Under the pieces are notes generated by a model. The model had not been told where the DNA came from. It was given only the letters and a program-made list of their open reading frames with translations, and made no database searches. Both the position numbers and the translations under genes were made by a program. From positions 6,283 to 70,282 of the forward strand of contig JAJYKS010000003.1 of NCBI GenBank assembly GCA_021788365.1: 64,000 bases of DNA, in the 5' to 3' direction. This document shows positions 1 to 64,000 of this stretch, piece after piece. Within the stretch, counting starts at the first letter, position 1; each line of letters opens with the position of its first letter. The DNA comes from a bacterium. Lineage in GTDB: Bacteria; Patescibacteriota; Microgenomatia; UBA1400; UBA12108.

Positions 1-405
1 CCATCTCGACCATTGTCTCTAGCATGGAGGCCTCGGCCATGCCCCCACCAACAACGTCACCGTAGAGACAAATTCTCGCTCCGGAAAGTACCTTTCGTAC
101 CGCATCCCCCAAACGAATGGGTGCGGCGACGACAACCCGAACTCCTCCACTTATCAAGCTTTGCAGATAGGGATACCAAGGGGCGAGTGCGGGAGTGGCG
201 CAGGCAACTACGTAATCGATGTCTTTATTTTCTGCAAATTGGGTTAGGCGACTATCTCCTGGCTTGGAGGTGGCCGGATCAAGCACGAGTACCTCTAGGC
301 CATACCGAGCAAATCCGCCGCTAATGGGTGTCGTAAGCGGACCGGGTCCGGCGAGTACAAGTACCCCCTCCTCATGGGAAATGACTTCAAGAGATTGGGC
401 AGACA
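1..405 (-). CDS. Partial CDS (N-terminal part; continues beyond window start), Rossmann-like hypothetical protein
   Basis: Reverse-strand ATG at 403-405; the frame stays open to the window edge. Translation MSAQSLEVISHEEGVLVLAGPGPLTTPISGG... has a Gly-rich nucleotide-binding-like motif. No family recognised. Confidence 0.35.
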
Positions 406-816
406 TACCTATCAGTTTATCAGTTAACCGGCGAGCCGGCGAATCCTTTGGCGGGCTCACGACTATGCCAGTTGCCTATTTTATTGACGTGCCGGTACGC
501 AACACGTAGTTTTTTTGTCCTATATCACGTACTTCCCTATTTATGTTCTTTGTTTGTACGTTTTATTTCGTTTTGTTTGCTCGATATCCGCCTCTTTCTT
601 TTCCCCCCTTTTTTGTATGTACGTTTTTCCACGTTTTTTCTTGGTCTGTAAGTTAACCTTCGTTACAACGTTTTTTGTGAGAATTATATATGGCCGATAG
701 TAGTATTCACCGCGACGGTAGACCAGTTAGTCAGCTAGTCGATGGGTCGGTTTATCGGCAAGTCAGAAAATTTAGGGTTGGTGGGAATTGAGCACGGAGT
801 AGCAGGTCAGATTATA

Positions 817-1260
817 TTAAGTCCGTGAGTCTAGTGCCTCATTCACAAGGCCATCTGCTATTGAGTTGCCGGAGCGATACGTGTGAGAAATGTTCCACTT
901 TGGCAGCTTGGCGAGTAGCCCCCTCACCTCTTGAAATCTCGGGAACAAATCAGGGCTTTTTACCTTGTAGAGGCCTTTTACCTGGTTGACTATGAGGAGT
1001 GAGTCCATTTTGATCTCGAGCTCAGCCTGTGGCTCGTGTTCTAGGACCCACTTTACCCCGGCAATGAGGCCTGCATATTCTGCTTGATTGTTGGTTGTCA
1101 CCCCAAGATAATTACCGCATTTTTCCAGAACGATTGCCGCACCAGGGGTAATTTTCTCCTTTGTCGAAGCTCCGGCGGACAGGTCGTAAATAACATAGCC
1201 GTAGGCGGCTGGGCCTGGATTGCCCCGCGAACCACCATCGGTTTGAAGAAGTAAGCGCAT
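817..1260 (-). CDS. rnhA: Ribonuclease H (RNase HI-like)
   Basis: 147 aa. N-terminal LLLQTDGGSRGNPGPAAYGYVI and downstream acidic residues are typical of the RNase H fold. Confidence 0.7.
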   Translation of the reverse strand: MRLLLQTDGGSRGNPGPAAYGYVIYDLSAGASTKEKITPGAAIVLEKCGNYLGVTTNNQAEYAGLIAGVKWVLEHEPQAELEIKMDSLLIVNQVKGLYKVKSPDLFPRFQEVRGLLAKLPKWNISHTYRSGNSIADGLVNEALDSRT

Positions 1261-1278
1261 AGATTTATGATTCAGGAT

Positions 1279-2484
1279 TTACGATTTATGTGAGCAGTAT
1301 AGCAGACCAAGGAGGATTATCAGCTCGGTGAGGCCGGTGTTTACGGCGGCGGCATAGGCGCCGTAATGGGGGATCGTGAGCAGGTTTGCCATAATATTGA
1401 AAGTTGCGGCAATCATATATGCGCCCAAGACTGACATGTCGCGGCGGGTACCTATCAATTTCCACATGAGTGGAGCGGTGACGTAAAAAAACGGGAGCGA
1501 GACTGCAAGCAGGCGCAAAAGCGTAATACTTTCCCCGAGTCCGGGTCGAATCAAGCTCAAATACGGTGCGCCAACATATGTTGCCAGAGCTGCGAGCACA
1601 CCGAGCACCAGGAGTGAAGTGGTGGTGGCTTTTACTATCTTGGCAGCTGCGGCATTTTCTAGCTTTACTAGCAGTGGATATGCGGCGTTCATGGTAAAGA
1701 CGGGTACTACCAGTATTACCTCAAAAATGCGGTAGACAAATCCATACTGGCCAACCTCAGTGGCGCTTCTCTGCACTCCTAAAATTATTGTGTCTGCTTT
1801 TGCCGCTACAACACTTGCCAGTAGGATCGCGCCAATACCAAGTGAGCGGTGGAGCAGCGAGACAATTCGACGTGGATTTGAGGTGAGCGAAAACGCATCT
1901 TTTCCTAGATATATAGCAACGCCTGCAATTACCAGGTAACCCGCGGTATTTGCATACACCAACCCCCATAGTGATGGTGAGAAAAAAATGCACCAGATGG
2001 TAAGCGCGCTTCCAATCACTGAGCCAACGATTGTCGCCACTGCCGATTTCCAGTACTGTTCGGAAAATTGAAACCAGGCATTTATGGAGGTGTATAGTCC
2101 TTGGAAAATTATGGCGATTGAACCCACAAAGAAGACGCTTTTTACTGCGGGCGTGTAACCACCACCGAGCATTATAACAAAACCATTTAAGATGCTTACG
2201 GCAAGCGCTGACAAAAGAAGGCGTGTGACAACAACGTCGGCAAGGGTTCGTGTCTTATCTCCGCCTCGCCCAAGATGTCGAACGGCTTCGGCGTTTATCC
2301 CAAAATCAATAGCGGTGAAGCCTATTGCCACCAAAACAAGTGTTTTTGTGAGGTCGCCAAAGAGTCCCGGCCCGGCGAGGCGAATAATATATATCGTTGT
2401 TACTAGCGTGAGGCCTGCTCCGACAAATTTTGCCACCAATTGGGCGAGCGTATTATTTACTATGCTTTTGTAGGAGTGGTGCAT
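1279..2484 (-). CDS. Polytopic membrane protein, oligosaccharide flippase (Wzx/MurJ-superfamily)-like
   Basis: 401 aa with about 10-12 hydrophobic helices. A TATACT -10 box lies 6 nt before the ATG. Confidence 0.45.
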   Translation of the reverse strand: MHHSYKSIVNNTLAQLVAKFVGAGLTLVTTIYIIRLAGPGLFGDLTKTLVLVAIGFTAIDFGINAEAVRHLGRGGDKTRTLADVVVTRLLLSALAVSILNGFVIMLGGGYTPAVKSVFFVGSIAIIFQGLYTSINAWFQFSEQYWKSAVATIVGSVIGSALTIWCIFFSPSLWGLVYANTAGYLVIAGVAIYLGKDAFSLTSNPRRIVSLLHRSLGIGAILLASVVAAKADTIILGVQRSATEVGQYGFVYRIFEVILVVPVFTMNAAYPLLVKLENAAAAKIVKATTTSLLVLGVLAALATYVGAPYLSLIRPGLGESITLLRLLAVSLPFFYVTAPLMWKLIGTRRDMSVLGAYMIAATFNIMANLLTIPHYGAYAAAVNTGLTELIILLGLLYCSHKS

Positions 2485-2508
2485 GAGACAAGTATATCGG
2501 TAGATCCG

Positions 2509-3918
2509 CTAGTCGGCGAGCCGGTTAGCCGGTTTGTCGGTTTTCCAGACGATGCGGAAATAGAGAAGCAATACGAATAATCCCTGGGGGGAGGTGAGGA
2601 AATAGTGGTCAAGAAGCAGAAGGGGGAGGAGGGGGAGCGCTTGCACAATTTCCGATTTCCAATTTCCAATTTTTAAAAGCTGGGCTACCGAGACTATTCC
2701 GGCAAAGCCAAACCAGGACAAGAAGAGGGTAAAAGCGTCATGGTCGGGCTGTAGGAGCCGGAGAGTAGGCGTGACGGCGGGGTAGGTAGAGATGCTGGCG
2801 CTTGCACCGGAGCCGAAGATCGGATATGAGCGAATAATTGAAAAGGAAGTATTTTGCAAACGCAGTCTATCAAAAACGGAAAGATCTAGAGATCGGGTGA
2901 GGGTACCAGAAGAGAGAAGAGAGAGTAAAGATACTAGGAGAACAAAGAAATACAGAATCCGAACGCGTAGAGACCGCAATAGACAACAGGGAATAACTAT
3001 TCCAAAGAGGGCGAAAGCGGCGGTGCGGGACTCTGTAAGAAAAACGCCGAGTGCGGCAAGGATAATCGCAAGGGTACCAACAAGGTCCAACCTCGTAGCC
3101 ATAAAGGCTACAAGATCGGACCTTCCGACGCTAGCGGTATTTGCCGACCTTGGTCGTTGCAGTCCGACCAACCTCACCGTTATCAAACTAGCTATTACAA
3201 GCCAACCAGCGAGCACGTTGGGGTGAGAGAACGTTCCATACGCGCGAAGCATCGTGTGACCAAAAAATGAGGCTGTGGCGACGGTAGGTGCCCCCACGGC
3301 AATGGCGCGTTCTCCAAACCAATAGAGAATTCCTTGGAGACTATGGCCGAGGGCCACTTGGATCGCACCAAGGGCTACCTGAAAGAGTGCGGAGGCGACG
3401 AGGATATAGGGAATGGTGGATAGAAAATTGGAGGACAGGGATAATATAAATACTGCGTACAGCAGGAGATGCAGCGACCAAGAAAGGGTGGCGAGTGGGT
3501 TTGCCGAGAAAAGGAGGTTGACAAGGAGAAGGGGTACAATAATTTCCAAGTTCCAATTTTCAATTTTCAGTGAATGTTCAAGTTTCAATTTTATAAAAAG
3601 ATATATGATAATCAGCAAGTCGAGCATGTAGAGCGTGGGGGAGAGGTAGTCGACGCGGATACCATATATCAGCGCCGAGTCCGGCCAAAAATGGCGGCCG
3701 AGTTCGGTAGCCGAGAAAAAGACTATGAGAAAACCCAAGCCTTGTTCAAGTGCGTGGCGCAATGAATACGCGGCGGTCGGGTCCTTCCCCTTGGGAGAAT
3801 GTCGTAAACTTGCCATTATCCTTGAACATAAGATGAATCTCGCGGCGTTCTGAGGCGGACAACGGAGGAAGAGCTCGGGGAGAGCCGGCGGCGGCAACTT
3901 CTCGCTGCACCCTGTCAA
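2509..3918 (-). CDS. Polytopic membrane protein (O-antigen ligase/polymerase-like); carries two in-frame heptamer-repeat insertions
   Basis: 469 aa and highly hydrophobic. The peptides ENWNLEI and GNWKSEI are encoded by AATTTCC/AATTTTC heptamer repeat copies at 2647-2675 and 3541-3594. Confidence 0.4.
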   Translation of the reverse strand: MTGCSEKLPPPALPELFLRCPPQNAARFILCSRIMASLRHSPKGKDPTAAYSLRHALEQGLGFLIVFFSATELGRHFWPDSALIYGIRVDYLSPTLYMLDLLIIIYLFIKLKLEHSLKIENWNLEIIVPLLLVNLLFSANPLATLSWSLHLLLYAVFILSLSSNFLSTIPYILVASALFQVALGAIQVALGHSLQGILYWFGERAIAVGAPTVATASFFGHTMLRAYGTFSHPNVLAGWLVIASLITVRLVGLQRPRSANTASVGRSDLVAFMATRLDLVGTLAIILAALGVFLTESRTAAFALFGIVIPCCLLRSLRVRILYFFVLLVSLLSLLSSGTLTRSLDLSVFDRLRLQNTSFSIIRSYPIFGSGASASISTYPAVTPTLRLLQPDHDAFTLFLSWFGFAGIVSVAQLLKIGNWKSEIVQALPLLPLLLLDHYFLTSPQGLFVLLLYFRIVWKTDKPANRLAD

Positions 3919-4210
3919 CCATACCTTTTAGCGTCTCCAGTCGGCGGCTGCGATATCCAGCAACGTCAACTACTACGTGGCGATGTTCGACTTGATCGCG
4001 ATTTAGCATCATGGACAGTAGCAGTTGCATGGCGTCAAGCGTTGCGGCAAAACGACCAATAAAACGACCCGCCTCGGATTCGGGGACGTCGATCACGACC
4101 GTAATCATCTCTTCTGTTTCAGAGACAATAATCCTGTCTTCAATAAGGCCGAAGAGGCCACAGAATTGTTTTATTACCTTAGTTTCATCGTTTGTAACCA
4201 CGAGCGCCAC
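3746..4210 (-). CDS. jag: Jag/KhpB R3H-domain RNA-binding protein
   Basis: 154 aa with KH-like and R3H-like C-terminal sequence. It sits immediately downstream of yidC in the conserved yidC-jag arrangement and overlaps the yidC 3' end. Confidence 0.65.
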   Translation of the reverse strand: MALVVTNDETKVIKQFCGLFGLIEDRIIVSETEEMITVVIDVPESEAGRFIGRFAATLDAMQLLLSMMLNRDQVEHRHVVVDVAGYRSRRLETLKGMVDRVQREVAAAGSPRALPPLSASERREIHLMFKDNGKFTTFSQGEGPDRRVFIAPRT

Positions 4211-4952
4211 CTTTCTTCATAATTTTGTTCCAATACAACGTGAGGCCACCTGGGCCTGAGACAACGAGCTGTTGCGCTAGTGAAAAGGCGGTTGTTATCA
4301 CCCAATAGACCGCAAGGCCCGAAGGGAATTGCAGTGCAAAGATTACCGTCATTAGAGGCATCATAAAAACCATTTGTTGCTGCATGGATTGCGCCATTTC
4401 GGCTATATCTTCCTTTTGAGCTTTTGTGCCTTCGCGCTTTTCTGGCTCGTTTTCCACTGCTGGCAGAAGCGCAACTGAGGCTAAGAGTTGGAGGACGCCG
4501 GCTAGGATGGGGAGGGAATATGTTGGATCTTTTACTTTTAAATCCCAGATAAGCCAGTGGGTATTGACTGCGACGCCGGCTAGGGCACCTTGGCCGAGCG
4601 AGTCGATAAAAACGCGGTACAGCGCGATCAATACGATAAATTGCACAATCATGGGAAGACAGCCAGAGGCGGGGTTGATGTTGTGATTCTTATAGAACTC
4701 GAGCTGTTTTTGTTGGAGAAGCTTTGTGTCGTGCCCGTGCTTTTTCTTTAGTGCGTCAAGTTCTGGCTTTAGGTCCGCCATTTTTTTGGCAGCCTTTATT
4801 GAGGGTAATACAAAGGGAATTAGGATGGCGCGAATTCCTACTGTGAGCACTATGATCGCAAGGCCAAGGTTGTTCCCAAGAATGTGGTAGAGCCATAACA
4901 AGCTCTGCAGTAGGGGGCTGTAGAAGAGGGCGTTCCAAAGATTTATCATATT
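4185..4952 (-). CDS. yidC: Membrane protein insertase YidC
   Basis: YidC/Oxa1 core (ASGCLPMIVQFIVLIALYRVF..., LPILAGVLQLL...) in the conserved rpmH-rnpA-yidD-yidC order. The ORF track starts at a TTG at 4961; the ATG at 4950-4952 (MINLWN) is the likelier start. Confidence 0.85.
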   Translation of the reverse strand, partial: NMINLWNALFYSPLLQSLLWLYHILGNNLGLAIIVLTVGIRAILIPFVLPSIKAAKKMADLKPELDALKKKHGHDTKLLQQKQLEFYKNHNINPASGCLPMIVQFIVLIALYRVFIDSLGQGALAGVAVNTHWLIWDLKVKDPTYSLPILAGVLQLLASVALLPAVENEPEKREGTKAQKEDIAEMAQSMQQQMVFMMPLMTVIFALQFPSGLAVYWVITTAFSLAQQLVVSGPGGLTLYWNKIMKKGGARGYKR

Positions 4953-4984
4953 AATTTTCAATTTTCAGTTTACAATTTTCAAAT

Positions 4985-5239
4985 TCAGGGGACGGGGTCA
5001 TAGCCCCCGGCACTCCATGGGTGACATTTTAGCAGGCGGAGCACAGATAACCAAGCGCCCTTTATGAGTCCGTGCTTTGTAAGGGCAGTTTTGGCGTAGA
5101 GCGAACACGTGGGGGTATAGCGGCAACTTCCGTGTGCAAGACCAAGATTAGTTGCAACGGCTTTAAGATAGGGGGAGGTTTTCCGCCAAAGGTAATAGGG
5201 GGCGGAAATAATTTTTAATTTATAATTTTTAATTTTCAT
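4985..5239 (-). CDS. yidD: Membrane protein insertion efficiency factor YidD
   Basis: 84 aa with [11 protein letters not shown]...GGYDPVP, the hallmark YidD motifs. Confidence 0.8.
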
Positions 5240-5258
5240 TCAAATCTCAATTCACAAG

Positions 5259-5576
5259 TTACAAACTTTTTAGTTCTAAAATGATTTGAGTGTTGGCTGT
5301 ACGAGATTTTTTGAGAGCAATTGGTTTGTAGACCACAACACAGTCAAGATTTTTATCTTTAATTAGCGGCCAAAGGGTGTCGTAGGTTATGCGCCTTAGC
5401 CAATTGCGGGTCGTTGCCAACTTGGAAAGCTTCCTTGAAACAATCACGGCGAGGCGAGAAGGGTTGGGAGACGGGGCATAGTAAAACGTAAAGTGCGGCG
5501 TCGTCGAGCGCTTGGCTTGAACACGAAAATTGATAAGTTTTGTGCGGAGCGGAAACTTCCTTGACCGAGGGATCAT
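5259..5576 (-). CDS. rnpA: RNase P protein component
   Basis: 105 aa, basic. The RLAVIVSRKLSKLATTRNWLRR motif and its position after rpmH fit rnpA. Confidence 0.8.
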   Translation of the reverse strand: MIPRSRKFPLRTKLINFRVQAKRSTTPHFTFYYAPSPNPSRLAVIVSRKLSKLATTRNWLRRITYDTLWPLIKDKNLDCVVVYKPIALKKSRTANTQIILELKSL

Positions 5577-5585
5577 GAAGCTATT

Positions 5586-5720
5586 TTATACCGTTAGCTT
5601 TTTACGGCCTTCGGCGCGGCGGCGAGATAAGACTTGACGACCTTTATGGGTGCTCATGCGCTTTAAGAAACCGTGGACGTTGCGGCGTTTGGCTTTTTTA
5701 GGCTGATAAGTACGTTTCAT
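5586..5720 (-). CDS. rpmH: 50S ribosomal protein L34 (not in the supplied ORF track; below its size cutoff)
   Basis: The reverse-strand translation [44 protein letters not shown] (44 aa) is canonical L34. Confidence 0.85.
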
Positions 5721-5851
5721 ATAGTGTGAATTTTAACAAATGGGAGAGGATTTGTCACGGAGGGATATACTTCCGTCGTATTGTCCGCTGTGGATAACTT
5801 GTGTATAGTCATCCTATCCTGCCTTGATTTTTTATTGCTGTTTTAGGGGTA
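5721..5851. promoter_or_regulatory. rpmH-dnaA intergenic region with a perfect DnaA box and an AT-rich stretch (oriC part / dnaA promoter)
   Basis: TGTGGATAA (reverse complement of TTATCCACA) lies at about 5779-5787. An AT-rich run (ttgattttttattgctgtttta) and the SD AGGGG precede the dnaA ATG. Confidence 0.5.
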
Positions 5852-7222
5852 ATGCGAATGGATATTATTTCTACATGGAAAGCAGTACAGGCAGACCTCG
5901 AGCTCTCCATTTCCCCCGTCCACTATTCCACGTGGATCCGCCCACTTTCGCTCACCTCCCTTGAGACAATGTCAGACGGCAGTCATCTTGCCTCCGTTCT
6001 CACCCCCTCCGCATACCATCAACAGATTGTTACTCAACGATACCTTGGACAGCTTGAGCGGAGTTTGGGGCGGGTTTTAGGCGGAAAGACAACGTTGTCT
6101 GTACTTGTTGGTCGGGATGCAACGGAGTCCGTTTCCAGTAAACACCTCAAGCAGCAGGCTGCCCCCTCGCTTTTTTCACCCAATACACTTGCGCCACCCA
6201 CTCCAACAGGCTCTCATAATCTAAACCCTAAATATACCTTTGACACCTATATCGTAGGTGCATCTAACAACTTTGCGCATGCTGCGGCAGTGGGTGTGGC
6301 AAAGACTCCTGGTACGCGCTATAACCCGCTTTTTATCTATGGTGGTGTGGGGCTTGGTAAAACCCACCTTATGCATGCCATCGGCCACGCGATTTTTTCT
6401 GACCACCCCGATTGGGACATTATGTATATTTCGGCCGAAACTTTTGGGAGTGATCTTATCGCTAGCTTACAGAACAAGCGAACGGCACAGTTTAAGAAAA
6501 AATATCGCTCACCAAATGTTCTTCTTGTGGATGACGTGCAGTTTATCGCTGGGAAAGAATATATCCAAGAAGAATTTTTCCACACCTTTAATGAACTCTA
6601 TTTGTCCGGGCGACAAATTGTTATGACTAGCGATCGCCCGCCGCAAGAAATTTCGAGGATTGAAGAGCGTCTATCGTCACGATTCATGGGCGGGCTTACT
6701 GTCGACATCCAGCTTCCTGATTTTGAGACACGAGTGGCCATACTCACCCAGAAATGTCAATCTCTGGGCGTACCGGTCCCCGCGGAGGCCCTTTCCCTCA
6801 TCGCCGAACGGTCGCCAACCAATATCCGAGAGCTTGAGGGAGTTCTCCAGACGATCCTTTCCAAGGCTGCTCCAGGCACCGATCTGACTAGCAATGTCGT
6901 TCGCGAGTACTTTGGCACTGAACACGAGCGGCGGAGCCAACGGGTGCGTCCCAATGCCGTCATCGCCAAGACTGCACAATATTTTGACTTTAAACCATCT
7001 GAGCTCACCGGTAGCAGTAGAAAAGCGCCCTTAGTTGCAGCTCGGCATGTCGCCATGTATCTTCTCTACGTTGATTTTGACTTACCCTATGAACAAATAG
7101 GCGATCTTTTTGGGGGGCGCGACCATACAACCGTTATGCATGCCGTCGAGAAGGTGGCGGGGGAGCTCAAAACCCAAGCTGAGATTGCCAAGATAATTGC
7201 CGATATTAAACATGGGCTGTAA
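5852..7222 (+). CDS. dnaA: Chromosomal replication initiator DnaA
   Basis: 456 aa with the AAA+ Walker A GGVGLGKTHL, sensor motifs, and a C-terminal DNA-binding domain (VAMYLLYVDFDLPYEQIGDLFGGRDHTTVMHA). Confidence 0.95.
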   Translation: MRMDIISTWKAVQADLELSISPVHYSTWIRPLSLTSLETMSDGSHLASVLTPSAYHQQIVTQRYLGQLERSLGRVLGGKTTLSVLVGRDATESVSSKHLKQQAAPSLFSPNTLAPPTPTGSHNLNPKYTFDTYIVGASNNFAHAAAVGVAKTPGTRYNPLFIYGGVGLGKTHLMHAIGHAIFSDHPDWDIMYISAETFGSDLIASLQNKRTAQFKKKYRSPNVLLVDDVQFIAGKEYIQEEFFHTFNELYLSGRQIVMTSDRPPQEISRIEERLSSRFMGGLTVDIQLPDFETRVAILTQKCQSLGVPVPAEALSLIAERSPTNIRELEGVLQTILSKAAPGTDLTSNVVREYFGTEHERRSQRVRPNAVIAKTAQYFDFKPSELTGSSRKAPLVAARHVAMYLLYVDFDLPYEQIGDLFGGRDHTTVMHAVEKVAGELKTQAEIAKIIADIKHGL

Positions 7223-7460
7223 TGTGGATAACTATGGGGAAAAGTCTGTGGATAGGTGAGTGGAAAGTGGTAGGAAAACTAACCCATGTTATGGGTAAAA
7301 GTGGAGAAGTTTGGGGTTATACACCACCCGCTAAGTTATCCCCAGTTTTATCCACCGCGTTTTCCCCCACTCCTACTCGACATGTTTTCCGGAAATCCAC
7401 CGCGCCTACTAGTACTACTACCTTAATTATCTATAATAGGGGGATCATAAAGGAGCCATT
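7223..7460. promoter_or_regulatory. dnaA-dnaN intergenic DnaA-box cluster (candidate oriC)
   Basis: The region holds TGTGGATAA (7224-7232), TGTGGATAG, TTATCCCCA and TTATCCACC. A canonical SD AAAGGAG precedes dnaN. Confidence 0.55.
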
Positions 7461-8558
7461 ATGAATATTGAGATTTTACAGGAACAGCTTGCTAGCGGGC
7501 TCACCTCCGTGCTTCGTGCCGTGTCGTCTCGAGCTCAGCTCCCCGTGCTCTCCCATGTACTTCTTGAAGCTACGGCCGATGGGATTACTTTATCGGCAAC
7601 AGATCTAGAACTGGGTATTCGTATAAAGATCCCCGCTAAAGTTAGCGAGCCCGGAACCATTACCGTGCCCGCCAAGATGCTTTTTGAGTTTCTTTCATCG
7701 CTATCCCCGGGGAAGGTGTCGCTGGCTTTTGCGGGGGAGACGCTTACCGTAGCCTCTGGTTCATATTCGGCAAGTTTCCAGACCCTTCCCGTTGAGGAGT
7801 TCCCCACCCTTCCCGTTTTTACCAAAGAAATTATGGTTGCGACTATTAGGCTCTCGGACTTGACGAGGTCAGCAGATCGAGTAACCTTTGCAAGTGCCAA
7901 GGACACTTTGCGGCCGGCACTTACTGGCGTTCTCCTTGAGTCGGGAAAGGAATTGACTTGTGTTGCAACAGATGGGTTTCGCCTGGCCGTACAAAAAATT
8001 CCGGTTACTTCTGGTAGCGGATTCGCAACATCTCTACTCGTTCCTGCTCGAGCAATCGGAGAAGTGGCCCGGACGGCATTCCCCGAAACCATAGATGTTG
8101 GTTATATTGCCGAGTCGCATCAGCTGCTTTTTTCCTCCCCTGAAACGATGGTAGTGACACAGCTTTTAGATGGCAACTTTCCTGATTATGGGAAAATTCT
8201 TCCCAAGGAGTTTACTTCGGAGCTTTTACTTTCCCGAGCTGAGTTGCTGCAAGCTGTTAAGGCTGCCCATATTTTTGCACGCGACAACTCCAATATGATG
8301 CGGTGGAAGGTGGAAAAAAAAGAACTAACCATCTCTGCGCGCAGTCCCGAGCGAGGGGAGTGTGTGGTTCGGGTGCCAATTACCACTACCGGCGAAGATG
8401 GGGAAATAGTATTTAACACAAAATATATTCTGGATTATTTGGGCGTTGCCGAGGCTGACGAGCTATGGTTCGGGATGAAGGGCTCGCTTGCTCCCGGAAT
8501 GTTCCGCGATGGAAAAAGTGACACCGGGATGTATGTTGTTATGCCAATAAATGCGTAG
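7461..8558 (+). CDS. dnaN: DNA polymerase III beta sliding clamp
   Basis: 365 aa with a three-domain clamp pattern (LLEATADGITLSATDLELGI...). It directly follows dnaA. Confidence 0.9.
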   Translation: MNIEILQEQLASGLTSVLRAVSSRAQLPVLSHVLLEATADGITLSATDLELGIRIKIPAKVSEPGTITVPAKMLFEFLSSLSPGKVSLAFAGETLTVASGSYSASFQTLPVEEFPTLPVFTKEIMVATIRLSDLTRSADRVTFASAKDTLRPALTGVLLESGKELTCVATDGFRLAVQKIPVTSGSGFATSLLVPARAIGEVARTAFPETIDVGYIAESHQLLFSSPETMVVTQLLDGNFPDYGKILPKEFTSELLLSRAELLQAVKAAHIFARDNSNMMRWKVEKKELTISARSPERGECVVRVPITTTGEDGEIVFNTKYILDYLGVAEADELWFGMKGSLAPGMFRDGKSDTGMYVVMPINA

Positions 8559-8604
8559 AGGTATTTGGTGCGTCAGTATATCGGCTTGTCGGCAAATCGG
8601 TTTT

Positions 8605-10542
8605 TCAGTTTGTCGGCTGAATCGGAGTGGAAACGGGGTTTGCTTGCGGGCCGGCATTCTGATTCGCTGGCACACTAGCCCGCTGATTTGCTGGTGTGCT
8701 ACCCGGCTGATTGTCCGGAATTTTGGCTGCCATGGCCACGGCTAGTTTTTGCTGCTTTGCCAAAAGTTCTCGAGGGTCGGTGGTGATTAGGCCATGCTCT
8801 TCTGGGGAGGCGACAACTTTTATGGCGACGTGGTTTTGGCCGGCGAAAAAAAGCGCTTCACCAACCTCGGCGGTGAGTAGCAAGTGTCGCTCTCCTTGGG
8901 AGAGATAGAAGACTTTAGCAAGGTTTTCTATCGCGGAAGTCGATTGTTTCATTAAAACCTGGATACTGCTGTTGCTGACGATAGCCTTCCCGTGGTCTGA
9001 TTTAAGAAAATCATCCACATCTTGTGTAATGGTGGTGAGCCCTAGAAAGTATTTGCGGGCTCGCTTGGCAATACTATAGAGAAAGTTGGCGGAGTCTTCG
9101 GATTTCATGAGGTACCAGGCCTCATCAACTACCAGTAAACGCCTCTTCATGTCGCGCTTTACCTTGGTCCAAATATAGTCAAGAATGATAAAGATGGCGG
9201 TTGGGCGCAGCTCGTCTTGAAGATTCTTAATACCAAACACTGTGAGTCTGTTTCCGAAGTTGACGTTTGATTTCTGTGAAAAAATGCCTTGAAAACTTCC
9301 CTTTACGTATTTTTCTAGCCTGTCTGCAAGGCCGCGGGCAACAGACTCTTCCATGCCAACAAGCGCCTTATATAAATCCTCCATGAGCGGTGGTTCTAGG
9401 TTGTGAGTTGCTGGGTCGCGCGTAATTCCCTTCATCTGATAGGTCATAACCAGCGCGCGGTCGAGGAGAGCTTCCTCGGTTGGGTTCATGTCGCCCATCA
9501 TGATTTTTAACAGTGAGTGGAGCGAGATGATTTTCATAGCGAGCTCGTTTTCATCCGGCTCAGCCATTTGTGGCAGCTCAAACGGATTTATACGATTTGG
9601 ACTGCTAAAGCTAAAATCAACATAGGTGCCACCCAGGGTTGTTGCAAGTTTGCGATACTCGTCTTCAGGGTCAATTGCAATAACCTCCGTGTCGAACAAC
9701 ATAGAGCGCAAAACCTCGAGTTTTACCATGTAGCTTTTGCCAGAACCGGATTTGGCAAACACAACCATGTTGGCGTTCTCTAGCGTAAAGCGATCAAAAA
9801 TAACGAGCGAGTCGTTGTGCTCATTGATGCCATACATAATCCCTTCATTTGCGGTCAGCTCACTTGAGGTGAAGGGAAAGGTGGTGGCAAGGCTCGTTGT
9901 GTCCATGTTGCGGTTAATTTTTAATTTGTCGAGGCCGGTGGGGAGCGTCGTCTTGAAGCCATCTTCTATTTGTAGCGTGGCAGTTTTGGCAACAATGAGG
10001 AGCGCGCCCAAAGCACTTTTTACTTGATTGGTCACCCGGTCGAGCATATCCTTTTTGTCGTCCCGGATCGTAACATAGAGTCCGAATTGAAAGAAGCGTT
10101 CGGCGCCCTTGGCGAGTTGTTCTTGTAGGGCGCGAGCATCTTCGAGCTTTACCTGAGTGTCAATGTTGACGATTCGGCCACGCTGGATGTCGCCCGCTAT
10201 TTCAGCCTCCATCTCGGCGATCTTGCGGCGCAAGTCTTCGATAACCCCTTTACCCTCTACTGGGTAAATAAACATAGAGATAGTAAGGCTGTGATTAAAG
10301 TTTATGAGTGGCGAAAGCCAGTTGGCGTTTACAAAGCGTGGGTAGCCGGCGACAAAGAGGGTGCGGTAGTAGGTATCGTTGATTTTAATATCGGAAAAAT
10401 CGACCTCAATGGCTTCTGGGGCGATAATGTCTTTGACGTTGGACGTTCCCTGTGAGAGAACTTGTACCGGCTGAGAGACGGCAGGGCCACTAGTATCGTC
10501 TTTCTTTTTCGGCATGAATGGAAAGGGCAGGTTAAGAGCCAT
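8605..10542 (-). CDS. VirB4/TrbE/CagE-like type IV secretion ATPase
   Basis: 645 aa with Walker A VVFAKSGSGKSYMVKLE, Walker B LLVVDEAW, and the N-terminal DUF87-like region typical of VirB4. The low-complexity C-terminal tail (PANQ repeats) is encoded by the octamer-periodic element. Confidence 0.8.
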   Translation of the reverse strand: MALNLPFPFMPKKKDDTSGPAVSQPVQVLSQGTSNVKDIIAPEAIEVDFSDIKINDTYYRTLFVAGYPRFVNANWLSPLINFNHSLTISMFIYPVEGKGVIEDLRRKIAEMEAEIAGDIQRGRIVNIDTQVKLEDARALQEQLAKGAERFFQFGLYVTIRDDKKDMLDRVTNQVKSALGALLIVAKTATLQIEDGFKTTLPTGLDKLKINRNMDTTSLATTFPFTSSELTANEGIMYGINEHNDSLVIFDRFTLENANMVVFAKSGSGKSYMVKLEVLRSMLFDTEVIAIDPEDEYRKLATTLGGTYVDFSFSSPNRINPFELPQMAEPDENELAMKIISLHSLLKIMMGDMNPTEEALLDRALVMTYQMKGITRDPATHNLEPPLMEDLYKALVGMEESVARGLADRLEKYVKGSFQGIFSQKSNVNFGNRLTVFGIKNLQDELRPTAIFIILDYIWTKVKRDMKRRLLVVDEAWYLMKSEDSANFLYSIAKRARKYFLGLTTITQDVDDFLKSDHGKAIVSNSSIQVLMKQSTSAIENLAKVFYLSQGERHLLLTAEVGEALFFAGQNHVAIKVVASPEEHGLITTDPRELLAKQQKLAVAMAAKIPDNQPGSTPANQRASVPANQNAGPQANPVSTPIQPTN

Positions 10543-10544
10543 AT

Positions 10545-10672
10545 CCTATCAGTATACCAGCTAGTCGGCGAGTCGGCGGGCCGGCATGTCGGCTTGTCAG
10601 CGAGGCCGGAAAACCGATGCACCGATTTAACTGATTGGCTGACTAGCTGATTTGCTGATTTGCCGACTATCT
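10545..10672. repeat. Octamer-periodic (NNGTCGGC)n / (GCTGATTT)n intergenic element, one of at least five copies
   Basis: TAGTCGGC GAGTCGGC GGGCCGGC ATGTCGGC TTGTCAGC ... GCTGATTT GCTGATTT GCCGACTA. It is flanked on the gene side by CAGTATAcc (TATACT -10 on the coding strand) 8 nt before the VirB4 ATG. Confidence 0.5.
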
Positions 10673-11305
10673 GGCCACGTTGGGGGCGACGACGGGCTGC
10701 TCGTAGTCGGCGGCGGTGCCAAATTTTTGCCCCTTTACCGTTGCGTTATAGAAGCTGTGAAAGAGGGACATAAGATTTTGGGTGTTGAGCTGGTTAGCTG
10801 TTAATCCAATGCGCGTTAGTTGCTTAATAATGTGATCGCGCTTTGGCTCGAGGTCGGCCTTCGCTTTGTCGATAAGACTTTGGTCTATTACCACCTTTCC
10901 TGAAAGGGTGATCATCTGATAGGAAATAACCACATAAAATTTTTTATCCAAAACATTCTGTTCGGTGATTGTTGTTTCCACAAACTGGCGGTACTTGTGC
11001 ATGCGGTCTTGCAAAACGGGATCGTGAAGCTTTTTCTCTTGTGTGCTTAGTAACTCGAGGTAGGAGCTAATGTCCTTTTTGTCGGATTTTACGACTATTT
11101 GGATGGGAAAACTAAGCGAATTTAGTAGGCCGGCATACGCGTAGATGGTGGCGTCTTGTTCTTCCTCAGAAAGCAGGCCAAAATTAATGGCGGAAGTAGA
11201 TATTAACATGCTGCAGGTGCCATTTTTTAATATAACGAGGTCATCTTGGATTGTTTCTACGTCGAGATGATCCTGAGTGGTTGCGACAATGACATTGTTG
11301 TCCAT
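10667..11305 (-). CDS. Hypothetical protein of the T4SS-like cluster
   Basis: 212 aa, soluble, no recognised motif. It is preceded by a TATACT leaderless-type promoter and an octamer array. Confidence 0.45.
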   Translation of the reverse strand: MDNNVIVATTQDHLDVETIQDDLVILKNGTCSMLISTSAINFGLLSEEEQDATIYAYAGLLNSLSFPIQIVVKSDKKDISSYLELLSTQEKKLHDPVLQDRMHKYRQFVETTITEQNVLDKKFYVVISYQMITLSGKVVIDQSLIDKAKADLEPKRDHIIKQLTRIGLTANQLNTQNLMSLFHSFYNATVKGQKFGTAADYEQPVVAPNVAR

Positions 11306-11437
11306 ACGGACTCAGTATATCAGTAGGTCGGCAAGTCAGCGAATCGGTTGGTCGGTATGTCGGCTTGCCAGTAATCGCCGAAACCTGGCTTACAGGTTTA
11401 GCTGGTTAGCTGACCCGCCGGTTTGCTGGTGTGCCGA

Positions 11438-12475
11438 TTATTGTGCTCGGAGGAGGATGGGGGGGATGATGTCTCCTTTGGTTGTCAGCGATTGTGGGGC
11501 GAACTTGAGACCATCCTTTTCCACTTCAATGGCATAGGAGCCGTTTCCGAGAGGTGTGGTGGTAAAAAACTGTCCAAGGCCGTTGGTTTTCATGGCGCGG
11601 GCGGGGATCCCGTCTCCCATCACTACCTGAACAATGGCGTTTTCTACTAGGTGCCCCCCTTTGTCGACGACTATTCCCGTTATCACATTGGGGATTTGGG
11701 GCGCGGCGGGCAGCTTAATTGTTGTCAGGGGGGTAGACGCAACTTTTGGCGCGGTAGTGGGGCTTGTGGGGCGGGAGAAAACCACATCAACCGTTGGCGG
11801 AGGGCTTTGTGGGGTTTTTGTGGGTGCTGCTGCAACGGTGGGTGTTGGCGTCACGGGGATCGATATCGTACGTAACGGTGGCGCGGGCGGGGTCGCCGCC
11901 GGAGACGGAGCGTTGTTATCGAATACTATACTTTTTGCTTTTAGTTTGCGGATTGTTACTGCGGGCTTGGCGCTACTGGTTTCGACGATGGTAACTGGTG
12001 GAACGGCGGGGGAGATGTGTACTTTCTGAAATAGCGCGTCGACCTCGTGGACCTGCTTTGCTTCTTCTGTCGAGAGGTCGCTTGTTACCGTTTTTCGTAC
12101 GGGAAGCGTTGGTGCTTTGAGTGTTTTTACCGCCGTAGGAGTATCTACAAAAATGTGGGCGGCGAAGGTAAACATTTCAGGAATGGTATTTGTCTTTTTC
12201 CAAACGAAACGGGTGGGGCCATAGATGGCTTTAACAAAATTAAGTGCCCAGATGTCCAGTGGACGATCTTCGAGTGGAAAGAATGCAAAGGCTATTCCAC
12301 CAAAAAGCGAGATGAGTGCGAGCGGCCACTTGAATATAAAAATCAGATTGCTCGCATAGAAAAGGTAGGCGACGAGCATCCCGGCAGCTAGTTCCAAAAA
12401 TTGTTTGAGCGTCATGTCTCCCACAAGGCGGAACTGATATTGTGTAACGTTCTGAGGAATGGGGTGTTGCTGCAT
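11438..12475 (-). CDS. PrgI/VirB3-like membrane protein with a Pro/Thr-rich linker and a C-terminal beta-sandwich (carboxypeptidase-regulatory-like) domain
   Basis: The N-terminus FRLVGDMTLKQFLELAAGMLVAYLFY plus two TM helices resembles PrgI-family VirB3 analogues. A long PT-rich spacer precedes the GIVVDKGGHLVENAIVQV...GSYAIEVEKDGL fold. The likely start is the ATG at 12473-12475 (MQQHPIP; the ORF-track start at 12499 is a TTG), with a TATACT box 6 nt upstream. Confidence 0.5.
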   Translation of the reverse strand: MQQHPIPQNVTQYQFRLVGDMTLKQFLELAAGMLVAYLFYASNLIFIFKWPLALISLFGGIAFAFFPLEDRPLDIWALNFVKAIYGPTRFVWKKTNTIPEMFTFAAHIFVDTPTAVKTLKAPTLPVRKTVTSDLSTEEAKQVHEVDALFQKVHISPAVPPVTIVETSSAKPAVTIRKLKAKSIVFDNNAPSPAATPPAPPLRTISIPVTPTPTVAAAPTKTPQSPPPTVDVVFSRPTSPTTAPKVASTPLTTIKLPAAPQIPNVITGIVVDKGGHLVENAIVQVVMGDGIPARAMKTNGLGQFFTTTPLGNGSYAIEVEKDGLKFAPQSLTTKGDIIPPILLRAQ

Positions 12476-12508
12476 GGCTCTAGTATACAGGGTTAACAAA
12501 AGAGAACA

Positions 12509-13183
12509 CTATTGTTGTGCTGCCGGCGATTCTGGAGAGGGTGAGGGTAGGGGTGATGGTGTGGGCGTTGGCGAGGGAGCTACAACGGTGTAGGCGTGGG
12601 TTGCCGGGTCTATCCCATGAGACTGTACCCAGGATTTGATCTGTGAAATTGCAGTCGCTTGGTCGAGGGTGTCGCTTTTTAGATCAATTTCGAGCGTGAG
12701 CGGGGCGCTATAAACAACTCGGTAGAGCGCTGTTTCGTATGGCGTGAACTGGGAGAGCGGGTAGTTTTTGTCGAGGTCTGATTGCAAACCTTGAAGATAG
12801 CGTGGGTCGTTTTGTTCATGAGCGGTAGTAAAACTAATGGTTCCGACGATTTGTCCCTTCTCATTAATCGTAACAGTATAATCGCTGGCGACCCTGAGGT
12901 ATAGTTGGTGGTCAAGCTCGATGGTGTTGGCATCCTTTTGTTGAATACTCCATAATTCTTCAGGGACAGAGGTCGCTGTAACATCGCTTGCGACGATTGG
13001 TTGATTGAAGACAATGATAATCGGACCAAAAACACTTGCTTCAGTTGTATGATTCCCCGGGGAGGAAGTGATGATTGCTGGTAGCGATGGGGCGGGCTTG
13101 GTTTTGTTGGATAAGTAGATTAGAGAGACAATAAATGCTACTCCGATTGCAACTGCCAACACGATTTTTATTTTTTGCTTCAT
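12509..13183 (-). CDS. Membrane-anchored/secreted hypothetical protein with a C-terminal Pro/Ser/Thr tail
   Basis: 224 aa with an N-terminal TM/signal anchor (KIVLAVAIGVAFIVSLIYL) and a C-terminal PSPTPTPSPLPSPSP tail. Confidence 0.45.
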   Translation of the reverse strand: MKQKIKIVLAVAIGVAFIVSLIYLSNKTKPAPSLPAIITSSPGNHTTEASVFGPIIIVFNQPIVASDVTATSVPEELWSIQQKDANTIELDHQLYLRVASDYTVTINEKGQIVGTISFTTAHEQNDPRYLQGLQSDLDKNYPLSQFTPYETALYRVVYSAPLTLEIDLKSDTLDQATAISQIKSWVQSHGIDPATHAYTVVAPSPTPTPSPLPSPSPESPAAQQ

Positions 13184-13192
13184 TGTTTTATT

Positions 13193-15973
13193 TTAGTCTT
13201 TTCGTAAATAACCAGTAATTTGTGCCTTTTCGAACTTTCCATTGGTGCGAGCTATTCCTGGGGCAGAGTAATTAGCGTCGCAAGCAGTAATAAGCGCTCC
13301 GGCGTCACCACAATCTACTCCTATGTGTCCCGGCGAGCCGTCACTACAACTACTAGATCCCATAACAAAGAAATCTCCAGGTCGCATGCCTGCTGTTCCT
13401 GAAATGTATTTATATCCGGAAGGGGCGTTGTTGACATATGAGCAAGCATTGATTTGGGGAAAATTTTGATTGTAGGCAAGTCCGGCCGTTGCAGCAACGA
13501 ACCCAACACATTGGAGGTGACCTGTCCCTATGGCGGAGGCCTCCAAGGCGTTTGCGGCCGCTTTTGCTAGGACTGCCACTAATTTTTGCCACCAAGAATT
13601 TCCAACCATGTCTTTAGTGAGGGGATTTAGGTTAAATTGGGTGAGGTAGCTAGCTATACATGCGGCGGCGTTTGCTGCTGGCGAACCAGTGGTTTGCGTT
13701 TGTGTCCCCTGTGTAGCATTACAAACGACAGCAGCAATATATGATGTGCCAGAGTCGAGCGGGGTAGTAACCTTGAGTGAATAGAAAAAGATACTGACTA
13801 CCGCGATTGCCCCCACGGCTATAAGCAATGCAGTATAGAACGTGATGACGAGAAAGTCCCAAACCAGTTTTCCAAGTGCCCTTAGTGTTTCCCAGGCCGC
13901 CATGAGCGGAACGGTAATCCCAGCAAATAATGCAAAAATACTGGCGATAAATAGTGGGACAACACCCCATAGATTGCTGGCGTCGCCATGGAAGATCGTG
14001 CCGAGGAATTTGGAGATCTTTCCGATGACCGACTTTCCAACCTCCCAGAGCACTTGTACTCCAAGGAGGATGAGGCCAATGCCCGCCTCACTTGTTGCCG
14101 CACCAATTATCTTGACAACCTTGTCTCCTAACCCGGCGGCAAACTTATTACCAGCAGAGGCTATTACTTTTGACACCGCCTTCCAGGTGGTTTTTTTGAA
14201 TACTCCCCAAGATTCAAATCCGGCACCCCGTGCGGTCCAGTCGAGAATGTTTCCCCATTTTTTTTCTAGAAAGAAAAAATTAGCCTGACGCCAACTCGCA
14301 TCGTTTTTGTAAAAGAGCTTAGAATATTGAGAGACCTGGCGGAAAAAGCCGGAGTACCATTTGTTTTTCTTCCCCAGGGTGGTGGACCACTTAAAGACTC
14401 TTAAAGCAATCCCTTTTTGCATGTTGATCCAGCCGTCATATATGAACTTCGACGGATTCAAGATGGGATACTTGTCTTGAAGCACAAACCAGGTGCTGGT
14501 GGGCCAGTGAATAACTTTGTCGACCTTTAGATATGCGCTGTATACTTTTGCTCTGAATTTATCTATAGGCTGCGTGGGGCGCCTCGTTGCGTTGAGATTG
14601 CCGGTGAGCTTGTCAAAAAATTCTCGTGCGGCATAGAAGGGGTTTCCGTCGATTTGCGAGTGGTAGAGGCCGTAGCTTTCCTGGGTGTTTATGAGCTGCG
14701 CGAGGTTCCCGAGCTTGCCTAAATCGGCGGCGTCCCCCTTGCCAAGTTCTTGTTGGTAGGCAAGTAAGGGATTATTGGTGTGATATTCGGCAAGTATGCT
14801 CGCGGCGAGAGCGTCTAACGTTGTCTTGTCTGTCCATGGAATTTCTGTACTTACCCCCGCGAGCGCTGCGATCCTGGCGGTAGCCATCTCGCGCTGATTT
14901 CTATCCTGCAACCTGGTTCCTGTGAGCCGCTCCAACGCCGAGGCCTGTATCTCCTCGACATAAGGGGAAAGTATTTCGAGGCGTGTTTCCAAGGTTGGAG
15001 ATCTAAACCCAGCGCTAGCTAGAGCCTCCTGAATAATGTCAGCCCCTGACATAGGATTTGTCGTTCCCGCGGTGACAATGACTTTGCGCAGAGAGCTGAC
15101 GAGCGCCCTTCGTTCGTTCACTGGTGCGTCGGGGAGTACGCTACGGACCATCGTGTCGAGGTCTGCAAGGGTTGGCGCAAAACTGGCGAGCGCACGGAGC
15201 CGGCCCATGTCGGCGAGGTATTCTGACTCGTCGGCATAGATAGCTTTTATGCGCGCGTTAATTGTCGTAGTAATTTGGGCAAGATCCTTTTCCATGGCGT
15301 CTGCGTGGAGACGGTGAGTAAAGGAGTTGATGTCTCCTTGGTTTGCGTGAGGAAGCAGAAGATTGCCGATTTTTGAGGGGAGGTCTTCTAATGCTTGTGG
15401 GGACGTATCGCGAAGATTATATGAATTGGCGGCGAGGATCGCGGCAACAAGGCTGCGATCTCGGGGACTTAGTCCGGCGAGAGCTTTGTTCATTTCAAGC
15501 TCGCTCGTCATTATCCCAAGGAATTTTCTGTTGAGGATTTCTAACGTTTTCCGTCTAAGCTCTAGAGACTTTTGTAGTGCTGCTGAGCGAGCGTCTGGAA
15601 CGTACTTGGTTGCCGGTATCAACGGGTGGGCAGCCTGCTCCTGCATGTAGGGATAGTTGGTGGCGGCTTTGGTACCTCCCGCGACGATGTTTTCGGCTTT
15701 TACTTCAAGATAACGGAGGAGGCTACGTGCACGAGCGTAGCTTGGGCCACGATCGCCAACGGGAAGGCCTATCTCGTCAGACCCCGCCCAAGCGGCGATA
15801 ATACCCCAGGCCGTTTCGGCGTCTAGAACGAGGGTGTCGGAGAACTCAACGCTCTGTCCATTTTTAATTCTGGACAGTAGTTGTTGGAGATACTTGGTAT
15901 CCTCTCCCTTTGCTTTGGTATTTAGGAGGGAAAGGATCAGCTGTCTTTGTGCGGCGGTGACGGTTGTTGCCAT
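13193..15973 (-). CDS. Large multi-domain protein with TM segments and a C-terminal CHAP (NlpC/P60-like) peptidoglycan hydrolase domain; VirB1-like function inferred
   Basis: 926 aa. A central hydrophobic block is followed by a C-terminus with catalytic-Cys/His spacing (LQCVGFVAATAGLAYNQ...GDFFVMG...PGHIGVDCG) characteristic of CHAP amidases. A leaderless-type TGtTAGAAT promoter lies 6 nt before the ATG. Confidence 0.55.
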   Translation of the reverse strand: MATTVTAAQRQLILSLLNTKAKGEDTKYLQQLLSRIKNGQSVEFSDTLVLDAETAWGIIAAWAGSDEIGLPVGDRGPSYARARSLLRYLEVKAENIVAGGTKAATNYPYMQEQAAHPLIPATKYVPDARSAALQKSLELRRKTLEILNRKFLGIMTSELEMNKALAGLSPRDRSLVAAILAANSYNLRDTSPQALEDLPSKIGNLLLPHANQGDINSFTHRLHADAMEKDLAQITTTINARIKAIYADESEYLADMGRLRALASFAPTLADLDTMVRSVLPDAPVNERRALVSSLRKVIVTAGTTNPMSGADIIQEALASAGFRSPTLETRLEILSPYVEEIQASALERLTGTRLQDRNQREMATARIAALAGVSTEIPWTDKTTLDALAASILAEYHTNNPLLAYQQELGKGDAADLGKLGNLAQLINTQESYGLYHSQIDGNPFYAAREFFDKLTGNLNATRRPTQPIDKFRAKVYSAYLKVDKVIHWPTSTWFVLQDKYPILNPSKFIYDGWINMQKGIALRVFKWSTTLGKKNKWYSGFFRQVSQYSKLFYKNDASWRQANFFFLEKKWGNILDWTARGAGFESWGVFKKTTWKAVSKVIASAGNKFAAGLGDKVVKIIGAATSEAGIGLILLGVQVLWEVGKSVIGKISKFLGTIFHGDASNLWGVVPLFIASIFALFAGITVPLMAAWETLRALGKLVWDFLVITFYTALLIAVGAIAVVSIFFYSLKVTTPLDSGTSYIAAVVCNATQGTQTQTTGSPAANAAACIASYLTQFNLNPLTKDMVGNSWWQKLVAVLAKAAANALEASAIGTGHLQCVGFVAATAGLAYNQNFPQINACSYVNNAPSGYKYISGTAGMRPGDFFVMGSSSCSDGSPGHIGVDCGDAGALITACDANYSAPGIARTNGKFEKAQITGYLRKD

Positions 15974-16020
15974 AGCGCTATTCTAACAGTTGCAGGGCAT
16001 AAAATGGTATAATCTGGGGC
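15974..16020. promoter_or_regulatory. Divergent promoter region with two back-to-back leaderless-type extended -10 boxes
   Basis: Plus strand: TGGTATAAT, then 7 nt, then ATG (16021). Minus strand: TGTTAGAAT, then 6 nt, then ATG (15973). Neither has an SD. Confidence 0.5.
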
Positions 16021-19000
16021 ATGGCTATCCAGGAAAAATTGGGAGAAGGGTTCGAGGCTGCACAGCATTCTGGGTTTGGTGAGGCGGGTGCGGATGGCGT
16101 GGTAAAAGAAGCGTTAAAACAGATCAAAAGGGATAAAGGCCCGAGTAAACTAAGCCCTGATCAGACGAGAACATTGTTGCTTCTAGACATATTGCGTACG
16201 CTATCTGCCGACAAAGGACTGACGGGAATAAAGTCGACCCTTGATAGGCTGGAGACACAATTTTCTGTCGCGGCAATGGCCTCTTTTGGCCAGAAAGATA
16301 TTGATGTCATCGCTGAACAGCTGGAAAGACAAGGAAAGAAATTCCAAGCTGATGTTGGAGGTCCGGACAAGGATTTATTGAAAGATGTGGGTTTGCTTGT
16401 TAGGAGTTCGAGGTGGGCGGATGCGTCGGCATTGGTTAGGCGCGCGATTGTTGACGCTAACACGAGGCGTGAAATTGATTCAACACAAAATACTCGATTA
16501 GTGCAGTCTGTTGATGATTTTGATTCTGCAAACCTTGGGCGGATGCGATCTCGTATCGTCGGACTAGAAATGGAACAGGTGGCGAGGAAAGTTCCCGGTA
16601 CTGGTGAGATAGCTAATGAAATGGAACGAGCCGCTCGACTAGAGGTTGGTGTGGCCAGAAGGTATGTGGAAATACTGAGGGGAACTCCACAGCAAGATGA
16701 TATAGACCCCAGCCTAAAGATAGACACGGCTGTTATAGCGGAGGCCGACATTAATTCCTTTGTAAATGACTTACATAGTAGGAGTCCTAAAATAGCAATG
16801 GCAGATGAGCGAAGGCTACGCCATTTTAAACAGGAGGTTACCAGCAATTGGAGCGATTTAAATACGGGGATAGATTTGGATGAATGGTCTCGTGGAAGCG
16901 ATAGCGTTCACCAGGACAGACAGCGCTATATTAGAGAGGCATCTGCTGTGGCGAACCACGTTTTGTTTCTGAAGGCAAGGGGAGAGGTAATACTGTCTAC
17001 GAACGAGGAGGAATACTTGAGGGCGGTGCAAAAGGCCACATCGGCGGTGAAGCGGTCGTGGGTGGAGGAAGCTGTCCATGAGGGGGAAGCAGCTACTCCC
17101 ACAGATGAATTGACCCCAGATGAGGTGCGAGAGTTAAAGAAACAGGCCTCCAACATTGGTTTACTGGCAGAGATGGGTAGTGGACAAGGGTTTGCGGATT
17201 GGGCTAAGCGGCAAAGGACGCGCAACCCGAGAGGGAGTTGGAATTTAGACACAGAAAGTTCTGAGGGGGGGTTTAGCTTTCAGGAAAAAATAATGGAGTT
17301 GCGCGACGCCGGAATGTTGGAGATTGAAGACGGGCAGATAGTGTGGCTAAAGGGTCCGGACGAGTTCTTTGGAGTAATGTCAGAACTAGCGCGTGACGTG
17401 TCGGCGATAGTGCCAGAAGTAAACCAAATACCCTTTTCCAGGTCACCTAAAGCTATGTTGTATCAGGCTTTGATGGAATCGGCGGCGCATCCAGGGAGTC
17501 GGGGGGATCTGGCTTGGGCGAAGGATGCGGTATTCCGTCTATACACAATGGGATATGTAAAGGAGGCGTTGTGGAAAAAGGGTGGAGACGTAGAGTCATT
17601 TGCCGGCGCCGCACTCGCCCTGTTGGGTCAAGGAGAGGATGATACTGTTTATTCATCTTTGTTTAGATTTCACGAGACGGTAAGAGAGAGGGGATCTACG
17701 GGTGAGATAGGGGATGAAATAATAAAAATTGACCTTCGGGATATGCTAGATTTTTCCGAGCGATACTCAAGAGTGAGGGATGGAAAGCGAAGCTGGTTGA
17801 ACGCGATTTCTGCTGGAGAGCTTAATAGCGGCGTGCACGATGCTACAAGTAAGCCACAACGAATGGAATTTTTTTATGATTATATGAAATGGGTGCTGGA
17901 TAGACAGCTGGACATGGGAGAGATAGATGCAAATACACATACAAAGAGAATAGCGGCTATTGGTACGTCTGCTCATGACAGAAAACACGAAAATATCTTT
18001 GATGTATATGGTCAGTATTATACAAATTTAGTAAAGGTGATGCAGTCTATCCAGCTGAGGTATGGCGAGGTGGCCGTAAACCAAGTGATTAGCGGGGGTG
18101 GATTCGAGTTTTGTAATCCCCCTGGGGGTGAGGCTCCCTATAAGTATCATAAAAATACCGTATGGAAGTTTTGTGCGCGGTATGTCCCCAATAATAAATT
18201 TGCTGAGTTTTTGGACGCTTACGACGGTGGAGTAGATATGGCCATGGTATCGTCGATTGCGTATGCACGCAAGGAGACAGTGCCGCATTTTTGCTTAGAG
18301 AGTAGTGAGCCGGGCGCCAATCCGGGCGCCGACAAATATTTCTTTGAAACCGAGGCAAATTTGTCCAATCGAGCTAAGTGGGCTAAGCAGTGGGTCAATT
18401 TTTGGAAGCCGGCTATGTTCGACAGCGATGCACATCGAGATGGAAAGTATCGCGATACTGATGAAATTAGGATGATCGAAGAAACGCAGGAGATTGCTGA
18501 GAGACAATTGAATAGTTGGTCGGCCGCCGACTTAGGATTCATTGACCATGTTGATTATACAAAATTAAGTGAGGCGAGTGGCTACGACTTTGAGCAAATT
18601 TTCCAAAGGAAAAACATTACTGATCCGAAAGAAAAGTTTAAATATGTAATTAAGAATTATGGATATAAGTATTTTGAGTGGAATGGGTTTCGATCTAAGA
18701 GGGTGGGAGATTTTTACACGAAGTACTTGCCGAAGAATTATGCGGGGGTGTACGGGGCAGCTATCAAGTTGAGTATGAATGCAACAAATGACGAATCTGC
18801 GTTTGAAGCGTCGCAAAACATTGACGCGTTTAGTGGCTCGGAGAAATTTATGGAAGATATTGACGTTGTGATGGAAAAGATGAATAAGCGGACCTGGCTC
18901 GGTATAAGAAAACCTAAAACTAAAGGCGGCAAGGGGTGGTTGAACGTTGACCAAAAAGGAGAAAAGGCAAAGATTGATTTGGAGGGCGACTTTGAGTTGT

Positions 19001-19365
19001 CTCTGAAAGGGCTTTTGCCAGGAGCGCTTTCGCGTACTTCTCTGGCTGGCTACTATCTGAGACATCGTGATCCCGACTGGATGCGCCCCGTTTTGTGGGA
19101 GCAAGCTTACGAGAGGGGGCAGATGCGACCAGAAACGTTTGAAAAGAGGATGCGTGATTATAAGGGGGAGATGTATTTTGGCGCGGGAGTTGCTGGTACT
19201 GGATTCCGGTGGGGATATGTTCCGATTTTGACGCCCTTTACTTTGGCAAGGGGCTGGTTTGTTGACAAATTACACCTGGATGTAGACGACTTCTGGTGGA
19301 TTACCAGGAAGGCAAACAAGGATTTTTGGGAAGAATTTAAAAAAGTAATGAATATTAAAGTTTAA
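16021..19365 (+). CDS. Very large (1114 aa) hypothetical soluble protein, divergent from the T4SS-like cluster
   Basis: A long uninterrupted ORF with no TM segment, P-loop or other recognised motif. Confidence 0.55.
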   Translation: MAIQEKLGEGFEAAQHSGFGEAGADGVVKEALKQIKRDKGPSKLSPDQTRTLLLLDILRTLSADKGLTGIKSTLDRLETQFSVAAMASFGQKDIDVIAEQLERQGKKFQADVGGPDKDLLKDVGLLVRSSRWADASALVRRAIVDANTRREIDSTQNTRLVQSVDDFDSANLGRMRSRIVGLEMEQVARKVPGTGEIANEMERAARLEVGVARRYVEILRGTPQQDDIDPSLKIDTAVIAEADINSFVNDLHSRSPKIAMADERRLRHFKQEVTSNWSDLNTGIDLDEWSRGSDSVHQDRQRYIREASAVANHVLFLKARGEVILSTNEEEYLRAVQKATSAVKRSWVEEAVHEGEAATPTDELTPDEVRELKKQASNIGLLAEMGSGQGFADWAKRQRTRNPRGSWNLDTESSEGGFSFQEKIMELRDAGMLEIEDGQIVWLKGPDEFFGVMSELARDVSAIVPEVNQIPFSRSPKAMLYQALMESAAHPGSRGDLAWAKDAVFRLYTMGYVKEALWKKGGDVESFAGAALALLGQGEDDTVYSSLFRFHETVRERGSTGEIGDEIIKIDLRDMLDFSERYSRVRDGKRSWLNAISAGELNSGVHDATSKPQRMEFFYDYMKWVLDRQLDMGEIDANTHTKRIAAIGTSAHDRKHENIFDVYGQYYTNLVKVMQSIQLRYGEVAVNQVISGGGFEFCNPPGGEAPYKYHKNTVWKFCARYVPNNKFAEFLDAYDGGVDMAMVSSIAYARKETVPHFCLESSEPGANPGADKYFFETEANLSNRAKWAKQWVNFWKPAMFDSDAHRDGKYRDTDEIRMIEETQEIAERQLNSWSAADLGFIDHVDYTKLSEASGYDFEQIFQRKNITDPKEKFKYVIKNYGYKYFEWNGFRSKRVGDFYTKYLPKNYAGVYGAAIKLSMNATNDESAFEASQNIDAFSGSEKFMEDIDVVMEKMNKRTWLGIRKPKTKGGKGWLNVDQKGEKAKIDLEGDFELSLKGLLPGALSRTSLAGYYLRHRDPDWMRPVLWEQAYERGQMRPETFEKRMRDYKGEMYFGAGVAGTGFRWGYVPILTPFTLARGWFVDKLHLDVDDFWWITRKANKDFWEEFKKVMNIKV

Positions 19366-20912
19366 GTTTCTTCTTTTTTGATTTGGTTTTGGGCGGTGTT
19401 TTGCTGTGTTTTTGAGAGGTTTCCACCCAATAGCTTTGCTTGGTACTCCATGAGGTGTCGTTGACGGCCCTCTTCTCTGGCGGTGTTGATCCAGCTTGTC
19501 GGGTACTTCATTGCTAATCCATATCCACCGAGAGTGTTGCCGAATGCCTCGGCGGTGTATGGAGACTCCTTTACCTGTAGCCAATCTTGCGCCATCTTGA
19601 CCGCGGCTGGAGTCATCAAAAAGATAAAGAAACCAATGAGCGTCAGAACGTCGGAGTTGTAGAGGTTGGCGTCGGTTAACGTGAATGGCGGTAACCAGAT
19701 TTTATCGCGGTTTTGATAGAGTGCGGCCGATTGGTTAACCCCAAAGGGGTTTGCGTCGCGGGGATCGAGTGAGCCTAGGATTGTTTTGTCGGTGGGGTTG
19801 CCTACGAGGATGGCGCTAAAAATAAACATGGCGGCTGCAACCGGGAAGGGAATGAGGTAGCTGGCGGTTGTCTTTAGCCAAGTACTAAACGATTTGCTAC
19901 CAGGCATGGCGTTCATGAGTAGTTGGAGCGGGGCTGTTATGGTCTGTACGATGAGCATAACGTACGCTTTTACCAGTGCAAACATGAGCTTTAGCATGGC
20001 TATGGCGAAGGCGATCGCGACTATAAGATAACCTATCCCAAAGATACTGACAAACCCAACTACCGAGCCAGCAGCCCCTAGCACACCGGTGCCAAGTCCT
20101 GATAAAACGGCCCTGATAGAGGCGGCAACCGCTGAGATAATACTATTTCTTCCTGCAAAGATTACCGACCAAGCGGAATAGGACATAAAGCGGGTAATGA
20201 GCTTGGTGGGGTCGGAAATGATGCCCGCAGCCGCGACGAGGTACACCAGGAAATAGATAAGAAAATACATGAGGTCGATCATAAAGCCGACGATGGCGTA
20301 GCTAAAGGTGATGAGGATGAGGGTGATCAGAAGATTGGGGAGGGCGCTTTGAATGGTGACGATCGTTTGACCGCTAATCTTTGTTCGCAGCATGATCATA
20401 ATGCCGACAACCACAAACATGATGATATATAGAGAGTAGGCAACGTCACGAAATACTTTCCAGAATGGTAAGAATGGGGACATGGCCGTGTACCCCGTAC
20501 CTTGGGCGAACGCGTGCTGCACGGGGGAAAGGCCGGTGTTGCCTAGTAGGTCGGCGATGTATTCCTTGCTCGAGGGCATCATGGGGTCTGAATAGAGATA
20601 GGCGACAAAATTCCCGCTCTGAGGGACTAGGCCGGTAAGAACCTGATTGCCGCAGCCGTCTTGTAGTCCCACCACTTGTGTTGTAAGCGAAGCAATAATT
20701 GTCCCGGTGAGTCCTGGCCGCGTGGGATCGGATGGGTATGGTGTACTACACTTTGTTGAGGATGATGGCCTTCCCAGCATGTAGGGAACGAGACTGATGG
20801 ATTGCGAATTGAGACTATCTAGCTCGCTTGCCGCGTGAACCGGCTGAGCGACGAAAAATGTTGAAAAGAGTGCTACAAATAGTGGCAGGCAAAAATAAGC
20901 CAAGCGCTTCAT
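19362..20912 (-). CDS. VirB6/TrbL-like polytopic membrane protein with a signal peptide
   Basis: The likely start is MKRLAYFCLPLFVALFSTFFVAQPVHA (signal peptide; the ORF-track TTG start at 20963 is less likely). About 6-7 TM helices with long hydrophobic stretches (YLVYLVAAAGII..., IGYLIVAIAFAIAML). A TGcTAGAAT box lies 7 nt upstream of the ATG. Confidence 0.5.
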   Translation of the reverse strand: MKRLAYFCLPLFVALFSTFFVAQPVHAASELDSLNSQSISLVPYMLGRPSSSTKCSTPYPSDPTRPGLTGTIIASLTTQVVGLQDGCGNQVLTGLVPQSGNFVAYLYSDPMMPSSKEYIADLLGNTGLSPVQHAFAQGTGYTAMSPFLPFWKVFRDVAYSLYIIMFVVVGIMIMLRTKISGQTIVTIQSALPNLLITLILITFSYAIVGFMIDLMYFLIYFLVYLVAAAGIISDPTKLITRFMSYSAWSVIFAGRNSIISAVAASIRAVLSGLGTGVLGAAGSVVGFVSIFGIGYLIVAIAFAIAMLKLMFALVKAYVMLIVQTITAPLQLLMNAMPGSKSFSTWLKTTASYLIPFPVAAAMFIFSAILVGNPTDKTILGSLDPRDANPFGVNQSAALYQNRDKIWLPPFTLTDANLYNSDVLTLIGFFIFLMTPAAVKMAQDWLQVKESPYTAEAFGNTLGGYGLAMKYPTSWINTAREEGRQRHLMEYQAKLLGGNLSKTQQNTAQNQIKKEET

Positions 20913-20932
20913 ATAGTGAATTCTAGCACACC

Positions 20933-21475
20933 CTACGGGTGGAGTCCCAGCTTTTGTACCCAAGCGGAAGTGGTTGTTTGGATATAGGGGATGTCGCTAT
21001 ATATGAACGTGAGCTTGGTGGGGTCGATCCCAGCGTTTTTCATGAGCGTTAACCCCTCGCTGTAGCCATCTTTGAAAGCGCTGACGTTGGGATTTGTAAA
21101 TGGGGAACTGTCGGGGTTGGCGTAGGATAAGCCGTAGATCTCAAAATATACGGTGCTGCCCCCGCTTGTATCGGTGCTAAAAATGTCGATATCTACTTCT
21201 ATATTCGCCGACGTTTTATAGGCGCCAAGATGGATGGGGAGTTTGTCGCTTATCGTCGAAACGTAATCACCTCCTGACGTAGGTGAAGTGGGAAACGAGC
21301 TAGGCGAAACTGTACGCATGCTTGACGTTGTAGACCCGCCCGTATTAGAGGAGCTTGGAGACTTTGGTGAAAAAAATAAAATAAGTACAAAGATACCTAG
21401 CGTGGCACCTATAGCAATCCGGACATATTTATTTTTGAGTAGCTCTTGATACACAATCTTTACTTCGGTATTCAT
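20933..21475 (-). CDS. Single-pass membrane protein with a Ser/Thr-rich extracellular region
   Basis: 180 aa with the TM helix IAIGATLGIFVLILFF followed by an S/T-rich linker. Its start overlaps the stop of the upstream gene (coupled). Confidence 0.45.
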   Translation of the reverse strand: MNTEVKIVYQELLKNKYVRIAIGATLGIFVLILFFSPKSPSSSNTGGSTTSSMRTVSPSSFPTSPTSGGDYVSTISDKLPIHLGAYKTSANIEVDIDIFSTDTSGGSTVYFEIYGLSYANPDSSPFTNPNVSAFKDGYSEGLTLMKNAGIDPTKLTFIYSDIPYIQTTTSAWVQKLGLHP

Positions 21476-21478
21476 AGC

Positions 21479-24286
21479 TTAGAATCCTGGTAGCTTAATA
21501 ATGCTGCCTGCCACTATTCGTAGTAGTACTCCCGCAAAAATAAGGAAGAGAAGACCCGTAACCGCGGCGGTGAAAAGCTCACGACCCTTCTTTATCTTTT
21601 CCTGATCTCCACCCGCAGTCATAATCTGTACTGTGCCCACGAACATGACAATTAAGGCAATCGCGCCCGCAATGCCACCCGCAAAGGTGAGGAGCACTGT
21701 TGTGAGACTACTCCCTATAGGGATGCATCCAAGTGCGGTGTCAATTGCATTCTCGCCACAGCGACCGTGAGGGTTGATGGTCCCCCTTGGTGAAAGTGTG
21801 GGTGTCGGTGCGGCTGACGCGGCTGCGCTCGCGTTTTGACTGGTTGCGAGATTGTAAACGGCGAGTGCGACGGCAAAGGCACCGGGACGATCATTCCCGT
21901 AGGGGGTCGGCTGGCCGGCCGTGAGATCACCATGATAAAGCAAATACATGTCTGTGTGACGAGCGTCTAGCATGTTGGTGGCGTAGGGGTCGTCGTCGCC
22001 AATAAACTGTCGCGGACAGCCACTGAAGGGTATGGGGAAGGGGTATCCCAGCTGGCAGTTGCTGTTCCCCCCACCGTTGAAGTCTGAGATATCGCCAATA
22101 AGTTCTTGGGTGTTGCTATGCGGATGATTCAGGAGTGTTTTCCCTGCGTTTATGGCAGATGTTTCTAATCCGCCATCTCGACTTGCGGCCCCACCATTTT
22201 GTACAGAAACGGTAGTGGGATCCCCGCCGTCGGTGAATGCGGAGCTTCCCTCTTCGAAGTGGATGCCGGCGATTACTTCGCAAGGGATACCCGTTGCTTG
22301 TTCTGCGGCAGCGTACGCTGACTCGAGTTTGGGATTTAGCTTGCCGTCAACAAACATGGCGGAATTTTTGACGACGTTTGTAGCCTCTAGAAGCGGTGCT
22401 TGCCAGGAAGAATCTTTAATAAGCGCTGCAAATTTGGTTCCGTCACAAAGTCCTGCGGTAGTTGTCGCCTGCTGACACCCTATACGCGTACCAAGCGCGT
22501 AAGCCTCTATTGAGGTTGAGAGCGGGGCGGAGTAGTCAGGATCGCTACAGGTAAATAAGCCCACCGCCCGCTGGGAGTTGGCTATGCTCATAGGCTTCCC
22601 GGCATAGGGAAAAACTCCCTGGTCGTTTACCGTATTAGACATGTTGCTGTTGTGCTCTGCTGCTTGTGTGAGGGTCGGCTCTGTGTCGCGGGTGTTATAG
22701 ACCATTTGTTGGAGGTCGGCTAAACTCTGACCCATCAAGTCAGGAATACTAAGATAGTGGAACGTTACCATGTCTACCATGTCGGTGGGGCGGGGATAGA
22801 TGGCGTTTAGGAAGTCCTGGATTATGTTGGATGTTGTGTACGCTCCACCGCTTTCTTTGGTCACATCGGCTGGTTGTATTTTATAACAGTCACTATCCAT
22901 AGAATCTTGATAGTCATAAATAAATCCTAGTTTGTTGAGCGTAAGTGGATTGTAGTTGTCCGCAACATAATGAAACGTTACGGGCTTGGTCGCGTCTCCA
23001 CATTTTACGACGTTGTCGTGGAGTTCGACGTCTAATTTCGCGGTGATTTTTGATGGTATGCCGGCAGGTAGTGTGCTTAAGAAGTATCTTGCGAGCGGGT
23101 TTTTAACAACAATGTCTTGAAAGATCTTCATTGCTTGGTCGAGTGGAAATGTAGTAAAGAGGTCATCCATGGCGGCAGCCCATGCCTGGTGAACCGTGGG
23201 GTCTGTATAGAGCGCTTTTGACTTTGCAAAATAGGGGAATGGACACTTTAATCCTGGGCAGCACCAAGCCCATAGACAAACTGATTTGCGCGTGTATCCA
23301 CGCTCGTTTGATGGGGGATACATGGGTGCTTGGGATAGGTCGACTGCCCAAGTGGCTGTAGGGTTTTCGTAGTAGGTGTTACAAAGGTCTTTTTCCGCCG
23401 CGGATGTGTCGATATTTTCACCCCCGAGGGTTGTTAGAAATTGCTCGTGGGCGTAGGTAATCCCATATGCGTCGCCACCGACGTTGCCCGGTAGTTCGCG
23501 AGCTATTTCGATCAAGGTCTTGCCATTTGGAGTCTGGAAATTCCAATTCACCCAGCCTAGGGGCCACTCCCCCGTGCCGGCGAGTGTGTCCTTTGTAAAC
23601 GCAGCCTGCTTTACCACAATGGCCTGCCGAACGAGGCGGTCACACATTGTCAGGGATAGGTCCAACATGCCGTTTGTGATTACATTGTCAGAACTTGAGT
23701 TGTAATCGTAGCGATATGCCTCGTTTTGTAGTTTGGGGTAGACGAGTACATTTCCCAATGAATCGGTAGGCGTTGTCGACGATGTGGACGATGAGTCGGG
23801 GCCAGTAGGGTTTGAGAAGTCGGTGCTTTGGACGGCGTCGCTACTCGTGGGTATACCTGTGTATTTACATTTTCCTTCGATGCTTGCAGGATCGACAGGG
23901 ATAAGCTTTCCATTGGCGTCGTACTCCTTGGGGATAACTTTTACACATTGCCCATGACGCCCGCCCATGACGTCTGATCTGGCCGTGTTATCGGTATTGT
24001 TGGTACAAAGATCTACCGGTCCGGTACAGTCTGTCTCGCTCTGGCATGTTTTGGCGCGCTGATCGTGGCATATGTGGAGCGGGGGATAGCGTCGATTGCG
24101 ATCCTGATTTTCGAAGACGATGAGGTTTGTTGGTTTAATAAAACGGTAGAGGGGAAAGAAGCTTTTGTAGAACTCATCGGTTGTCGGTTCTGCCGGATCG
24201 ATTGCAAATATCTTGGTGGCGTGGAGAAGGGACACAATGAGAAGGAGTAGTGTTGTAGCTAGGATGCGAAACCGTATCGAGCGCAT
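21479..24286 (-). CDS. Large secreted Cys-rich protein with a C-terminal VirB2-like pilin domain (candidate pilus tip / adhesin subunit)
   Basis: The likely start is the signal peptide MRSIRFRILATTLLLLIVSLLHA. The C-terminal ~75 aa (GIAGAIALIVMFVGTVQIMTAGGDQEKIKKGRELFTAAVTGLLFLIFAGVLLRIVAG) is paralogous to the small pilins and to the C-terminus of the 33339-33941 protein. The start is coupled to the upstream pilin gene through a TGAtATG junction. Confidence 0.55.
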   Translation of the reverse strand: MRSIRFRILATTLLLLIVSLLHATKIFAIDPAEPTTDEFYKSFFPLYRFIKPTNLIVFENQDRNRRYPPLHICHDQRAKTCQSETDCTGPVDLCTNNTDNTARSDVMGGRHGQCVKVIPKEYDANGKLIPVDPASIEGKCKYTGIPTSSDAVQSTDFSNPTGPDSSSTSSTTPTDSLGNVLVYPKLQNEAYRYDYNSSSDNVITNGMLDLSLTMCDRLVRQAIVVKQAAFTKDTLAGTGEWPLGWVNWNFQTPNGKTLIEIARELPGNVGGDAYGITYAHEQFLTTLGGENIDTSAAEKDLCNTYYENPTATWAVDLSQAPMYPPSNERGYTRKSVCLWAWCCPGLKCPFPYFAKSKALYTDPTVHQAWAAAMDDLFTTFPLDQAMKIFQDIVVKNPLARYFLSTLPAGIPSKITAKLDVELHDNVVKCGDATKPVTFHYVADNYNPLTLNKLGFIYDYQDSMDSDCYKIQPADVTKESGGAYTTSNIIQDFLNAIYPRPTDMVDMVTFHYLSIPDLMGQSLADLQQMVYNTRDTEPTLTQAAEHNSNMSNTVNDQGVFPYAGKPMSIANSQRAVGLFTCSDPDYSAPLSTSIEAYALGTRIGCQQATTTAGLCDGTKFAALIKDSSWQAPLLEATNVVKNSAMFVDGKLNPKLESAYAAAEQATGIPCEVIAGIHFEEGSSAFTDGGDPTTVSVQNGGAASRDGGLETSAINAGKTLLNHPHSNTQELIGDISDFNGGGNSNCQLGYPFPIPFSGCPRQFIGDDDPYATNMLDARHTDMYLLYHGDLTAGQPTPYGNDRPGAFAVALAVYNLATSQNASAAASAAPTPTLSPRGTINPHGRCGENAIDTALGCIPIGSSLTTVLLTFAGGIAGAIALIVMFVGTVQIMTAGGDQEKIKKGRELFTAAVTGLLFLIFAGVLLRIVAGSIIKLPGF

Positions 24287-24287
24287 A

Positions 24288-24572
24288 TCAAAAACCAAAC
24301 TTAAACTGGGTAACCTGTACGCCGGTAATTGTTTGAATGGCGAGTAACACCAGCCATGAAATAATGGCAAGCGCAATCCCAACGACAGCGAGCGTGATAA
24401 TCTGTTTTCCCGCTTCGAGATTTTTTGTATCACTGCCGGCAGTTAGGATTTTAAATCCCCCCGAAAGAATCATTAGAAACGCGATGACTCCGATTAGGGG
24501 AATCGCTGCGGACAAGATGTTGCCAAAGTACGTGGGAAGGTCTGATAGTTGTGCTGCATCACCGACTGCCAT
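24288..24572 (-). CDS. VirB2/TrbC-like T4SS pilin paralogue 1
   Basis: 94 aa with two TM helices flanking the TAGSDTKNLEAGKQIITLAVVGIALAI motif. A TGCTATAAT box lies 6 nt before the ATG (leaderless). Confidence 0.65.
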   Translation of the reverse strand: MAVGDAAQLSDLPTYFGNILSAAIPLIGVIAFLMILSGGFKILTAGSDTKNLEAGKQIITLAVVGIALAIISWLVLLAIQTITGVQVTQFKFGF

Positions 24573-24754
24573 ATGGAGAGATTATAGCAGGAAGAAGTGG
24601 TCAATGATGTTTTGTCTCGCCGTGTTCTCAAATGAAAGACCGACCCACCTGGTCGCGTGCGCCACAATTTTGCAGTGCTCACAGCTTACTGGAACAACCA
24701 GTTCGACGCTCCGCGCTGAAAATTGCTCTGCACGCTCCCCTTTTGGCGAGTTAC

Positions 24755-25105
24755 TTAGTAAGCTTTCGGGGGGTTGATGTTGCCATTCAATACTGAAATC
24801 CCGAAGAAGTATTGAATGATAAGCATTACAGCCCATGCGGAGGCAACGACGGCAAGACCAACCAAGGCGGCCGTTATGCGATCGCGTGCTTCTTGTGTCT
24901 TCCCCTTGTCACCACCAGAGGTGATCCACTGAATGCCACCCCAAATAAGGTAGGCAAAAACGAGCAGGGCGGCTATCAAGAGTGCGCCTTGGACGGCACC
25001 CTGAATGAGCGTGCCGATGTTGGTAATCTGGACGTTGTCAGGCTTGTTGACGGATAGGTCGGGGGCTGCTGGTGCTTGAGCTAGAGCTACTGGGATAAGA
25101 TTCAT
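24755..25105 (-). CDS. VirB2/TrbC-like T4SS pilin paralogue 2
   Basis: 116 aa with the GGIQWITSGGDKGKTQEARDRITAALVGLAVVASAW motif. It has its own TTGACA-N17-TAAACT promoter and a canonical SD AAAGGAGG. Confidence 0.7.
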   Translation of the reverse strand: MNLIPVALAQAPAAPDLSVNKPDNVQITNIGTLIQGAVQGALLIAALLVFAYLIWGGIQWITSGGDKGKTQEARDRITAALVGLAVVASAWAVMLIIQYFFGISVLNGNINPPKAY

Positions 25106-25162
25106 ATATTTCCTCCTTTATGTGTGTAGTTTATTTTTTTATACGCCTGTTGTCAATTTATT

Positions 25163-25468
25163 TTATTTTGTGATTCCGATGCCGAAGAAATAGTCGATGA
25201 GACGGAAGATGGCCCAGGATGCCGCTACGATGGCTAGACCCAAGATGGCGTTGGTAATGCGATTTCTTGCCTCTTCTAGCTTTCCCTTTTCGCCGCCCGA
25301 GGTTACCCATTGAACACCGCCGTAGATCATATAGATAAAGGTGGCGAGTCCTGCAACCATGATGACGGCGGAGATGGATTTTGAGACAAATGTGCCGAGC
25401 GAACTGTTAACGGCGACGCGAGACTGGACTTCACTGCCAATGTTTATGTCAAAGCTGCTTGCTGCCAT
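25163..25468 (-). CDS. VirB2/TrbC-like T4SS pilin paralogue 3
   Basis: 101 aa with GGVQWVTSGGEKGKLEEARNRITNAILGLAIVAASW. An SD AAGGA lies 8 nt upstream. Confidence 0.7.
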   Translation of the reverse strand: MAASSFDINIGSEVQSRVAVNSSLGTFVSKSISAVIMVAGLATFIYMIYGGVQWVTSGGEKGKLEEARNRITNAILGLAIVAASWAIFRLIDYFFGIGITK

Positions 25469-25535
25469 ATATTATTCCTTCATTCCCTCGACTGTCGCTC
25501 GGGATTTCGGGCTATTTTTATATTTATTAATGTCC

Positions 25536-25913
25536 TCAACCCGCTGTTGGCCACTTAACGTTTAATAGGTCGATCCCGAGTGCTGCTTGGAGGAATTTGA
25601 TAATGACATATGAGGCAACGAGAATGGCGAGACCAATCAGGCCCTGTGTGATGTGGTTCTTTGCGTCTTCTAATTTACTCTTTTCGCCGCCAGAGAGGAT
25701 CCAGTTTACCGCCCCCCAGAGGAAGTACATCATGAATGCGAGACCACCGACAATAATGATTGTTTGCCATAGGGTACCAACGGTTACGGCAAATTGTTTC
25801 CCCTGATCTCCGCCACCCCCACCCGGAACGGCGACGTTGGTTATTGTGGCATGAGCGACTGTAGGAGATAGGAGGTAGGAGATGGGAGATAGGAAGGCAA
25901 TGAGTTTTTTCAT
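25536..25913 (-). CDS. VirB2/TrbC-like T4SS pilin paralogue 4
   Basis: 125 aa with a signal peptide and GAVNWILSGGEKSKLEDAKNHITQGLIGLAILVASY. A TAAtATG junction couples it to the upstream gene. Confidence 0.7.
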   Translation of the reverse strand: MKKLIAFLSPISYLLSPTVAHATITNVAVPGGGGGDQGKQFAVTVGTLWQTIIIVGGLAFMMYFLWGAVNWILSGGEKSKLEDAKNHITQGLIGLAILVASYVIIKFLQAALGIDLLNVKWPTAG

Positions 25914-25914
25914 A

Positions 25915-26271
25915 TTATTTAAAGGTCATACTTTGGATAAGTGTGCCTGGATTCAGAATGTCGACACCTAGGGCTTTCCCAACGATCCATACAATGGAGT
26001 AAGAAACGGTAATGATGATCATTCCAATGGCGCCATTGGTCATCATGTTTTTGGCGTTTTCGATCTTATCTTTTTTGCCACCGGCTGTAATCCAGTTGAG
26101 TCCACCCATGAGAAACCAGAGAGTAAAGGCAAGCCCGCCTACGATGGTCAGGATGGCAAGAGAGTTGCTGATGATTTTTTCGAGTGGGTTAGTGTAGGCG
26201 GCGACACCAGAGCCACCACCGGGCTGGTATCCGCCGGGAGTTGTGATTTGGCTAAAGTTTATATTTGCCAT
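25915..26271 (-). CDS. VirB2/TrbC-like T4SS pilin paralogue 5
   Basis: 118 aa with GGLNWITAGGKKDKIENAKNMMTNGAIGMIIITVSY. Confidence 0.7.
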   Translation of the reverse strand: MANINFSQITTPGGYQPGGGSGVAAYTNPLEKIISNSLAILTIVGGLAFTLWFLMGGLNWITAGGKKDKIENAKNMMTNGAIGMIIITVSYSIVWIVGKALGVDILNPGTLIQSMTFK

Positions 26272-26272
26272 G

Positions 26273-26614
26273 TTAGTAGCTCCCCGGACCCGTGATACTG
26301 GGCTGCAGAATGGCGGTTGCGGAACCGAAAAGTAGGAAGCTGACGACGCCGGTTATGGCGGCTGCAGCGACCATGACTATGAGGCCAATCAGCGACATAT
26401 TGATGGATGAAATGGCTTGTTCTATCTTCTTTTGGTCGCCATTGCTGGTTATGTAGGTGAAACCGGCGTACATGAGATTGAAAAAGGCAAAAAGGCCAGC
26501 AGCGGCGAAGATAACCTTAACTACGTTGGAGATGAAAAGGGGAAGGCCAGTGTTGACCGAGCCATAACTCGTGGACGGTAAAGGGTTGTTGATGCCACCA
26601 AATACACTTGCCAT
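26273..26614 (-). CDS. VirB2/TrbC-like T4SS pilin paralogue 6
   Basis: 113 aa with AGFTYITSNGDQKKIEQAISSINMSLIGLIVMVAAA. Confidence 0.65.
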   Translation of the reverse strand: MASVFGGINNPLPSTSYGSVNTGLPLFISNVVKVIFAAAGLFAFFNLMYAGFTYITSNGDQKKIEQAISSINMSLIGLIVMVAAAAITGVVSFLLFGSATAILQPSITGPGSY

Positions 26615-26622
26615 AGGCGCTA

Positions 26623-26979
26623 TTATAAACCACTGTTGAGGATCTGCACTCCTGTAACAACTTGAATAATCTGGATGATCCAGTATGATCCGAAAAGTAC
26701 CAATAAACCAACTAACGCAGATGTGATGATTTTACTTCCTTCTTTGGTTTTTTCTGAGTTCCCAGCGTTTGCGACAATGGTAAAGCCGCCGAACACGATC
26801 ATAAAAAAGATAACAAGGCCAGCAGCAACGTAGACGTTGGGGAGGATGGCGTTTATCAGCTTGCTTGCATTGGGGTAGGTAGAGGTGGCAGTGGAATTGC
26901 CCTGGAACAGAAGCTTGTCGCCGAGATTGAAACCAGTAGCGGCCATAGTGAGGAAATTATAGCAGGTTGAGCTGGCCAA
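26623..26979 (-). CDS. VirB2/TrbC-like T4SS pilin paralogue 7 (first gene of the operon)
   Basis: 118 aa with GGFTIVANAGNSEKTKEGSKIITSALVGLLVLFGSY. A TGCTATAAT box lies 9 nt before the ATG. Confidence 0.65.
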   Translation of the reverse strand: MASSTCYNFLTMAATGFNLGDKLLFQGNSTATSTYPNASKLINAILPNVYVAAGLVIFFMIVFGGFTIVANAGNSEKTKEGSKIITSALVGLLVLFGSYWIIQIIQVVTGVQILNSGL

Positions 26980-27028
26980 TCACGATTTTATTGTTGCTCC
27001 TAAAACTTTTCGCTCAATTTATTGCTCG

Positions 27029-27057
27029 CGGAGATCTGGGCAGCGACGCTCGCCCAG
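27029..27057. promoter_or_regulatory. Near-perfect 28-29 bp palindrome in the divergent promoter region between the pilin array and the ECF sigma gene (candidate operator)
   Basis: gatctgggcagcg a cgctcgcccagatc forms 13 bp arms with a single bulged C, centred between the divergent starts. Confidence 0.45.
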
Positions 27058-27155
27058 ATCCATGTTCGCATTTAGAGTAGAATTCGCTCAAAGTTTCTTA
27101 ACGTATGCACAAAAATCGTTCTCGGCCAGTTTATGGGGGGGGTAGAATAGCGGGT

Positions 27156-27689
27156 ATGGAGATAATTGTTGAGGAAGTGTTGCAAGGTAAGCGGGGGGCG
27201 GCAACGCGCTTTTATCTCCGATATGCGCCCGGAGTTCGCCGTTATCTTTTGGCAAAATTGCCAGATGAACATATAGCGGAAAATTTGTTGCAAGATGTTT
27301 TTTTGTCGGCGTTTGATTCACTTGCCTTGTACCGCGGCGATTCGAGTGTTGCAACATGGCTTCTTTCGATTGCGCGACACGAGGTGGCCGATTACTGGCG
27401 GAAGTATTATGTGCGCAAAGCAGTCGAGAAGACGAGCCCACTCTTTGAGACGATTGTGTCGGAGATGCTTTCACCGGAATTTGCCTCATATAAGAGCAGA
27501 TTACGCATGCGGTTTATGCGGGCATATCACACTGTGGGCGTGCAATATCAGGATGTGTTGTCCTACCGCTATGAGCTCGGGATGAGTGTAAAAGAGATTT
27601 CTATAAAAATGAACCTGTCATTTAAGGCGACGGAGTCGCTCTTGTACCGAGCACGGCAGGCATTCGCGGCGGCGTATGAACAAGGATGA
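27156..27689 (+). CDS. ECF-type sigma-70 family RNA polymerase sigma factor
   Basis: The region 2 motif LLQDVFLSAFDSLALYRGDSSVATWLLSIARHEVADYWRK and region 4 motif QYQDVLSYRYELGMSVKEISIKMNLSFKATESLLYRARQAF are both present. A TAGAAT box lies 7 nt before the ATG (MEIIVEEV). Confidence 0.75.
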   Translation: MEIIVEEVLQGKRGAATRFYLRYAPGVRRYLLAKLPDEHIAENLLQDVFLSAFDSLALYRGDSSVATWLLSIARHEVADYWRKYYVRKAVEKTSPLFETIVSEMLSPEFASYKSRLRMRFMRAYHTVGVQYQDVLSYRYELGMSVKEISIKMNLSFKATESLLYRARQAFAAAYEQG

Positions 27690-27912
27690 ACAGGCGTTTC
27701 TTCGAGCTCTTGAGCAGAAAGCACACGAGCAGCGGAAATTGTCGAAAACCGAGATTCTTCCCCGATGGGCTGTGGGGGTAGGTGAGTGGTTGGTGGTAAA
27801 CCCCTGGCGGGTGTTGGTGCCTGCATCTGGAATTTTATATATCGCATTTCGGCTATTGTTGGGGGAGCAGTTTCGGACGCTGATTTTAGGGCTATTTGGA
27901 GGTTTTCGATGA
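27676..27912 (+). CDS. Small single-TM protein overlapping the sigma gene end (candidate anti-sigma factor)
   Basis: 78 aa with a charged N-terminus and a C-terminal TM helix. It overlaps the sigma gene by 14 nt and is coupled to the next gene through ATGA. Confidence 0.4.
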   Translation: MNKDEQAFLRALEQKAHEQRKLSKTEILPRWAVGVGEWLVVNPWRVLVPASGILYIAFRLLLGEQFRTLILGLFGGFR

Positions 27913-28223
27913 GCAGCAACCGTGCGGTGGGAGCATGGATCGCCTATGTGTGGATGACTACGTGGGCGGGGCTTGCCATTCACCCTTACCAGTCGATTAA
28001 GCGAATGGTGCTTGGGGATAGAGTACTCCTACCCGTTACGTTGTCGCCTACGTTATTCTTGCTCGCGTTGTTTGTGGTGGGGCGAGTGGGATCGCATTTT
28101 TTTAATCTTTATGGAATAACACGTGAATTGGTGGCATTTGTCTTGGGGAGTACGCTCATTGGGCTTCTCTTGTGGCAGGGGTTGCTTTTGGCTTTGATCT
28201 ACCGATTCTTCCGCGTGAAATGA
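27909..28223 (+). CDS. Three-TM membrane protein, third gene of the sigma operon
   Basis: 104 aa starting MSSNRAVGAWIAYVWMTTWAGLAI. Confidence 0.4.
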   Translation: MSSNRAVGAWIAYVWMTTWAGLAIHPYQSIKRMVLGDRVLLPVTLSPTLFLLALFVVGRVGSHFFNLYGITRELVAFVLGSTLIGLLLWQGLLLALIYRFFRVK

Positions 28224-28227
28224 TTTT

Positions 28228-28467
28228 TTGCCAATAGGCGACAGTAGTGGTATGCCTGTCGATTCTTGGACGCTGAGATTACATATTACTGGTGCGAGTC
28301 CGCGAAATGTTGAGGCTGAGAGTAGCCCCGCCCTCCCTGATGAGACGGAGTTTGTTTGGTTTGAGGGCACTCAGATGCCGCCAGAGGTTGAAGCGTTGCA
28401 AAATGCTCTTCGATCCGCCTCGCCCGCACTATTAGAAATGATTTTGGGTAAAAAAGATGGGGAATGA
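28228..28467 (+). CDS. Small hypothetical protein
   Basis: 79-aa ORF on the same strand between two operons. No motif recognised. Confidence 0.2.
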   Translation: MPIGDSSGMPVDSWTLRLHITGASPRNVEAESSPALPDETEFVWFEGTQMPPEVEALQNALRSASPALLEMILGKKDGE

Positions 28468-28484
28468 AGAAATAGTGGCAACGC

Positions 28485-29114
28485 TTGCTCCCTCTGGAGA
28501 ATAAAACGTTGTGCGATAATGTCCACATGTATTTACGAAAGACGGTGAAAGAACTCCAGCAGACTCCCTACGCGGCGAGGAAGACTGTTGCCGTTGACGA
28601 ACAAGACAATGAACTCGGTGAGACGCCACTTATTGTTGCACATCGTGATGGAGGTATAAAACATAGAGCTTTTTCGGTAATTTTGTATCGCGAGCGGGGA
28701 GGGAAAAAAGAGCTACTTCTGCAACTACGATCACAAGAAAAGCCGGTTTTTTGTGGGCTGTGGGCAAATACCTGCTGCTACAACATGGTACATGGCGAAG
28801 ACTACCTGGTGCGGGCGGCGACACGAACGAACGAAGAGATGGGAACAGCGGTGCAATCACAAGAGTTGCGAACACTGTATCGGTTTTCATACGAAGCGCA
28901 GGACGTTGAGGGGTGGTGCGAGAATGAGCTCGACACCGTAATTGTGGGGAAGTATGACGGCGTGGTGTATCCTGATCCGGCTGAGGCGGCTGACTATCGA
29001 TGGGTGGAGTGGGGAGAACTAAAAGGGGATATTGCGAAAAATCCAGATATATATGCGCCTTGGTTTAAGATGATTGTTGGGGATTCGCGAACTGAAGTTG
29101 TGTTTGGCGAATGA
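28485..29114 (+). CDS. idi: Isopentenyl-diphosphate delta-isomerase, type 1 (Nudix)
   Basis: The pattern HRAFSVILY...LLLQLRSQEKPVFCGLWANTCCYNMVHGE...CENELDTVIVGKYDG...YRWVEWGEL matches type-1 IDI. The start may be the internal MYLRKTV. Confidence 0.7.
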   Translation: MLPLENKTLCDNVHMYLRKTVKELQQTPYAARKTVAVDEQDNELGETPLIVAHRDGGIKHRAFSVILYRERGGKKELLLQLRSQEKPVFCGLWANTCCYNMVHGEDYLVRAATRTNEEMGTAVQSQELRTLYRFSYEAQDVEGWCENELDTVIVGKYDGVVYPDPAEAADYRWVEWGELKGDIAKNPDIYAPWFKMIVGDSRTEVVFGE

Positions 29115-29169
29115 TTTTCTGGCTTTTAGCGACACCGTTTTTTGCCCATAGAGATGTAAGGAGGGGTTT

Positions 29170-29373
29170 ATGTCTGATGCTAATGCAATTCTCGAAGAAG
29201 TTCTTCGCTTGCAGCAAGAGGGGGGAGTGGAAGCTTTGGATACTATACGGGAATTGCTTGATGGAAATGGTTTATGCATGATTGATGGTCGTTTGGAGCC
29301 CGCAGACGGTTACCATGAAAGCTATTTGTCTATCCATCCGCCTCATCCGGAACAATCAGGATTCGGTGGCTAG
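29170..29373 (+). CDS. Small hypothetical protein translationally coupled to mvk (TAGaATG)
   Basis: 67-aa ORF whose stop lies 1 nt before the mvk ATG. Confidence 0.3.
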   Translation: MSDANAILEEVLRLQQEGGVEALDTIRELLDGNGLCMIDGRLEPADGYHESYLSIHPPHPEQSGFGG

Positions 29374-29374
29374 A

Positions 29375-30214
29375 ATGGTGAGCGTTTTTGGGAAAGTGAT
29401 ACTTTCTGGTGAGCATGCGGTGGTGTATGGGAAGCCGGCCCTGGTCGCGAGCATAGATAAGGGAGTGTACGTACGTGCAAAGCGAGTACGGAGTCCTCAG
29501 CACTACAATAAAATTGTCGAGAAGGCTCGGGAGGTTGCCGGTGGCGACGAATACGTGTCGCTCCTCATTCACGGGGATTTACCGGTTGGTTCGGGGCTCG
29601 GGTCGAGTGCAGTGGTGGGAGCGGCGACGATTATGGCGGTCCGTGATCTCTTGGGTAAGCCCGTTACAGATAAGGACGAGCTGTTTTCGCTGACTATGGA
29701 GTGCGAGAGAGTTGCACACGGTAACCCTTCTGGCGTGGATCCGGCTGCAGTCGTGTATGGTGGGCTCATCCGTTTTATAAAAGGTGAACCGATCAAGCAC
29801 TTACACATCGCGAGACCGCTTTCTTTTCTCCTTGTTAATACGGGAAAGCCGATTGAGACTACGAGGGAGATGGTGGAGCTCGTGGCGGCAAATCCGAAGG
29901 CTCCGGTAGTGATAGAACAAATTGCAGACGTAACAGCGAGTATCCAAGCGGGACTCGAAAAGGGAAGTGACGTTACCACACTTTTTGACGAAAACGGAAA
30001 ACTTCTTGAACTTTTGGGAGTTGTGGGAAAAAAGGCAAAAGATCTGAGCGGAACCCTTCGAGGCATGGGGGCGAGCGTGAAAATAGTGGGTGCGGGCGGG
30101 GTAGGCAAGGGATCGGGGATGATGATGGTGCTTTCGCCGGACGTAGAAAAAATGAAGAATTTTTTGGATAATAGCAAAATCGATTATTTCGAGACGACGG
30201 TAGGGGGGCTATGA
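29375..30214 (+). CDS. mvk: Mevalonate kinase (GHMP kinase)
   Basis: FGKVILSGEHAVVYG is the N-terminal GHMP motif, and LPVGSGLGSSAVVGAATIMAV is the ATP-binding loop. The start is taken at MVSVFGK. Confidence 0.75.
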   Translation: MVSVFGKVILSGEHAVVYGKPALVASIDKGVYVRAKRVRSPQHYNKIVEKAREVAGGDEYVSLLIHGDLPVGSGLGSSAVVGAATIMAVRDLLGKPVTDKDELFSLTMECERVAHGNPSGVDPAAVVYGGLIRFIKGEPIKHLHIARPLSFLLVNTGKPIETTREMVELVAANPKAPVVIEQIADVTASIQAGLEKGSDVTTLFDENGKLLELLGVVGKKAKDLSGTLRGMGASVKIVGAGGVGKGSGMMMVLSPDVEKMKNFLDNSKIDYFETTVGGL

Positions 30215-31179
30215 GACAAGTGATTGCATCGGCACCTGGCAAACTCATGATTATGGGAGAGCACGCTGTCGTGTATGGTGCTCCGTGCATTGTTACCGCA
30301 GTGGACCAGCGAGTACGTGTTGCTGTGGGGCCGAACGGTGAGGGAGAGATACATGTAAAATCCCCCAATGTGGGTCTCGACGAGTACCACAAAAAATTGA
30401 GTCAGCTTGGTGTGGGTGAGGTACCCAAGTCTATGACTTTTGTGGAACATCTTATTAAACGTGTGTACAAGCGATATTCGATTTGTTCGGGGATAACGCT
30501 CACCACCGAGTCGGACTTTTCTTCGCTTTTTGGATTCGGGTCGAGTGCGGCCGTTGCGGTTGCGACAGCAGCCGCACTGTCGGAGTATTTTGGTTTAAAG
30601 ATGAGTAAACGAGACATTTTTGATGAAGCGTATGGAGCGGTCCTTGACGTGCAAGGTGTTGGAAGTGGATTCGACGTGGCTGCGTCTGTTTATGGCAGAA
30701 CGATTTACTATGTGACGCCAGGGAAGGTTATTGAATCAATTTTTACCGGAGAGTTGCCGCTTGTCGTGGGGTATACGGGGATAAAAGCGGACACGCCAAC
30801 TATTGTGCGGCAAGTGGCAGAACTGAAGCGTCGGGAGAAGTGGGTGGATTCGGTTTTTGGTGACATAACTACACTGGTGGAACGGGCAAAAATTGCGTTT
30901 CAAGGTAACAATTTTGTACAGTTGGGAAAACTCATGGATCGTAATCAAGAACTTTTGGGAACGCTCAATGTAAGCTCAGACATGCTCGACCAACTTATCC
31001 GCAGCGTACGTAAAGCGGGAACGTATGGGGCAAAGTTGTCTGGTGCCGGTGGAGGCGATTGCATGATTGCCATGGTTTCACCTGAGTTGCGGGACGCTGC
31101 CGGCGAAGCAATTGAGGAGGCTGGCGGTGCGTGGCTGAAGGTAAAAACGGGAGCCGAGGGAGTAAGATTGGAAGTATGA
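30211..31179 (+). CDS. Phosphomevalonate kinase (GHMP family, ERG8/MvaK2-type)
   Basis: The protein has APGKLMIMGEHAVVYG, GFGSSAAVAVATAAAL, and a C-terminal LSGAGGGDCMIAM that matches PMK SGAGGGDC. It overlaps mvk by 4 nt. Confidence 0.65.
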   Translation: MRQVIASAPGKLMIMGEHAVVYGAPCIVTAVDQRVRVAVGPNGEGEIHVKSPNVGLDEYHKKLSQLGVGEVPKSMTFVEHLIKRVYKRYSICSGITLTTESDFSSLFGFGSSAAVAVATAAALSEYFGLKMSKRDIFDEAYGAVLDVQGVGSGFDVAASVYGRTIYYVTPGKVIESIFTGELPLVVGYTGIKADTPTIVRQVAELKRREKWVDSVFGDITTLVERAKIAFQGNNFVQLGKLMDRNQELLGTLNVSSDMLDQLIRSVRKAGTYGAKLSGAGGGDCMIAMVSPELRDAAGEAIEEAGGAWLKVKTGAEGVRLEV

Positions 31180-32159
31180 AAAAAACTGCTAAGGCACACT
31201 CCAATATCGCGCTTGTGAAGTATTGGGGGAAGGGAGATGAAAAGTTGCGGTTACCGGTGAATTCGTCTGCGGCCATAGCGCTCGACAACCTTACTACAAC
31301 AACAACGGTAGAATTTCAAGAGAATCTTACGGCGGACCAGGTTGATTTAGTGGGAGAAGGGTTTGAGGTGGGGGAAGTAGAAAAAGTGTCGAAGCATCTG
31401 GACAGAGTGCGGTTGCTGGCGGGGATTACCACAAAAGCAAAAGTAGTATCACAAAATAGTTTTCCCAAGGCGGCGGGAATGGCATCGTCGGCGTCGGGTT
31501 TTGCAGCCCTCTCGGCAGCAGCAGCAGCTGCTGCAGGTCTGCAACTGTCGGAGAAGGAGTTGTCAATTTTGGCGCGGCAGGGGTCGGGGTCGGCGAGTAG
31601 GTCGGTTCCGGGAGGTGTTTCTGTATGGCATGCTGGGACAAGTAATGAAACTTCGTATGCAGAACAGATTGAATACCCAAAGGATTGGGATATACGTGTT
31701 CTGCTGGTTATGGCGGAGGACACATCGGCTAAAAAGGTGGGGAGTACGGAGGGGATGGCTCTCGCCACGACGAGTCCGTATTTCCAGATAGCGGTGAGGG
31801 AGGCAGAGGCAAATATAAAAAAATTGCAGGCCTCGATGGGTGCGGGTGATTGGCGGGCATTTGGGAAGGTTGTTGAAGATGAATGTTTCCGCCTACATAC
31901 GCTTTGTATGACAGAGACACCTAATATTTTGTATTGGCGGGGAGTGACGGTAGAGGTTTTTCAGAAACTTTTGTCTTTGCGCGAGAGAGGGGTAATGGCA
32001 TTTTTTACTGTGGACGCAGGTCCCCATGTCCACGTAGTGTGTCAGGGGAAAGACGTGACGAGGGTAAAGGCGGAGCTAGAACAGTTAGGTGGGATAAAAA
32101 CGATTATAGAGTGTGGGATAGGCGAGGGGGCAAGGCTTGTTGAACAACATTTGTTTTAG
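31176..32159 (+). CDS. mvaD: Diphosphomevalonate decarboxylase
   Basis: HSNIALVKYWGKGDEKLRLPVNSSAAIAL...FPKAAGMASSASGFAALSAAAAAAAGL carries the classic MVD motifs. The start is at MKKTAKA; ATGA overlap with the upstream gene. Confidence 0.85.
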   Translation: MKKTAKAHSNIALVKYWGKGDEKLRLPVNSSAAIALDNLTTTTTVEFQENLTADQVDLVGEGFEVGEVEKVSKHLDRVRLLAGITTKAKVVSQNSFPKAAGMASSASGFAALSAAAAAAAGLQLSEKELSILARQGSGSASRSVPGGVSVWHAGTSNETSYAEQIEYPKDWDIRVLLVMAEDTSAKKVGSTEGMALATTSPYFQIAVREAEANIKKLQASMGAGDWRAFGKVVEDECFRLHTLCMTETPNILYWRGVTVEVFQKLLSLRERGVMAFFTVDAGPHVHVVCQGKDVTRVKAELEQLGGIKTIIECGIGEGARLVEQHLF

Positions 32160-32165
32160 GAACAT

Positions 32166-32861
32166 ATGCTAGACAGAAATACCATTCCAAAACATGTGGC
32201 GATCATCATGGATGGGAATCGGCGGTGGGCGAAAAAACAAGGTTTAGCTGCTGTTGCTGGACACCAATATGCGATAGATCACGTTGTTGAAAATTTAATA
32301 GAGCGGGCGGGGGAGATGGGGGTCCAGTACCTGACCCTGTGGGCATTTTCGACGGAGAATTGGGGGAGAGAAAAGACTGAAGTAGATGGAATAATGAATA
32401 TGTTTCGCAATGCACTTGTGACGAAAGTAAAAAAATTTATCGAGCAAGGAGCGAGGTTGCGAATGATCGGGGATATGAGTCGATTTTCCCTCGACATACA
32501 AGAGGGAATGAAGAAGGCGATGGCGGCGAGCGAGAAAAATGACAAAATTATCGTGACATTTGCTCTCAACTATGGGGGGAGAGATGAGATTTTGCGGGCT
32601 ATCCGCAAAATCTCATCAGATTCTAGAAGAGAGATTCTAGAAGAGAGTGAATTTGAGAAGTATCTGGATACGGCGGGAATGCCGGATCCGGACCTTATCA
32701 TTCGTACGGGAGGGGAGCAGCGCATGAGTGGATTCCTTATGTGGCAAGCCGCATACGCAGAGTACTACTTTACCGAGACACTTTTCCCTGAGTTTACGCC
32801 AGAGAAATTTGACGAGGCGATTGCAGAGTACCAGAAGAGACAACGGAGATTTGGGAAGTAG
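32166..32861 (+). CDS. uppS: Undecaprenyl-diphosphate synthase (cis-prenyltransferase)
   Basis: HVAIIMDGNRRWAKKQGL...YLTLWAFSTENWGR are the hallmark UppS motifs. Confidence 0.9.
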   Translation: MLDRNTIPKHVAIIMDGNRRWAKKQGLAAVAGHQYAIDHVVENLIERAGEMGVQYLTLWAFSTENWGREKTEVDGIMNMFRNALVTKVKKFIEQGARLRMIGDMSRFSLDIQEGMKKAMAASEKNDKIIVTFALNYGGRDEILRAIRKISSDSRREILEESEFEKYLDTAGMPDPDLIIRTGGEQRMSGFLMWQAAYAEYYFTETLFPEFTPEKFDEAIAEYQKRQRRFGK

Positions 32862-32885
32862 GCTTATGCTGATCGCACCCCCACT

Positions 32886-32978
32886 CCCAAACGCAAAACT
32901 CGGTCTATCTGCGACTGGTGTCGCAGCGACCTAGAACTCGGGCTACCCGCCACTTGCGCTCCTGTTTTGCAACTTGTG
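32886..32978 (+). ncRNA. Copy 1 of a conserved ~91-93 nt 3'-UTR element (structured RNA / REP-like repeat)
   Basis: Core CCCAAACGCAAAACTCGGTCTATCT-[7 bp hairpin, TGGT loop]-CGACCTAGAACTCGGGCTACCCGCCACT..TTTTGCAACTTGTG. Hairpin arms are ctgcgac/gtcgcag. It starts 24 nt after the uppS stop. Confidence 0.5.
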
Positions 32979-32998
32979 AGCGTGGGCGTGATCAGTTT

Positions 32999-33337
32999 TT
33001 ACGAGACGATGCTGACTTTGAAGATAACCTGGAGAATCTGGGCGATCCAGTAGGCGGCGAAGATAACAATAAAGCCGATCACGGCGTTGGTGATCATGGA
33101 CTTTCCCTTTTCAGCGGCGTCCTTTTCAGCAGCTCCGGTTAGCATGGTAAAACCACCAAAGATAAGCATGCCAAAAAGGATGATACCGGCTAATGTAAGG
33201 AGATAGGGTAAGAAAACGGAAATGATGCTACCAATATTTCCCGAGGCAAGGCTACCTTTAAGACCCAGCGTACTATTGAGGGTTCCGTATTGAGAAGTGC
33301 CGTAATCTATAGCGAAGGCGCGTGGTATTAATTGCAT
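32999..33337 (-). CDS. VirB2/TrbC-like T4SS pilin paralogue 8 (second locus)
   Basis: GGFTMLTGAAEKDAAEKGKSMITNAVIGFIVIFAAYW. The likely start is MQLIPRAF, coupled to the upstream gene through TAAtATG. Confidence 0.65.
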   Translation of the reverse strand: MQLIPRAFAIDYGTSQYGTLNSTLGLKGSLASGNIGSIISVFLPYLLTLAGIILFGMLIFGGFTMLTGAAEKDAAEKGKSMITNAVIGFIVIFAAYWIAQILQVIFKVSIVS

Positions 33338-33338
33338 A

Positions 33339-33941
33339 TTAAAACCCTGGTAATTGAATGATACCACCCGCGACGATTCGAAGGAGTACAACTGCAAAAA
33401 TTATAAAAATAATTCCCATAACTGCGCCACCAAATAGTTCTTTTCCCTTCTTTACCGCCTCTGGGTTTCCGCCTCCCGTCATTATTTGGACTGTCGCCGA
33501 TAACATAACAACCAACGCGATTGCTCCCGCTATGCCTGAAGCGAATGTGAGAAGGTCTGGTGTAAATGTCCCGGGCTTGTACGGAATACATCCTATGGCA
33601 GTGTCAATCTTGCCATCGCCACACGTTCCTTGTGGATCTGTTTGGACGTGAGGTGTTCCAGTAAGCGCACCGGACGGTTGTGTTTGAGCCGTTTGCATGA
33701 GCTGATTGCAGTCTGCGGCGCCTGCGCAACAGTATCGACTTACGCTACCCGTTCCCGAACGAGAGATAGAGCAAAAAAAGGACTGAGAAGAGCTAGGGTC
33801 GCACGAGCTAGCAGCAATATTGGAGCAGGCCGCGTAAGCCTTGGGTGCGACGATCGTGCAGGTAATCGCGAGCGCAACGAAGATGCTTGGGATATATGAT
33901 AGGATGGATCTATGTTTCCGCGCCCGGTAAAGTTGCTGCAT
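33339..33941 (-). CDS. Secreted Cys-rich protein with a C-terminal pilin domain (short paralogue of the 984-aa protein)
   Basis: 200 aa with a signal peptide, a Cys-rich segment, and a C-terminus (GIAGAIALVVMLSATVQIMTGGGNPEAVKKGKELFGGAVMGIIFIIFAVVLLRIVAGGIIQLPGF) nearly identical in pattern to the 21479-24286 C-terminus. Confidence 0.55.
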   Translation of the reverse strand: MQQLYRARKHRSILSYIPSIFVALAITCTIVAPKAYAACSNIAASSCDPSSSQSFFCSISRSGTGSVSRYCCAGAADCNQLMQTAQTQPSGALTGTPHVQTDPQGTCGDGKIDTAIGCIPYKPGTFTPDLLTFASGIAGAIALVVMLSATVQIMTGGGNPEAVKKGKELFGGAVMGIIFIIFAVVLLRIVAGGIIQLPGF

Positions 33942-35711
33942 ATTGCTGTCGCTATTTTAGTCGGATTGTCTCTAGTTATTCTAGCACACGGCCCAGCTGT
34001 GGCAGACAACTGTGATAACTACGACCAGAGGAGTCAAGCATACTATGACTGTTTGGGACGCAGCATTGACGACCTCAATAGCCAGTTACAAGCATCAGTC
34101 AATGCAACAAAGCCACTTCAGAGCCAAGTAGATAACCTTTCAAAACAACTTGAAAGTTTGCAAGGACAGATAACGGCAGCAGAAGGTAAGATCCGGAACC
34201 TTTCTGACAGCATTACTCTGCGCGAGCACTCCATCGCTAATCAGTACGTCATATTAGCTATCAAAGTGCGCGATTATTACAAAAAAATGCAGCTTTATAA
34301 CCCGTTTATGGTCTTCCTATCTTCGGGGCGGGCGAGCGACGTGGTGCGTGGACTTGCATATAGAGCCATTTCTGTGGACGATGACAAGAACCTCATTGTA
34401 AACATTACCAACGACATTATTCAGCTCGAAGCGGACAAAAAGCAGGTAGAGGCAGGGAAACAACAACTCGCAGCGCTTCAGGCTAAGCTTGATACACAGA
34501 AGGCGTTTTTTGATAAACAGATCGCAAGTGCACAGTCATGGCAAGCACAACTCTCAAACCAAATAGCGTCGCTGTCGGCCAAACAACAGGCGTTTTTAGC
34601 GGCTAAATTGGCAGGGCTCAATATTCCCCTATATGCCCTCTCTGGTGGTGGGTGTTCTAGCGATCTGACCAATGGTAAGGATCCGGGATTTTCTGGTGGC
34701 TTCGGATTTTTTACTTTTGGTGTGCCAAATCGAGTGGGCCTTAACCAATATGGCGCTTGGGGGAGGGCGAAGGCGGGGGAGAACGACGAACAAATCCTTC
34801 ATGCGTATTATAACTTTGATTCGATCTCGGGTGTGGATACGGGAACGACTATACGCGTGAACAACGGCAATGGGATAAATCAGGGCAGCGTCATTTGGAG
34901 CGGTAGCATAGAGGACTATGTGAAACGGGTGTATGAGGTCCCGGATAGTTGGACGGATAATGGAAATGCAGCGCTTAAAGCACAAGCGATCGCGGTACGG
35001 TCTTATGTACTTGCTGCAACCGATAATGGTGCAAACTCTATTTGTGCAAATCAATATTGTCAGGTATTTAAGACCGACCCTAAGGGTGGTAACTGGGACA
35101 GCGCGGTTTCTGGGACTTCTGGACAGGTAATGCTTCAGGGTGGCAAACCGATTAAGGCTTATTTTTCCTCTACACATGGTGGCTATGTGTATGCGACGGC
35201 AGACTTATCGGGATGGAGCTCGACATCGTTCACCAAGCGGGCCATTGATACCCCGTCTGGATCGGTATCGTCAATTTCTGATTTGCGAAGTAATGCGTAC
35301 GACCGAGATAGTCCCTGGTTTTACTGCGACTGGGGTGGGAGGAGTCAGTATGGGGGTACGGCGTGGCTGAAGCCGTCGGAAATGGCCGACATTGTAAACG
35401 TCATCCTCCTTGCCAAACAGGATAGCTCGGCGCAGTCACACCTTTCTCAACCGGATAAACCAAACCCAGAGGGTGTAGATACATGGGATGCCGGAACCGT
35501 TGCCGGTAAATTGGGTGGGTCCGCGTACTCCACGGTGGATAGTGTTAGTATGAATTTTGATTTTGGCAGTGGGAAGACTACTTCAGTGACTGTTTCTGGG
35601 AGTGGACATACAAATACTTTTGACGCTAATACGTTTAAGGATTATTTTAATTTGCGGGCGCCCTCGAATATCCAGATCGTGGGGCCACTCTATAATGTAG
35701 AACGAAGGTGA
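33912..35711 (+). CDS. Secreted coiled-coil protein with a C-terminal SpoIID/LytB-like domain (cell-wall remodelling)
   Basis: 599 aa with a signal peptide and a long heptad-like N-terminal half. The C-terminal half carries SpoIID-type motifs (AQAIAVRSYVLAA...NQYCQVFK...GKPIKAYFSSTHGGYVYA). The annotated 5' end overlaps the divergent gene by 30 bp, so the true start is uncertain. Confidence 0.6.
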   Translation: MFPRPVKLLHIAVAILVGLSLVILAHGPAVADNCDNYDQRSQAYYDCLGRSIDDLNSQLQASVNATKPLQSQVDNLSKQLESLQGQITAAEGKIRNLSDSITLREHSIANQYVILAIKVRDYYKKMQLYNPFMVFLSSGRASDVVRGLAYRAISVDDDKNLIVNITNDIIQLEADKKQVEAGKQQLAALQAKLDTQKAFFDKQIASAQSWQAQLSNQIASLSAKQQAFLAAKLAGLNIPLYALSGGGCSSDLTNGKDPGFSGGFGFFTFGVPNRVGLNQYGAWGRAKAGENDEQILHAYYNFDSISGVDTGTTIRVNNGNGINQGSVIWSGSIEDYVKRVYEVPDSWTDNGNAALKAQAIAVRSYVLAATDNGANSICANQYCQVFKTDPKGGNWDSAVSGTSGQVMLQGGKPIKAYFSSTHGGYVYATADLSGWSSTSFTKRAIDTPSGSVSSISDLRSNAYDRDSPWFYCDWGGRSQYGGTAWLKPSEMADIVNVILLAKQDSSAQSHLSQPDKPNPEGVDTWDAGTVAGKLGGSAYSTVDSVSMNFDFGSGKTTSVTVSGSGHTNTFDANTFKDYFNLRAPSNIQIVGPLYNVERR

Positions 35712-35866
35712 CCGGCCCTCCTTGCTATTTTTTGCTAACGACTCCGCTCCTTCCAGGAAAAATCAGTTTACTTGTGCCTCGCTGCACAGATTTTTCTTGG
35801 GCGGTGCTCATATATCGCAAAAAATACAAGAGAGTGCCTGATTGTGATCTGTGTTACCATATACGT

Positions 35867-36529
35867 ATGGCAGACGTGTACTCCGCAGGTCAGGGACAGG
35901 CAACGCCGCAACCCAAGGCGTCCTCACCTATGGCACATATCCACGACATTGTGAATGCCCATGGCGTGGAATCACTCTTGTCTAGTTTTTCTTCGTTTCC
36001 ACAGAAAGTGTGCTTTGAGACACAGGATGATAATGAACAGGTAGTCCTTTTTATGCGACAGCACCCAATTGTGAACGTGCCTTGGATAACTCTTACCATC
36101 CTCATGCTTGTTGTCCCCTCCGTGTTTTCATTTTTTCCTCCATATATGATGATGCCGGGTACGTATCAGTTTGTCGTAACGTCGGGTTGGTATTTGTTTG
36201 TTTTCGGGTACGTGCTCGCTAAATTCATGGGTTGGTTTTTTAATATCTATATCGTTACTAACGAGCGGGTGGTGGATGTTGATTTCTCCAACATTTTTTA
36301 TCGTAGGATCTCTACGGCACGCCTTGAGGAAATACAAGATGTAAATGTCACTAGTGCGGGCGCGTTTGAGACATTCTTTGGCTATGGGCAAATCACCATA
36401 CAGACGGCGGCGGAGGTGCCGGAATTCGAGTTCGAGTCGGTTCCGCACCCAGATGTTGTAGGGAAGGTATTGAATGAACTCGTTGATATCGAACATGGTG
36501 AGGGAGAGAAGGGGGCACCGAACGTATGA
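35867..36529 (+). CDS. Membrane protein with a bacterial PH (bPH_2/YdbT-like) domain
   Basis: Two TM helices are followed by FNIYIVTNERVVDVDFSNIFYRRISTARLEEIQDV...GQITIQTA, typical of bPH_2. The start is taken at MADVYSAG. Confidence 0.5.
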   Translation: MADVYSAGQGQATPQPKASSPMAHIHDIVNAHGVESLLSSFSSFPQKVCFETQDDNEQVVLFMRQHPIVNVPWITLTILMLVVPSVFSFFPPYMMMPGTYQFVVTSGWYLFVFGYVLAKFMGWFFNIYIVTNERVVDVDFSNIFYRRISTARLEEIQDVNVTSAGAFETFFGYGQITIQTAAEVPEFEFESVPHPDVVGKVLNELVDIEHGEGEKGAPNV

Positions 36530-36756
36530 ACACTCTCGTTTTTTTTCTCGAAAATATTACACTTTTGTCGATTGTGAAGTTCCTCATTTTGACGCTACTT
36601 TCCGTATATGCCGTTTTTGCTCTTCTTATGATGCGGCAGATCGGATCTATGACAAAAGCTGTCACGATAAAGGATGATGTGGTTATTCGAGCGCTAGGCC
36701 TTGTACATTTTGTATGTGCGGTGCTTGTACTTTTGGCAGCATTTATGCTCTTGTAA
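36526..36756 (+). CDS. Small two-TM membrane protein (ATGA-coupled)
   Basis: 76 aa, hydrophobic. Confidence 0.35.
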   Translation: MNTLVFFLENITLLSIVKFLILTLLSVYAVFALLMMRQIGSMTKAVTIKDDVVIRALGLVHFVCAVLVLLAAFMLL

Positions 36757-36764
36757 GGGGCAAC

Positions 36765-38504
36765 ATGGATACAACAACAGCAACGCTTTCCGGTACCCCA
36801 AACACACGTTGCTGGAGCCAAGCGGCTACGAGGGTTTTAGGGGGTGTTACTAGCGTTGTTGTTCTAACACTTACTTGTGAGGCAGATGGTGATCTCCTCG
36901 ACCTTTCTCAGGTAGGAGGAGAGCTTTTGGAGAGTGTGCTTTCTGCCATAGGTGGCATTCGCGAAGGACAAACTTTGCAGCCAACACTCGAACCTCTCCT
37001 ATCCAGCTTGGGTGACGGCGTTTGTGTGTCAATTCTCGTTATTGGTATTTTTGATCAGCGACTCATTCTTTGGGGGAAGGGTGAGGTGGGGTGTTACCTA
37101 TTGCGGGATGGACACTTCCTCCATCTTGCTGATTCTGCAGCGGCGGCGCGCTCTGTATCTGGAAACGTTATTTCTCATGACACTCTTCTTGCATATACAA
37201 CATCACTTACACATGCCTGTAGTCTTGCCGACATACGAAAGGCACTGGGAGAAGGTACAAAGGGTTTGGAGCTGTTGACTCCAAGCATCTTAGCCGCTCC
37301 GGACTCTGGGAGTATCGCAGCAGCAATGGTTGCGGTTGAGGGGACACCCCCAATAAAACCTGCGATAAACATACCACTATTTGTACGACGTGAGATTACC
37401 GGACAAGAGCGACGAATGCAGACCTATATTGGTATGGGACTTGTAGCGCTACTTGTTGTTCTTATTTCTGTGGGTTACGTACAACGATTAAAGACGCTTC
37501 GCGTCCAAACATATTCGACTTTGTCGCAGCGTGTAGGAGGGCTCATAACTGATTCGCGGCAAGTGGCTGTCTCTGACCCCGCGCGAGCGCGCACCGATCT
37601 CTCGGATGCCCGTACTGCTGTAGAGCAGTACCTCTCAGGAAAGCCTGGTGCACCTTATACGCTCCAAGCGCAGCAGCTCACTCAAAATATCACCTCAGCG
37701 GAGCAGTCAGTTTTCCAGGTGTATCCCGTGACACTGTCGCCATTTATTCCACTTTCGGTTGTTGCGCCACAACTGTCTGCCCCTCGCATGGCGACAGACG
37801 GGAAGGGCGACCTTCTTTTTGCTGACACAATGGGGAATATCATCGGTATTAGTACCAAAGATAAGTCTAAATTTAGTTATAGTACTCAAACGTATGGACC
37901 CGATATCTCTGTTGTAGGGGGAGACACCGGCACGTTTGGATTTACCGCAAAGGGAGTGGTCGTCATACCACCAAAGAAAACGGAAGCTACGGTTGCGATA
38001 CAGCCAGATGAGTTGTGGGGTGATATCACTATGATTGATACGTTCGCCGGGAACGTTTATCTTCTTGATCAGGGGAATGGTGAAATATGGAAGTATCCGG
38101 TCTTGGATACTGGGTTTGGTACGCGTAAACGGTGGTTTGCTGCCGGAATTACTCCCGATCTATCCAAAGTTGTGGATATGCGAGTGACGGGCGATGTGTG
38201 GCTACTTACTTCGACTGGGAAAATTCTCAAATATACTCGTGGTGCCCCCCAGAAATTTCCCATGACAGGGTTTCCATTTACGAGTACAGACGGGAGCCTT
38301 GCTAATCCACAAGCACTCGATGTTAATGGGAGCAGCGTTTATGTTCTCGAGTCCGGCGCGTCACGGGTAGACGTATTCCAGGATGATGGAACATACGTGA
38401 AACAATACACGGCGGATGACTTTGCAAAGGCAACGGATATCGCGATTGCAGATGGGAAAATGTACGTACTGGTGCCAAGCGGAGTGGAGTGGTTTGGGTT
38501 GTGA
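36765..38504 (+). CDS. Single-pass membrane protein: cytoplasmic N-terminal domain (PP2C-like?), TM helix, extracellular beta-propeller-like repeats
   Basis: TM helix MGLVALLVVLISVGYV. The C-terminal half repeats blade-like YVL(D/E)xG...(W/V)(K/F)Y motifs about 6 times. Confidence 0.5.
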   Translation: MDTTTATLSGTPNTRCWSQAATRVLGGVTSVVVLTLTCEADGDLLDLSQVGGELLESVLSAIGGIREGQTLQPTLEPLLSSLGDGVCVSILVIGIFDQRLILWGKGEVGCYLLRDGHFLHLADSAAAARSVSGNVISHDTLLAYTTSLTHACSLADIRKALGEGTKGLELLTPSILAAPDSGSIAAAMVAVEGTPPIKPAINIPLFVRREITGQERRMQTYIGMGLVALLVVLISVGYVQRLKTLRVQTYSTLSQRVGGLITDSRQVAVSDPARARTDLSDARTAVEQYLSGKPGAPYTLQAQQLTQNITSAEQSVFQVYPVTLSPFIPLSVVAPQLSAPRMATDGKGDLLFADTMGNIIGISTKDKSKFSYSTQTYGPDISVVGGDTGTFGFTAKGVVVIPPKKTEATVAIQPDELWGDITMIDTFAGNVYLLDQGNGEIWKYPVLDTGFGTRKRWFAAGITPDLSKVVDMRVTGDVWLLTSTGKILKYTRGAPQKFPMTGFPFTSTDGSLANPQALDVNGSSVYVLESGASRVDVFQDDGTYVKQYTADDFAKATDIAIADGKMYVLVPSGVEWFGL

Positions 38505-38527
38505 GGACGTGGCGTTCGTCTGGATTT

Positions 38528-38618
38528 CCCAAACGCAAAACTCGGTCTATCTGCGCCTGGTGGCGCAGCGACCTAGAACTCGCGCTACCCGCCACTGCGT
38601 TGTGTTTTGCAACTTGTG
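38528..38618 (+). ncRNA. Copy 2 of the conserved ~91-93 nt 3'-UTR element
   Basis: Same core as copy 1. Hairpin arms are ctgcgcc/ggcgcag (compensatory change). It starts 24 nt after the upstream stop. Confidence 0.5.
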
Positions 38619-38659
38619 AAATCCCGACTGCACGCCCTAATTTTTTCTTGAGGTAGAAT

Positions 38660-39100
38660 ATGGGTATGATTTTGAATAAAAATGCCAAGCGGGAGTACAG
38701 TATATCCGACACATTGGTGGCGGGGGTGGTGCTCACGGGCGCGGAGGTGAAGACGCTGCGCGAGGGGCGGGGAAGTCTGCGTGACGCCTACGCGCGATTC
38801 TTAAACGGTGAGCTGTACCTGGTGGGCGCCGACATACCGCAGTACAGCCACTATTCGGGGAAGGAATACGACGCGAAGCGGAGCCGGAAACTCCTTTTAA
38901 ACAGCCGCGAAATACTAAAATTGCAGCAACAATTGGAAGGCAAGAATCTGACACTCGTGCCTTTGAAATTGTTTTTCCAGGGACGATGGGTGAAGTGCGA
39001 GCTGGGGGTAGGACGGGGAAAGCGGGAATATGAGAAGCGGGAAGACTTGAAAAAGCGAGACGTAGAACGAGAGATTGCGAAGGCTATGCGGACCAACTAA
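38660..39100 (+). CDS. smpB: SsrA-binding protein SmpB
   Basis: LVAGVVLTGAEVKTLREGRGSLRDAYARFLNGELYLVGADIPQYS and the basic C-terminal tail are SmpB hallmarks. Confidence 0.9.
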   Translation: MGMILNKNAKREYSISDTLVAGVVLTGAEVKTLREGRGSLRDAYARFLNGELYLVGADIPQYSHYSGKEYDAKRSRKLLLNSREILKLQQQLEGKNLTLVPLKLFFQGRWVKCELGVGRGKREYEKREDLKKRDVEREIAKAMRTN

Positions 39101-39101
39101 A

Positions 39102-39127
39102 AATCCCGCAAAAGCGGGATTTTGCTG
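39102..39127. terminator. Bidirectional rho-independent terminator shared by smpB and the convergent candidate tmRNA
   Basis: AAAATCCCGC-AAAA-GCGGGATTTT is a perfect 10-bp-stem hairpin with T-runs on both strands. Confidence 0.7.
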
Positions 39128-39529
39128 TGGAGACGGAGGGCAGTGAGCCCTCGTCCGCGTGCTGCTACTAACATCATCTACATACGTAGTTCATTTTATT
39201 TTTAACCTCATGCTGTCCCGGGAATGAACGAACCAAAATAGCAAGAGGGTTGTCGATTGATTTGGGCCAGAGTGACAAGACCTGGCTTACGGCCTGTGTC
39301 TGTTTCCACCCAACTACCGCGCCACAAGCGACTTGGTAGTGAATGCCGTTAGGCAAATGCCGGTACGAAACCAGCGTTGTCTGCGGGAGTAAAGAGACCT
39401 ACAAAGAAGTCTTTTACTGCAGTCAAAGGATTTTTGACAGTTATTTTTTGGCTCTTTTTTACGACTTCCTTAGCCAAAGTCGGTATGCAGATGTTAATGA
39501 GCGAGTACACGTCAATACAAGACGTCCCC
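39128..39529 (-). ncRNA. ssrA: Candidate tmRNA (SsrA), about 402 nt, CCA not encoded
   Basis: Minus-strand 5' GGGGACG pairs with 3' CGUCUCC, including G3:U70 (the Ala identity element), followed by discriminator A. The 3' tRNA-like domain GGAC-GAGGG-CUCACUG-CCCUC-CGUCUCCA parallels E. coli GGAC-GCGGG-UUCAACU-CCCGC-CAGCUCCA. An internal frame GCA GAC AAC GCT GGT TTC GTA CCG GCA TTT GCC TAA encodes the tag ADNAGFVPAFA* (39349-39384). The upstream promoter is TGGTACCAT. Confidence 0.55.
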
Positions 39530-39597
39530 AATGCACGAATGGTACCATACATCAGGCAATTTGTCCAGTTCCTACGATCTGTACTATGCTATAGACA

Positions 39598-40286
39598 TGA
39601 GCTTTGTTGATTGGATATATCCGAAGGTATGCGCGGGATGTGAAAAGGAGGGGGAGTATATATGCGATGAATGTCGGGGGAAACTAAACCCACCAGTGTC
39701 GATTTGTCCGGAGTGCAACCGACCGAGTATAGACGGATGGGTACATGCACGTTGTCAAAGGCGGTATGGAATAGACAGGCTTATCGTGGGATTACCGTAC
39801 CACGGGGCGGTGCAGAAGTGCCTCAAAAACGTCAAATATAAGAGCAGCTGGGAAGTGATCAACTTTTTGCATGAAGTTTGGGAACAAAAAGCCGAATTCA
39901 TGATTCATGATTTACGATCCATGAATATAAATGCCTTGGTTACGGCGGTACCGATGTGGGGAATGAAAGAACGGAAACGGGGATTCAATCAAGCCGAGCG
40001 ACTGGGGAAATTAATAGCGAGCGAGATGGGGCTTCCGTATTTGGACGTTTTGGAAAGGGTGAGAGATACCAGGGCGATGTGGGGACTCGACCACAAACAA
40101 AGGATACAGAATGTGGTAGGGGCGTTTTCGCTTAATTCTCAGTTTTCAGTTCTCAATTTCCAAAAAATAAAACTGGTTTTGTTGGTGGATGATGTGTGGA
40201 CGACGGGGGCTACAATGCGGATGTGCGCGGGTGTTTTGATACGGGGTGGTGCTAAAAAAGTTTGGGGAATCGCATTATCGCGGTAA
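39598..40286 (+). CDS. comFC: ComF-like competence protein (phosphoribosyltransferase domain); contains an in-frame heptamer-repeat insertion
   Basis: N-terminal CAGC...CDEC...CPEC zinc-finger-like Cys pairs and a C-terminal PRTase motif LVDDVWTTGAT. The peptide NSQFSVLNFQK (40134-40168) is encoded by the heptamer element. Confidence 0.65.
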
Positions 40287-40295
40287 AATGGTTTT

Positions 40296-41822
40296 ATGAA
40301 AATTTTGTTTCTCGCGGCTGAAGTGGGCCCGTATCTGTCGGTGGGAGGGCTTTCCCAGGTGTCATATTTTCTTCCACGAGCGCTGTCACAACTAGGGGAC
40401 GAGGTGCGAGTTTTTACCCCGAAGTTTGGAACGATGGACAGCACGGCACCGACTAAGCGTGGATGGAATCTCAAGAATGAGCTTAGTGGTTTGTCTGTCC
40501 CGCTTGGGTTTGACGGTGATACTCGGGGGGCGATCATTTGTAATGTAAAGAGTTATCAACGGCTAGGGAGTGCGGTTAAAACCTATTTCCTTGAAAACAG
40601 GGAGTATTACGAGCTGCGCGCCAATGTTTACGGCTATAAAGATGATCACATACGATTTGCCCTTATGTGTAAGGGATGTTTGGAATGGCTTCTTATACAA
40701 AAGTCGAAAAAAGGTGCGTGGTTTCCCGACGCCATCCATTGTAATGATTGGCACGCGGCGTACTTTATCAACATGGCGCGTACCAATCCAAGGTATAAAG
40801 AACTTCTTCGGAAAACGCCGCTGCTTCTCACTGTTCACAACTTCACTTTTCAAGGAAATTATGACTTTAAGTATTGTGCTGACCATGATCGTGATGATGG
40901 TACGACACCCCTTCTCCCTCTCCTTGACCCTGAGATGCAAAAACAGAACGCACTTCTTCGAGGTATTCTTTCTGCCGACGCCATTACTACCGTATCTCCC
41001 ACTCACGCTCGCGAAGTGTTGACTGAGGAATATGGAGAGGGGCTACATACGGCACTTCTTAAGGTACGTTCAAGGGTTTCAGGCATACTTAACGGTCTCG
41101 ACACTCGGGAGTTTGATCCTTCGGATGATCCTTTGGTTTATATCAACTTTTCGCCGAAAAACTTTGTTAAGCCGCGACTTAAGAACAAACAACATCTCCA
41201 GGAGCTTTTTGATTTGCCACGAAACCCCCATGCGTTTCTTGTGGCTTACAGTGGCAGACTCGCGAATCAAAAAGGCCTCAACCTTCTTATGGAGGCCATG
41301 CGGCACCTCCTTCCAGAACGACAGGATTTGCAATTTATAGTACTGGGCGGCGGCGACGAATCTTATCGCCAACAGCTCACCTCTCTTGCGCGCGAGTATC
41401 CGAAGCAAGTAGGTCTCCACCTTCTTCCTGATTTTCGACTGCCACGGAAAATTTTTTCTGGTGCGGACGCACTCCTTATTCCCAGTTTGTTCGAACCAGG
41501 CGGCATTGTGGCGCTTGAGGCGCTTCGATACGGGGCGGTCCCCATTGTACGAAGAACGGGTGGCCTTAATGACATTGTGACGGAGTTTGATCCGACTACG
41601 CGTCGGGGGAATGGTTTTTCCTTCGCGACAAAGGATGGTTGGGCACTCTACGGAGCAGTTGTGACTGCGATGACGACGTATCACAATACTGTCTTGTGGG
41701 AGCGTGTTGTGTCCAATGCCTTGGCTTCAGATTTTTCGTGGGAGCATGCGGCGAGGGAATACCATTTATGGTATAAGCGCGCGCTCTATGATCGCAAGCG
41801 GCATATACGGTCAGTAAGATAG
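40296..41822 (+). CDS. glgA: Glycogen/starch synthase (GT5)
   Basis: MKILFLAAEVGPYLSVGGLSQVSYFLPRAL is the GlgA N-terminal motif, and the C-terminal GT-B region has GGLNDIV. Confidence 0.8.
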   Translation: MKILFLAAEVGPYLSVGGLSQVSYFLPRALSQLGDEVRVFTPKFGTMDSTAPTKRGWNLKNELSGLSVPLGFDGDTRGAIICNVKSYQRLGSAVKTYFLENREYYELRANVYGYKDDHIRFALMCKGCLEWLLIQKSKKGAWFPDAIHCNDWHAAYFINMARTNPRYKELLRKTPLLLTVHNFTFQGNYDFKYCADHDRDDGTTPLLPLLDPEMQKQNALLRGILSADAITTVSPTHAREVLTEEYGEGLHTALLKVRSRVSGILNGLDTREFDPSDDPLVYINFSPKNFVKPRLKNKQHLQELFDLPRNPHAFLVAYSGRLANQKGLNLLMEAMRHLLPERQDLQFIVLGGGDESYRQQLTSLAREYPKQVGLHLLPDFRLPRKIFSGADALLIPSLFEPGGIVALEALRYGAVPIVRRTGGLNDIVTEFDPTTRRGNGFSFATKDGWALYGAVVTAMTTYHNTVLWERVVSNALASDFSWEHAAREYHLWYKRALYDRKRHIRSVR

Positions 41823-41831
41823 GACAGAGCG

Positions 41832-43538
41832 ATGCAAGACGATACTCTACGATGGTTTGACACTTTTCACAAAAGCGATGCTTATGCACGACTTTTGGAG
41901 CGACCGATCGCCTACTTCTGTGCCGAGTATGCGCTTGCGTCTGATCTTCCCATTTATGCTGGTGGACTTGGAATACTGGCAGGTGACTATGTACGCGAAG
42001 CTGCAGTACAGCAAGTACCAGTTGTTGCGGTTGGCCTGTACTATAGTGAAGGGTTTACGCGTCGTGAGTTGTCTCCGGAGGGGCGCGTGGTTGATTTTCA
42101 TGTTTCGCGGACTCCGGAGGAGGCAGGTCTCGCGCCGGTTATTGATGCGGCGGGGAAAGCAGTCATCGTTCGTATCCCCGTGCAAGAGGGGGTAGTTGCC
42201 GCTCGTGCGTGGGCGTGGCAGCCGTCAAGCCTTCCCGGTGCTAAATCTAACGTGACCGTTTACCTTTTGGACTCACACGTTCCTGAGAACAGTGAAATTG
42301 ACCAGCATATTACCGACTCACTTTACGATACCAACAAGGAGACCAGACTCAAACAGGAGATGTTGCTTGGAATCGGTGGGCTGCGACTCCTGGAGATAAT
42401 CGGCGTTCACCCTTCTGTGTATCATCTTAACGAAGGGCATTCTGCATTTCTTGTGTACGAGCTCATTCATCATGAGATGACTGAGCACAACCTCACCTTT
42501 ATTGAGGCAAAGGATCGGGCAAAGGAGCATATTTTATTTACCAATCACACGCTTGTGGCCGCGGGCAATGACGTGTTTAGCAATGATCTTGTTTCGCTTT
42601 TTCTTGAGAAATACGCGGAGGAAATAAACGTGCCGGCCTCGGCGCTTGTGGAGCTCGGACTTGTGCAGCAATCATCAACATTTTCTATGACGATGCTTGC
42701 CCTCAGATCTGCGGGAAGGATTAATGCAGTGTCAAAGCTGCATGCCACAAAAGCGAAGGAAATATGGAAGGATCACCCCATGTTTCCTATCACAAATGGT
42801 ATACACGCACCTCTGTGGGACGCCATAGGCGACGTTTACCACCTGTGGGAACTACACCAGGCACGCAAGCGAGAGCTCCTCGAGACTATTTTTCAACAGA
42901 CAGGAACTCAGTGGGACGAGCGAACGATTCTTTTAGGATGGGCACGTCGCATCGTACGGTACAAGCGACCCCTCGCTATGGTGGAGCGACTAAAACGGTT
43001 TCATGAGATGGCAGAGCGATTAGATCGACCGATACGGGTGGTGTTTGCGGGGCAGTCGCATCCGTCGGATGAGGATGGGGAAGAGATGCTTGAAGAACTA
43101 CAGTATCGGCTTAGATCCGACCTTAAGGGTATGGCAGTATATTTACCACACTACGACATGACATTGTCAAAGCAGATGGTTGCGGGATGTGATGTGTGGG
43201 TAAATACTCCGGTTGTGGGATTCGAGGCGTGTGGAACGAGTGGTATGAAGGCAGCCCTCAACGGTGTATTACCTCTTACTACGCGTGACGGGTGGGTAGA
43301 CGAGATAAATCTCTTTGGCATAGGTTGGCTTTTGAACGATGCCAATGTGACCGACGATATTCTCGATAAGCTCGAGCAAGAAATCCTTCCCTTGTATTAT
43401 GACAAAAACGATAGCGGAATACCTGAGGGATGGGTGCAGATGATGCAGAACGCTCGAGGACTCGTATGGAACGAGTTTTCTATGACCAGAGCACTTCGGC
43501 AGTACCTTGAAGAGGGGATGGGGATAACGGTCGGATAA
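41832..43538 (+). CDS. glgP: Alpha-glucan (glycogen/maltodextrin) phosphorylase, GT35 short form
   Basis: IAYFCAEYALASDLPIYAGGLGILAGDYV is the GT35 N-terminal signature. 568 aa. Confidence 0.75.
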   Translation: MQDDTLRWFDTFHKSDAYARLLERPIAYFCAEYALASDLPIYAGGLGILAGDYVREAAVQQVPVVAVGLYYSEGFTRRELSPEGRVVDFHVSRTPEEAGLAPVIDAAGKAVIVRIPVQEGVVAARAWAWQPSSLPGAKSNVTVYLLDSHVPENSEIDQHITDSLYDTNKETRLKQEMLLGIGGLRLLEIIGVHPSVYHLNEGHSAFLVYELIHHEMTEHNLTFIEAKDRAKEHILFTNHTLVAAGNDVFSNDLVSLFLEKYAEEINVPASALVELGLVQQSSTFSMTMLALRSAGRINAVSKLHATKAKEIWKDHPMFPITNGIHAPLWDAIGDVYHLWELHQARKRELLETIFQQTGTQWDERTILLGWARRIVRYKRPLAMVERLKRFHEMAERLDRPIRVVFAGQSHPSDEDGEEMLEELQYRLRSDLKGMAVYLPHYDMTLSKQMVAGCDVWVNTPVVGFEACGTSGMKAALNGVLPLTTRDGWVDEINLFGIGWLLNDANVTDDILDKLEQEILPLYYDKNDSGIPEGWVQMMQNARGLVWNEFSMTRALRQYLEEGMGITVG

Positions 43539-43573
43539 TCAGAATATTCGGAAGACTCGGAAAACTCAGAGGA

Positions 43574-44182
43574 TTAGTTCGCTAGTGATTCGGAAATAAG
43601 TTTTTCGACGACCGGAAGGACGGCCTTGAAGATTTTTTCATGGCCTACAGTGTTCGGATGAAGGCCATCGTAGAGATCAGATTTGGAGAGCACGTCGTGA
43701 AGAGGAAGGTATGTAGTTTGGTTTCGCTCACAGACAGCCTCAATAATTTTGGAATATTCGAGACCGCGCTTGTCGGTATATGTTTTGTCGGGATCTTCGG
43801 GGTAGGGGTTAGTTTTGGTGTCATCCATAATTGCGAGCCCTGTGAAGACAACGGAGCTGGTATATTTGTGAGCAATATTGGAAATATCTTGAATATTCGA
43901 AGCGAACTTTTCATGGGGTACCCAAAGACCGCCAAGTTTTTTAGATACGGCGGAATCATTGTTCCCAATTGAGACAATTATTATGGTTGGCTTTCGGGCA
44001 GATGTTTCGTTATCGATACGACGTAGCAGATCTTCGGTAGTGTTTCCGGAGATACCAAGGTTGTATATAGTGATGTCGTATCCGCTTGCGTATAGATGTT
44101 TTTGTAATAGACTCGACCAACCACCATTTTCTGGATCGTATTCGCCGTGAGTGATGCTGGCGCCGAAAATACAGATGTTCAT
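43574..44182 (-). CDS. SGNH/GDSL-family hydrolase
   Basis: Block I ICIFGASITHG, block II YNLGISGNTT, block III IIIVSIGNNDS, plus the catalytic DxxH (DGLHPN). Confidence 0.7.
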   Translation of the reverse strand: MNICIFGASITHGEYDPENGGWSSLLQKHLYASGYDITIYNLGISGNTTEDLLRRIDNETSARKPTIIIVSIGNNDSAVSKKLGGLWVPHEKFASNIQDISNIAHKYTSSVVFTGLAIMDDTKTNPYPEDPDKTYTDKRGLEYSKIIEAVCERNQTTYLPLHDVLSKSDLYDGLHPNTVGHEKIFKAVLPVVEKLISESLAN

Positions 44183-44424
44183 GGGGAGATTATCTCATGT
44201 TTCTTGAGAAAGGCACGGCCAGAACCGGATTTGAGATATTGCTCGAAACTTCTCGCAGTAGATTCATTTGAAAATGCGAAATAACTCTGCAAATTTAGTG
44301 GGAGACGTTTTACGGTGGCGGGAATGTATCCAGATTGGTGTCTATGGATACGATCTTTTAAGTCGTTTGTTGAGCCAATATAAGACTTATGATCGTTGCA
44401 GATAAGGATATAGACGTAGTGCAT
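44179..44424 (-). CDS. GIY-YIG nuclease-domain protein
   Basis: HYVYILICNDHKSYIGSTNDLKDRIHRH is a GIY-YIG motif. Confidence 0.65.
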   Translation of the reverse strand: MHYVYILICNDHKSYIGSTNDLKDRIHRHQSGYIPATVKRLPLNLQSYFAFSNESTARSFEQYLKSGSGRAFLKKHEIISP

Positions 44425-44586
44425 GGATTTAGTATAGACAATTCTGATGGTCGCCTACATCAGGATTACGGCGAACTAAAGCGGATTTATCTCGCTGAAA
44501 CCTCGCCCTAGGGGATATGAAGAAATATATTCGTGGGAAATCTAAGTTGTAAGCCCGCCTTCGCTAAAGCTACGGCGAGGTGAAAG

Positions 44587-44670
44587 CGGAGACGGTGGGA
44601 GTCGAACCCACAGGACCCTTTTGGGGCCACGGTTTAGCGAACCGTCCGAGTACCGTTGTCGCACGTCTCC
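44587..44670 (-). tRNA. Class II tRNA with a long variable arm, anticodon GCU (tRNA-Ser)
   Basis: Minus-strand read GGAGACG..ACGGT-UCGCUAA-ACCGU-[16-nt variable arm]-GUGGGUUCGACUCCCAC-CGUCUCC-G. T-loop GTTCGAC. CCA is not encoded. Loop position 33 is C, which is unusual. Confidence 0.65.
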
Positions 44671-44694
44671 AACGAAGAAATTATATCAGGGAGG

Positions 44695-44777
44695 CGGAGG
44701 AGGCGGGACTCGAACCCACGAGTGCTTTCGCACGGAGGTTTAGTAAACCTCTGCCGTAGCCGCTGGGCCACTCCTCC
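44695..44777 (-). tRNA. Class II tRNA (long variable arm); anticodon loop UUACUAA, identity unresolved
   Basis: Acceptor GGAGGAG/CTCCTCC, T-arm GTGGGTTCGAGTCCCGC, 3-bp D-stem, 16-nt variable arm. By hand the anticodon reads ACU, which is atypical. Confidence 0.55.
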
Positions 44778-44807
44778 ACGGTATCACGCATTATACCGTA
44801 TTACGGC

Positions 44808-45101
44808 TTATTCGAGACTGGAGATGTGGTTAATCACGGATTCAATTAGGAATCCGATGAAGGCATAAACGACTAGGGCAAAGAGCGCGGAAATCTCTAT
44901 ATCGGCGCCACGACTCAGCGAAGAGCTTGGGAACATATTGTTGAAGGGGGCGAGCAAGGGATTGGTGGTTTCATAAACCCACCTGACGAACGGGGCTGCC
45001 GTGAGAGCGCCCAAGAACTTGAGGAGAATGCGAACGCCGAGGAGAAACTCTACTAGGCTAACGATTACTTCGGTCAAGACCAAAACATAGTTTTTAAACA
45101 T
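44808..45101 (-). CDS. YggT/Ycf19-family membrane protein
   Basis: 97 aa with LVEFLLGVRILLKFL...TNPLLAPFNNMFP... and two TM helices. Confidence 0.6.
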   Translation of the reverse strand: MFKNYVLVLTEVIVSLVEFLLGVRILLKFLGALTAAPFVRWVYETTNPLLAPFNNMFPSSSLSRGADIEISALFALVVYAFIGFLIESVINHISSLE

Positions 45102-45143
45102 AGATCTTCACGTATATAGTGTTATCTCGGTTACAATATCCTT

Positions 45144-45809
45144 GTGCAAACCGCAAAAGTTGGTGATTTTGTTGTGTACTATGAAAACGCGGATGAATTT
45201 CGTGAACTGAAAAGGGAGATTTGGACCGACGGAGCTTATTATTTCGAGACCGATACTGCTCAGCCGAGAATTATTGATCTTGGTGCGTATTTGGGGCTAG
45301 CAACACTGTATTGGAAGCGATTGTATCCAGCATCTCATATAGATGCATACGAGCCGAACCCGTCTAGCTATGCACTTTTACGCCGAACGATAGATGAGAA
45401 TCAAATACAGGGCGTGAGTACTTTCCCCGTGGCGGTTGCAGCAAAAGGGGCGAATATAACGCTTTATGAGGACAAACAATGGCAATCTACCATGGGGATA
45501 ATCCCTGGAGGGTGGCGTAAAATTCAGAAAACTACTCCTGTGGTGGTGCCAACGGTTTTAATTTCACAATTATTATCCGGGCCCATTGATTTACTCAAGA
45601 TGGATGTTGAAGGAATGGAGTACGAGCTACTTCGAGCTGCCGATTTGACCCGAGTAGCAAATTTGATTGTGGAAGTACACCCTCGCGAAGGACGGCGACG
45701 AGACGAGTTGGTAGCTCTCCTTGCAAAGCAAGGGTACCACATAGAGCAGCGGGAGGATACAAACAGACACGGAGTGGGGCTCGTGCTGTTTGTTGCTAGC
45801 CGAACGTGA
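45144..45809 (+). CDS. FkbM-family SAM-dependent methyltransferase
   Basis: IIDLGAYLGLATLYW...AYEPNPSSYALLRRTI..LLKMDVEGMEYELL is the FkbM pattern. Confidence 0.65.
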   Translation: MQTAKVGDFVVYYENADEFRELKREIWTDGAYYFETDTAQPRIIDLGAYLGLATLYWKRLYPASHIDAYEPNPSSYALLRRTIDENQIQGVSTFPVAVAAKGANITLYEDKQWQSTMGIIPGGWRKIQKTTPVVVPTVLISQLLSGPIDLLKMDVEGMEYELLRAADLTRVANLIVEVHPREGRRRDELVALLAKQGYHIEQREDTNRHGVGLVLFVASRT

Positions 45810-47418
45810 AGGCGTAGACTTGCACATTTCCGTCGGGGAAGGTAATAGTCACCGTGTGATCCTCGGCGCTTGCGAATGTTGCTAAGTTGTAGAGTTGGTC
45901 TTTGTCGATAGAAACGGTGTTCACGACTTTGCCGTCGATCGCAATAACGGCTTTTTTCCCCGACTTGGTTGGTGCCATGACAAGGTTGACCGATTTGGCT
46001 AAGAAGTGAAAGGAGAGTGTGGCTCCTGAGTCCGCCTCTCGGTACTCTGGAGTATCGCTCCACGTGCCGGTAAAGGCAAAACCGTTGAGGGGGAGGGAGG
46101 AGGGGTCGGAGAAGACCATAGAATCGTCGCGGCGGGCGGAGCCGAGGTAGGTTTCCGGTGACTGGGTGTTTACGATATACGACGGGACGCTCACGGTAGA
46201 TGTGTCTACTGCTTGACCGGTTTCCTTGAGGAGGATTTGAATGGCGTGTTCTTCTTCTGCATAGCTGCCTTCGCCAAAATGAACGTAGCGAATGTGACCG
46301 TTTTTGTCTACCAAGTATTTGGCGGGCCAGTACTGGTTGTGGTATGCGTTCCAGATACTAAAATTGTTGTCGAGTACTACGGGGTAAGTAACGCTGAAAT
46401 CTTTTACCGCTTGAGAGACGTTATTTAGATCATGCTCAAACGCAAACTCGGGGGAATGGACACCAATAATGACCAGCCCCTCATCCTTGTATTTGGTGTA
46501 CCAAGCTTTTAGGTAGGGAAGCGTGCGGATACAGTTGACGCACGAGTAGGTCCAGAAGTCGACGAGGACAACTTTGCCACGGAGCGTTTGAAGTGTGAGG
46601 GGTGGGGAGTTTAGCCAGTTTGTTCCACCGGTAAGCTCCGGTGCCGAACCTTGGTCGCGAAGCGAGAGCGCGTCGGAGATTGTCTGCAACATATTTGGAC
46701 CTCCGGTCATTGCTGATAAATTTTGCCTGACGATCGGGGCGGTTTCGAGGCTAGTGAGGTTGGTACTCCACGCCGGGAGATGTGACAAAAGAAATCCTTG
46801 GAAGCGGTTATAGCCATTCCCGGCAACGAGAATGGCGGTTGCAATTGTGAGTGTGCCAAATCCTTGTTGGATGATCCGGCCATGTTTTTTAAACCAGGTG
46901 AGTTCTACCCCGCGGCGGACCAGGAAGAGTACGGCAGAGAGACTGAGGGCGGTCCCTGCCGCGTAGGCGGCGGTCACCAGAAAACCGGTAGCAGTAGTAT
47001 GTCCAGTTGCCGCGGCGGCGATAACGGCGGCGAGGATGGGGCCGACGCAGGGGGTCCAGACTAACCCGAGGGTGGCACCAACGAGAAAGCTGTTTCCGGA
47101 GAGGTGCAGGGAGCCGGTGCCGGAAGTCGCCCTTTCCCATATTGCGTAGAGCCGGGGGATGAGTAGAACGAAGCCAAAGGCCACGATGAACGCGGCGGCG
47201 AGATAGCGGACCAGGTTGGAGTCGAGATGTAGTGAAGCGACGAGGGTGCCGAGGAAAAGAGTGGCGATCGTGAAGCTTACAACAAAGCCAAATAGGAGTG
47301 CAAACGGGCGGGAACGGGAGATACCGGCGCCAAAAATGACGGGCGCCAATGGGAGAATGCAGGGTGAGAGGACGGTAACTACCCCGGCGAGGAAGGCAAA
47401 CACGGCCAAGATAAGCAT
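45796..47418 (-). CDS. Fusion of a CcdA/DsbD-like thiol-disulfide transporter and a TlpA/ResA-like thioredoxin domain
   Basis: The N-terminal TM core has LSPCILPLAPVIFG (CcdA Cys). The C-terminal thioredoxin fold has VDFWTYSCVNCIRTLP (CxxC). Confidence 0.7.
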   Translation of the reverse strand: MLILAVFAFLAGVVTVLSPCILPLAPVIFGAGISRSRPFALLFGFVVSFTIATLFLGTLVASLHLDSNLVRYLAAAFIVAFGFVLLIPRLYAIWERATSGTGSLHLSGNSFLVGATLGLVWTPCVGPILAAVIAAAATGHTTATGFLVTAAYAAGTALSLSAVLFLVRRGVELTWFKKHGRIIQQGFGTLTIATAILVAGNGYNRFQGFLLSHLPAWSTNLTSLETAPIVRQNLSAMTGGPNMLQTISDALSLRDQGSAPELTGGTNWLNSPPLTLQTLRGKVVLVDFWTYSCVNCIRTLPYLKAWYTKYKDEGLVIIGVHSPEFAFEHDLNNVSQAVKDFSVTYPVVLDNNFSIWNAYHNQYWPAKYLVDKNGHIRYVHFGEGSYAEEEHAIQILLKETGQAVDTSTVSVPSYIVNTQSPETYLGSARRDDSMVFSDPSSLPLNGFAFTGTWSDTPEYREADSGATLSFHFLAKSVNLVMAPTKSGKKAVIAIDGKVVNTVSIDKDQLYNLATFASAEDHTVTITFPDGNVQVYAFTFG

Positions 47419-47471
47419 GAGCCAACTCTACCATAAAATACTCTGAGTTTAATGTGTTATAGTAGGTGTAG

Positions 47472-47780
47472 ATGCGCGTTGCGTTTTCGTTTGACGATAT
47501 TGCCGATAACCAAGATCTCAAGGAAAAGCTCTCGGGTAAGTTTTCTTCGCTTGATAAATTTCTTACTCATGTACCGCCCGATCTCCAGCAGGTGAACGTT
47601 CGGGTGACGAAGGGGAGCCGGTGGGGGTATGCGGTTGCCGCTTCGATGCCACTTCCTAAACGAGAGGTTGTCGCGGAAGCAGAAGATAAAGATCTCCTTA
47701 CCGCGGTCGACCTGATAGTGAACAAACTTTCGGCAGAGCTACGCAAGCGGTGGGAAAAACTTAGAGCGAGGCGGGGGTAA
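47472..47780 (+). CDS. hpf: Ribosome hibernation factor (HPF/RaiA/YfiA family)
   Basis: 102 aa with LKEKLSGKFSSLDKF...VNVRVTKGSRWGYAVAASMPLP...AVDLIVNKLSAELRKRWEKLR, typical of short HPF. Confidence 0.65.
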   Translation: MRVAFSFDDIADNQDLKEKLSGKFSSLDKFLTHVPPDLQQVNVRVTKGSRWGYAVAASMPLPKREVVAEAEDKDLLTAVDLIVNKLSAELRKRWEKLRARRG

Positions 47781-50313
47781 GGCGGTAGAAGAGCCTTTTT
47801 CCGAGCTCGGCGGCGGCGAAGTATCCAAAAACAACAAATATCAGTGTCGTGAGAATAGGAGTACCGAGACGGACGAAACCAAGGTCCGGATCGAGGCTTG
47901 TGAAGGGAAGTAGCCAGCCAAAGATGACAACCAGTGCGGTGCTCCACCAGAGCCATGGGTGGGGGCGTGACTGTAAAAATGGAATCCTCCTAGTGCGGAT
48001 AATGTGTATGACAAGTGTTTGCGTGGCCAGTGATTCCAGGAACCAGCCTGTTTGGAAGGCGGCAGGAGACACCTTGAAAACCGCGTACAGCAGGTAAAAG
48101 GTGGCAAAGTCGAAGGCAGAGCTAATTGGTCCCATGATGAGCATGAAGTTTCTGATAAAGCGGATATCCCACCGCTTGGGGTGGTCGATGTACTCTCGGT
48201 CGACATTGTCCAGGGGAATCGTTAGCTGCGAAAGGTCGTAAAGGAAATTGTTTAAGAGAATTTGAATTGGGAGCATGGGGAGGAAGGGGAGCAAGAGTAC
48301 GGCTCCTAAAACGCTAAACATGTTGCCAAAGTTACTGGACAATCCCATCATGATGTATTTCATGGTATTGCCGAAGGTTTTCCGGCCTTCGGTGACACCC
48401 TCCTTTAAGATTTCCAGACTCTTGTGAGTCAAGATAAAGTCAGCCGATTCTTTGGCAATGTCAACGGCGTTGTCTACCGAGAGACCAACGTCGGCGGCTT
48501 TTAGCGACAGCGCGTCGTTGACCCCATCGCCCATGTAGCCGACGACTGATTTATCTGCTCGCATAGCTCGGATAACGCGCGCCTTTTGCTCGGGAGAGAA
48601 ACGAGCAAAAACGGTCACATCACGTGCACGTTGACCGAGTTCGGTGTCGCTCATTTTCTCTATATCTTGGCCTAGTAGCATGCCTTTTATTGGTAGACCA
48701 ACGTCCGCACAAATCTTTGCAGTCACGAGCTCATTGTCGCCGGTTACTATCTTTACCTCGATGCCCAGTCGCTCTAATTCTTTTATGACTGGTAGTACGC
48801 CGTCTTTAGCGGGATCTAAGAAGGCTGTAAAGCCATAAAAGGTGAGTCCATCTTCGTCGTTTTTAGTATACGAGATTTTGGTGGGAACAGTCTTGCCGGC
48901 AATGGCCAAGACGCGGAACCCTGACTGGCTAAGCGAGGTAAAAAGTTCCATGATTTGTTTTTGTTTTTTGGGGGTAAGGGGGGTGACCACTTCTTTTTCG
49001 ACGGTTGTTGTGCAACGCTTCATAACCATTTCCGGAGCCCCCTTGCAGATGAGCTCGCGCTTCCCACTTTTTTTGACGACGATACTCATCAGACGACGGT
49101 GGAAGTCAAAGGGAATCTCGTCTAGTTTTATGTATCCCTTCGTCGACACACCGCGATGTTCAAGCACGGCGGCATCGAGGGGATTGGTGAGCCCAGTCTG
49201 CAACTTTGCGTTTACGTATGCACGTTCCAATACTTCTACTGAATCATGACCTTGCCAGTCGACGTAGCGAACAAGTCGGACGTGATCCTCCGTTAGCGTT
49301 CCCGTTTTGTCAGTTGCTAGTACGTTCATGCTGCCCAAGGTAGGAATAGCCGTTAACCGTTTTACCACGACACCTTTCCTAGCCATGCGGACAGATCCGC
49401 GACTCATAGTGACCGTCATGATCATGGGGAGAAACTCCGGTGTGAGTCCTACGGCCACGGCAACGGCAAAGGTGAGAGACGATAAAACATCGTGTTTTAG
49501 TAGTGTGTTTAGGATAAAGATGACAACAACAAATACAACTACCGTGCGAAGAATAAACGTACCGAAGGTAGCTATCCCACGTGTGAAATCATTTTCATTG
49601 TCACCTTCTATAACACCATGGGCAATGGCGCCTACCTCAGTGTGTTTACCTGTTGCATAGACAACAGCTTCTGCAGTACCGGAGACAACGCTTGTTCCCG
49701 CGAATACCATGTTTTTAGCCTCTGCGGGGCCGGTGAATACAAGACTGTCAATGGCATGTTTTTCGACAGGAAAAGACTCGCCGGTCACGGCGCTTTCGCT
49801 TATGTATAAGTCTTTTTCGGTGAGCAAGCGTGCGTCTGCCGGAACGAGGTCGCCAGCGTTTAACACTATAATGTCACCCACAACTACTTCGCGGGCAGGA
49901 ATTTCCATAACCCGTGCCTCGCGTTTCACCGAGCACTGTACTGCTAGTTTTGCTTTTAATTTTTCTGCTGCGGCAGAAGCGCGATGTTCTTGAAAGAAAT
50001 TTAGGGTGGTACTTAGAAACACCATTGACAGGATAATGCCGGCGTTAACCATTTCTCCGAGGAAGAAAGAGACAACACTCACCACTATGAGGATGAGGAC
50101 AAGCGGATTCTTGAAATTTAACAGATACTCTATAACGACGTGTATCTTTTTTGCCGTCTCGGTTGTGTTGTCGCCGAACGAGCGACGGCGAATGGTCGCT
50201 TCTTTATTGCTTATTCCGTGGCCGGGATTGACACCTAACGTTTTTTCCAGTGCTTCTGGAGTGAGACTTGCCGCTTCCGCGGGTGGGACGAATATTGGTG
50301 GGGTCATAGACAC
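47761..50313 (-). CDS. P-type cation-transporting ATPase (MgtA/PIIIB-like)
   Basis: Phosphorylation motif DKTGTLTED, hinge GDGVNDALSLKAADVGLSV, TGES (TGESFPV), and about 10 TM helices. Confidence 0.85.
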   Translation of the reverse strand: MSMTPPIFVPPAEAASLTPEALEKTLGVNPGHGISNKEATIRRRSFGDNTTETAKKIHVVIEYLLNFKNPLVLILIVVSVVSFFLGEMVNAGIILSMVFLSTTLNFFQEHRASAAAEKLKAKLAVQCSVKREARVMEIPAREVVVGDIIVLNAGDLVPADARLLTEKDLYISESAVTGESFPVEKHAIDSLVFTGPAEAKNMVFAGTSVVSGTAEAVVYATGKHTEVGAIAHGVIEGDNENDFTRGIATFGTFILRTVVVFVVVIFILNTLLKHDVLSSLTFAVAVAVGLTPEFLPMIMTVTMSRGSVRMARKGVVVKRLTAIPTLGSMNVLATDKTGTLTEDHVRLVRYVDWQGHDSVEVLERAYVNAKLQTGLTNPLDAAVLEHRGVSTKGYIKLDEIPFDFHRRLMSIVVKKSGKRELICKGAPEMVMKRCTTTVEKEVVTPLTPKKQKQIMELFTSLSQSGFRVLAIAGKTVPTKISYTKNDEDGLTFYGFTAFLDPAKDGVLPVIKELERLGIEVKIVTGDNELVTAKICADVGLPIKGMLLGQDIEKMSDTELGQRARDVTVFARFSPEQKARVIRAMRADKSVVGYMGDGVNDALSLKAADVGLSVDNAVDIAKESADFILTHKSLEILKEGVTEGRKTFGNTMKYIMMGLSSNFGNMFSVLGAVLLLPFLPMLPIQILLNNFLYDLSQLTIPLDNVDREYIDHPKRWDIRFIRNFMLIMGPISSAFDFATFYLLYAVFKVSPAAFQTGWFLESLATQTLVIHIIRTRRIPFLQSRPHPWLWWSTALVVIFGWLLPFTSLDPDLGFVRLGTPILTTLIFVVFGYFAAAELGKRLFYRLTPASL

Positions 50314-50520
50314 TACTATAGAGCATGTTTTTGTCTTTTGTTATCTGGTCGGGTATAGTGGAGTGGTATGGATCAGGGAAGAGCCTTGTTGCCGAAAGCG
50401 TTGTTTGGTGGGGTTGACGAGCGAGTTGCGGGATTTGCCTCGCTTCGCGCGCTTGCTGCAACACAGCATATTCGCCTTGCGTCTATTCATGAACTCTATG
50501 TAGCCCGGGGGAAGGGAGCT

Positions 50521-51606
50521 ATGCCTTTTACCTTTACCGTGCCGGCTATTAATCTGCGTGGGTTTACCTACCGCTCGGCACGAGCGATTTTGCGGGCGGC
50601 CAAAGAAATTGATGGGTTTGTCATATTTGAACTTGCCAGATCTGAGATGCAATATACGGCTCAGCCGTCTGCGGAATATGCGAGTGAAGTACTCGCGGCG
50701 GCCATTGACGAAGAGTGGGAGGGGCCGCTCTTTTTGCAAGCAGACCACACGCAATTTAAGGCCGTCTCCCCCGGCGTGCCGGCAGATGGGGAGATGGAGT
50801 CTATCTGCGAGCTTATTGTGCAGGATATGGCAGCGGGGTTCTATAACATAGACATTGATGGATCAACCCTAGTCGATCTTTCGCAGCCAATGGTTTCTGC
50901 ACAGCAGAAAACCAATATTGCGGTGACCGGTGAGCTACTGGCCTTTATCCGCGAACGGCAACCGGAGGAGGTCATTGTCTCTGTTGGTGGCGAGATTGGG
51001 CATATTGGTGACACCAACTCCACCCCAGAAGATATGCAGGTTTTTATGGAAGGAATAGCGCCTGTGTATGCTAACAAATTTCCCGGTTTGAGCAAGGTAA
51101 GTGTGCAAACGGGGACACGACACGGTGGGGTTATCGATGCGGCGGGCAAGACCGAAGCGATGAACGTTGATTTTGACGTTATCGACCGCCTTGGTGCAAT
51201 CGCACGGAAGTATGGGGCTGGTGGAGTCGTACAGCACGGGGCCTCGACCCTCGCCGACTCGCAGCTGTCACAGTTCCCGGCGCACCAAACACTCGAAATA
51301 CACCTGGCAACGGGGTGGCAGAATCTCATTATGGATCACCCGGCATTTCCTGCTGACCTTATGCATAGAGTTGACGAGTGGGTGGATGCACAGTACCTGA
51401 ATGAGCGAAAGCCAGATCAGACTGAGGCGCAGTTCCACTATCGGATGCGGAAGTATGCGTGGGGGCAGATCAGGCGCGAGGTGTGGGAGTTGCCTAACGA
51501 GGTGCAGGATACGTTGGCGACGACGGTGTATGAGCGGGCAAAGGTAATTCTTCGAGAGCTGGGAATGCACGAAACAAGAAAATATTTGGAATTGTGTGAA
51601 GGTTGA
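50521..51606 (+). CDS. Class II ketose-bisphosphate (fructose-1,6-bisphosphate) aldolase-like protein
   Basis: LQADHTQF, NIDIDGS and VSVGGEIGHIGD fit the class II aldolase metal/substrate motifs. The start is taken at MPFTFTV (the ORF opens at 50368). Family assignment is moderate. Confidence 0.55.
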   Translation: MPFTFTVPAINLRGFTYRSARAILRAAKEIDGFVIFELARSEMQYTAQPSAEYASEVLAAAIDEEWEGPLFLQADHTQFKAVSPGVPADGEMESICELIVQDMAAGFYNIDIDGSTLVDLSQPMVSAQQKTNIAVTGELLAFIRERQPEEVIVSVGGEIGHIGDTNSTPEDMQVFMEGIAPVYANKFPGLSKVSVQTGTRHGGVIDAAGKTEAMNVDFDVIDRLGAIARKYGAGGVVQHGASTLADSQLSQFPAHQTLEIHLATGWQNLIMDHPAFPADLMHRVDEWVDAQYLNERKPDQTEAQFHYRMRKYAWGQIRREVWELPNEVQDTLATTVYERAKVILRELGMHETRKYLELCEG

Positions 51607-52631
51607 TAATGAGAATACTTGAACAACTCGATGTTGCCGGGAAGCGAGTAGTGGTGCGTGTGGACTGGAATGTGACTTTGGGTAGGACACTCGAAATCGT
51701 CGATGACATGCGGATAGGGAAGACGCTTCCCACAACCCGGTATCTTCTGGAACACGGGGCAACACAAGTAATACTACTGGCACATTTGGGGAAGCCGGGA
51801 GGGAAGGCGGTGACGGAGCTGTCGCTCGCGCCTGTGGCTAAATACGCCGAAACGTTATTGGGAGAGGAAATAAAATTTTGGAGTAGTGTTGCGGAGTGCC
51901 AAAGTGACACAGTATCACGGGTAAAAATGCTGGAGAATCTGAGGTTTTGGCCGGGAGAGGAGGCGAATGATCTGGAATTTGCTAAGCAACTGGCAAATCT
52001 AGGAGATGTGTATGTGGACGAGGCGTTTGGGGAGGCGCACCGGCAAGCCGCTTCAATTGTGGGAATACCGAAACTACTGCCGTCTGCGGCGGGACTGTGG
52101 TTTGCCACGGAGGTAGAGAAAATAACTAAAGCGGTAGCTAGGCCTGAGCGGCCATTCGTGGTCGTCATGGGCGGGGCAAAAGTAGATGACAAGATTAAAC
52201 TCCTTGAGGCGTTGTCACAGAAGGCGGATGTTATCCTCCTGGGTGGAAAATTGGCAAACGAATTTGTGAGCCGGGGCATGAAACTCGCCGGCACGGCGCG
52301 AGTGATTACACCGGTAGAGGGTAGCAACCTACTGGATATCGGCGAGGAGACACAAAGGCTCTTTACTGCCGAGATTATGCAAGCCGGAACGGTGGTGTGG
52401 AACGGGCCGATGGGGAAGGTAGAGGATATGGCGTACCAGGCCGGGACGGATGCGATGTTTGTGGCGGTCGCTGAGACGCCGGCATATACCCTGGTGGGCG
52501 GTGGGGATACTTTGGCGGCACTCCACGACGAAGGCCACTTTGAACGAATTGACCATATATCGACGGGCGGCGGGGCGATGCTCGCTTTGATTGAGAAGGG
52601 AACGCTGCCGGGAATAGAAGCGCTGAGGTAG
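51603..52631 (+). CDS. pgk: Phosphoglycerate kinase (compact, 342 aa)
   Basis: KRVVVRVDWNVTL and VILLAHLGKPGGK are PGK N-domain motifs. The C-domain has GGGDT-like and GGGA. Confidence 0.7.
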   Translation: MIMRILEQLDVAGKRVVVRVDWNVTLGRTLEIVDDMRIGKTLPTTRYLLEHGATQVILLAHLGKPGGKAVTELSLAPVAKYAETLLGEEIKFWSSVAECQSDTVSRVKMLENLRFWPGEEANDLEFAKQLANLGDVYVDEAFGEAHRQAASIVGIPKLLPSAAGLWFATEVEKITKAVARPERPFVVVMGGAKVDDKIKLLEALSQKADVILLGGKLANEFVSRGMKLAGTARVITPVEGSNLLDIGEETQRLFTAEIMQAGTVVWNGPMGKVEDMAYQAGTDAMFVAVAETPAYTLVGGGDTLAALHDEGHFERIDHISTGGGAMLALIEKGTLPGIEALR

Positions 52632-52633
52632 GT

Positions 52634-53218
52634 ATGAAACTCGTGGTTTTTGACGTAGAGACCAAGAAAGCATTTGATGAGGTGGGGGGATACTACCCGG
52701 AGAAGCTGGGTGTGTCTATCTCTGGTGTGTACTATCGGGACGATGAAGCGCATGTTGAGTGGTTGAGGGGGTTCCGGGAAGAGTCGTTTCCTGAAATGTT
52801 TAAGCTTTTTGAGACGGCTGATCGGGTGGTTGGGTTTAATACCATTAGCTTTGATCTGCCCGCCTTGTCACCCTACTATGTCGGTGACCTACAGAAACTA
52901 CCCAACTTGGATATTATGGTAGAGCTTGAAAAGAAGATTGGACATAGGGTGGCGCTTGATGCTGTGGCCAAAGAAACTTTGGGTGAGCAGAAGATTGGAC
53001 ATGGCCTAGACGCCATACGCTATTATCATGACGGTGATTGGGAATCACTCGAAAAATACTGTTTGCAGGATGTTGTTGTCACTCGTAAGTTGTATGACGT
53101 CGGCGCTTTAGGGAAGCCCATGAAGTTTAAGAATAAGTGGAACCGCATTATTGAAGTCCCCGTCGATTTTTCATATCATCCAACTGATCGCGCGACCGTA
53201 CAAACTACTTTGTTTTAA
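52634..53218 (+). CDS. DEDD-family 3'-5' exonuclease (DnaQ/RNase T-like fold)
   Basis: VVFDVETKK (Exo I) and VGFNTISFDLPAL (Exo II) are present, with YxxxD further downstream. Confidence 0.55.
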   Translation: MKLVVFDVETKKAFDEVGGYYPEKLGVSISGVYYRDDEAHVEWLRGFREESFPEMFKLFETADRVVGFNTISFDLPALSPYYVGDLQKLPNLDIMVELEKKIGHRVALDAVAKETLGEQKIGHGLDAIRYYHDGDWESLEKYCLQDVVVTRKLYDVGALGKPMKFKNKWNRIIEVPVDFSYHPTDRATVQTTLF

Positions 53219-53297
53219 GCTTTTTTACAGTTGCAAAATGTTAATCTTGGATTAAAATCTAGATAGTTGTTACTCACATTATAAAAGGAGGGTTCGT

Positions 53298-53714
53298 ATG
53301 AGTGCATTTCGATTCCGCAAAAAGACTGAGTATGGTCTTATTATGATGTCGCTTCTAGCAGGTGGCGAGAAGGACGCGCTTGTCTCTGTACACCAGATGC
53401 AAGAGTACGGACTCCCTCGCTCATTTCTCGTAAAAATCGCACGAGACCTCATCAAAGCTGGGCTTATCATGGCAAAAGAAGGAAGGGGTGGCGGCTACTA
53501 CCTACGTAAGCCCGCAACTTCCGTGACCTTACGTGATGTTGTTGAAGCTCTTGAGGGGCCAGTTGCTACGTCGGCGTGTATAGTTCACGGTGTAAAGTGT
53601 CCACTCCACGAAAAGTGTCCGCACCGTCGCGTGATGCAGAGTGTGACCGAAGAAATTACACAGATTCTCGGCAAATATAGGCTGTCCGATTTTGACCTCA
53701 AAAAGGTGACATGA
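53298..53714 (+). CDS. Rrf2-family transcriptional regulator (IscR/SufR-like, three-Cys cluster)
   Basis: N-terminal wHTH (KTEYGLIMMSLLA...) and CIVHGVKCPLHEKCPHR Cys ligands. It sits directly upstream of sufCB and has a canonical SD AAAGGAGG. Confidence 0.8.
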   Translation: MSAFRFRKKTEYGLIMMSLLAGGEKDALVSVHQMQEYGLPRSFLVKIARDLIKAGLIMAKEGRGGGYYLRKPATSVTLRDVVEALEGPVATSACIVHGVKCPLHEKCPHRRVMQSVTEEITQILGKYRLSDFDLKKVT

Positions 53715-54421
53715 ACGGGGCTAGCGGGGCGGCAATACTGTCCGTTTCCCACCTGACTGTCGCTGTTGCTGACCGAGAGGCGTTTCGCGATATCTCGTTC
53801 ACCCTTGATCGGGGTGGTGTGTATGCCCTCATGGGTCCGAATGGTGGGGGGAAAACAAGCTTAGCAATGTTTTTAATGGGGAGCACGCAGTACTTAGTGC
53901 ACCCTAAGCGTGGGACAGAGGTACTTTTTGACGGGAAAGATTTACTTGCAATGAAACCAAACGAGCGTGCAAAGGTGGGACTCTATGTCTCTTGGCAGCA
54001 GCCGATTGCTATACCTGGCGTGTCAGTTTTTTCGCTTGCTAAGGCTAGTTATGAGAATGTTGTGGGGGCCATTGATAGCGTGGTGGCCTTTAAAACGAGG
54101 GTGGAGGAACTCCTAACACGTGTCGGACTACCTGCGACGTATGTATCCCGGAGTGTAAATGATGGATTCTCGGGTGGAGAACGCAAGCGACTCGAGCTTT
54201 TTCAGCTTCTTCTCTTGCAGCCAAAGCTTGCTATTCTTGATGAGCTCGATTCTGGGCTTGACCAGGCAGGGCGCGCACTCCTTACGAGCGTTGTTGCGGA
54301 GCTCTCCCGAGCTGGGACTACATTTCTCATAATAAGCCACTACAACGAGCTGCTTCGCAATCTATCAATTAGCAACACCTGGGAACTCGAAGATGGACAG
54401 TTACACGCTCGGCTTTCATAG
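53711..54421 (+). CDS. sufC: Fe-S cluster assembly ATPase SufC
   Basis: Walker A GPNGGGKTSL, the ABC signature FSGGERKRLE, and Walker B ILDELDSGLD. Confidence 0.85.
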   Translation: MNGASGAAILSVSHLTVAVADREAFRDISFTLDRGGVYALMGPNGGGKTSLAMFLMGSTQYLVHPKRGTEVLFDGKDLLAMKPNERAKVGLYVSWQQPIAIPGVSVFSLAKASYENVVGAIDSVVAFKTRVEELLTRVGLPATYVSRSVNDGFSGGERKRLELFQLLLLQPKLAILDELDSGLDQAGRALLTSVVAELSRAGTTFLIISHYNELLRNLSISNTWELEDGQLHARLS

Positions 54422-55772
54422 CGATACGGGGGATTATCGATATCGCGCACCGAAGGGTTTGTCGGAATCTCTAGTTCGCGAGCTGTCCCGCCAAAAGAAC
54501 GAGCCACCATGGATGCTTGATATACGACTTGCGGCGCTTGCCCAGTTTTACGAGATGGCGATACCTACTTGGGGAGCTAACCTCTCCGACATACGTTGGG
54601 ACGATATCCACTATTACCTGAAACCTGTCGAGCGGCCCTATAAAAATTGGAAAGAAGTGCCCGACGAGGTACGCAAAGTATTTGATGCGATCGGCGTGCC
54701 GGAAGCAGAGCGAGAACAGCTCGCAGGCGTGGGAGGACAATACGATAGCGAGGTTATCTATCATAGTTTACATAAAACCCTTTCTAAGAAGGGTGTTGTG
54801 TTTCTATCTATGGATGAGGGACTGAAGCAGTATCCCGAGATCGTGCGGAAGTACTTTGGTACGATCGTGCCATACGGCGACAATAAACTGGCAGCCCTCA
54901 ATACGGCAGTATGGAGCGGCGGCAGCTTTGTGTACGTGCCAAGTGGTGTGGATGTACAGCTGCCCTTGCAAGCATATTTTCGTATAAACTCGGAGAACGC
55001 GGGGCAGTTTGAGCGAACACTCATTGTTGCTGAAAAGGGGGCACGCGTACACTACGTGGAAGGGTGCTCCGCCCCCGCTTTTAGCAGTGCGAGCTTGCAC
55101 GCGGCTGTTGTGGAAGTGATTGTCGAAAATGGTGCGAAGGTGCGCTACACCACTGTGCAGAATTGGTACAAGAACGTTTATAACCTTGTTACCAAACGGG
55201 CGACGGTTGCTGCGGACGGGGTGATGGAATGGGTGGATTGCAATCTAGGGAGCAAAATAACCATGAAGTATCCGTCGTGCATCCTCCGGGGAGAGCGGGC
55301 ACGTGGGGAGATGCTGTCTATTGCTGTTGCTGGGGAGGGACAGCACCAGGACGCAGGGGCAAAGATGCATCACCTAGCACCTCACACTACCAGTAGAATC
55401 ATCTCGAAATCTATTTCTAAGGGTGGGGGGCGTAGCTCATATAGAGGAATGGTAACAATGGCTCCAACGGCGATAGGCGCCAAGAGCAAGGTGGTGTGTG
55501 ACGCACTTATTCTTGACCCTGCAAGCCGTAGCGATACGTATCCCACGAATCGGATACTGACGGGTGCGGCAACCGTGGAACACGAAGCGACGGTGTCGAA
55601 GATTGGCGAGGAACAGCTTCTCTACCTTATGTCACGAGGCATGACACAAGTGGAAGCGGAGGGGATGATCGTCCGCGGGTTTCTGGAGCCGGTCGTGGCC
55701 GAGCTGCCCTTAGAATATGCAGTGGAACTTAACCGGCTCGTGAATATGGAAATGGAAGGGAGTGTGGGATGA
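54393..55772 (+). CDS. sufB: Fe-S cluster assembly scaffold SufB
   Basis: The C-terminus EEQLLYLMSRGMTQVEAEGMIVRGFLEPVVAELPLEYAVELNRLVNMEMEGSVG closely matches the canonical SufB end. Confidence 0.8.
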   Translation: MDSYTLGFHSDTGDYRYRAPKGLSESLVRELSRQKNEPPWMLDIRLAALAQFYEMAIPTWGANLSDIRWDDIHYYLKPVERPYKNWKEVPDEVRKVFDAIGVPEAEREQLAGVGGQYDSEVIYHSLHKTLSKKGVVFLSMDEGLKQYPEIVRKYFGTIVPYGDNKLAALNTAVWSGGSFVYVPSGVDVQLPLQAYFRINSENAGQFERTLIVAEKGARVHYVEGCSAPAFSSASLHAAVVEVIVENGAKVRYTTVQNWYKNVYNLVTKRATVAADGVMEWVDCNLGSKITMKYPSCILRGERARGEMLSIAVAGEGQHQDAGAKMHHLAPHTTSRIISKSISKGGGRSSYRGMVTMAPTAIGAKSKVVCDALILDPASRSDTYPTNRILTGAATVEHEATVSKIGEEQLLYLMSRGMTQVEAEGMIVRGFLEPVVAELPLEYAVELNRLVNMEMEGSVG

Positions 55773-55792
55773 CTTCACAACCATTGCACGCC

Positions 55793-55883
55793 CCCAAACG
55801 CAAAACTCGGTCTATCTCCGCCTGGTGGCGGAGCGACCTAGAACTCGGGCTACCCGCCACTGCGTTGTGTTTTGCAACTTGTG
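55793..55883 (+). ncRNA. Copy 3 of the conserved ~91-93 nt 3'-UTR element
   Basis: Hairpin arms are ctccgcc/ggcggag, a second compensatory variant. It starts 21 nt after the sufB stop. Confidence 0.5.
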
Positions 55884-55961
55884 GGCTTTGCAATGATTGT
55901 TTACTGTTTGATTTTGTTTTTTGTAGCGTAAAAACAGGACAACCCAACCGAGGTCACGTGT

Positions 55962-56432
55962 ATGAATAGAGCTGTTATAAGGTATGACCAGCCAGGGGAG
56001 TGGGAAGTGAAGATCCCGTTTGCAAAAATGGGAGAGGAAAAGGAATGGGTGGGGGTGGTGAAAGCAATGACACCAGGTACCTACAACCTGTCCGTCACGG
56101 CGGAGCATAGTGCGCGGGGCACGCGGGGAAGGATTACGGTAAAAGCTGTGGCTGCGAAGGGTGCAACGGTGAACATTCAAGGGATGATAAAGATATACAA
56201 AGCGGCGCAGCAGACTGATGATTTTTTAGAACTACGTGTCCTAACGCTTGATCCTTCAGCGCGGGCGACGGCAGAGCCAAAACTCGAGATAGAAGCGGAT
56301 GATGTGAGGGCGTCGCATGCCGCGTCGGTCGGGCCGGTTGATCCCGAACAACTCCTGTACCTTATGTCGCGCGGTTTGGGTGAGGAGCAGGCAAAAGAGA
56401 GCATTGTAGACGGGTTCCTACAGATAACGTAG
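55962..56432 (+). CDS. Short SufD-like protein (C-terminal beta-helix region only)
   Basis: 156 aa ending DPEQLLYLMSRGLGEEQAKESIVDGFL, the SufB/SufD C-terminal signature. The N-terminal two-thirds of a normal SufD are absent. Confidence 0.45.
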   Translation: MNRAVIRYDQPGEWEVKIPFAKMGEEKEWVGVVKAMTPGTYNLSVTAEHSARGTRGRITVKAVAAKGATVNIQGMIKIYKAAQQTDDFLELRVLTLDPSARATAEPKLEIEADDVRASHAASVGPVDPEQLLYLMSRGLGEEQAKESIVDGFLQIT

Positions 56433-56454
56433 CCCCTGGTGATAAAATTAGGAC

Positions 56455-57681
56455 ATGTTTGATCCACAGTTAATTCGTAAAGATTTTCCCATTCTCTCGC
56501 GGGAGGTGAATGGCAAGCCACTCGTGTACTTGGATAGTGCGGCGACCTCACAGAAACCACGGCAAGTGCTGGACGCGGAGCGAGAGTATTACGAACACCA
56601 AAATGCGAACGTGCACCGCGGGGCACACACACTTGGAGACGAATCGACTCATTTGTTGGACGTAGCGAGGGAGAAAGTACAGCTCTTTATCGTCGCTCCT
56701 AGAAAAGAAGAGATCATTTTTGTTCGTAATACTACGGAGGCAATTAACCTGGTCGCGTACTCGTGGGGGAGCGGGTATTTAGCGAAAGATGATGTGGTCG
56801 TCACTACCGTGATGGAGCACCACTCCAACATGGTCCCGTGGCAGAGTGCAGCGGAGCGGAGGGGAGCAAAAGTAGAAGTTGTCGGTCTTACGGAAAGCGG
56901 GCAGATAGACATGAAAGATTACCGGAAAAAACTAGAGCTAAAACCGAAGCTGGTAGCATTTGCCCACGTGTCCAATACATTGGGGACGGTAAACCCCGTT
57001 GCCGAGATGACAAAGCTCGCACATAAGGCTGGAGCATTGGTGCTTGTGGACGGGGCGCAGGCCGTGCCGCATATGCCGGTTAATGTTGCGGCGTTGGGAT
57101 GTGACTTTTACGTGTTTTCTGGCCACAAAATGCTGGGGCCGATGGGTGTCGGTGTTTTGTGGGGTAGGAAAGAGCTCTTAGAAGCAATGCCACCGTTTCT
57201 CACTGGCGGGGGCATGATAGACGAGGTGTATCCTGACCACGCGACGTGGGCGGCGTTACCTGACAAATTTGAGGCAGGGACACCAAACGTTGCCGGGGCC
57301 GTTGGTTTCACGAGCGCGATCGATTACCTGGAGAAACTGAGTATGAAGGATGTATGGGAGCATGACCGGGAGCTCGTTGCCTATGCTTTGCAGCGGCTAT
57401 CCACTGTCCCAGAAGTCAAAATACTCGGAATACGGGATAGCGAGATGCGAAGTGGGAGCGTAGCGTTTGTTTATAGCGGTGTGCATGCACACGACGTTGC
57501 AACAATTTTGGACTCTGAAGGGATAGCGGTCCGTTCTGGTCATCATTGTACGATGCCGCTCCATTCCTCCATGGGTGTGGCGGCCTCAGTACGAGCCAGT
57601 TTTAGCGTGTATACGACAAAAGATGATATCGATGCTTTAATTACCGCGCTTGAGAAAGTAAAAAAAGTATTTAATACATAA
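56455..57681 (+). CDS. sufS: Cysteine desulfurase SufS
   Basis: VYLDSAATSQKP, the PLP-Lys region FSGHKMLGPMGVGVLWG, and the C-terminal Cys loop RSGHHCTMP. Confidence 0.9.
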   Translation: MFDPQLIRKDFPILSREVNGKPLVYLDSAATSQKPRQVLDAEREYYEHQNANVHRGAHTLGDESTHLLDVAREKVQLFIVAPRKEEIIFVRNTTEAINLVAYSWGSGYLAKDDVVVTTVMEHHSNMVPWQSAAERRGAKVEVVGLTESGQIDMKDYRKKLELKPKLVAFAHVSNTLGTVNPVAEMTKLAHKAGALVLVDGAQAVPHMPVNVAALGCDFYVFSGHKMLGPMGVGVLWGRKELLEAMPPFLTGGGMIDEVYPDHATWAALPDKFEAGTPNVAGAVGFTSAIDYLEKLSMKDVWEHDRELVAYALQRLSTVPEVKILGIRDSEMRSGSVAFVYSGVHAHDVATILDSEGIAVRSGHHCTMPLHSSMGVAASVRASFSVYTTKDDIDALITALEKVKKVFNT

Positions 57682-57684
57682 TAT

Positions 57685-58050
57685 ATGGATATCTACCGCG
57701 AAGAAGTACTCGACCACTACAAAACTCCGCGAAATCAGGGGAAGCTTGTGGGGGATGATGTGCTCACTGCGAGTGGGGCAAATTCATCTTGTGGGGATAG
57801 CATTAAAGTTTACTTAAGAGTGACAGAGGGAAAAATAGACGAGGTGCGGTGGGAGGGGAGTGGGTGCGCGATAAGTACCGCGGCAGCGTCAAAGCTGTCG
57901 CAGTATTTGCAGGGAAAAACAGTGAAAGCGCTCACGAAAATGAGCGAAGACGAGCTGACGAGAGAGGCAATCGGCCTGAAAGTAAACCCAGGAAGGCTCA
58001 AGTGTTTGATGCTACCGGCGACGGTTGTACGGAAGCTTTTGGGAAATTGA
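57685..58050 (+). CDS. sufU: SufU/IscU-like sulfur acceptor
   Basis: YKTPRNQGKL...SCGDSIKVYL...GSGCAISTAAAS carries the three conserved Cys. Confidence 0.8.
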   Translation: MDIYREEVLDHYKTPRNQGKLVGDDVLTASGANSSCGDSIKVYLRVTEGKIDEVRWEGSGCAISTAAASKLSQYLQGKTVKALTKMSEDELTREAIGLKVNPGRLKCLMLPATVVRKLLGN

Positions 58051-59104
58051 GGTTGGGAAGGCGATCGATGGTGGCGGGGTTGGCAAAATCACCGCGGAGA
58101 TATTGATGGTAGGCTGCGACACCAATCATGGCAGCGTTGTCGGTGAAGAGTTTTTTGGTATAGGGGATGAATGTCGGTATCCCACATTCTTTGGCGACCG
58201 CGCGAGTGAGGGTGCGGAGCGCAACGTTGCTGACGACACCACCGCCTAGGAGAATCATTTCGGGTGAGTAGAGGTCTATCGCTCGGCGGAAGCGCTTCAT
58301 AAGATGTTTGAATACAGCTACCTGGAAGCTCGCTGCGAAGTCGGCGACGAACTCCTTAGTTAACTCTGGCTTTTCCCGTTCTAGGAAGTAGCGCACTTGG
58401 GTTTTTAAGCCGGAGAAACTAAAGTTTAGATCTTTCCGCGTCGTCATGGGTTCGGGGAGGTGATATTTTGGCGTGCCGACTTTGGCGAGCTCTGCCACGA
58501 TGGGGCCACCGGGATAGCCAAGCTGCAGCATGCGCCCGACTTTGTCATAGGCCTCACCGGCGGCGTCGTCCAGCGTCTCACCTATAAGTTCGTAATCACC
58601 GATACCTCGCATTAAAACGAGCTCTGTGTGACCGCCGGAAATGAGAAATCCTAAAGCAGGATAGGTTGCATACCTGGTACGTGATCTGGTGATTTTGGTG
58701 TTAGGAGTTGCAAAACTACTTAACAGATGGCCCTCCATGTGGTTGGCGGCGATAAGGGGGAGCGACCATTTCTCTGCCAATTCTTTAGCATACGCGATAC
58801 CCTGCTCTAGAGAGGGGGCGAGGCCGGGACCAACCGTTACTGCTATCGCAGTAACGCAATTTTCATTTTTCAGTTTACAATTTTCAAATTTGAACCCTGC
58901 TTTTCGCATGGCGAGGTCGACAACTTTTGGCAACCACTCGTGGTGCAAACGACGTGCGATGTCGGGGACGGTGCCACCCCACTCGGCATGATAGCGGGTT
59001 TGGGAGGAGACGACACTGCTTATGACGCGCGTGCCACGGGTGACGGCGGCGCACGTGTCGTCGAGACTCGTCTCGATAGATAAAATAGTTGGTTCTTTCG
59101 TCAT
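57998..59104 (-). CDS. tsaD: tRNA N6-adenosine threonylcarbamoyltransferase TsaD (Kae1/YgjD), with a 12-aa in-frame heptamer-repeat insertion
   Basis: ILSIETSLDDTCAAV, HMEGHLLSS, LISGGHTEL and GVVSNVALR motifs. The peptide KFENCKLKNENC (58858-58896) is encoded by the AATTTTC repeat and is absent from E. coli TsaD at that point. Confidence 0.85.
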   Translation of the reverse strand: MTKEPTILSIETSLDDTCAAVTRGTRVISSVVSSQTRYHAEWGGTVPDIARRLHHEWLPKVVDLAMRKAGFKFENCKLKNENCVTAIAVTVGPGLAPSLEQGIAYAKELAEKWSLPLIAANHMEGHLLSSFATPNTKITRSRTRYATYPALGFLISGGHTELVLMRGIGDYELIGETLDDAAGEAYDKVGRMLQLGYPGGPIVAELAKVGTPKYHLPEPMTTRKDLNFSFSGLKTQVRYFLEREKPELTKEFVADFAASFQVAVFKHLMKRFRRAIDLYSPEMILLGGGVVSNVALRTLTRAVAKECGIPTFIPYTKKLFTDNAAMIGVAAYHQYLRGDFANPATIDRLPNLNFPKASVQPSPVASNT

Positions 59105-59388
59105 AATCGCATATTATATCTGGATTTTTATTTTTAGTGCGGTCTCGGCCTCACTTGCCGAGTCCATTTTCTTGATTCTCGTCAAGAAAATGAACCAAAA
59201 GAAACGAGCTCGCAGGCTCGCTAAAATTATCAGGTTCATGGGTATGGACAAGATTTTCTGGTGACCGTCTCGCTCCACTCGACTTCGTCACCAGACGCAT
59301 TTGTCCATATTTAAAGTTGTATTCACCTGACAATTTTCTGACGCTCACGCTGCGAGATTGTATGGACGGCAGCTGGTACAATGTGCTC

Positions 59389-59763
59389 ATGACTGATTGT
59401 ATTTTCTGCAAAATAGTGGCGGGGGAGATACCCAGCTATAAAATATATGAAGATGAGAAATATCTGGCTTTTTTGGATATTATGCCGTGGTGTGAGGGAC
59501 ACACGCTTGTAATCCCCAAGCAACATGTGCAGTGGGTGTGGGACTATGAAAATGTTGGCGAGTACTTTGAGGTGGTACGGAAAATTGCAAAACATTTAGG
59601 TAGAGTAAGTGGGGAGGAAGTGGTTAGGTCCAATATCGATGGCTGGGAAGTGCCCCATGCACATATTCACGTCAAACCGGGAAAGAATAACGGAATGAAG
59701 GGTGAGCAAATTGCTCCCGAAGAAATGGAGAAAATCCGCGCGAAGTTTACGATGCTGTCATGA
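59389..59763 (+). CDS. HIT-family hydrolase
   Basis: CIFCKIVAGEIPSYKIYEDEKYLAFLDI and HxHxH (HAHIHV). Confidence 0.75.
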   Translation: MTDCIFCKIVAGEIPSYKIYEDEKYLAFLDIMPWCEGHTLVIPKQHVQWVWDYENVGEYFEVVRKIAKHLGRVSGEEVVRSNIDGWEVPHAHIHVKPGKNNGMKGEQIAPEEMEKIRAKFTMLS

Positions 59764-60852
59764 CCACTCAGGTGTGGAGAAGCTGTAGGTAATTTTTCTG
59801 GTTTGGTCGTCTAATTCTTTGATATCGATCAAAAGAATGGGATAATCGTTTTTGTACTGCTCGAGTGTGCTCTTGGCTTTACCAGCCCATTCCATGGCGA
59901 TAATGTTTCCCGGCGCAAGAAGCGAGGAAAAGTGGAGGGTAGACTCCAGCTCGTCCATGTCTCCCAGTCGCCAAGTATCGATGTGATAGAAGACGCCGGC
60001 GTATTTGGGTAGTGTGTACGGATATTCATGAAGAAGTGTATACGTAGGAGAGGCAACGGTTTCGCTCACGCCGAGCGCTGTGGCTATCCCTTTACTAAAT
60101 TGGGTTTTACCGGCACCGAGCTCTCCTTGTAGGGCAATGATGAGTGGATACTTGTGAAGGAGATTTAAGTATTTGCGGGTGAGCTGACTGGCAAAGGCGA
60201 TGGTCTCTTTGGCAGAGTGGGTGGAGAGGCTGGGGGAGGACAGGGGAAGCGTAATTTCACCTTGGCGTAGCACCTCCGGAGAATTCAGGGTAGTGTCTAC
60301 CACGGTGCTGGTGGGACGCTCTACGAGTTTGCCCCCGTCGAGAAAAAGGCTGACCAGACCTTGCTTCTCCCCCGTCGTATATTTTTGCCAGTCGTCCAAA
60401 CTGTATGGCTCTTTTTTGCCGCTGGTGTTGGCGCTGGTTGCCGTCACGGGTTTGCCATAGACGCGAACGAGTTCGAGGGCAAACAAGTAATCGGGAATCC
60501 GAACTCCAAGCGTACCCTCCGCAGATTCTAGCCGTGCGTCGAGCTTGTGAAGGCTTTGGGAAATTACCGTCATCGGGCCGGGGAGGAAATTTTGGTATAG
60601 GTTGTCGGCCATGGCGTTTATCTCGACGTATTCTTTGGCCATCGTGCGGCTCTCGACAGCTATTGAAACCTGGCGGTGGCGGTCGCCTTTATACGCGAGG
60701 AGCCTAGTGACTGCTTCCGCGTTTGTTGCATCGGCGGCAATGCCATAGCACGTCTCCGTGGGGAAAATGACCAATTCTCCACGCCCTAGGACTTGGCAGG
60801 CAAGATGGATAGCATTTGAGTCTTTGGTATTTACAATCTGCATACGTGACAC
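59758..60852 (-). CDS. Fused TsaC (YrdC/Sua5, threonylcarbamoyl-AMP synthase) and TsaE (YjeE P-loop) protein
   Basis: The N-terminal half has the YrdC fold (ELVIFPTETCYGIAADA). The C-terminal half has the TsaE motifs LQGELGAGKTQFSKGIA, SPTYTLL and HIDTWRL. Confidence 0.65.
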   Translation of the reverse strand: MSRMQIVNTKDSNAIHLACQVLGRGELVIFPTETCYGIAADATNAEAVTRLLAYKGDRHRQVSIAVESRTMAKEYVEINAMADNLYQNFLPGPMTVISQSLHKLDARLESAEGTLGVRIPDYLFALELVRVYGKPVTATSANTSGKKEPYSLDDWQKYTTGEKQGLVSLFLDGGKLVERPTSTVVDTTLNSPEVLRQGEITLPLSSPSLSTHSAKETIAFASQLTRKYLNLLHKYPLIIALQGELGAGKTQFSKGIATALGVSETVASPTYTLLHEYPYTLPKYAGVFYHIDTWRLGDMDELESTLHFSSLLAPGNIIAMEWAGKAKSTLEQYKNDYPILLIDIKELDDQTRKITYSFSTPEWS

Positions 60853-60881
60853 AGATATTCTAACAGGGTAGGATCAAAGCT

Positions 60882-62114
60882 ATGTGGAGACGTTGGTTTG
60901 CACGTGTGGATCAAGTCTGGCTTGAGGTAACGGCGTTTTTATCTATCTTGTTTTTTGTTTTTCTTGCTGATGCTGTTTTTTCGGATTTTGTTCCGGCGTT
61001 TATGCAGCGAGTTCTTGGCAGCCCTCTCGTTATGGGAATCGTTATGTCTACCTCGTCTGCTGCTGGGCTTGTTTTAGATCTTCTTTTTGCAAAACTGTTG
61101 CGGGGAACTAGTTTGCGCCGCATGGTACTGTATGCGATAGCGGGGTGTATGGCGTTTGGCACTTTGCTCATGTTTGCAACTGTGCGTCCCTGGCTCATCA
61201 TACTCATCCCGGCAATGATGGTGTGGGGGCTCTACTATGAATTTTTTGGATTTTCCGGGCAGAAGTTTGTCGTAGATACTGTTGTACGAGATAAACGATC
61301 GATGGTATGGGGAGTGATGTTTACCATACAGAGTTTGGCGTATGCTTTAGGACCACTCTTGTCCGAATGGCTTTTACAGTTTGGAGATCGCGTGGTCATC
61401 GGTGTTGCGTTGGTTATGATATTTTTAGGTGTTTTTTTGTTTTTACTCTTGCACTTACCGACGCGAGAGCCAACAATCGATATTGTTGACGTTACCCTTC
61501 GGTCCGAATTGTCTCATTGGCGTGTGCTGTTTTTGCATATGTGGCCAATCCTTGTACTGTCAGTTCTTTTAGGATTGGTGGATGCAACATTTTGGACGAC
61601 GGGAACTGTTGTAACTGACGAACTTGCAAAACAGAGTGCTGCAGGGTCGTTTTTCCTTACGACATATATGATTCCTTCGCTACTCGTTGGTTTTGTGTTG
61701 GCACGGTGGCATATTGTGGTGGGAAAGAAGAAGCGGGCCGAGTGGCTGGTTCTCCTAAATGGCCTTATCTTGGCGGGTATGTTCCTTTTCCATTCTGTGT
61801 GGTGGTACCTGATAGTCGTTTTTGTTTCATCGTTTCTCAATGGGATCGCATGGCCGCTTGTCAACGCTGTTTATACTGACCTTCTCGCACGTGCGGGGCG
61901 GGAGCGTAAGCATATGATGGGCCTCCAGAATTCTACGTCTGACATTGCGTATGTCGTGGGGCCAATTCTTGCCGGATGGTTGGCACAAGTATTTGGCGAA
62001 CTTGGGTCATTTATTGCCTTGGGATGGATTGTTGCAGCGGTGTCACTATTCCTCCTTTTTGTAACGCCAAAGAAGCTGAAATTACCACAAACGGAGATCG
62101 CTTCCTGGGAATAA
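60882..62114 (+). CDS. MFS transporter
   Basis: 410 aa with 12 predicted TM helices. Confidence 0.65.
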   Translation: MWRRWFARVDQVWLEVTAFLSILFFVFLADAVFSDFVPAFMQRVLGSPLVMGIVMSTSSAAGLVLDLLFAKLLRGTSLRRMVLYAIAGCMAFGTLLMFATVRPWLIILIPAMMVWGLYYEFFGFSGQKFVVDTVVRDKRSMVWGVMFTIQSLAYALGPLLSEWLLQFGDRVVIGVALVMIFLGVFLFLLLHLPTREPTIDIVDVTLRSELSHWRVLFLHMWPILVLSVLLGLVDATFWTTGTVVTDELAKQSAAGSFFLTTYMIPSLLVGFVLARWHIVVGKKKRAEWLVLLNGLILAGMFLFHSVWWYLIVVFVSSFLNGIAWPLVNAVYTDLLARAGRERKHMMGLQNSTSDIAYVVGPILAGWLAQVFGELGSFIALGWIVAAVSLFLLFVTPKKLKLPQTEIASWE

Positions 62115-62129
62115 GTTATAATCGCAAGC

Positions 62130-62867
62130 ATGGAATTTCCTAAACCACAAAAATATACAGCAAGAGTCTCCGATAGCTACTACGTGACCGACAATAGGCA
62201 CTTCCTCCTTGTAAAGTTTGAGCTAACGTCGCCTGATAGATTCGAGTTTTCTGCTGGACAATACGTGTCTATTCGCATCGACGAGGCGGGCAATCGCCGT
62301 AGCTACTCTATTGCCAGTTCTCCAGATGACACCCATGGTTTTACCATACTTGCTGAGATGATACCCGCTGGCGTGGGGAGTTCATTTTTAGCCGCCCTTG
62401 TCCCTGGAGATGGGGTGGAAGTACTTGCCCCACTTGGGAGATTTGTTGTTGATTCTACACAGCTTTTGCCAGACAGTAAACTTCTTTTTGTGGCGACTGG
62501 GAGTGGTATTGCTCCAGCCTATTCCATGATTAACGACCTCCTTGTTAATAAACATGAGACGCGTCCAATGCGACTCCATTGGGGGATGCGTGGCGAGGAA
62601 AATCTTTTTTGGTTCGATAACTTTATGCGTCTTGCCGAAGAACATGCTAACTTTGTCTTTGATCCCGTTCTCTCCCATCCCTCTGAGGACTGGGATCTAT
62701 GTACGGGACATGTCCAGGACTGCCTATCGCGCGACTTTGCAGAGGAACGACTTGTTGGTTGGCATGCTTATATTTGTGGTAATCCGAACATGGTAGAGGA
62801 GGTGTCTGCTCTCGTTCTCTCGCTTGGCGTGCAACAGGATGCAATACATACGGAGAAGTTCTCATGA
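62130..62867 (+). CDS. Ferredoxin-NADP+ reductase-family FAD/NAD(P)-binding oxidoreductase
   Basis: RRSYSIASSP (RxYS FAD motif), GSGIAP (NAD(P) motif), and a C-terminal aromatic residue. Confidence 0.7.
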   Translation: MEFPKPQKYTARVSDSYYVTDNRHFLLVKFELTSPDRFEFSAGQYVSIRIDEAGNRRSYSIASSPDDTHGFTILAEMIPAGVGSSFLAALVPGDGVEVLAPLGRFVVDSTQLLPDSKLLFVATGSGIAPAYSMINDLLVNKHETRPMRLHWGMRGEENLFWFDNFMRLAEEHANFVFDPVLSHPSEDWDLCTGHVQDCLSRDFAEERLVGWHAYICGNPNMVEEVSALVLSLGVQQDAIHTEKFS

Positions 62868-63037
62868 GCTATAGAACTATACGCTGTGAGCATTGTCATA
62901 ACGACTTTGTATGGAGCAGGGAGGAGCAGGAACTTTACGCGAAACGGGGACTACCCGACCCAAAGTACTGCCCCATTTGTCGTGGTATTATGGAGGCTCG
63001 TGAGCGGGACAGTGCAAGGAAGAAATATGAGCGATGA
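62864..63037 (+). CDS. Small Cys4 zinc-ribbon protein (not in the ORF track; 57 aa), ATGA-coupled to the upstream gene
   Basis: MSYRTIRCEHCHNDFVWSREEQELYAKRGLPDPKYCPICRGIMEARERDSARKKYER has CxxC...CxxC. Its stop overlaps the ferredoxin ATG. Confidence 0.35.
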   Translation: MSYRTIRCEHCHNDFVWSREEQELYAKRGLPDPKYCPICRGIMEARERDSARKKYER

Positions 63038-63281
63038 CCCAAAACTTATTCGGCAAATCGGTAAATACCGAGTAGTGCTGGTGCAGTCGAAGTGTATTGC
63101 GGCTGCCTCGTGCGTGGCTATTTCTCCAGCTGTTTATAAGCTTAATGAGCAAAACTTGGTTGAGTTTCTCGATAACCCGCAGGACGAAGAGGACAATATA
63201 CTCCTTGCAGCGCAGAGCTGTCCGACTGGTGCGATCGAGATATATGAGGGTGAAACACGAGTTTGGCCACCCGAATCGTAA
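63026..63281 (+). CDS. Small ferredoxin-like Fe-S protein
   Basis: VVLVQSKCIAAASCVAISPAVYK...AAQSCPTGAIEI has a Cys spacing typical of single-cluster ferredoxins. The start is taken at MSDDPK. Confidence 0.5.
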
Positions 63282-63293
63282 CGAAGGGGTATA

Positions 63294-63926
63294 GTGGGAT
63301 ATATGAATACCAAATCAGTCATCGTTTTCGTCGTTGCTACCATTGTTGTGTTGGTTGGGGTCGTTGGTCTTTTGTGGCAATTTGGCGGTACGACGGCGAG
63401 TACTACAAAACCGATCGCGGATGTCGCCGGCCAGATGCTCCACAAACAGGGGGATGGGCCGGTTGTTGTCACCGAGTTTTCTGACTTTCAGTGTCCAGCG
63501 TGCCAGGCCGTACATGAGCCATTGAAGCAGCTTCTTGCCAAGTATTCCGGCAAGGTTACGTTTGTGTATCGATACTTCCCTTTGACTAATATTCATAAGA
63601 ACGCCATGCTTTCCGCACAAGCAGCGGAAGCGGCTGGGCGGCAAGGCAAATTCTGGGAGATGGGCGACCTCCTCTTTTCCAAGCAAACAGAGTGGGAGGG
63701 GATAGCCGATCCGCACGCAACCTTTATCCAATATGCCGCAAGCCTTGGCCTTGACCAGGCAAAGTTTGCCGCGGATTTGGACTCTTCTAATGTAAAGGAC
63801 GCAGTAACGACGGATTTGACTGCGGCAACAAAATACAATCTGCAGGGGACGCCGACTATTTTTGTGAATGGTGTGCAGACGGACTTTGCTAACCTCGACG
63901 CAGCTATAACTCAAGCAGCTAAGTGA
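63294..63926 (+). CDS. DsbA-like thiol:disulfide oxidoreductase (membrane-anchored)
   Basis: An N-terminal TM helix and VVTEFSDFQCPACQA (CPAC active site), thioredoxin fold. Confidence 0.75.
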   Translation: MGYMNTKSVIVFVVATIVVLVGVVGLLWQFGGTTASTTKPIADVAGQMLHKQGDGPVVVTEFSDFQCPACQAVHEPLKQLLAKYSGKVTFVYRYFPLTNIHKNAMLSAQAAEAAGRQGKFWEMGDLLFSKQTEWEGIADPHATFIQYAASLGLDQAKFAADLDSSNVKDAVTTDLTAATKYNLQGTPTIFVNGVQTDFANLDAAITQAAK

Positions 63927-63971
63927 TCCGGTTTGTGGTAGAGCGCAGTATTTTTCCAGATTAGAGGTCTA

Positions 63972-64000
63972 TTGACACTAGGGTTCCACCAGGGTATAAC
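63972..64000 (+). promoter_or_regulatory. Canonical sigma-70 promoter at the window end (TTGACA-N17-TATAAC)
   Basis: ttgaca at 63972-63977, a 17-nt spacer, and tataac at 63995-64000, reading into the sequence beyond the window. Confidence 0.45.

Follow-up and report, generated by a model that had tools for sequence, protein, structure and literature searches.

A predicted cell-wall hydrolase fused to a VirB2-like pilin module in a T4SS cluster of a Microgenomates bacterium

The window analysed here, a stretch of 64,000 nucleotides from contig JAJYKS010000003.1 (assembly GCA_021788365.1), comes from an ultra-small Microgenomates (CPR/Patescibacteria) bacterium and carries a chromosomal T4SS cluster of the monoderm type next to dnaA, and one gene of this cluster encodes a secreted protein of 935 aa. 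We propose, with a probability of roughly one half, that this large protein is a predicted cell-wall hydrolase, namely the VirB1 equivalent of the system, which in this subclade has become fused to a VirB2-like pilin. The proposal combines a likely lysozyme-like domain (Cect), a C-terminal module with the hallmarks of T4SS pilins, and a conserved position behind an array of small pilin genes (Table 1).

Table 1. Features of the T4SS cluster and of the 200-aa long-pilin locus (positions in the window).
Feature	Position	Strand	Basis or remarks
Large-protein gene, 935 aa	21479..24286	-	ORF list; ATG 24286, stop 21481-21479
Sec-type signal peptide, residues 1-28 (...TKIFA/IDP)	24203..24286	-	Hydrophobic segment 3-32 at N-terminus; predicted cleavage site
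Cys-rich ectodomain (Nect), residues 29-600	22487..24202	-	Clade-specific
Cect domain, residues 601-815	21842..22486	-	Likely divergent SLT/GH23 lysozyme-like; profile-profile alignment, fold search
Ala/Ser/Pro/Thr-rich linker, residues 816-842	21761..21841	-	23% mean pairwise identity, pLDDT <50
Cys loop CGENAIDTALGCIP, residues 843-856	21719..21760	-	Directly before first pilin helix; 70% mean identity
VirB2-like pilin hairpin, residues 857-935	21482..21718	-	Helix 1, loop GGDQEKIKKGRE, helix 2, C-terminal KLPGF; PF18895 match 865-924
g180, 180 aa	20933..21475	-	One N-terminal TM helix (16-39); directly downstream of Cect-containing protein
g533, 516 aa from ATG 20912, polytopic membrane protein	19362..20912	-	Signal peptide and about six hydrophobic segments
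T4SS core genes	8605..12499	-	PrgI/VirB3-like 12499-11438; TrsD-like VirB4 N-terminal piece 11305-10667; CD1110-family VirB4 ATPase 10542-8605
94-aa small T4SS pilin	24288..24572	-	Translationally coupled to large gene (TGAtATG); PF18895 29.6 bits
Six more small T4SS pilins (116, 101, 125, 118, 113, 118 aa)	24755..26979	-	All match PF18895
200-aa long-pilin gene	33339..33941	-	Signal peptide 1-37, Cys-rich extension 38-106, Cys loop and hairpin 107-200 (nt 33623-33342)
112-aa small T4SS pilin	32999..33337	-	Directly downstream of 200-aa gene (TAAtATG); PF18895 30.9 bits

Layout of the large protein and its C-terminal module

The start at ATG 24286 agrees with that of a 100%-identical database protein of 935 aa (P0001) and with the public gene call in GCA_027372535.1, and it fits the N-termini of all homologues (n = 20, full-length). 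The length of 984 aa reported in the initial annotation comes from GTG 24433, whereas the ATG at which that annotation itself began the gene gives 935 aa; the GTG start would overlap the upstream pilin gene, is backed by none of the homologues and is considered unlikely. The N-terminus of the large protein is a classical Sec signal peptide (MRSIRFRILATTLLLLIVSLLHATKIFA), and since the 200-aa protein encoded elsewhere in the window also carries a Sec-type signal peptide, the N-terminal parts of both are probably extracellular, in keeping with the earlier description of the large protein as secreted. The label Cys-rich holds as well, as the large protein possesses 22 Cys, about 17 of which are invariant or nearly so among the 20 homologues. 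According to homologue searches, Nect is present only in about 20 Woesebacteria-like proteins, and it has no match in Pfam, NCBIfam, PHROG or PDB. AF2 was confident on Nect only over residues 206-330 and 365-425, while the model of the full-length protein was poor (pLDDT 56) and a Foldseek search with it was uninformative. Single-sequence and profile searches of the ectodomain (Pfam, NCBIfam, PHROGs, PDB) found no family in the large protein except PF18895; a PDB match to designed PLS-PPR repeat proteins (E 5e-7, the sum of three repeats of ~9 bits) was judged to be a repeat-summation artefact.

Homology indicates that the C-terminus is a pilin of the T4SS/VirB2 kind and not a type IV pilin. 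PF18895 (T4SS_pilin) matches residues 865-924 with 24.9 bits (E 2e-5 (2.1e-5)), just under the curated gathering threshold of 26.6 bits, and the database entry identical to the large protein bears a precomputed PF18895 tag; the 200-aa protein reaches 30.6 bits, above the same cut-off. In addition, an HMM trained solely on the window's eight small pilins matches both the large protein (E 2.3e-9) and the 200-aa protein (E 2e-9), confirming the small-pilin core proposed for the two C-termini. The hydrophobic segments of the large protein (860-894 and 902-935) are joined by a short basic loop, GGDQEKIKKGRE, and those of the 200-aa protein (127-158 and 166-200) have the same layout. The GG...K..G core to which the initial annotation had pointed is present, with two hydrophobic helices around a GG..K..KG loop, and the alignment with the eight small pilins retains G..K..G in the C-terminus of the large protein, to which the small pilins of the array are 18-27% identical. 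The Cys loop, which appears to be of the disulfide type, lies outside the Pfam PF18895 model. The pilin module comprises just the last ~95 of 935 residues (~10%), so the large protein is a pilin-domain fusion and not a canonical pilin of ~100 aa.

Mean pairwise identity across the homologues is highest in the pilin module (64%), compared with 44-52% in the ectodomain and 23% in the linker, and because the module is the best-conserved region of the protein, its conservation argues for a role beyond anchoring. This bears on the simpler reading that the two helices of the hairpin serve only to anchor a VirB1-like hydrolase at the cell surface, perhaps with some affinity for the membrane complex of the T4SS, and that the protein never leaves the membrane or enters a filament. 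Monoderm VirB1-like hydrolases are usually just membrane-anchored, a passenger of 840 residues would be hard to fit in a VirB2-type helical filament, and orthologues in the same operon slot lack the module, so that the enzyme works without being a pilin. However, plain anchors usually drift, whereas the hairpin, the Cys loop and the KLPGF end are 64-74% identical compared with 52% for the enzyme domain; moreover, the module seems to have been copied from a dedicated long-pilin family whose sole conserved part is this module. We therefore consider a tether alone to be possible but rather unlikely.

A probable lysozyme-like domain in a conserved operon slot

Cect is likely a divergent SLT/GH23 lysozyme-like domain, and likely the VirB1 equivalent of the cluster, because profile-profile alignment, fold-search matches and one fusion to an M23 peptidase all point in this direction. 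In hhalign comparisons with the SLT domains of E. coli Slt70 and MltC/D/E/F, two Cect alignments (A3 and A4) gave probabilities of 84.7 and 85.9%, respectively, with E ~6e-6, while 100 column-shuffled controls gave at most 1.8% and unrelated query alignments 0.1-0.3%; a narrower alignment of 20 sequences lowered the probability to 35%. A probability of 85%, which is below 95%, is moderate and not decisive evidence for homology between Cect and SLT. In these alignments E679 coincides with the catalytic Glu ('ES' motif), and ALSxYNGGGN with AYNxG (YNGGG with YNAG); E679, NGGGNxNC 737-744 and D766/Y768 are invariant in 37 diverse Cect sequences. The AF2 model of the excised domain has a pLDDT of 92.5, and nearly all of its top 50 Foldseek matches (PDB, BFVD) are g-type lysozyme, MltF/C/E, GH73, SLT or GEWL, each of them non-significant (E at least 0.15, TM 0.26-0.34). 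One relative combines Peptidase_M23 and Cect in a single protein, which parallels the SLT + CHAP architectures presented in excerpts of PMC12102498. Searches with the 37 Cect members found no SLT match in Pfam, NCBIfam or PHROG even at E up to 10, and no sequence match in PDB. Word-indexed homologue searches returned 3 proteins with Cect alone and 14 with the A3 profile, and a genome-contig scan was far richer. The lysozyme-like nature of Cect was previously unrecognised and had been missed in the initial annotation.

The initial annotation had proposed a subunit that caps or decorates the filament. In a reading along these lines, the ectodomain would be a tip or decorating adhesin, a non-catalytic domain that binds, for example, the glycan of the host wall and is shown on the pilus through a minor-pilin domain for attachment. 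Lysozyme-like folds at times serve as glycan binders, the N-terminal domain is large, clade-specific and Cys-rich and has no enzymatic signature, and the N-terminal extensions of long pilins are highly variable, as host-recognition surfaces would be. However, the invariance of the Glu at the catalytic position and of the AYNxG-like motif across the 37 divergent sequences is typical of an active enzyme, and the protein with M23 peptidase and Cect resembles a bifunctional hydrolase, which makes a purely adhesive ectodomain improbable. Adhesion and catalysis are not mutually exclusive, and a tip or decorating role of the large protein is plausible.

The order of the cluster, with seven pilins, the large protein, g180, a polytopic membrane protein, PrgI/VirB3 and a split VirB4, is kept in about 45 species, and in about 45 related genomes the Cect-bearing protein occupies the same operon slot, either after the 7-pilin array or directly after VirB4. 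The PrgI/VirB3, TrsD-like and CD1110-type VirB4 genes, identified by Pfam PrgI and TraG P-loop and by NCBIfam conju_CD1110 (404.9 bits) and TrsD, are located 9-13 kb downstream of the large gene on the same strand with conserved synteny, and the T4SS genes of the window adjoin dnaA/dnaN, in line with excerpts of PMC12102498. The gene of the 94-aa pilin and the six others make up a seven-gene pilin array; such seven-gene arrays are kept in related genomes, and in those Woesebacteria-like loci whose sequence covers the region, the large gene is immediately preceded by a pilin gene of 90-98 aa. The pair formed by the Cect protein and g180 is kept in most of 50 related loci, while g180 itself has no family match. 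The position of g533 is also conserved across related loci, and the public gene call likewise gives 516 aa; g533 is a candidate VirB6 equivalent, with no HMM match. A promoter/terminator scan of the operon was no different from shuffles (13 vs 8.5±2.8; 12 vs 8.7±3.0), and as the scan matches shuffles, no weight was given to sites resembling promoters and terminators within the 182 nt that precede the 94-aa pilin gene.

Proposed function and relation to known systems

According to the preferred reading, in which a wall hydrolase is carried by a pilin module, the ectodomain would be exported by Sec, and the C-terminal hairpin would adopt an N-out/C-out topology, its Lys/Arg loop facing the cytoplasm, like VirB2/TraA propilins. 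Since the module appears to be a bona fide pilin and is constrained more than the enzyme, the VirB4-driven pilin-assembly site might treat it like the small pilins, and the lytic domain would thereby be positioned where the filament or channel must traverse peptidoglycan. If incorporated as the first subunit, the enzyme would come to lie at the distal end, where it could open the cell's own wall and possibly that of the host bacterium. Because of the steric bulk of ~840 residues on the outward-facing N-terminus, the large protein would be a rare subunit only (tip, base or sparse) and never the major one. A bolder version, which we regard as unlikely, has the fusion protein leading a VirB2-type T4SS filament, so that the tip enzyme would drill through the wall of the episymbiont and then that of the host, opening a conduit for what these auxotrophic cells need, and the thousands of long pilins would represent a general display of interchangeable enzymes or adhesins on T4SS pili.

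The protein could also be a polyprotein with a long leader, in which a cut between the linker and the Cys loop frees a VirB1-like enzyme and an ordinary short pilin. VirB2-type pilins carry long cleaved leaders (TraA/VirB2 propilins), and the disordered, poorly conserved linker (23% identity, pLDDT <50) of the large protein lies right before the sharply conserved Cys loop. Processing of VirB1 in Agrobacterium (PMC3202754) would be in keeping with such a cut. However, the alignment of 20 homologues contains no conserved signal-peptidase or other cleavage motif at the junction, short pilins are made directly in the same genomes without such precursors, and tandem multi-pilin ORFs show that covalently linked pilin modules are tolerated, which leaves a cleaved precursor very improbable.

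Agrobacterium VirB1/VirB1* is a T4SS lytic transglycosylase, the secreted C-terminal part of which promotes T-pilus formation (PMC3202754). Similar to VirB1, the large protein presents a probable SLT-type domain in a T4SS operon, on a polypeptide linked to pilus biogenesis, and the two agree in the alignment at the catalytic Glu and at the AYNxG-like motif. Unlike VirB1, Cect is too divergent for HMM libraries and follows a Cys-rich domain of 570 aa, a fused pilin takes the place of the VirB1*-type secreted peptide, and the host is a monoderm CPR bacterium. The cluster also resembles the PrgK (pCF10), TraG (pIP501) and CwlT (ICEBs1) systems in its monoderm MPF-FATA-type context with PrgI/VirB3, TrsD and CD1110-type VirB4, and in possessing a large, membrane-associated, multidomain protein, here a predicted wall hydrolase; PrgK and TraG of pIP501 are reportedly membrane-anchored multidomain enzymes. 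Enzymes of the PrgK/TraG/CwlT type rely on an ordinary N-terminal TM helix as their anchor, whereas the anchor of the large protein is the C-terminal VirB2-like pilin hairpin, and these Gram-positive systems are not known to have any VirB2 pilin.

With the VirB5 tip protein and the tip or minor pilins of T4P (PilY1-associated, CofB/TcpB), the large protein would share the concept of a rare, bulky end subunit bearing a functional domain. Unlike that concept, sequence does not connect it to VirB5: a Pfam scan found no relationship, and Pfam and NCBIfam scans gave no VirB5/TraC match for the large protein, the 200-aa protein or their neighbours. A minor pilin of the type IV pilus was considered and rejected, because type IV minor pilins have an N-terminal helix and a class III signal, whereas here the pilin is at the wrong, C-terminal end, is of the VirB2 two-helix kind and is preceded by a Sec signal peptide; the large protein has no class III (prepilin peptidase) signal and no N-terminal alpha-1 helix, and its non-signal hydrophobic helices occur only at the extreme C-terminus.

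As described in excerpts of PMC12102498, PMC10633639 and PMC12857230, Patescibacteria T4SS (Southlakia epibionticum; Microgenomatia, Saccharimonadia) possess VirB2-like pilin arrays of 2-11 genes. The present array is similar, with seven tandem, divergent pilins of the PF18895 family beside T4SS genes and near dnaA. The pilin accounts in these excerpts concern short pilins only and mention neither a long class nor a hydrolase-pilin fusion.

Long pilins and the origin of the fusion

The 200-aa protein belongs to the long-pilin class, which is defined by a signal peptide, a Cys-rich passenger, a Cys loop, a pilin and an LPGF end, and its own Cys-rich passenger is short and variable. Its orthologues (112-312 aa) adjoin a SpoIID gene in about 25 loci. 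In metagenomes, 14,839 cluster representatives match the long-pilin profile, and the following statistics concern 146 new proteins found within the 150 best of these 14,839 matches. A single pilin domain was found in 135 of the 146, with a median N-terminal extension of 169 aa and a median C-terminal tail of 2 aa (n = 135), and the TA[ILVFM]GC motif of the Cys loop in 133 of the 146; among those with an extension of at least 60 aa, 101 of 120 have a signal-peptide-like N-terminus. The architecture of signal peptide, Cys-rich extension and C-terminal pilin thus recurs widely in metagenomes.

The collinearity noticed earlier between the two C-termini was borne out by BLASTP, which aligned residues 817-935 of the large protein with residues 83-200 of the 200-aa protein in a single significant HSP (59% identity, E 8e-38) and found no similarity beyond the last ~120 residues. 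Paralogy does not extend over the whole large protein, and the N-termini of the two proteins are unrelated. Both stop-1nt-ATG junctions exist (TGAtATG 24290-24284 and TAAtATG 33341-33335), but no pilin comes after the large gene, contrary to the initial annotation: its junction runs from the stop of the 94-aa pilin, upstream, to the start of the large protein, and a 180-aa non-pilin gene lies downstream, 3 nt past the stop. Only the 200-aa gene has a pilin after it (33337-32999), and hence the gene order differs between the two loci.

In sister lineages, the same slot is taken by orthologues of the large protein that lack the pilin module, some of which (729-802 aa) share its N-terminal domain while others (200-1500 aa) have different N-termini; orthologues without the module include L015, L016, L018 and P0020. 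As close orthologues appear to work without it, the fusion is probably dispensable for the core function of the slot. The 200-aa-type pilin gene adjoins the SpoIID gene in all these lineages, while the pilin module of the large protein is restricted to one subclade and is closest to the 200-aa-type pilin, which suggests a domain fusion rather than a two-gene duplication. An NJ tree, which carries no support values, places the modules of the fusion proteins together with the 200-aa-type pilins of the same clade. These comparisons fit a copy of the C-terminal module of a 200-aa-type pilin having been joined to a pre-existing enzyme gene in one subclade. The evolutionary reading in the initial annotation, according to which a cassette of two genes ('tip protein + pilin') was duplicated to give the two loci, is hardly credible: both loci do pair a long pilin-domain protein with a small pilin over a stop-1nt-ATG junction, but the order is opposite (small pilin before the large gene, 200-aa gene before the small pilin), the similarity is confined to the C-terminal ~120 residues, both loci are anciently conserved with the large-protein slot mostly lacking a pilin module across lineages, and the tree fits copying at the domain level.

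According to excerpts of PMC10633639, epibiotic growth in the single species tested depends on Patescibacteria T4SS clusters that include pilin arrays, which are essential to it. Excerpts of PMC12857230 state that a pilus has not yet been seen for any Patescibacteria T4SS and that the crossing of two cell walls is an open question, and in excerpts of a recent survey (PMC12102498) VirB1 was not found near most Patescibacteria T4SS clusters. Cect, in its fixed operon slot, is a candidate for the missing wall-opening enzyme of these T4SS, and the natural covalent link between an enzyme and a VirB2-like pilin provides a concrete, testable handle on pilus assembly. Metagenomes commonly contain C-terminal VirB2-like pilin modules that carry N-terminal passengers, and the excerpted T4SS literature does not discuss this architecture. 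The large protein suggests that Patescibacteria have a wall-opening enzyme mounted on, or docked to, the secretion-system filament itself, and if the enzyme does ride the filament, this would be a new coupling of wall degradation to a secretion pilus.

Gene organization of the two long-pilin loci

The first locus is a tightly packed minus-strand operon, in which seven small genes precede the gene for a large, secreted, Cys-rich protein with a C-terminal VirB2-like pilin. The 984-aa product returned by the ORF finder was rejected, as its GTG start falls within the preceding gene. Translation from the ATG at 24286 yields a protein of 935 aa, and this start agrees with a 100%-identical database protein, with the way the gene is publicly called on contig DAHXIW010000001.1 of assembly GCA_027372535.1, and with the N-termini of all homologues. 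Both stop-1nt-ATG junctions described in the initial annotation are present, but one was mis-assigned: TGAtATG joins the stop of the 94-aa pilin to the start of the large gene. A small pilin therefore lies upstream of the large gene, and only the 200-aa gene of the second locus, not each long gene as had been claimed, is followed by one.

A gap of 182 nt lies upstream of the 94-aa pilin, while the other operon genes are separated by 1-67 nt, and related loci carry a gap of ~65-290 nt (mostly >100 nt) at the same place. Matches to consensus promoters or terminators within the gap were no better than those in shuffled sequences. The 94-aa pilin, the large protein, the 180-aa g180 and the polytopic membrane protein g533, whose ORF begins before g180 ends, may form a transcription unit of their own.

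Features of the two loci and of the surrounding cluster (window positions)
Feature	Position	Strand	Remark
yidC	4185-4961
dnaA	5852-7222
dnaN	7461-8558
Split VirB4	8605-11305	-	212-aa TrsD-like N-terminal piece and 645-aa CD1110-family ATPase
g926	15973-13193		hydrophobic region at ~residues 620-737
g1114	16021-19365		strand opposite to g926; no TM segment
g533	from 20963 (ORF) or 20912 (public call)	-	polytopic membrane protein; after g180
g180	21475-20933	-	180 aa; after large gene
Large gene	24286-21479	-	935 aa; directly after seven small genes
[KQ]LPGF end, large protein	21482-21496
Gap	24573-24754		upstream of 94-aa pilin
Seven small genes	26979-24288	-	94-125 aa; operon start
112-aa gene	33337-32999	-	directly after 200-aa gene
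200-aa gene	33941-33339	-	second locus
[KQ]LPGF end, 200-aa protein	33342-33356
SpoIID-domain gene	33912-35711	+	599 aa; N-terminal coiled coil
Two tRNA-Ser genes	44586-44777	-	adjacent; anticodon GCT and unusual ACT (ARAGORN)

The pilin module and the long-pilin family

According to twenty full-length homologues (36-63% identical), the large protein consists of a signal peptide, a Cys-rich region (Nect, residues 29-600), a second ectodomain region (Cect, residues 601-815), a poorly conserved Ala/Ser/Pro/Thr linker, a Cys loop with the motif CGxxxIxTALGC[IL]P, and a pilin hairpin terminating in KLPGF. Mean pairwise identity is 44-49% in Nect, 52% in Cect, 23% in the linker and 64% in the pilin module. 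The [KQ]LPGF end is sharply conserved across the long-pilin family, at or no more than ~2 residues from the C-terminus, with variants such as IPGF, LPGFGG and IPGL, and the 94-aa pilin ends in FKFGF. The motif was ruled out as a sortase LPXTG signal, since no residues follow it.

The likeness of the two C-termini, on which the initial annotation was built, was borne out by a single significant BLASTP HSP covering the C-terminal ~120 residues at 59% identity (E 8e-38), outside of which BLASTP found no similarity between the large and the 200-aa protein. The eight small proteins and the two long ones all match Pfam PF18895 (T4SS_pilin), with the 200-aa protein above the threshold and the large protein at 24.9 bits (E 2e-5; cut-off 26.6 bits). 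The small-pilin core was likewise recovered, as an HMM built from the small pilins alone matches the C-terminus of the large protein (E 2e-9). Because these matches accompany a common core of two hydrophobic helices flanking a short basic loop, the similarity is real and specific rather than generic transmembrane hydrophobicity. The initial observation thus largely holds; its error concerns gene order at the first locus.

A profile of the Cys loop and pilin module, searched against 1.84 billion cluster representatives, gave 14,839 matches at E up to 1e-3, the weaker of which are expected to include ordinary short pilins, and 5,860 at E up to 1e-10. Among the best 150 of the 14,839 matches, 146 were newly found proteins; the motif TA[ILVFM]GC occurs in 133 of these, and a lone pilin domain is present in 135, in every case at the extreme C-terminus, with a median of 2 residues after it. 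N-terminal extensions in these 135 have a median length of 169 aa, reaching at least 100 aa in 96 and at least 200 aa in 48. Among these newly found proteins, the longer extensions are mostly Cys-rich (median 8 Cys where >100 aa), and 120 extensions reach at least 60 aa, 101 of them with a signal-peptide-like start. A Pfam scan of the extensions of 98 proteins found no domain. Judged from sequence, the prevalence of a single C-terminal pilin with an N-terminal extension among the best matches indicates that the large protein is an extreme case of a common architecture, a passenger followed by a C-terminal VirB2-like pilin, which goes unmentioned in those passages on pilins of the T4SS literature that were found by term. 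In addition, six metagenome proteins (P0049, P0066, P0050, P0065, P0075 and P0126) carry 2-8 VirB2-like modules each in tandem, with eight in the 820 aa of P0049; such ORFs might be covalently concatenated pilin arrays, either as real polyproteins or as gene-calling read-through.

The Cect region and the origin of the fusion

Cect had no match in any sequence library searched. A scan of the genomes of 185,579 species found it in 50 loci, in ~45 of which the Cect protein occupies the same operon slot, after the 7-pilin array or directly after VirB4, mostly with g180 downstream. The portion N-terminal to Cect is highly variable across loci (200-1500 aa): Nect is confined to a Woesebacteria-like subset, and one relative combines Peptidase_M23 with Cect.

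Modelled alone, Cect gave a confident structure (pLDDT 92.5, pTM 0.90). Foldseek searches of this model against PDB and BFVD yielded no significant match (best E 0.15-0.5), and nearly all of the top 50 non-significant matches in each library were lysozyme-superfamily enzymes, including g-type lysozyme, MltF, MltC, MltE, GH73 glucosaminidases and SLT/GEWL phage proteins. Comparison by hhalign with an alignment of the E. coli Slt70, MltC, MltD, MltE and MltF domains gave probabilities of 84.7% and 85.9% for Cect alignments of 37 and 21 sequences, respectively (E about 6e-6). The probability never exceeded 1.8% in 100 column-shuffled controls; it was 0.3% with a reversed template and 0.1-0.3% with unrelated query alignments. 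In this register, the catalytic Glu of the SLT 'ES' motif is matched by the invariant E679, and AYNxG by ALSxYNGGGN; E679, NGGGNxNC, D766 and Y768 are invariant in 37 divergent Cect sequences. With moderate confidence, Cect is predicted to be a wall glycosidase of a divergent SLT/GH23-like type and the VirB1 equivalent of the cluster. This assignment fits PMC12102498, which notes that VirB1 mostly escapes detection in the neighbourhood of virB4 in Patescibacteria and that its place may be taken by other glycosidases.

Four Nect and Cect orthologues without a pilin, L015 (784 aa), L016 (802 aa), L018 (729 aa) and P0020 (778 aa), terminate just past Cect, and g180 immediately follows in the three loci whose downstream gene is available. 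The pilin module is also absent from the Cect protein in all other lineages, while a 200-aa-type long pilin lies beside a divergently transcribed SpoIID-domain gene in ~25 loci, including fusion-less lineages. In a neighbour-joining tree of the modules, built from a short alignment and carrying no support values, the fused and same-clade 200-aa-type modules form one group, with the 200-aa orthologues of other lineages outside it. Together, these sequence comparisons support domain-level duplication of the pilin module and its fusion onto an existing enzyme gene. The initial interpretation is partly right: its pilin domain is real and its tip role a proposal, but its duplication of a two-gene cassette is unsupported, as the fusion-less orthologues and the module tree favour copying of the domain.

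The divergent pairing of long pilin and SpoIID (PF08486) is almost constant (related loci L004, L008, L009, L012, L013 and L021-L042), and in the window the starts of the two genes, which lie on opposite strands, share 30 nt. SpoIID is a family of peptidoglycan-cleaving enzymes; if this activity applies here, both long pilins of this genome would be tied to a wall glycosidase, the large protein by fusion and the 200-aa protein by adjacency.

Cluster setting and proposed role

The downstream neighbours encode a PrgI/VirB3-like protein, a TrsD-like piece and a CD1110-family VirB4 ATPase, and the related loci belong to Microgenomates (Woesebacteria, Collierbacteria, Levybacteria and others). The cluster is a chromosomal, origin-proximal, monoderm-type (MPF-FATA-like) T4SS with VirB2-like pilin arrays. 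It abuts dnaN, dnaA and yidC and so adjoins the replication origin. The split of VirB4 is kept in those related loci that include the region, and the PrgI-like protein bears an additional CarboxypepD_reg-like domain. Two large conserved cluster proteins, g1114 and g926 (13193-19365), had no family match; they are syntenic in many related loci and are followed by a 224-aa Big_5 Ig-like protein.

Set beside the domain composition, topology signals, operon slot, conservation pattern and fusion origin established here, a mechanism can be proposed. VirB2 and TraA insert N-out/C-out with the loop in the cytoplasm; by likeness to them, the hairpin would insert N-out/C-out with its basic loop cytoplasmic, and the VirB4-dependent assembly site would handle the pilin module. 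The SLT-like domain would thereby sit at the point where the wall is traversed by the filament or channel, and the enzyme would lie at the distal end if the large protein were incorporated first. Owing to its bulk, the large protein is probably restricted to a rare subunit. The main rival assigns the pilin module a role as tether only; others regard the large protein as a non-catalytic adhesin or as proteolytically processed at the linker.

T4SSs with VirB2-like pilin arrays, in some cases adjacent to the origin, are described for Patescibacteria in PMC12102498, one is reported as essential in Southlakia epibionticum (PMC10633639), and the subject is covered in a review (PMC12857230), so the pilin array as such was already known. 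The main additions are the SLT-like module predicted in the ectodomain, the constant position of this module within T4SS clusters of Microgenomates, and the finding that long pilins form a broad class.

Follow-up and report, generated by a model that had tools for sequence, protein, structure and literature searches.

Tandem arrays of VirB2-like pilin genes have been described throughout Patescibacteria, where 441 arrays of 2–11 pilins, abundant in Microgenomatia, show a mean within-array identity of about 25% and a maximum of 54%, and a T4SS cluster beside dnaA/dnaN has also been reported (Quinonero-Coronel et al., 2025, PMC12102498). That study raises variation for host adaptation as a possibility. 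In Southlakia epibionticum, the pilin series has proved essential (Wang et al., 2023, PMC10633639; PMC12857230), and the role of the T4SS and its pilins in the only genetically tractable patescibacterium has been called completely unknown (PMC11665869). Because publications of 2023–2025 already established that such arrays exist and are abundant, the present result is incremental; it adds that the pilins of Microgenomatia constitute a set fixed at seven members, one of them highly conserved and of strong predicted expression, and that a putative hydrolase bearing the same hairpin is encoded directly after the array.

The 64-kb stretch of DNA analyzed here (the window) contains a locus of the same kind as the Patescibacteria VirB2 arrays, its tandem PF18895 genes lying close to virB4 within a T4SS near dnaA that lacks a relaxase and is of the monoderm type (MPF-FATA-related) (PMC12102498; PMC10633639). 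The identity of 22–43% between its paralogues agrees with the high divergence reported for those arrays, and the seven genes lie inside the 2–11 range. By the published definition, an array consists of two or more genes matching the pilin profile, adjacent or one gene apart, close to virB4 (PMC12102498); here all seven are contiguous, and the VirB4-like and PrgI-like genes share their strand. The T4SS cluster is chromosomal, occupies the minus strand and adjoins dnaA and dnaN (5852–8558). It comprises a VirB4-like ATPase (8605–10542; Pfam P-loop_TraG, 6.7e-29, AAA_10 and CagE_TrbE_VirB), a 212-aa protein with a weak TraC-like match (10667–11305) and a PrgI/VirB3-like protein (11438–12475; Pfam PrgI, 3.9e-6), while no VirB5 was recognized in this T4SS locus. 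An ECF-type sigma factor (27156–27689, plus strand, 177 aa from its ATG; Pfam Sigma70_r2 and r4_2), with a -10 box 7 nt upstream of the ATG, is divergent from the array and adjoins it in every related locus examined. Close relatives carry the names Woesebacteria or Microgenomates group.

With moderate confidence, we interpret the locus as the canonical seven-gene PF18895 array of the chromosomal monoderm-type T4SS of an ultrasmall Microgenomatia bacterium, whose ancient, non-interchangeable paralogues are likely to form one heteromeric assembly and are encoded in three conserved units with a stoichiometry-setting layout. The array (24288–26946, minus strand) consists of seven consecutive same-strand ORFs of 94–125 aa: g7, the first paralogue (26623–26946, 107 aa from ATG), g6 (26273–26614, 113 aa), g5 (25915–26271, 118 aa), g4 (25536–25913, 125 aa), g3 (25163–25468, 101 aa), the probable major pilin g2 (24755–25105, 116 aa) and g1 (24288–24572, 94 aa). 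For g7, an alternative upstream TTG start at 26979 would give 118 aa; public gene calls have the 107-aa form. Six proteins exceed the curated gathering score of 26.6 bits for Pfam PF18895 (T4SS_pilin): g1 with 29.6, g2 with 39.4, g3 with 33.9, g4 with 26.9, g5 with 28.4 and g6 with 39.3 bits. The seventh, g7, scores slightly below it (24.6–24.9 bits); it falls in its own orthologue clade, and its orthologues in relatives are listed under PF18895 with no weak mark. An HMM from alignment A2 recovers all seven window proteins at E-values of 1e-27 to 1e-55 (g7, 3e-30), a partly circular test since the alignment includes them. All 43 pilins examined across lineages match PF18895, and two of these, both g1 orthologues, also match PF04956 (TrbC/VirB2; best E-value 2.8e-6). 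None of the seven window proteins matched PF04956 at E-values up to 1 in the Pfam search; the two families are linked, yet the window proteins are not PF04956 members. The family matches and the T4SS setting thus bear out the preliminary description of seven tandem VirB2-like pilin paralogues. The motif GG-x-W(I/V)TSGG(D/E)KxK, described there as common to all seven, fits g2–g5 well but g1, g6 and g7 only loosely.

Two long hydrophobic stretches are present in all seven pilins according to hydropathy. AF2 models g2 as a helical hairpin (helices 30–62 and 67–101, loop SGGD) with hairpin pLDDT above 90. Hydropathy and alignment inspection indicate that g1, g3, g5, g6 and g7 start with MA and lack a hydrophobic leader, and that in g2 and g4 a short leader-like stretch stands ahead of the conserved mature end. 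In g2, the leader MNLIPVALAQA precedes the conserved APAAPD, while in g4 a variable leader-like N-terminus is followed by conserved ITNxAVPGG. Some distant g1 and g2 orthologues carry clear signal peptides. Classical VirB2/TraA propilins carry a signal peptide, which five of the seven window proteins appear to lack. The window proteins resemble the diderm VirB2/TrbC/TraA pilins (PF04956) in their small size, two hydrophobic helices, short charged loop and T4SS locus, but differ in the number of paralogues (seven versus one), in the apparent lack of a long cleavable signal peptide in most of them, and in belonging to a monoderm.

The three-part expression layout previously proposed for the array is largely upheld, as its motifs are found again in the related arrays of many species; the promoter, terminator and leaderless calls below are consensus matches. 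The first unit begins with a putative leaderless promoter (26947–26964, minus strand), in which an extended -10 box, TGCTATAAT (26964–26956), is separated by 9 nt from the ATG of g7. There are exactly two copies of this motif in the 64 kb, against 0.48 expected, and both lie within the array, the other one 8 nt ahead of g1. Neither g7 nor g1 has a Shine-Dalgarno (SD) sequence, and the arrangement is kept in relatives. Inspection by eye found a -10 box 6–9 nt ahead of the g7 ATG in six of six lineages. In a survey of 77 loci, whose percentages are approximate because start codons were assigned by a simple rule, such a box lies 5–11 nt upstream of the start of 45% of first-in-array genes versus 3.9% of all ATGs. 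The following junctions, TAAtagcgcctATG (g7–g6), TAAcATG (g6–g5) and TAAtATG (g5–g4), read as first quoted. A TATAAT located 7 nt before the g6 ATG overlaps the g7 stop and is not conserved in relatives. Median gaps across the survey are 2–5 nt for g6 to g3 and 61–67 nt for g2 and g1. The SD assigned to g3, AAGGA (25480–25476), is present in the 67-nt g4–g3 spacer (25469–25535, minus strand), but both it and the long gap are restricted to this lineage: the junction measures 1–7 nt in L007–L011, and the median gap of the g3 class is 5 nt. Transcription from the g7 box would yield a leaderless or near-leaderless mRNA, with translation passed on through the tight stop/start junctions to g6, g5, g4 and g3.

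The second unit consists of g2. The g3–g2 spacer (25106–25162, minus strand) contains TTGACA (25156–25151), N17 and TAAACT (25133–25128), matching the consensus at 10 of 12 positions, followed by the SD AAAGGAGG (25119–25112). Both signals, noted in the preliminary description, recur across lineages: 32 of 62 lineages have a sigma-70-type promoter with at least 10/12 matches, mostly with a perfect TTGACA, ahead of their g2 orthologue (1.1% in random windows), and a strong SD is found at 58% of g2 orthologues, including nearly all close relatives, versus at most 3% of g7, g6, g4 and g1. The g2 protein is also the slowest to diverge, being 78–85% identical to its orthologues versus 56–70% for the other paralogues. 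Mean pairwise identity in 31 arrays is 63% for g2 versus 48–53% for the others, and the g2 core is nearly invariant across orthologues. Its PF18895 score is the highest of the seven, and its closest paralogue is g3 (43%). This conservation and these signals point indirectly to g2 as the probable major, abundant subunit, whose expression the full -35/-10 promoter and strong SD would drive.

The third unit is preceded by the structured 182-nt g2–g1 spacer (24573–24754, minus strand; RNAfold energy -54 kcal/mol), which ends in the second TGCTATAAT (24589–24581). This box was correctly placed before g1, but the distance to the ATG is 8 nt rather than the six reported. A -10 box precedes g1 in 52% of lineages, with the TGn extension in 24 of 35 boxes and a commonest spacer of 6 nt. 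A canonical rho-independent terminator lies between g2 and this box in 15 of 63 lineages, and a structured repeat occupies the position in five others. In the window's array, no canonical terminator follows g2, the structured spacer having only a weak terminator-like hairpin (24655–24641); transcription from g7 could thus run on into g1. Downstream, g1 is coupled by TGAtATG to the gene of a 935-aa secreted protein (21479–24286, minus strand). In the proposed mechanism, a terminator or stable RNA structure would end the g2 unit in many lineages, and the second -10 box would restart transcription into g1, coupled to the 935-aa protein and the remaining T4SS genes. Such a layout would set stoichiometry, making g2 abundant while keeping the pilin-anchored hydrolase and the six minor pilins scarce, and it fits a fixed stoichiometry better than switching between variants.

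A -10 box next to the ATG is, however, a general gene-start style of this genome: it was found at about 22 of 64 genes, or roughly a third, versus 2.5% of all ATGs, and the other T4SS genes are among those that have it. The proposed differential control of individual variants retains the distinct signals at g7, g2 and g1, but is overstated given this general style and the lineage-specific SD and gap of g3. The same boxes bear on the possibility that a single operon, perhaps the whole T4SS cluster, is transcribed from the g7 promoter, with the internal boxes inactive or translational and expression set by SD and coupling alone. Since almost all T4SS genes have a -10-like box 6–8 nt ahead of them, including where the preceding gene ends 9 nt away, the motif could mark the start context instead of acting as a promoter; the lack of a canonical terminator inside the window's array and the tight coupling of g2 and g1 in distant clades (gaps of 2–20 nt) are consistent with one transcript. 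Against it, a terminator between g2 and the g1 box is sensible only if transcription restarts at g1, a perfect TTGACA located 16–18 nt from a -10 element is about 50 times as frequent ahead of g2 as in random windows, and the TGn extension and the modal 6-nt spacer agree with the geometry of RNA polymerase for a start site at the A of the ATG. We regard a single operon as rather unlikely, and retain the three-unit layout.

The 935-aa protein indicates what the assembly may carry. It comprises a signal peptide, an uncharacterized N-terminal part of about 600 aa, a lysozyme/lytic-transglycosylase-like domain (aa ~609–817) with a conserved Glu679 in the model, and, after a linker, a C-terminal pilin hairpin (aa 859–930). 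No Pfam SLT match was obtained for it; the modeled lysozyme-like fold, with the putative catalytic Glu at a helix end, is consistent with a VirB1-like enzyme. It differs from VirB1/PrgK-type hydrolases in the ~600 further residues and in ending with a pilin hairpin where those enzymes have an anchor at the N-terminus. A similar hairpin ends a 200-aa protein (33339–33941, minus strand), which has a signal peptide and a Cys-rich region. Type IV pili (PilA with FimU-PilVWXE) and type II secretion systems (GspG with GspH-K) may serve as a working analogy: there too, a conserved abundant subunit with strong signals would stand beside divergent scarce paralogues, co-transcribed in fixed order, and large non-pilin proteins would be joined via a pilin-like module. 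Family and assembly machinery are nevertheless unrelated, and the roles in our array are inferred. The seven paralogues could build one ordered heteromeric fiber, with g2 as the shaft, the others as base, adaptor or tip, and the 935-aa and 200-aa proteins polymerized via their C-terminal hairpins, carrying a peptidoglycan-cleaving enzyme to the host wall. We consider this speculative and improbable; if true, a heteromeric conjugative-type pilus armed with an enzyme would be a first, as would its occurrence in a monoderm.

It is similarly doubtful that the proteins are not fiber subunits at all, the PF18895 hairpins being membrane parts of the T4SS channel or assembly platform, or another class, with no extracellular pilus. 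In favor of this, the conjugative T4SSs of monoderms have neither VirB2 nor pili, most of the seven proteins appear to have no signal peptide, and comparison of the g2 fold and sequence with solved pilins was non-discriminating; a Patescibacteria T4SS pilus has never been imaged, and reviews call it only a possibility.

Comparison with related arrays suggests that the pilin set has a fixed composition. In a tree of 43 pilins, seven position-specific clades were resolved, with orthologues 56–85% identical versus 22–43% for paralogues. A census of GTDB species representatives covered 68 complete arrays and gave a modal size of seven (37 arrays), with the order 7654321 in 29 and the pilin ORFs all on one strand. 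Sequence comparison thus identifies the seven genes as ancient one-to-one orthologues whose order, g7 to g1, is kept in dozens of species. Between orders, array size ranges from 6 to 11 genes, with duplicated g6–g5 or g2-like units. Every strain-level contig contains seven pilin genes, and no copy-number difference was found among the strains or close species compared. Between two strain haplotypes the array shows 83 nucleotide differences, of which 46 are coding, with one amino-acid change; because g2 identity was imposed by an exact-match look-up, the unbiased figure comes from the other six genes, with 15 differences and one amino-acid change. These patterns indicate strong purifying selection on the seven pilins, and no near-identical cassettes or repeats able to drive gene conversion were found in the array.

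The antigenic or copy-number variation first envisaged for the array is accordingly not supported, and the cross-strain comparison suggested along with it returned seven genes throughout. Multiple tandem VirB2-like genes in a T4SS locus are also found in Bartonella and Anaplasma, whose paralogues are read as antigenic or host-range variants and have reportedly been proposed as such a repertoire; the window array differs in its fixed copy number and purifying selection. That the seven copies are alternative pilins for evasion or host-strain matching is very unlikely: the low within-array identity, close to the Patescibacteria average, the separate promoters, which could in principle permit differential use, and the size differences between orders speak for it, and the one-to-one orthology in fixed order, constant copy number among strains and close species, single amino-acid change among 46 coding substitutions, lack of conversion cassettes and almost invariant g2 core speak against it. 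The variation for host adaptation raised in PMC12102498 is likewise not favored for this clade, where the array resembles a set of one major and six minor subunits more than a repertoire of variable antigens.

The question thereby shifts from which variant is used when to what heteromeric structure is built and what cargo it bears, for which g2, Glu679 of the fused hydrolase and the three predicted transcription start sites offer targets. In the Patescibacteria array papers searched, we found no mention of positional orthology with fixed order, of the slow evolution of g2 with its promoter and SD, of leaderless-type starts, or of a lytic-transglycosylase–pilin fusion after the array. The window also contains an eighth small pilin gene, overlooked in the preliminary description: it encodes a 112-aa pilin (32999–33337) that clusters within the g7 clade and is coupled by TAAtATG to the gene of the 200-aa protein, the two forming a second pilin mini-cluster (32999–33941, minus strand).

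Seven consecutive minus-strand ORFs encode the pilin array and are numbered here against the direction of transcription: g7 (26623–26946; 107 aa counted from its ATG), g6 (26273–26614; 113 aa), g5 (25915–26271; 118 aa), g4 (25536–25913; 125 aa), g3 (25163–25468; 101 aa), g2 (24755–25105; 116 aa) and g1 (24288–24572; 94 aa). Their description as paralogous pilin genes is borne out, each product matching the Pfam family PF18895 (T4SS_pilin); six of the seven exceed its gathering score, while g7 falls 2 bits short. Pairwise identity among the seven proteins is 22–43%. An unrelated small-membrane-protein family, e.g., holin-like, was rejected, as Pfam placed no rival family near PF18895. PF04956 is matched by none of the seven window pilins and by two of 43 related pilins (best E-value 2.8e-6), and CagC weakly by one of these 43. 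The AF2 model of g2 is a confident two-helix hairpin, a motif too small for a fold search to discriminate, and a search of PDB sequences with a profile of the pilin alignment returned only chance-level matches (heme A synthase, CD20). Short leader-like N-termini ahead of the conserved mature ends are present only in g2 and g4, the other five proteins beginning with MA. On present evidence, the seven proteins probably work like VirB2-type pilins, belonging by profile to PF18895 and not to classical TrbC/VirB2.

A family-derived HMM detects, within the window, ten ORFs carrying a pilin domain. Besides g1–g7, it matches the C-terminus of the 935-aa protein encoded next to g1 and a second mini-cluster (32999–33941, minus strand). 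The latter comprises a gene for a secreted, Cys-rich 200-aa protein with a C-terminal pilin hairpin (33339–33941), coupled by TAAtATG to a 112-aa pilin gene (32999–33337) whose product is related to g7 and was missing from the preliminary description. Public gene annotation of this contig lacks the 200-aa ORF.

According to Pfam searches, a PrgI/VirB3-like gene and a VirB4-like ATPase gene close the minus-strand cluster at whose head the array stands, and an ECF-type sigma factor is encoded divergently from g7; large ORFs nearby (180, 533/516, 1114, and 926 aa) have no Pfam families. The T4SS cluster directly adjoins dnaN, dnaA, and yidC. Such an arrangement, including the location near dnaA, was reported for Patescibacteria, in which 441 VirB2 arrays of 2–11 pilin genes, with a mean within-array identity of 25%, were found across 383 assemblies (PMC12102498). 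Since pilin arrays of Patescibacteria have already been published, our core finding adds one more case to a kind already known. In Southlakia epibionticum, the T4SS cluster includes a series of predicted pilins that is essential (Wang et al., 2023, PMC10633639), a 2025 review singles out the pilin array as the only exception to the lack of VirB2 in monoderm T4SSs (PMC12857230), and a 2024 perspective calls the role of the T4SS “completely unknown” (PMC11665869).

The expansion to seven copies had been taken as reminiscent of antigenic or functional variation, and pilin diversity was suggested, by analogy with Bartonella and Anaplasma, to aid host adaptation (PMC12102498). Relatives were collected by exact-protein look-ups and an alignment-based scan, which replaced a genome scan with the 935-aa protein that had given only pattern matches and no confirmed relative. 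Close homologues carry the labels Woesebacteria or Microgenomates group. All contigs with g2 homologues of 57–88% identity share a uniform layout of divergent sigma factor, seven size-matched pilins and large ORF, and a tree of 43 pilins resolves into seven clean clades, one per array position; orthologues are 56–85% identical, compared with 31–47% for the best non-positional match. Scanning of GTDB species representatives yielded 77 further loci from Woese-, Chisholm-, Beckwith-, Gottesman-, Collier-, and Pacebacteria, which were typed with class-specific HMMs. All pilin ORFs at these loci lie on a single strand, and the order g7-g6-g5-g4-g3-g2-g1 is widely conserved. The size of complete arrays ranges from 2 to 11 genes, with a mode of seven (37 of 68) and the exact pattern 7654321 occurring 29 times; larger arrays, such as 765654321, result from internal duplication.

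Constraint on the paralogues was gauged from identities and from a count of differences between two haplotypes. Of the seven paralogues, g2 clearly stands out as the most conserved in 31 canonical arrays, with a mean pairwise identity of 63% versus 48–53% for the other paralogues. Six strain-level contigs represent two haplotypes, 97.1% identical across the array; they differ at 83 nt, 46 of them in the seven coding regions, resulting in one amino-acid change, in g4. Identity of g2 was imposed by the exact-match look-up, and the six unselected genes account for 15 differences and the single amino-acid change. With one-to-one positional clades, a fixed order and one replacement between haplotypes, antigenic or copy-number variation does not find support; the pattern is as expected of non-redundant subunits of one structure and not of an antigenic or host-range repertoire.

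The haplotype differences are unevenly distributed: between strain contigs L002, L003, and L005 and the window, g2 contributes 31 of the 83 (all synonymous) and the g2–g1 spacer 36 (plus a 3-nt indel), together 67; the remainder of the array is about 0.8% divergent. The segment comprising g2 and this spacer (24573–24754) resembles a tract acquired by recombination from a more distant lineage, one that left the g2 protein unaltered; identity of g2 was a selection criterion of the look-up.

The array was said to be expressed in three different ways, a claim that was tested solely through conservation of sequence motifs across species. The quoted junctions and promoter-like strings are all present, except for the spacer length at g1. 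The first unit extends from g7 to g3. Visual inspection of six lineages showed, in each, a −10 box (TATAAT, TATACT, or TACAAT) ending 6–9 nt before the g7 ATG in the absence of an SD, with a TGn extension in three of them (the window and the related loci L008 and L011). Of the first-in-array genes surveyed, 45% carry a −10 box, against 3.9% of all ATGs, and g6 to g3 follow with median upstream gaps of 2–5 nt. The separate SD ascribed to g3 (AAGGA) is present in the window, but neither it nor the 67-nt gap occurs in relatives. Likewise, a promoter of its own was rejected for g6, as the TATAAT overlapping the g7 stop codon is not conserved. An ECF-sigma-dependent g7 promoter was also rejected: the 36–38-nt spacer between the sigma factor gene and g7 in relatives lacks ECF-type −35/−10 elements and contains two back-to-back −10 boxes. 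The same spacer (26947–27155) is 209 nt long in the window, compared with 36–38 nt in the relatives L007–L009, because a repeat with the core CATACGTTAAGAAACTTTGAGCGAA (27083–27107, minus strand) sits there. Relatives of this repeat occur in the g2–g1 spacer of the related loci L018 (one copy) and L019 (two copies); small insertions apparently accumulate in spacers around pilin promoters.

The second unit is g2, which is always set apart (median upstream gap 61–67 nt in the survey). A strong SD precedes it in 58% of lineages, including nearly all close relatives, and a sigma-70-type promoter with at least 10 of 12 matching positions, TTGACA usually being perfect, in 32 of 62, compared with 1.1% of random windows of equal length. 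In 15 of 63 lineages g2 is followed by a canonical terminator, a hairpin plus T-run. The putative full promoter, leader and SD of g2 are the special feature of the array layout. The third unit begins with g1, where TGCTATAAT, found exactly twice within the 64 kb and both times in the pilin array, lies 8 nt and not six before the ATG. A −10 box ends 6–11 nt ahead of g1 in 52% of lineages, extended by TGn in 24 of 35 cases and with a modal spacer of 6 nt; in several lineages it lies immediately 3′ of the g2 terminator.

Because these motifs are conserved across species, the three-way layout is older than the window species. The claim of three expression modes is therefore largely right, but such modes are not peculiar to pilins. 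A −10 box lies 5–10 nt before the start of about 22 of 64 putative window genes, among them the sigma factor gene and every remaining T4SS gene, versus 2.5% of all ATGs. Leaderless-type starts would be the default of this organism, and differential control of individual variants over-reads the layout. In our reading, the predicted signals would set a stoichiometry of abundant g2 and scarce other products and would not control individual variants. The best explanation, which we consider moderately probable, combines a pilin-anchored hydrolase with a heteromeric pilin set of fixed membership in which g2 is the major subunit; transcription, abundance and assembly of the array are here inferred from sequence.

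Across the window, a −10-like box (TAnnnT) without SD, its end 6–8 nt from the ATG, precedes about a third of genes, roughly 14-fold over general ATGs, for example at 2484, 10542, 11305, 12475, 13183, 15973, 16021, 20912, 27156, 40296, 50307, 50368, 56455, 59104, and 62130. Seven consecutive T4SS genes are boxed in this way, some just 9 nt past the preceding stop codon. The box represents either an own leaderless promoter of almost every gene or an element with a role in translation initiation. A literature search on leaderless expression in Patescibacteria retrieved no paper.

The 935-aa protein gene (21479–24286, minus strand) starts at a real ATG at 24286 and is coupled to g1 as TGAtATG. 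A large ORF of 606–1588 aa directly follows g1 in 46 loci. Forty such proteins from surveyed loci (among L021–L088) mostly have no Pfam domain, the exceptions being GDSL lipase (2/40), M23 peptidase (1/40), and SLT (1/40); this length spread and the sporadic domains hint at an exchangeable envelope-degrading module. Residues 600–935 of the window protein were modeled from a 20-sequence alignment (pLDDT 80.8), and at least 90% of homologues retain Glu679, which lies in GIPCEVIAGIHFEEGS. The model and the conserved glutamate make this protein a candidate VirB1-like muralytic enzyme ending in a pilin module. VirB1 is undetectable in most VirB2-bearing genomes (PMC12102498); in the clade of the window a divergent VirB1 may be hidden in the post-g1 fusion. 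Designed PPR repeats, the only phmmer matches in PDB, were judged spurious.

A structured, dispersed repeat some 100 nt in length occurs on the minus strand of the window at 32877–32981, 38523–38623, and 55783–55887, and in related array loci at L009:6398–6500, L013:2747–2846, L014:6391–6495, L017:6391–6493, and L012:4481–4565. Its predicted fold (−35 to −39 kcal/mol) has an outer stem, GTTGCAAAAC / GTTTTGCGTT, plus an inner hairpin with an ACCA loop; the stem of this hairpin carries compensatory changes from copy to copy. Five other species have the repeat directly 3′ of g2 in sense orientation, and one window copy is directly downstream of the 112-aa pilin gene. It could be a 3′-end structure, a terminator substitute or a MITE. 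Scanning of metagenome contigs for the exact repeat core revealed one further copy only, and a search of the window and L009 against Rfam did not match the intergenic structured repeats; it returned only a tmRNA (39125–39529, minus strand, 97 bits) and one tRNA (44695–44777, minus strand), both ordinary. Many of the related MAGs (L012–L014, L017–L019, and others) are titled “uncultured Pseudomonadales” or “Gammaproteobacteria,” one “Omnitrophota” and one “Bathyarchaeia”; as they carry the Microgenomatia-type pilin array, these records are probably mislabelled or contaminated.

Follow-up and report, generated by a model that had tools for sequence, protein, structure and literature searches.

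The 64-kb stretch of DNA analysed here (the window) contains a module of three genes, found throughout Microgenomates, that encodes an ECF-type sigma factor and two tiny membrane proteins of uncharacterised families. In most genomes this module lies beside the sequence GAATGATT-N14-CGAC; apart from housekeeping boxes, no other promoter-like motif is conserved in the vicinity of the sigma gene. On balance, we favour the reading that the sigma factor and its two membrane partners control genes for isoprenoid and undecaprenyl precursors. Gene regulation in the uncultivated candidate phyla radiation (CPR) is almost unexplored, and the circuit described here is concrete and cheap to test. It specifies a single sigma factor, two candidate partners in the membrane whose families lack annotation, and an explicit putative promoter. 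A false lead is also removed: the palindrome that lies between the sigma gene and a neighbouring pilin array is repeat DNA and not an operator.

An ECF sigma gene coupled to two small membrane proteins

The sigma gene (27156..27689, + strand) encodes a protein of 177 aa in which Pfam recognises Sigma70_r2 (E 1e-12) and Sigma70_r4_2 (E 3e-7), in agreement with the preliminary description, which had called it an ECF sigma factor with conserved regions 2 and 4. Its score with TIGR02937 was 69.8 against a cut-off of 42.9 (NCBIfam), and its profile matched the solved ECF sigmas AlgU, RpoE, SigW and CnrH with E values of 1e-15 to 1e-10. With sigma2 and sigma4 as its only domains, this 177-aa protein belongs to the ECF (group IV) sigma-70 factors. 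More than 310 homologues were found, and identity across Microgenomates is ~65%.

Downstream lie a single-pass membrane protein of 78 aa (27676..27912, +), a candidate anti-sigma factor whose ORF overlaps the sigma ORF by 14 nt (27676-27689), and a membrane protein of 104 aa with three predicted helices (27909..28223, +), a candidate co-anti-sigma or sensor that is joined to the 78-aa ORF by an ATGA junction (27909-27912). The overlapping single-TM ORF and the ATGA-coupled three-TM protein had both been noticed earlier, and both hold. Conservation extends to the module as a whole and to its translational coupling: the whole triad is present in ~75 of the 80 Microgenomates genome loci, with the gene overlaps retained, the 78-aa protein adjoins the sigma gene in 73 of the 80, and the 104-aa protein is present in 74.

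The 78-aa protein begins with a charged N-terminal helix that carries the conserved sequence EFLxxLxxRAxEQxKL and continues into a transmembrane helix; its cytoplasmic part is ~40 residues long, and the protein contains neither Cys nor HxxxCxxC. Pfam, NCBIfam and PDB profile searches returned no family and no anti-sigma relative for it, and in the same three resources it did not show the N-terminal ASD of ~80-90 aa, often with a zinc-type HxxxCxxC, that characterises class I anti-sigma factors. For the 104-aa protein, 254 homologues were retrieved, every one of them named 'hypothetical' and none with a Pfam domain; Pfam, NCBIfam and PDB profile searches with the protein itself gave no match and no anti-sigma relative. 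From the gene arrangement, we infer that the 78-aa protein is an anti-sigma factor.

The sigma-gene promoter and candidate promoters of the mevalonate genes

The sigma gene is driven by an ordinary leaderless-type −10 box. This box, TAGAAT (27143..27148, +), is of the housekeeping type, is located 7 nt before the ATG at 27156, and is preceded by a run of eight G residues (27135-27142). In nearly every one of the 86 sources, and in all clades, the sigma ATG has a TA(G/T)AAT sequence 7-9 nt ahead of it, and the same box-to-ATG geometry is found at ~20 genes of the window, including the T4SS-like genes at 13193-15973 and 16021-19365. Upstream of the sigma gene, where the TA(G/T)AAT box is the only promoter element, a promoter of the sigma factor's own type, which would indicate autoregulation, was not found; the bipartite motif described below either points away from the sigma gene or is located downstream of it. 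Since no bipartite motif in the sense direction precedes the gene, there is no sign here of the autoregulation that ECF sigmas typically show. Positive autoregulation is common among these factors, but not universal. We also considered the bipartite motif read in reverse as an autoregulatory sigma promoter. This works in the Levybacteria-type clade only, and it was rejected because the transcripts expected from it in the window's clade would be antisense and lack a downstream ORF.

The motif consists of GAATGATT and CGAC separated by a rigid spacer of 14 nt, with an ATG ~8-10 nt further on. Two ECF-like instances are present in the window. Motif 1 (28216..28247, +), composed of (G)AAATGATT at 28217-28225 and CGAC at 28239-28242, overlaps the stop codon of the 104-aa gene, and the ATG at 28252 follows nine nt later. 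This start codon opens a 71-aa ORF (28252..28467, +) that does not belong to a conserved family; the small ORFs found after motif 1 in other genomes are unrelated and do not form one protein family. The position of motif 1 after the triad is conserved in loci L001-L025. Next comes a gene for isopentenyl-diphosphate isomerase type 1 (idi; 28527..29114, +), identified by the Pfam NUDIX domain and by NF002995, with which it scores 121 bits, just under the cut-off of 127. Motif 2 (29107..29138, +), with GAATGATT at 29109-29116 and CGAC at 29130-29133, overlaps the idi stop codon and precedes a putative target operon (29170..32861, +). This operon begins with a 67-aa ORF (29170-29373, +) and continues with genes for a GHMP-family kinase (29375-30214, +), mevalonate kinase (30211-31179, +), diphosphomevalonate decarboxylase (31131-32159, +) and undecaprenyl-diphosphate synthase, uppS (32166-32861, +). 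The operon matches Pfam GHMP_kinases_N as well as TIGR00549, TIGR01240 and TIGR00055, the latter three above their cut-offs, and public gene calls agree with it.

When the window was scored with a position weight matrix, motif 2 was the top site (22.8 bits) and motif 1 reached 18.5 bits; these two, both located just behind the triad, were the only sites in the 64 kb above all 30 shuffles, whose maximum averaged 6.3 and was at highest 15.9. The motif scan covered ±6 kb around each sigma gene and this 64-kb window, and within that scope it yielded 72 unique instances with the rigid spacer. An ATG is located within 12 nt downstream in 29 of 69 instances and within 40 nt in 60 of 69. With a relaxed pattern, 68 of 81 instances are followed on the same strand by a mevalonate gene, and the sigma gene is no more than 3 kb away in 78 of 81. 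Across loci the motif is directed at mevalonate or isoprenoid genes, among them HMG-CoA reductase, idi, IPK, the mevalonate kinase operon and uppS; the downstream genes that we verified include HMG-CoA reductase (E 1e-120), IPK, an idi-uppS fusion and GHMP kinases. Mevalonate or uppS genes occur within 6 kb of the sigma gene in 74 of the 86 sources, whereas pilin arrays are found there in one clade only; the sigma-mevalonate linkage is thus much broader than the sigma-pilin linkage. The mevalonate pathway of Microgenomates and its synteny with cis-prenyltransferase genes have been documented (PMC6107057). Full-text literature searches revealed no prior report of a link between a sigma factor and mevalonate genes in CPR, and the main text of the ECF reclassification paper (PMC7826278) mentions neither CPR nor mevalonate.

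A proposed circuit and its relation to known systems

In the circuit that we propose, GAATGATT-N14-CGAC would be the promoter recognised by the sigma factor, as its co-location with the sigma gene and its promoter-like geometry suggest. The 78-aa protein would hold the sigma factor at the membrane through its cytoplasmic N-terminal helix, and the 104-aa protein may serve it as a partner or sensor; release of the sigma factor would then increase the synthesis of isoprenoid precursors and of the undecaprenyl carrier. The predicted regulon, comprising the mevalonate pathway and undecaprenyl-diphosphate synthase, leads to the carrier lipid for cell-envelope synthesis. ECF sigma factors are usually orthogonal in E. 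coli, so this prediction can be tested without cultivating the organism.

The bipartite motif could instead be a separate transcription-factor site or a variant housekeeping promoter, to which the sigma gene is adjacent through inherited gene order while its regulon lies elsewhere. In the Levybacteria-type clade TATAAT directly follows CGAC, so that there the motif might represent a housekeeping promoter preceded by the site of an activator or repressor; the absence of a sense-orientation motif before the sigma gene points the same way, as does the clustering of mevalonate genes in Microgenomates regardless of the sigma factor (PMC6107057). However, the spacing between the blocks and the distance to the start codon are fixed, the latter matching the TAnAAT-ATG distance seen elsewhere, a geometry to be expected of −35 and −10 elements and not of an operator. 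In the window's clade, moreover, CGAC is followed by bases unlike TATAAT, and the ATG comes too soon for a −10 box further downstream. The linkage to the sigma gene outlasts the rearrangement between divergent and tandem layouts across clades, and these loci do not consistently contain any other regulator gene. We regard a role of the motif apart from the sigma factor as rather unlikely. It is possible, although doubtful, that neither the 78-aa nor the 104-aa protein is an anti-sigma factor and that both have a membrane role of their own, for instance in the handling of polyprenyl lipids, being merely co-expressed with a sigma factor controlled by other means. Neither protein matches an anti-sigma family or a solved anti-sigma structure, and the lack of Cys and of HxxxCxxC in the 78-aa protein, together with its very short cytoplasmic part, fits such a role. 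Against it, both genes strictly accompany the sigma gene, and are translationally coupled to it, in >70 genomes; short anti-sigma peptides of the CnrY/NepR type are established; and the order of the genes (sigma, single-pass, small multi-pass) is that of sigM-yhdL-yhdK (PMC6827917).

The parallel that we draw for the proposed sigma circuit is with the sigM-yhdL-yhdK operon of B. subtilis, which encodes a sigma factor, a single-pass anti-sigma and a second membrane protein and responds to undecaprenyl-phosphate levels (PMC6827917, PMC11081497). The two operons are alike in gene order, and the output proposed here would likewise concern the supply of an isoprenoid lipid carrier (PMC11081497, PMC6827917). 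SigM (TIGR02950) is also the best NCBIfam subfamily match of our sigma factor, but the score of 78.5 bits is far under the cut-off of 147.95, which places the protein outside that subfamily. YhdL has ~358 aa; the 78-aa partner is much smaller and has no recognisable anti-sigma domain. The systems also differ in that no autoregulatory promoter is seen here, and in that the predicted targets are the mevalonate pathway and uppS rather than genes for cell-wall synthesis or carrier recycling.

With RpoE-RseA and SigW-RsiW, canonical pairs of an ECF sigma and a class I anti-sigma, the module shares a two-domain sigma factor (sigma2 and sigma4), a co-transcribed membrane protein with a cytoplasm-facing N-terminus and, in the candidate motif, a bipartite promoter with a short −35 of the GAA(T/C) type and a −10 of the CG(A/T)C type. 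Unlike in those systems, the membrane partner lacks an anti-sigma domain, a zinc motif and a large extracytoplasmic sensor domain. The promoter of the sigma gene, moreover, is leaderless and of the housekeeping type, and the putative target promoters are leaderless as well. Class II anti-sigma factors, of the CnrY and NepR type, are very short cytoplasmic peptides with one or two sigma-binding helices. The very short cytoplasmic part of the 78-aa protein could bind the sigma factor in a similar way; nevertheless, a PDB profile search detected no sequence similarity to the solved CnrH-CnrY complex or to other complexes. Another ECF sigma factor with a membrane anti-sigma that acts on genes of an isoprenoid-derived pathway is the CarQ-CarR pair of Myxococcus (PMC8156234). 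CarQ, however, governs light-induced carotenoid genes and not the core mevalonate pathway, and the partners and the signal are unrelated.

As a tentative extension of control of the precursor genes by the sigma factor, the system might constitute a dedicated homeostat of Microgenomates (CPR) for the isoprenoid lipid carrier, in which the 78-aa and 104-aa proteins, hitherto unrecognised, would keep the sigma factor at the membrane and sense polyprenyl phosphate or a pathway intermediate within the bilayer, and the released sigma factor would act on leaderless GAATGATT-N14-CGAC promoters. Its targets would be HMG-CoA reductase, idi, IPK, the mevalonate kinase operon and uppS. Such a homeostat would correspond to SigM-YhdLK in function though not in its parts, which would be unrelated, and it would be tied to precursor synthesis instead of carrier recycling. 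If true, no sigma regulon of the candidate phyla radiation would have been defined before it.

A hairpin-forming repeat between the pilin and sigma genes

The sigma operon is divergent from a T4SS-type pilin array, as the preliminary description had stated. The first gene of this array (26623..26946, −; Pfam PF18895 T4SS_pilin, E 2.6e-5) encodes 107 aa from the ATG at 26946, and its promoter contains a TATAAT −10 box (26956..26961, −) located 9 nt upstream of this codon, which makes it near-leaderless. The longest pilin ORF begins at TTG 26979, and public gene calls give the 107-aa product. The ATG at 26946 is almost certainly the real start, since the public gene calls use it and the −10 box at 26956-26961 lies between the two candidate starts; the pilin orthologues begin at the equivalent ATG with the same box-to-ATG geometry. 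The separation of ~175 bp previously given for the sigma and pilin starts is thus correct when counted from TTG 26979 (176 nt), but from the likely start at ATG 26946 it amounts to 209 nt. The divergent arrangement is conserved in the window's clade (L006-L024, L089 and L090, plus L046, L080, L082 and L085); in the larger Levybacteria-type clade there is no pilin array within 6 kb of the sigma triad. In the orthologous loci the start codons of the two genes are mostly ~20-40 bp apart (gaps of 16-41 bp), with back-to-back −10 boxes and no palindrome between them.

In the window, these ancestrally back-to-back boxes are separated by a lineage-specific insertion of ~175 nt (26967..27141), a 'type 1' hairpin repeat that sits exactly between them and leaves both undamaged. 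The insertion between the boxes is found in this lineage only; in L021, L089 and most orthologues nothing is inserted there, and the equivalent insertion in L001 is at L001:3558-3733. Its outer inverted repeat has 18-nt arms at 26972..26989 and 27112..27129 that are 83% complementary and have no further matches in the window beyond the two themselves. The surrounding 166-nt hairpin (26968-27133) has a folding energy of −59.7 kcal/mol (z = −4.6), reached by none of 200 shuffles, and is clearly non-random. The palindrome (27033..27060) is the apex of this dispersed hairpin-forming repeat, which landed between the pilin and sigma −10 boxes. It is real, although the 13-bp arms attributed to it stand only in part: the perfect arms, GATCTGGGC and GCCCAGATC, are 9 bp long around a 10-nt centre, and arms of 13 bp need a 1-nt bulge because the second arm is 14 nt. 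A short palindrome is by itself unremarkable, since the window has six places at which perfect 9-bp arms stand in inverted orientation around a loop of ≤12 nt (12 overlapping matches versus ~2.9 in shuffles).

A comparison of the 246-bp region among the closest relatives (L001/2/3/5) revealed eight substitutions, two of them in the left arm of the palindrome and both weakening the dyad. The palindrome is absent at the orthologous position in L007-L024 and L089. A second type 1 copy is present 10 kb away in L001, at a contig end (L001:13556-13663), with its palindrome intact at L001:13610-13640, and distant copies are located between other pilin genes in L012 (3593-3738) and L015 (3576-3691), where 9 of 29 hairpin pairs show compensatory changes; the 64-kb window holds one type 1 copy only. 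A type 1 covariance model run over 0.9 Mb of related loci recovered only the five copies already known. In JGI metagenome contigs, the exact 22-mer GCGACGCTCGCCCAGATCCATG gave three matches and no further copies of the element; the matches are attributed to chance because all are in one unrelated high-GC coding region. A scan for intrinsic terminators detected nothing at 27033-27060, with no T-run after it on either strand. At the Rfam gathering threshold the whole window gave one tmRNA and one tRNA only, and at a permissive threshold nothing credible was found in 26900-27200 or 38480-38680.

The preliminary description had put the palindrome forward as a candidate operator. In that model a dimeric regulator bound there would coordinate transcription of the divergent pilin and sigma genes, with the sigma factor turning on the pilus or T4SS-like secretion apparatus in response to a surface signal. 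The palindrome does exist and the divergent layout is conserved in the window's clade, but nearly all orthologous gaps lack the palindrome, it is part of a repeat that has further copies at other sites, and the closest relatives have substitutions in its left arm. Different lineages, moreover, have three unrelated repeats in this same gap. As to the proposed targets, the pilin and T4SS-like genes carry ordinary TAnAAT −10 boxes of the housekeeping type, and neither a sigma-specific nor an ECF-like motif was found upstream of them in the window; the motif near the sigma gene points at mevalonate genes instead. The preliminary description had suggested a search for AAC...CGT-like motifs; the generic ECF consensus GAAC-N15-17-CGTC occurred at chance level, with 6 matches versus 5.5 expected. 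One of these matches falls inside the palindrome, on the minus strand and directed toward the pilin gene, and we attribute it to chance in non-conserved DNA. The Levybacteria-type triad, moreover, is maintained without a nearby pilin array. The preliminary description had itself named a non-conserved palindrome, together with a lack of ECF-type motifs upstream of the T4SS-like genes, as what would refute its model; by that standard the operator reading is refuted. Control of the pilus through such an operator is therefore highly improbable, and the array is a syntenic neighbour in one clade rather than a demonstrated target. The insertion might nonetheless have been co-opted, either to relieve interference between overlapping divergent promoters or to supply a longer sigma factor or a structured leader. 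It contains an internal TAGAAT (27079-27084) and an ATG (27105) in frame with the sigma gene, and this ATG opens a 194-aa ORF, 17 aa longer; its placement between two intact −10 boxes, the compensatory changes that keep the hairpin in distant copies and the presence of a hairpin repeat in the same gap in three independent lineages are compatible with co-option. On the other side, a gap of 16-41 bp suffices in most relatives, gene callers pick the start of the 177-aa product, whose N-terminus MEIIV... aligns with all homologues, and the unrelated sequences of the inserts speak for a site that tolerates insertion more than for a function under selection. We regard co-option as improbable.

Simple insertion of a mobile-type repeat is in keeping with the general features of the element, which has more than one copy at unrelated sites, inverted ends, a hairpin over its whole length and empty sites in relatives, as MITE- and REP-like elements do. 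Its resemblance to the REP/BIME, ERIC and Correia-type (MITE-like) repeats extends to a length of 100-180 nt, a long imperfect hairpin, an intergenic location, several copies per genome, presence or absence among close relatives and landing beside promoters. It differs from them in having no sequence relation to known families (no match in Rfam) and no target-site duplication that we could find; comparison of the insertion junctions with the empty site of L021 revealed no clear duplication. The same pilin-sigma gap contains unrelated hairpin repeats in L090 (type 3) and in L011 (type 2), and three type 3 copies are present in this window. These small genomes hold at least three families of dispersed hairpin repeats, which have repeatedly landed between promoters.

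A conserved sigma module next to a pilin array

The source is a Microgenomates (candidate phyla radiation) bacterium, and the locus recurs, identical or nearly so, in three further assemblies besides the metagenome-assembled genomes GCA_021842825.1 and GCA_021839925.1. The sigma ORF contains both Pfam Sigma70_r2 and Sigma70_r4_2 and scores above the cut-off of the ECF superfamily model TIGR02937; ECF sigmas of solved structure are matched by its profile as well. Its start at ATG 27156 (177 aa) agrees with public gene calls and aligns with the N-terminus of all homologues, which bear the names Microgenomates, Woesebacteria or Levybacteria. On the same (+) strand, a 78-aa ORF (27676-27912) overlaps the sigma gene by 14 nt and is ATGA-coupled to a 104-aa ORF (27909-28223). 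The 78-aa protein starts with a charged helix that is conserved, after which comes a single membrane helix, and the 104-aa product is a three-helix membrane protein. Neither matched Pfam, NCBIfam or PDB, and the family of the latter comprises only 'hypothetical' Microgenomates proteins. The opposite strand carries an array of seven T4SS_pilin genes and a gene for a 984-aa protein with a C-terminal pilin domain, with VirB4-like and PrgI-like genes behind the array. The preliminary description was thus correct about the anatomy of the locus, that is, the sigma gene, the overlapping 78-aa ORF, the coupled 104-aa ORF and the divergent pilin array. The module is conserved and translationally coupled. 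The small proteins do not show class I anti-sigma features, and their membership in known anti-sigma classes is not established; we file the module as a variant, not previously described, of the ECF sigma/membrane anti-sigma theme.

The large pilin-domain protein (21479-24433, minus strand; about 935-984 aa) combines its C-terminal T4SS_pilin domain with an extensive extracellular region rich in cysteine. Relatives also have this protein, with 879-935 aa, at the end of the array. Elsewhere in the window, a tmRNA gene (39125-39529, 97 bits) adjoins a probable smpB gene (38666-39100), and a tRNA gene lies at 44695-44777; both RNA genes are on the minus strand.

The palindrome in the pilin-sigma gap

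A palindrome with 13-bp arms between the pilin and sigma genes had been put forward as an operator candidate. An inverted repeat is present, but 13-bp arms require a bulged base, and perfect complementarity extends over only 9 bp per arm (GATCTGGGC, 27033-27041; GCCCAGATC, 27052-27060). The window has six places with perfect 9-bp inverted repeats, modestly more than expected by chance. The palindrome forms the tip of one long imperfect hairpin (26968-27133, −59.7 kcal/mol, z = −4.6) framed by an 18-nt inverted repeat. This type 1 repeat is an insertion of about 175 nt (26967-27141) between the pilin and sigma −10 boxes, both of which are kept: ATTATA (26956-26961, minus strand) and TAGAAT (27143-27148). 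The promoter of the sigma gene is of the housekeeping type and leaderless.

We compared 80 loci with a sigma alignment from species-representative genomes, together with two closer relatives (loci around the sigma gene in relatives are designated by L numbers). A gap of only about 20-40 bp typically separates the pilin and sigma start codons in the window's clade. It holds two −10 boxes placed back to back, with 7-9 nt between each box and its ATG (e.g., catGAAGTTAGTATAGCGTATACAGTATAATGAATAAAGTatg); the empty site in L021 reads ATTATAGCAGG-GA-GTAGAATAGCGGGT. A second copy of the insertion, 89% identical and cut by the contig end, lies about 10 kb away in L001. L012 and L015 have distant copies located between other pilin genes, with both partners altered in 9 of 29 hairpin pairs. 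In the closest relatives (sigma 96% identical), two of the eight substitutions in a 246-bp region hit the left arm of the palindrome, and both lower its symmetry. At exactly the same junction, the nearest outgroup (L090) carries a different hairpin repeat (type 3), and L011 a third kind (type 2), related to window 24573-24754. Since other copies of the insertion exist and unrelated repeats occupy this junction, the gap readily tolerates the landing of dispersed hairpin repeats. The operator proposal does not survive the comparison of orthologous regions that the preliminary description itself had set against it: with short orthologous gaps and repeat copies elsewhere, the palindrome is very probably not a conserved operator. 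It is ordinary repeat DNA.

A G8 run (27135-27142) marks the right edge of the insertion and lies directly upstream of the sigma −10 box. All six copies examined have the same number of G; a homopolymer here could in principle expand or contract and thereby modulate the sigma promoter.

The type 3 repeat is a dispersed element of about 100 nt, in which invariant flanks (CGGTCT.TCT ... AGCGACCT) surround a hairpin whose stem co-varies (double changes in 10 of 19 pairs); it had no Rfam match. Each window copy (32885-32980, 38505-38655 and 55793-55886) lies about 20 nt past the end of a + strand coding sequence, a position suggestive of a 3′-end or terminator-like element. Copies in relatives are located at L001:10741-10869, L006:727-821, L021:3591-3694, L021:11321-11418 and L090:920-1013. 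The type 2 element at 24573-24754 lies in a gap inside the pilin array, upstream of the pilin gene at 24288-24572; related copies (L011:5903-5967, L019:10876-10958, L022:9388-9478) sit next to pilin genes at other positions in other genomes, one of these positions being the L011 pilin/sigma gap.

Promoters of the pilin genes

Control of the pilus/T4SS-like genes by the sigma, as had been suggested, is not borne out. These genes carry ordinary TAnAAT boxes 6-9 nt before the ATG, as do about 20 other window genes, and a generic ECF pattern occurred in the window at chance level. The sigma and pilin genes are neighbours only in one clade. The triad is also present in the larger Levybacteria-type clade, where no pilin array was found within 6 kb of the sigma gene.

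At the approximately 20 genes with this spacing (e.g., 15974-16020, 26615-26622, 38650-38665, 40280-40295, 62115-62129), a Shine-Dalgarno sequence would not fit, so that transcripts of this genome seem as a rule to be leaderless or nearly so. Divergent gene pairs are separated by 40-50 bp, in which their −10 boxes stand back to back.

A bipartite motif linked to isoprenoid genes

The comparison turned up a bipartite motif that, when read in one consistent direction, runs cGAATGATTT, 11-12 variable bases and (A/G)CGAC(T)A. In the Levybacteria-type clade it lies upstream of the sigma gene; in the window's clade its place is downstream of the triad. A relaxed pattern gave 81 instances in 0.89 Mb, 78 of them within 3 kb of a sigma gene and 68 with a same-strand mevalonate-pathway gene downstream. 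In 74 of 86 sources, mevalonate or uppS genes are found no more than 6 kb from the sigma gene. One clade has them divergent from it and the other in tandem with it, and the motif is always oriented toward them. The genes behind it encode HMG-CoA reductase (Pfam E 1e-120), isopentenyl phosphate kinase, idi, an idi-uppS fusion and GHMP kinases. The CGAC element precedes the ATG by 8-10 nt in the window's clade, about the same start-codon distance as the TAnAAT boxes, and usually lies within 40 nt elsewhere. In a weight-matrix scan of the window, only 28216-28247 and 29107-29138 exceeded all 30 shuffles; both sites come directly after the triad, each overlapping the stop codon of the preceding gene. 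NCBIfam models identified mevalonate kinase (30211-31179), diphosphomevalonate decarboxylase (31131-32159) and uppS (32166-32861) further on. Linkage between the motif and the sigma module is tight, as is that between the motif and the mevalonate genes. The mevalonate pathway of Microgenomates and its synteny with prenyltransferase genes were already known (PMC6107057); our literature search found no report tying these genes to a sigma factor, and no description of the motif.

The likeness of GAAT-N17-CGAC to the AAC/CGT architecture of ECF promoters suggests that the motif is the promoter recognized by this sigma, which probably drives the mevalonate promoters. The 78-aa protein would sequester the sigma and the 104-aa protein would assist or sense; that the two together form an anti-sigma complex is somewhat favoured. 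A polyprenyl lipid is a tentative, rather doubtful candidate for the signal. The closest precedent is sigM-yhdL-yhdK of B. subtilis, which has the same operon architecture and whose anti-sigma complex responds to undecaprenyl-phosphate (PMC6827917, PMC11081497). SigM is also the best-scoring subfamily model for the sigma, yet the score is far below the cut-off.

The isoprenoid cassettes of the window (28228-32861) and L001 (4846-7881) differ; the 78-aa proteins of these strains are 100% and the sigmas 96% identical. In the window and L004 the triad is followed by idi, a 67-aa ORF, GHMP kinase, mevalonate kinase, decarboxylase and uppS; in L001, L002, L003 and L005 it is followed by a 123-aa ORF, idi, a 197-aa ORF, isopentenyl phosphate kinase and uppS. 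This looks like a swap between the classical and the IPK-type route. The GAATGATT-CGAC motif is retained in both versions. Among the Levybacteria-type genomes, L034, L039, L055, L060 and L067 have a gene of 164-192 aa directly behind the motif, with a borderline Cupin_2 match in the one member scanned (L060; 26.8 bits, cut-off 27.2). These genes could be additional members of the predicted regulon. In L019, a small ORF behind the first motif (7782-8050) shows a CxxC...CxxC zinc-ribbon pattern, which we take to be reminiscent of the DUF35-type scaffold of archaeal thiolase/HMG-CoA synthase complexes.
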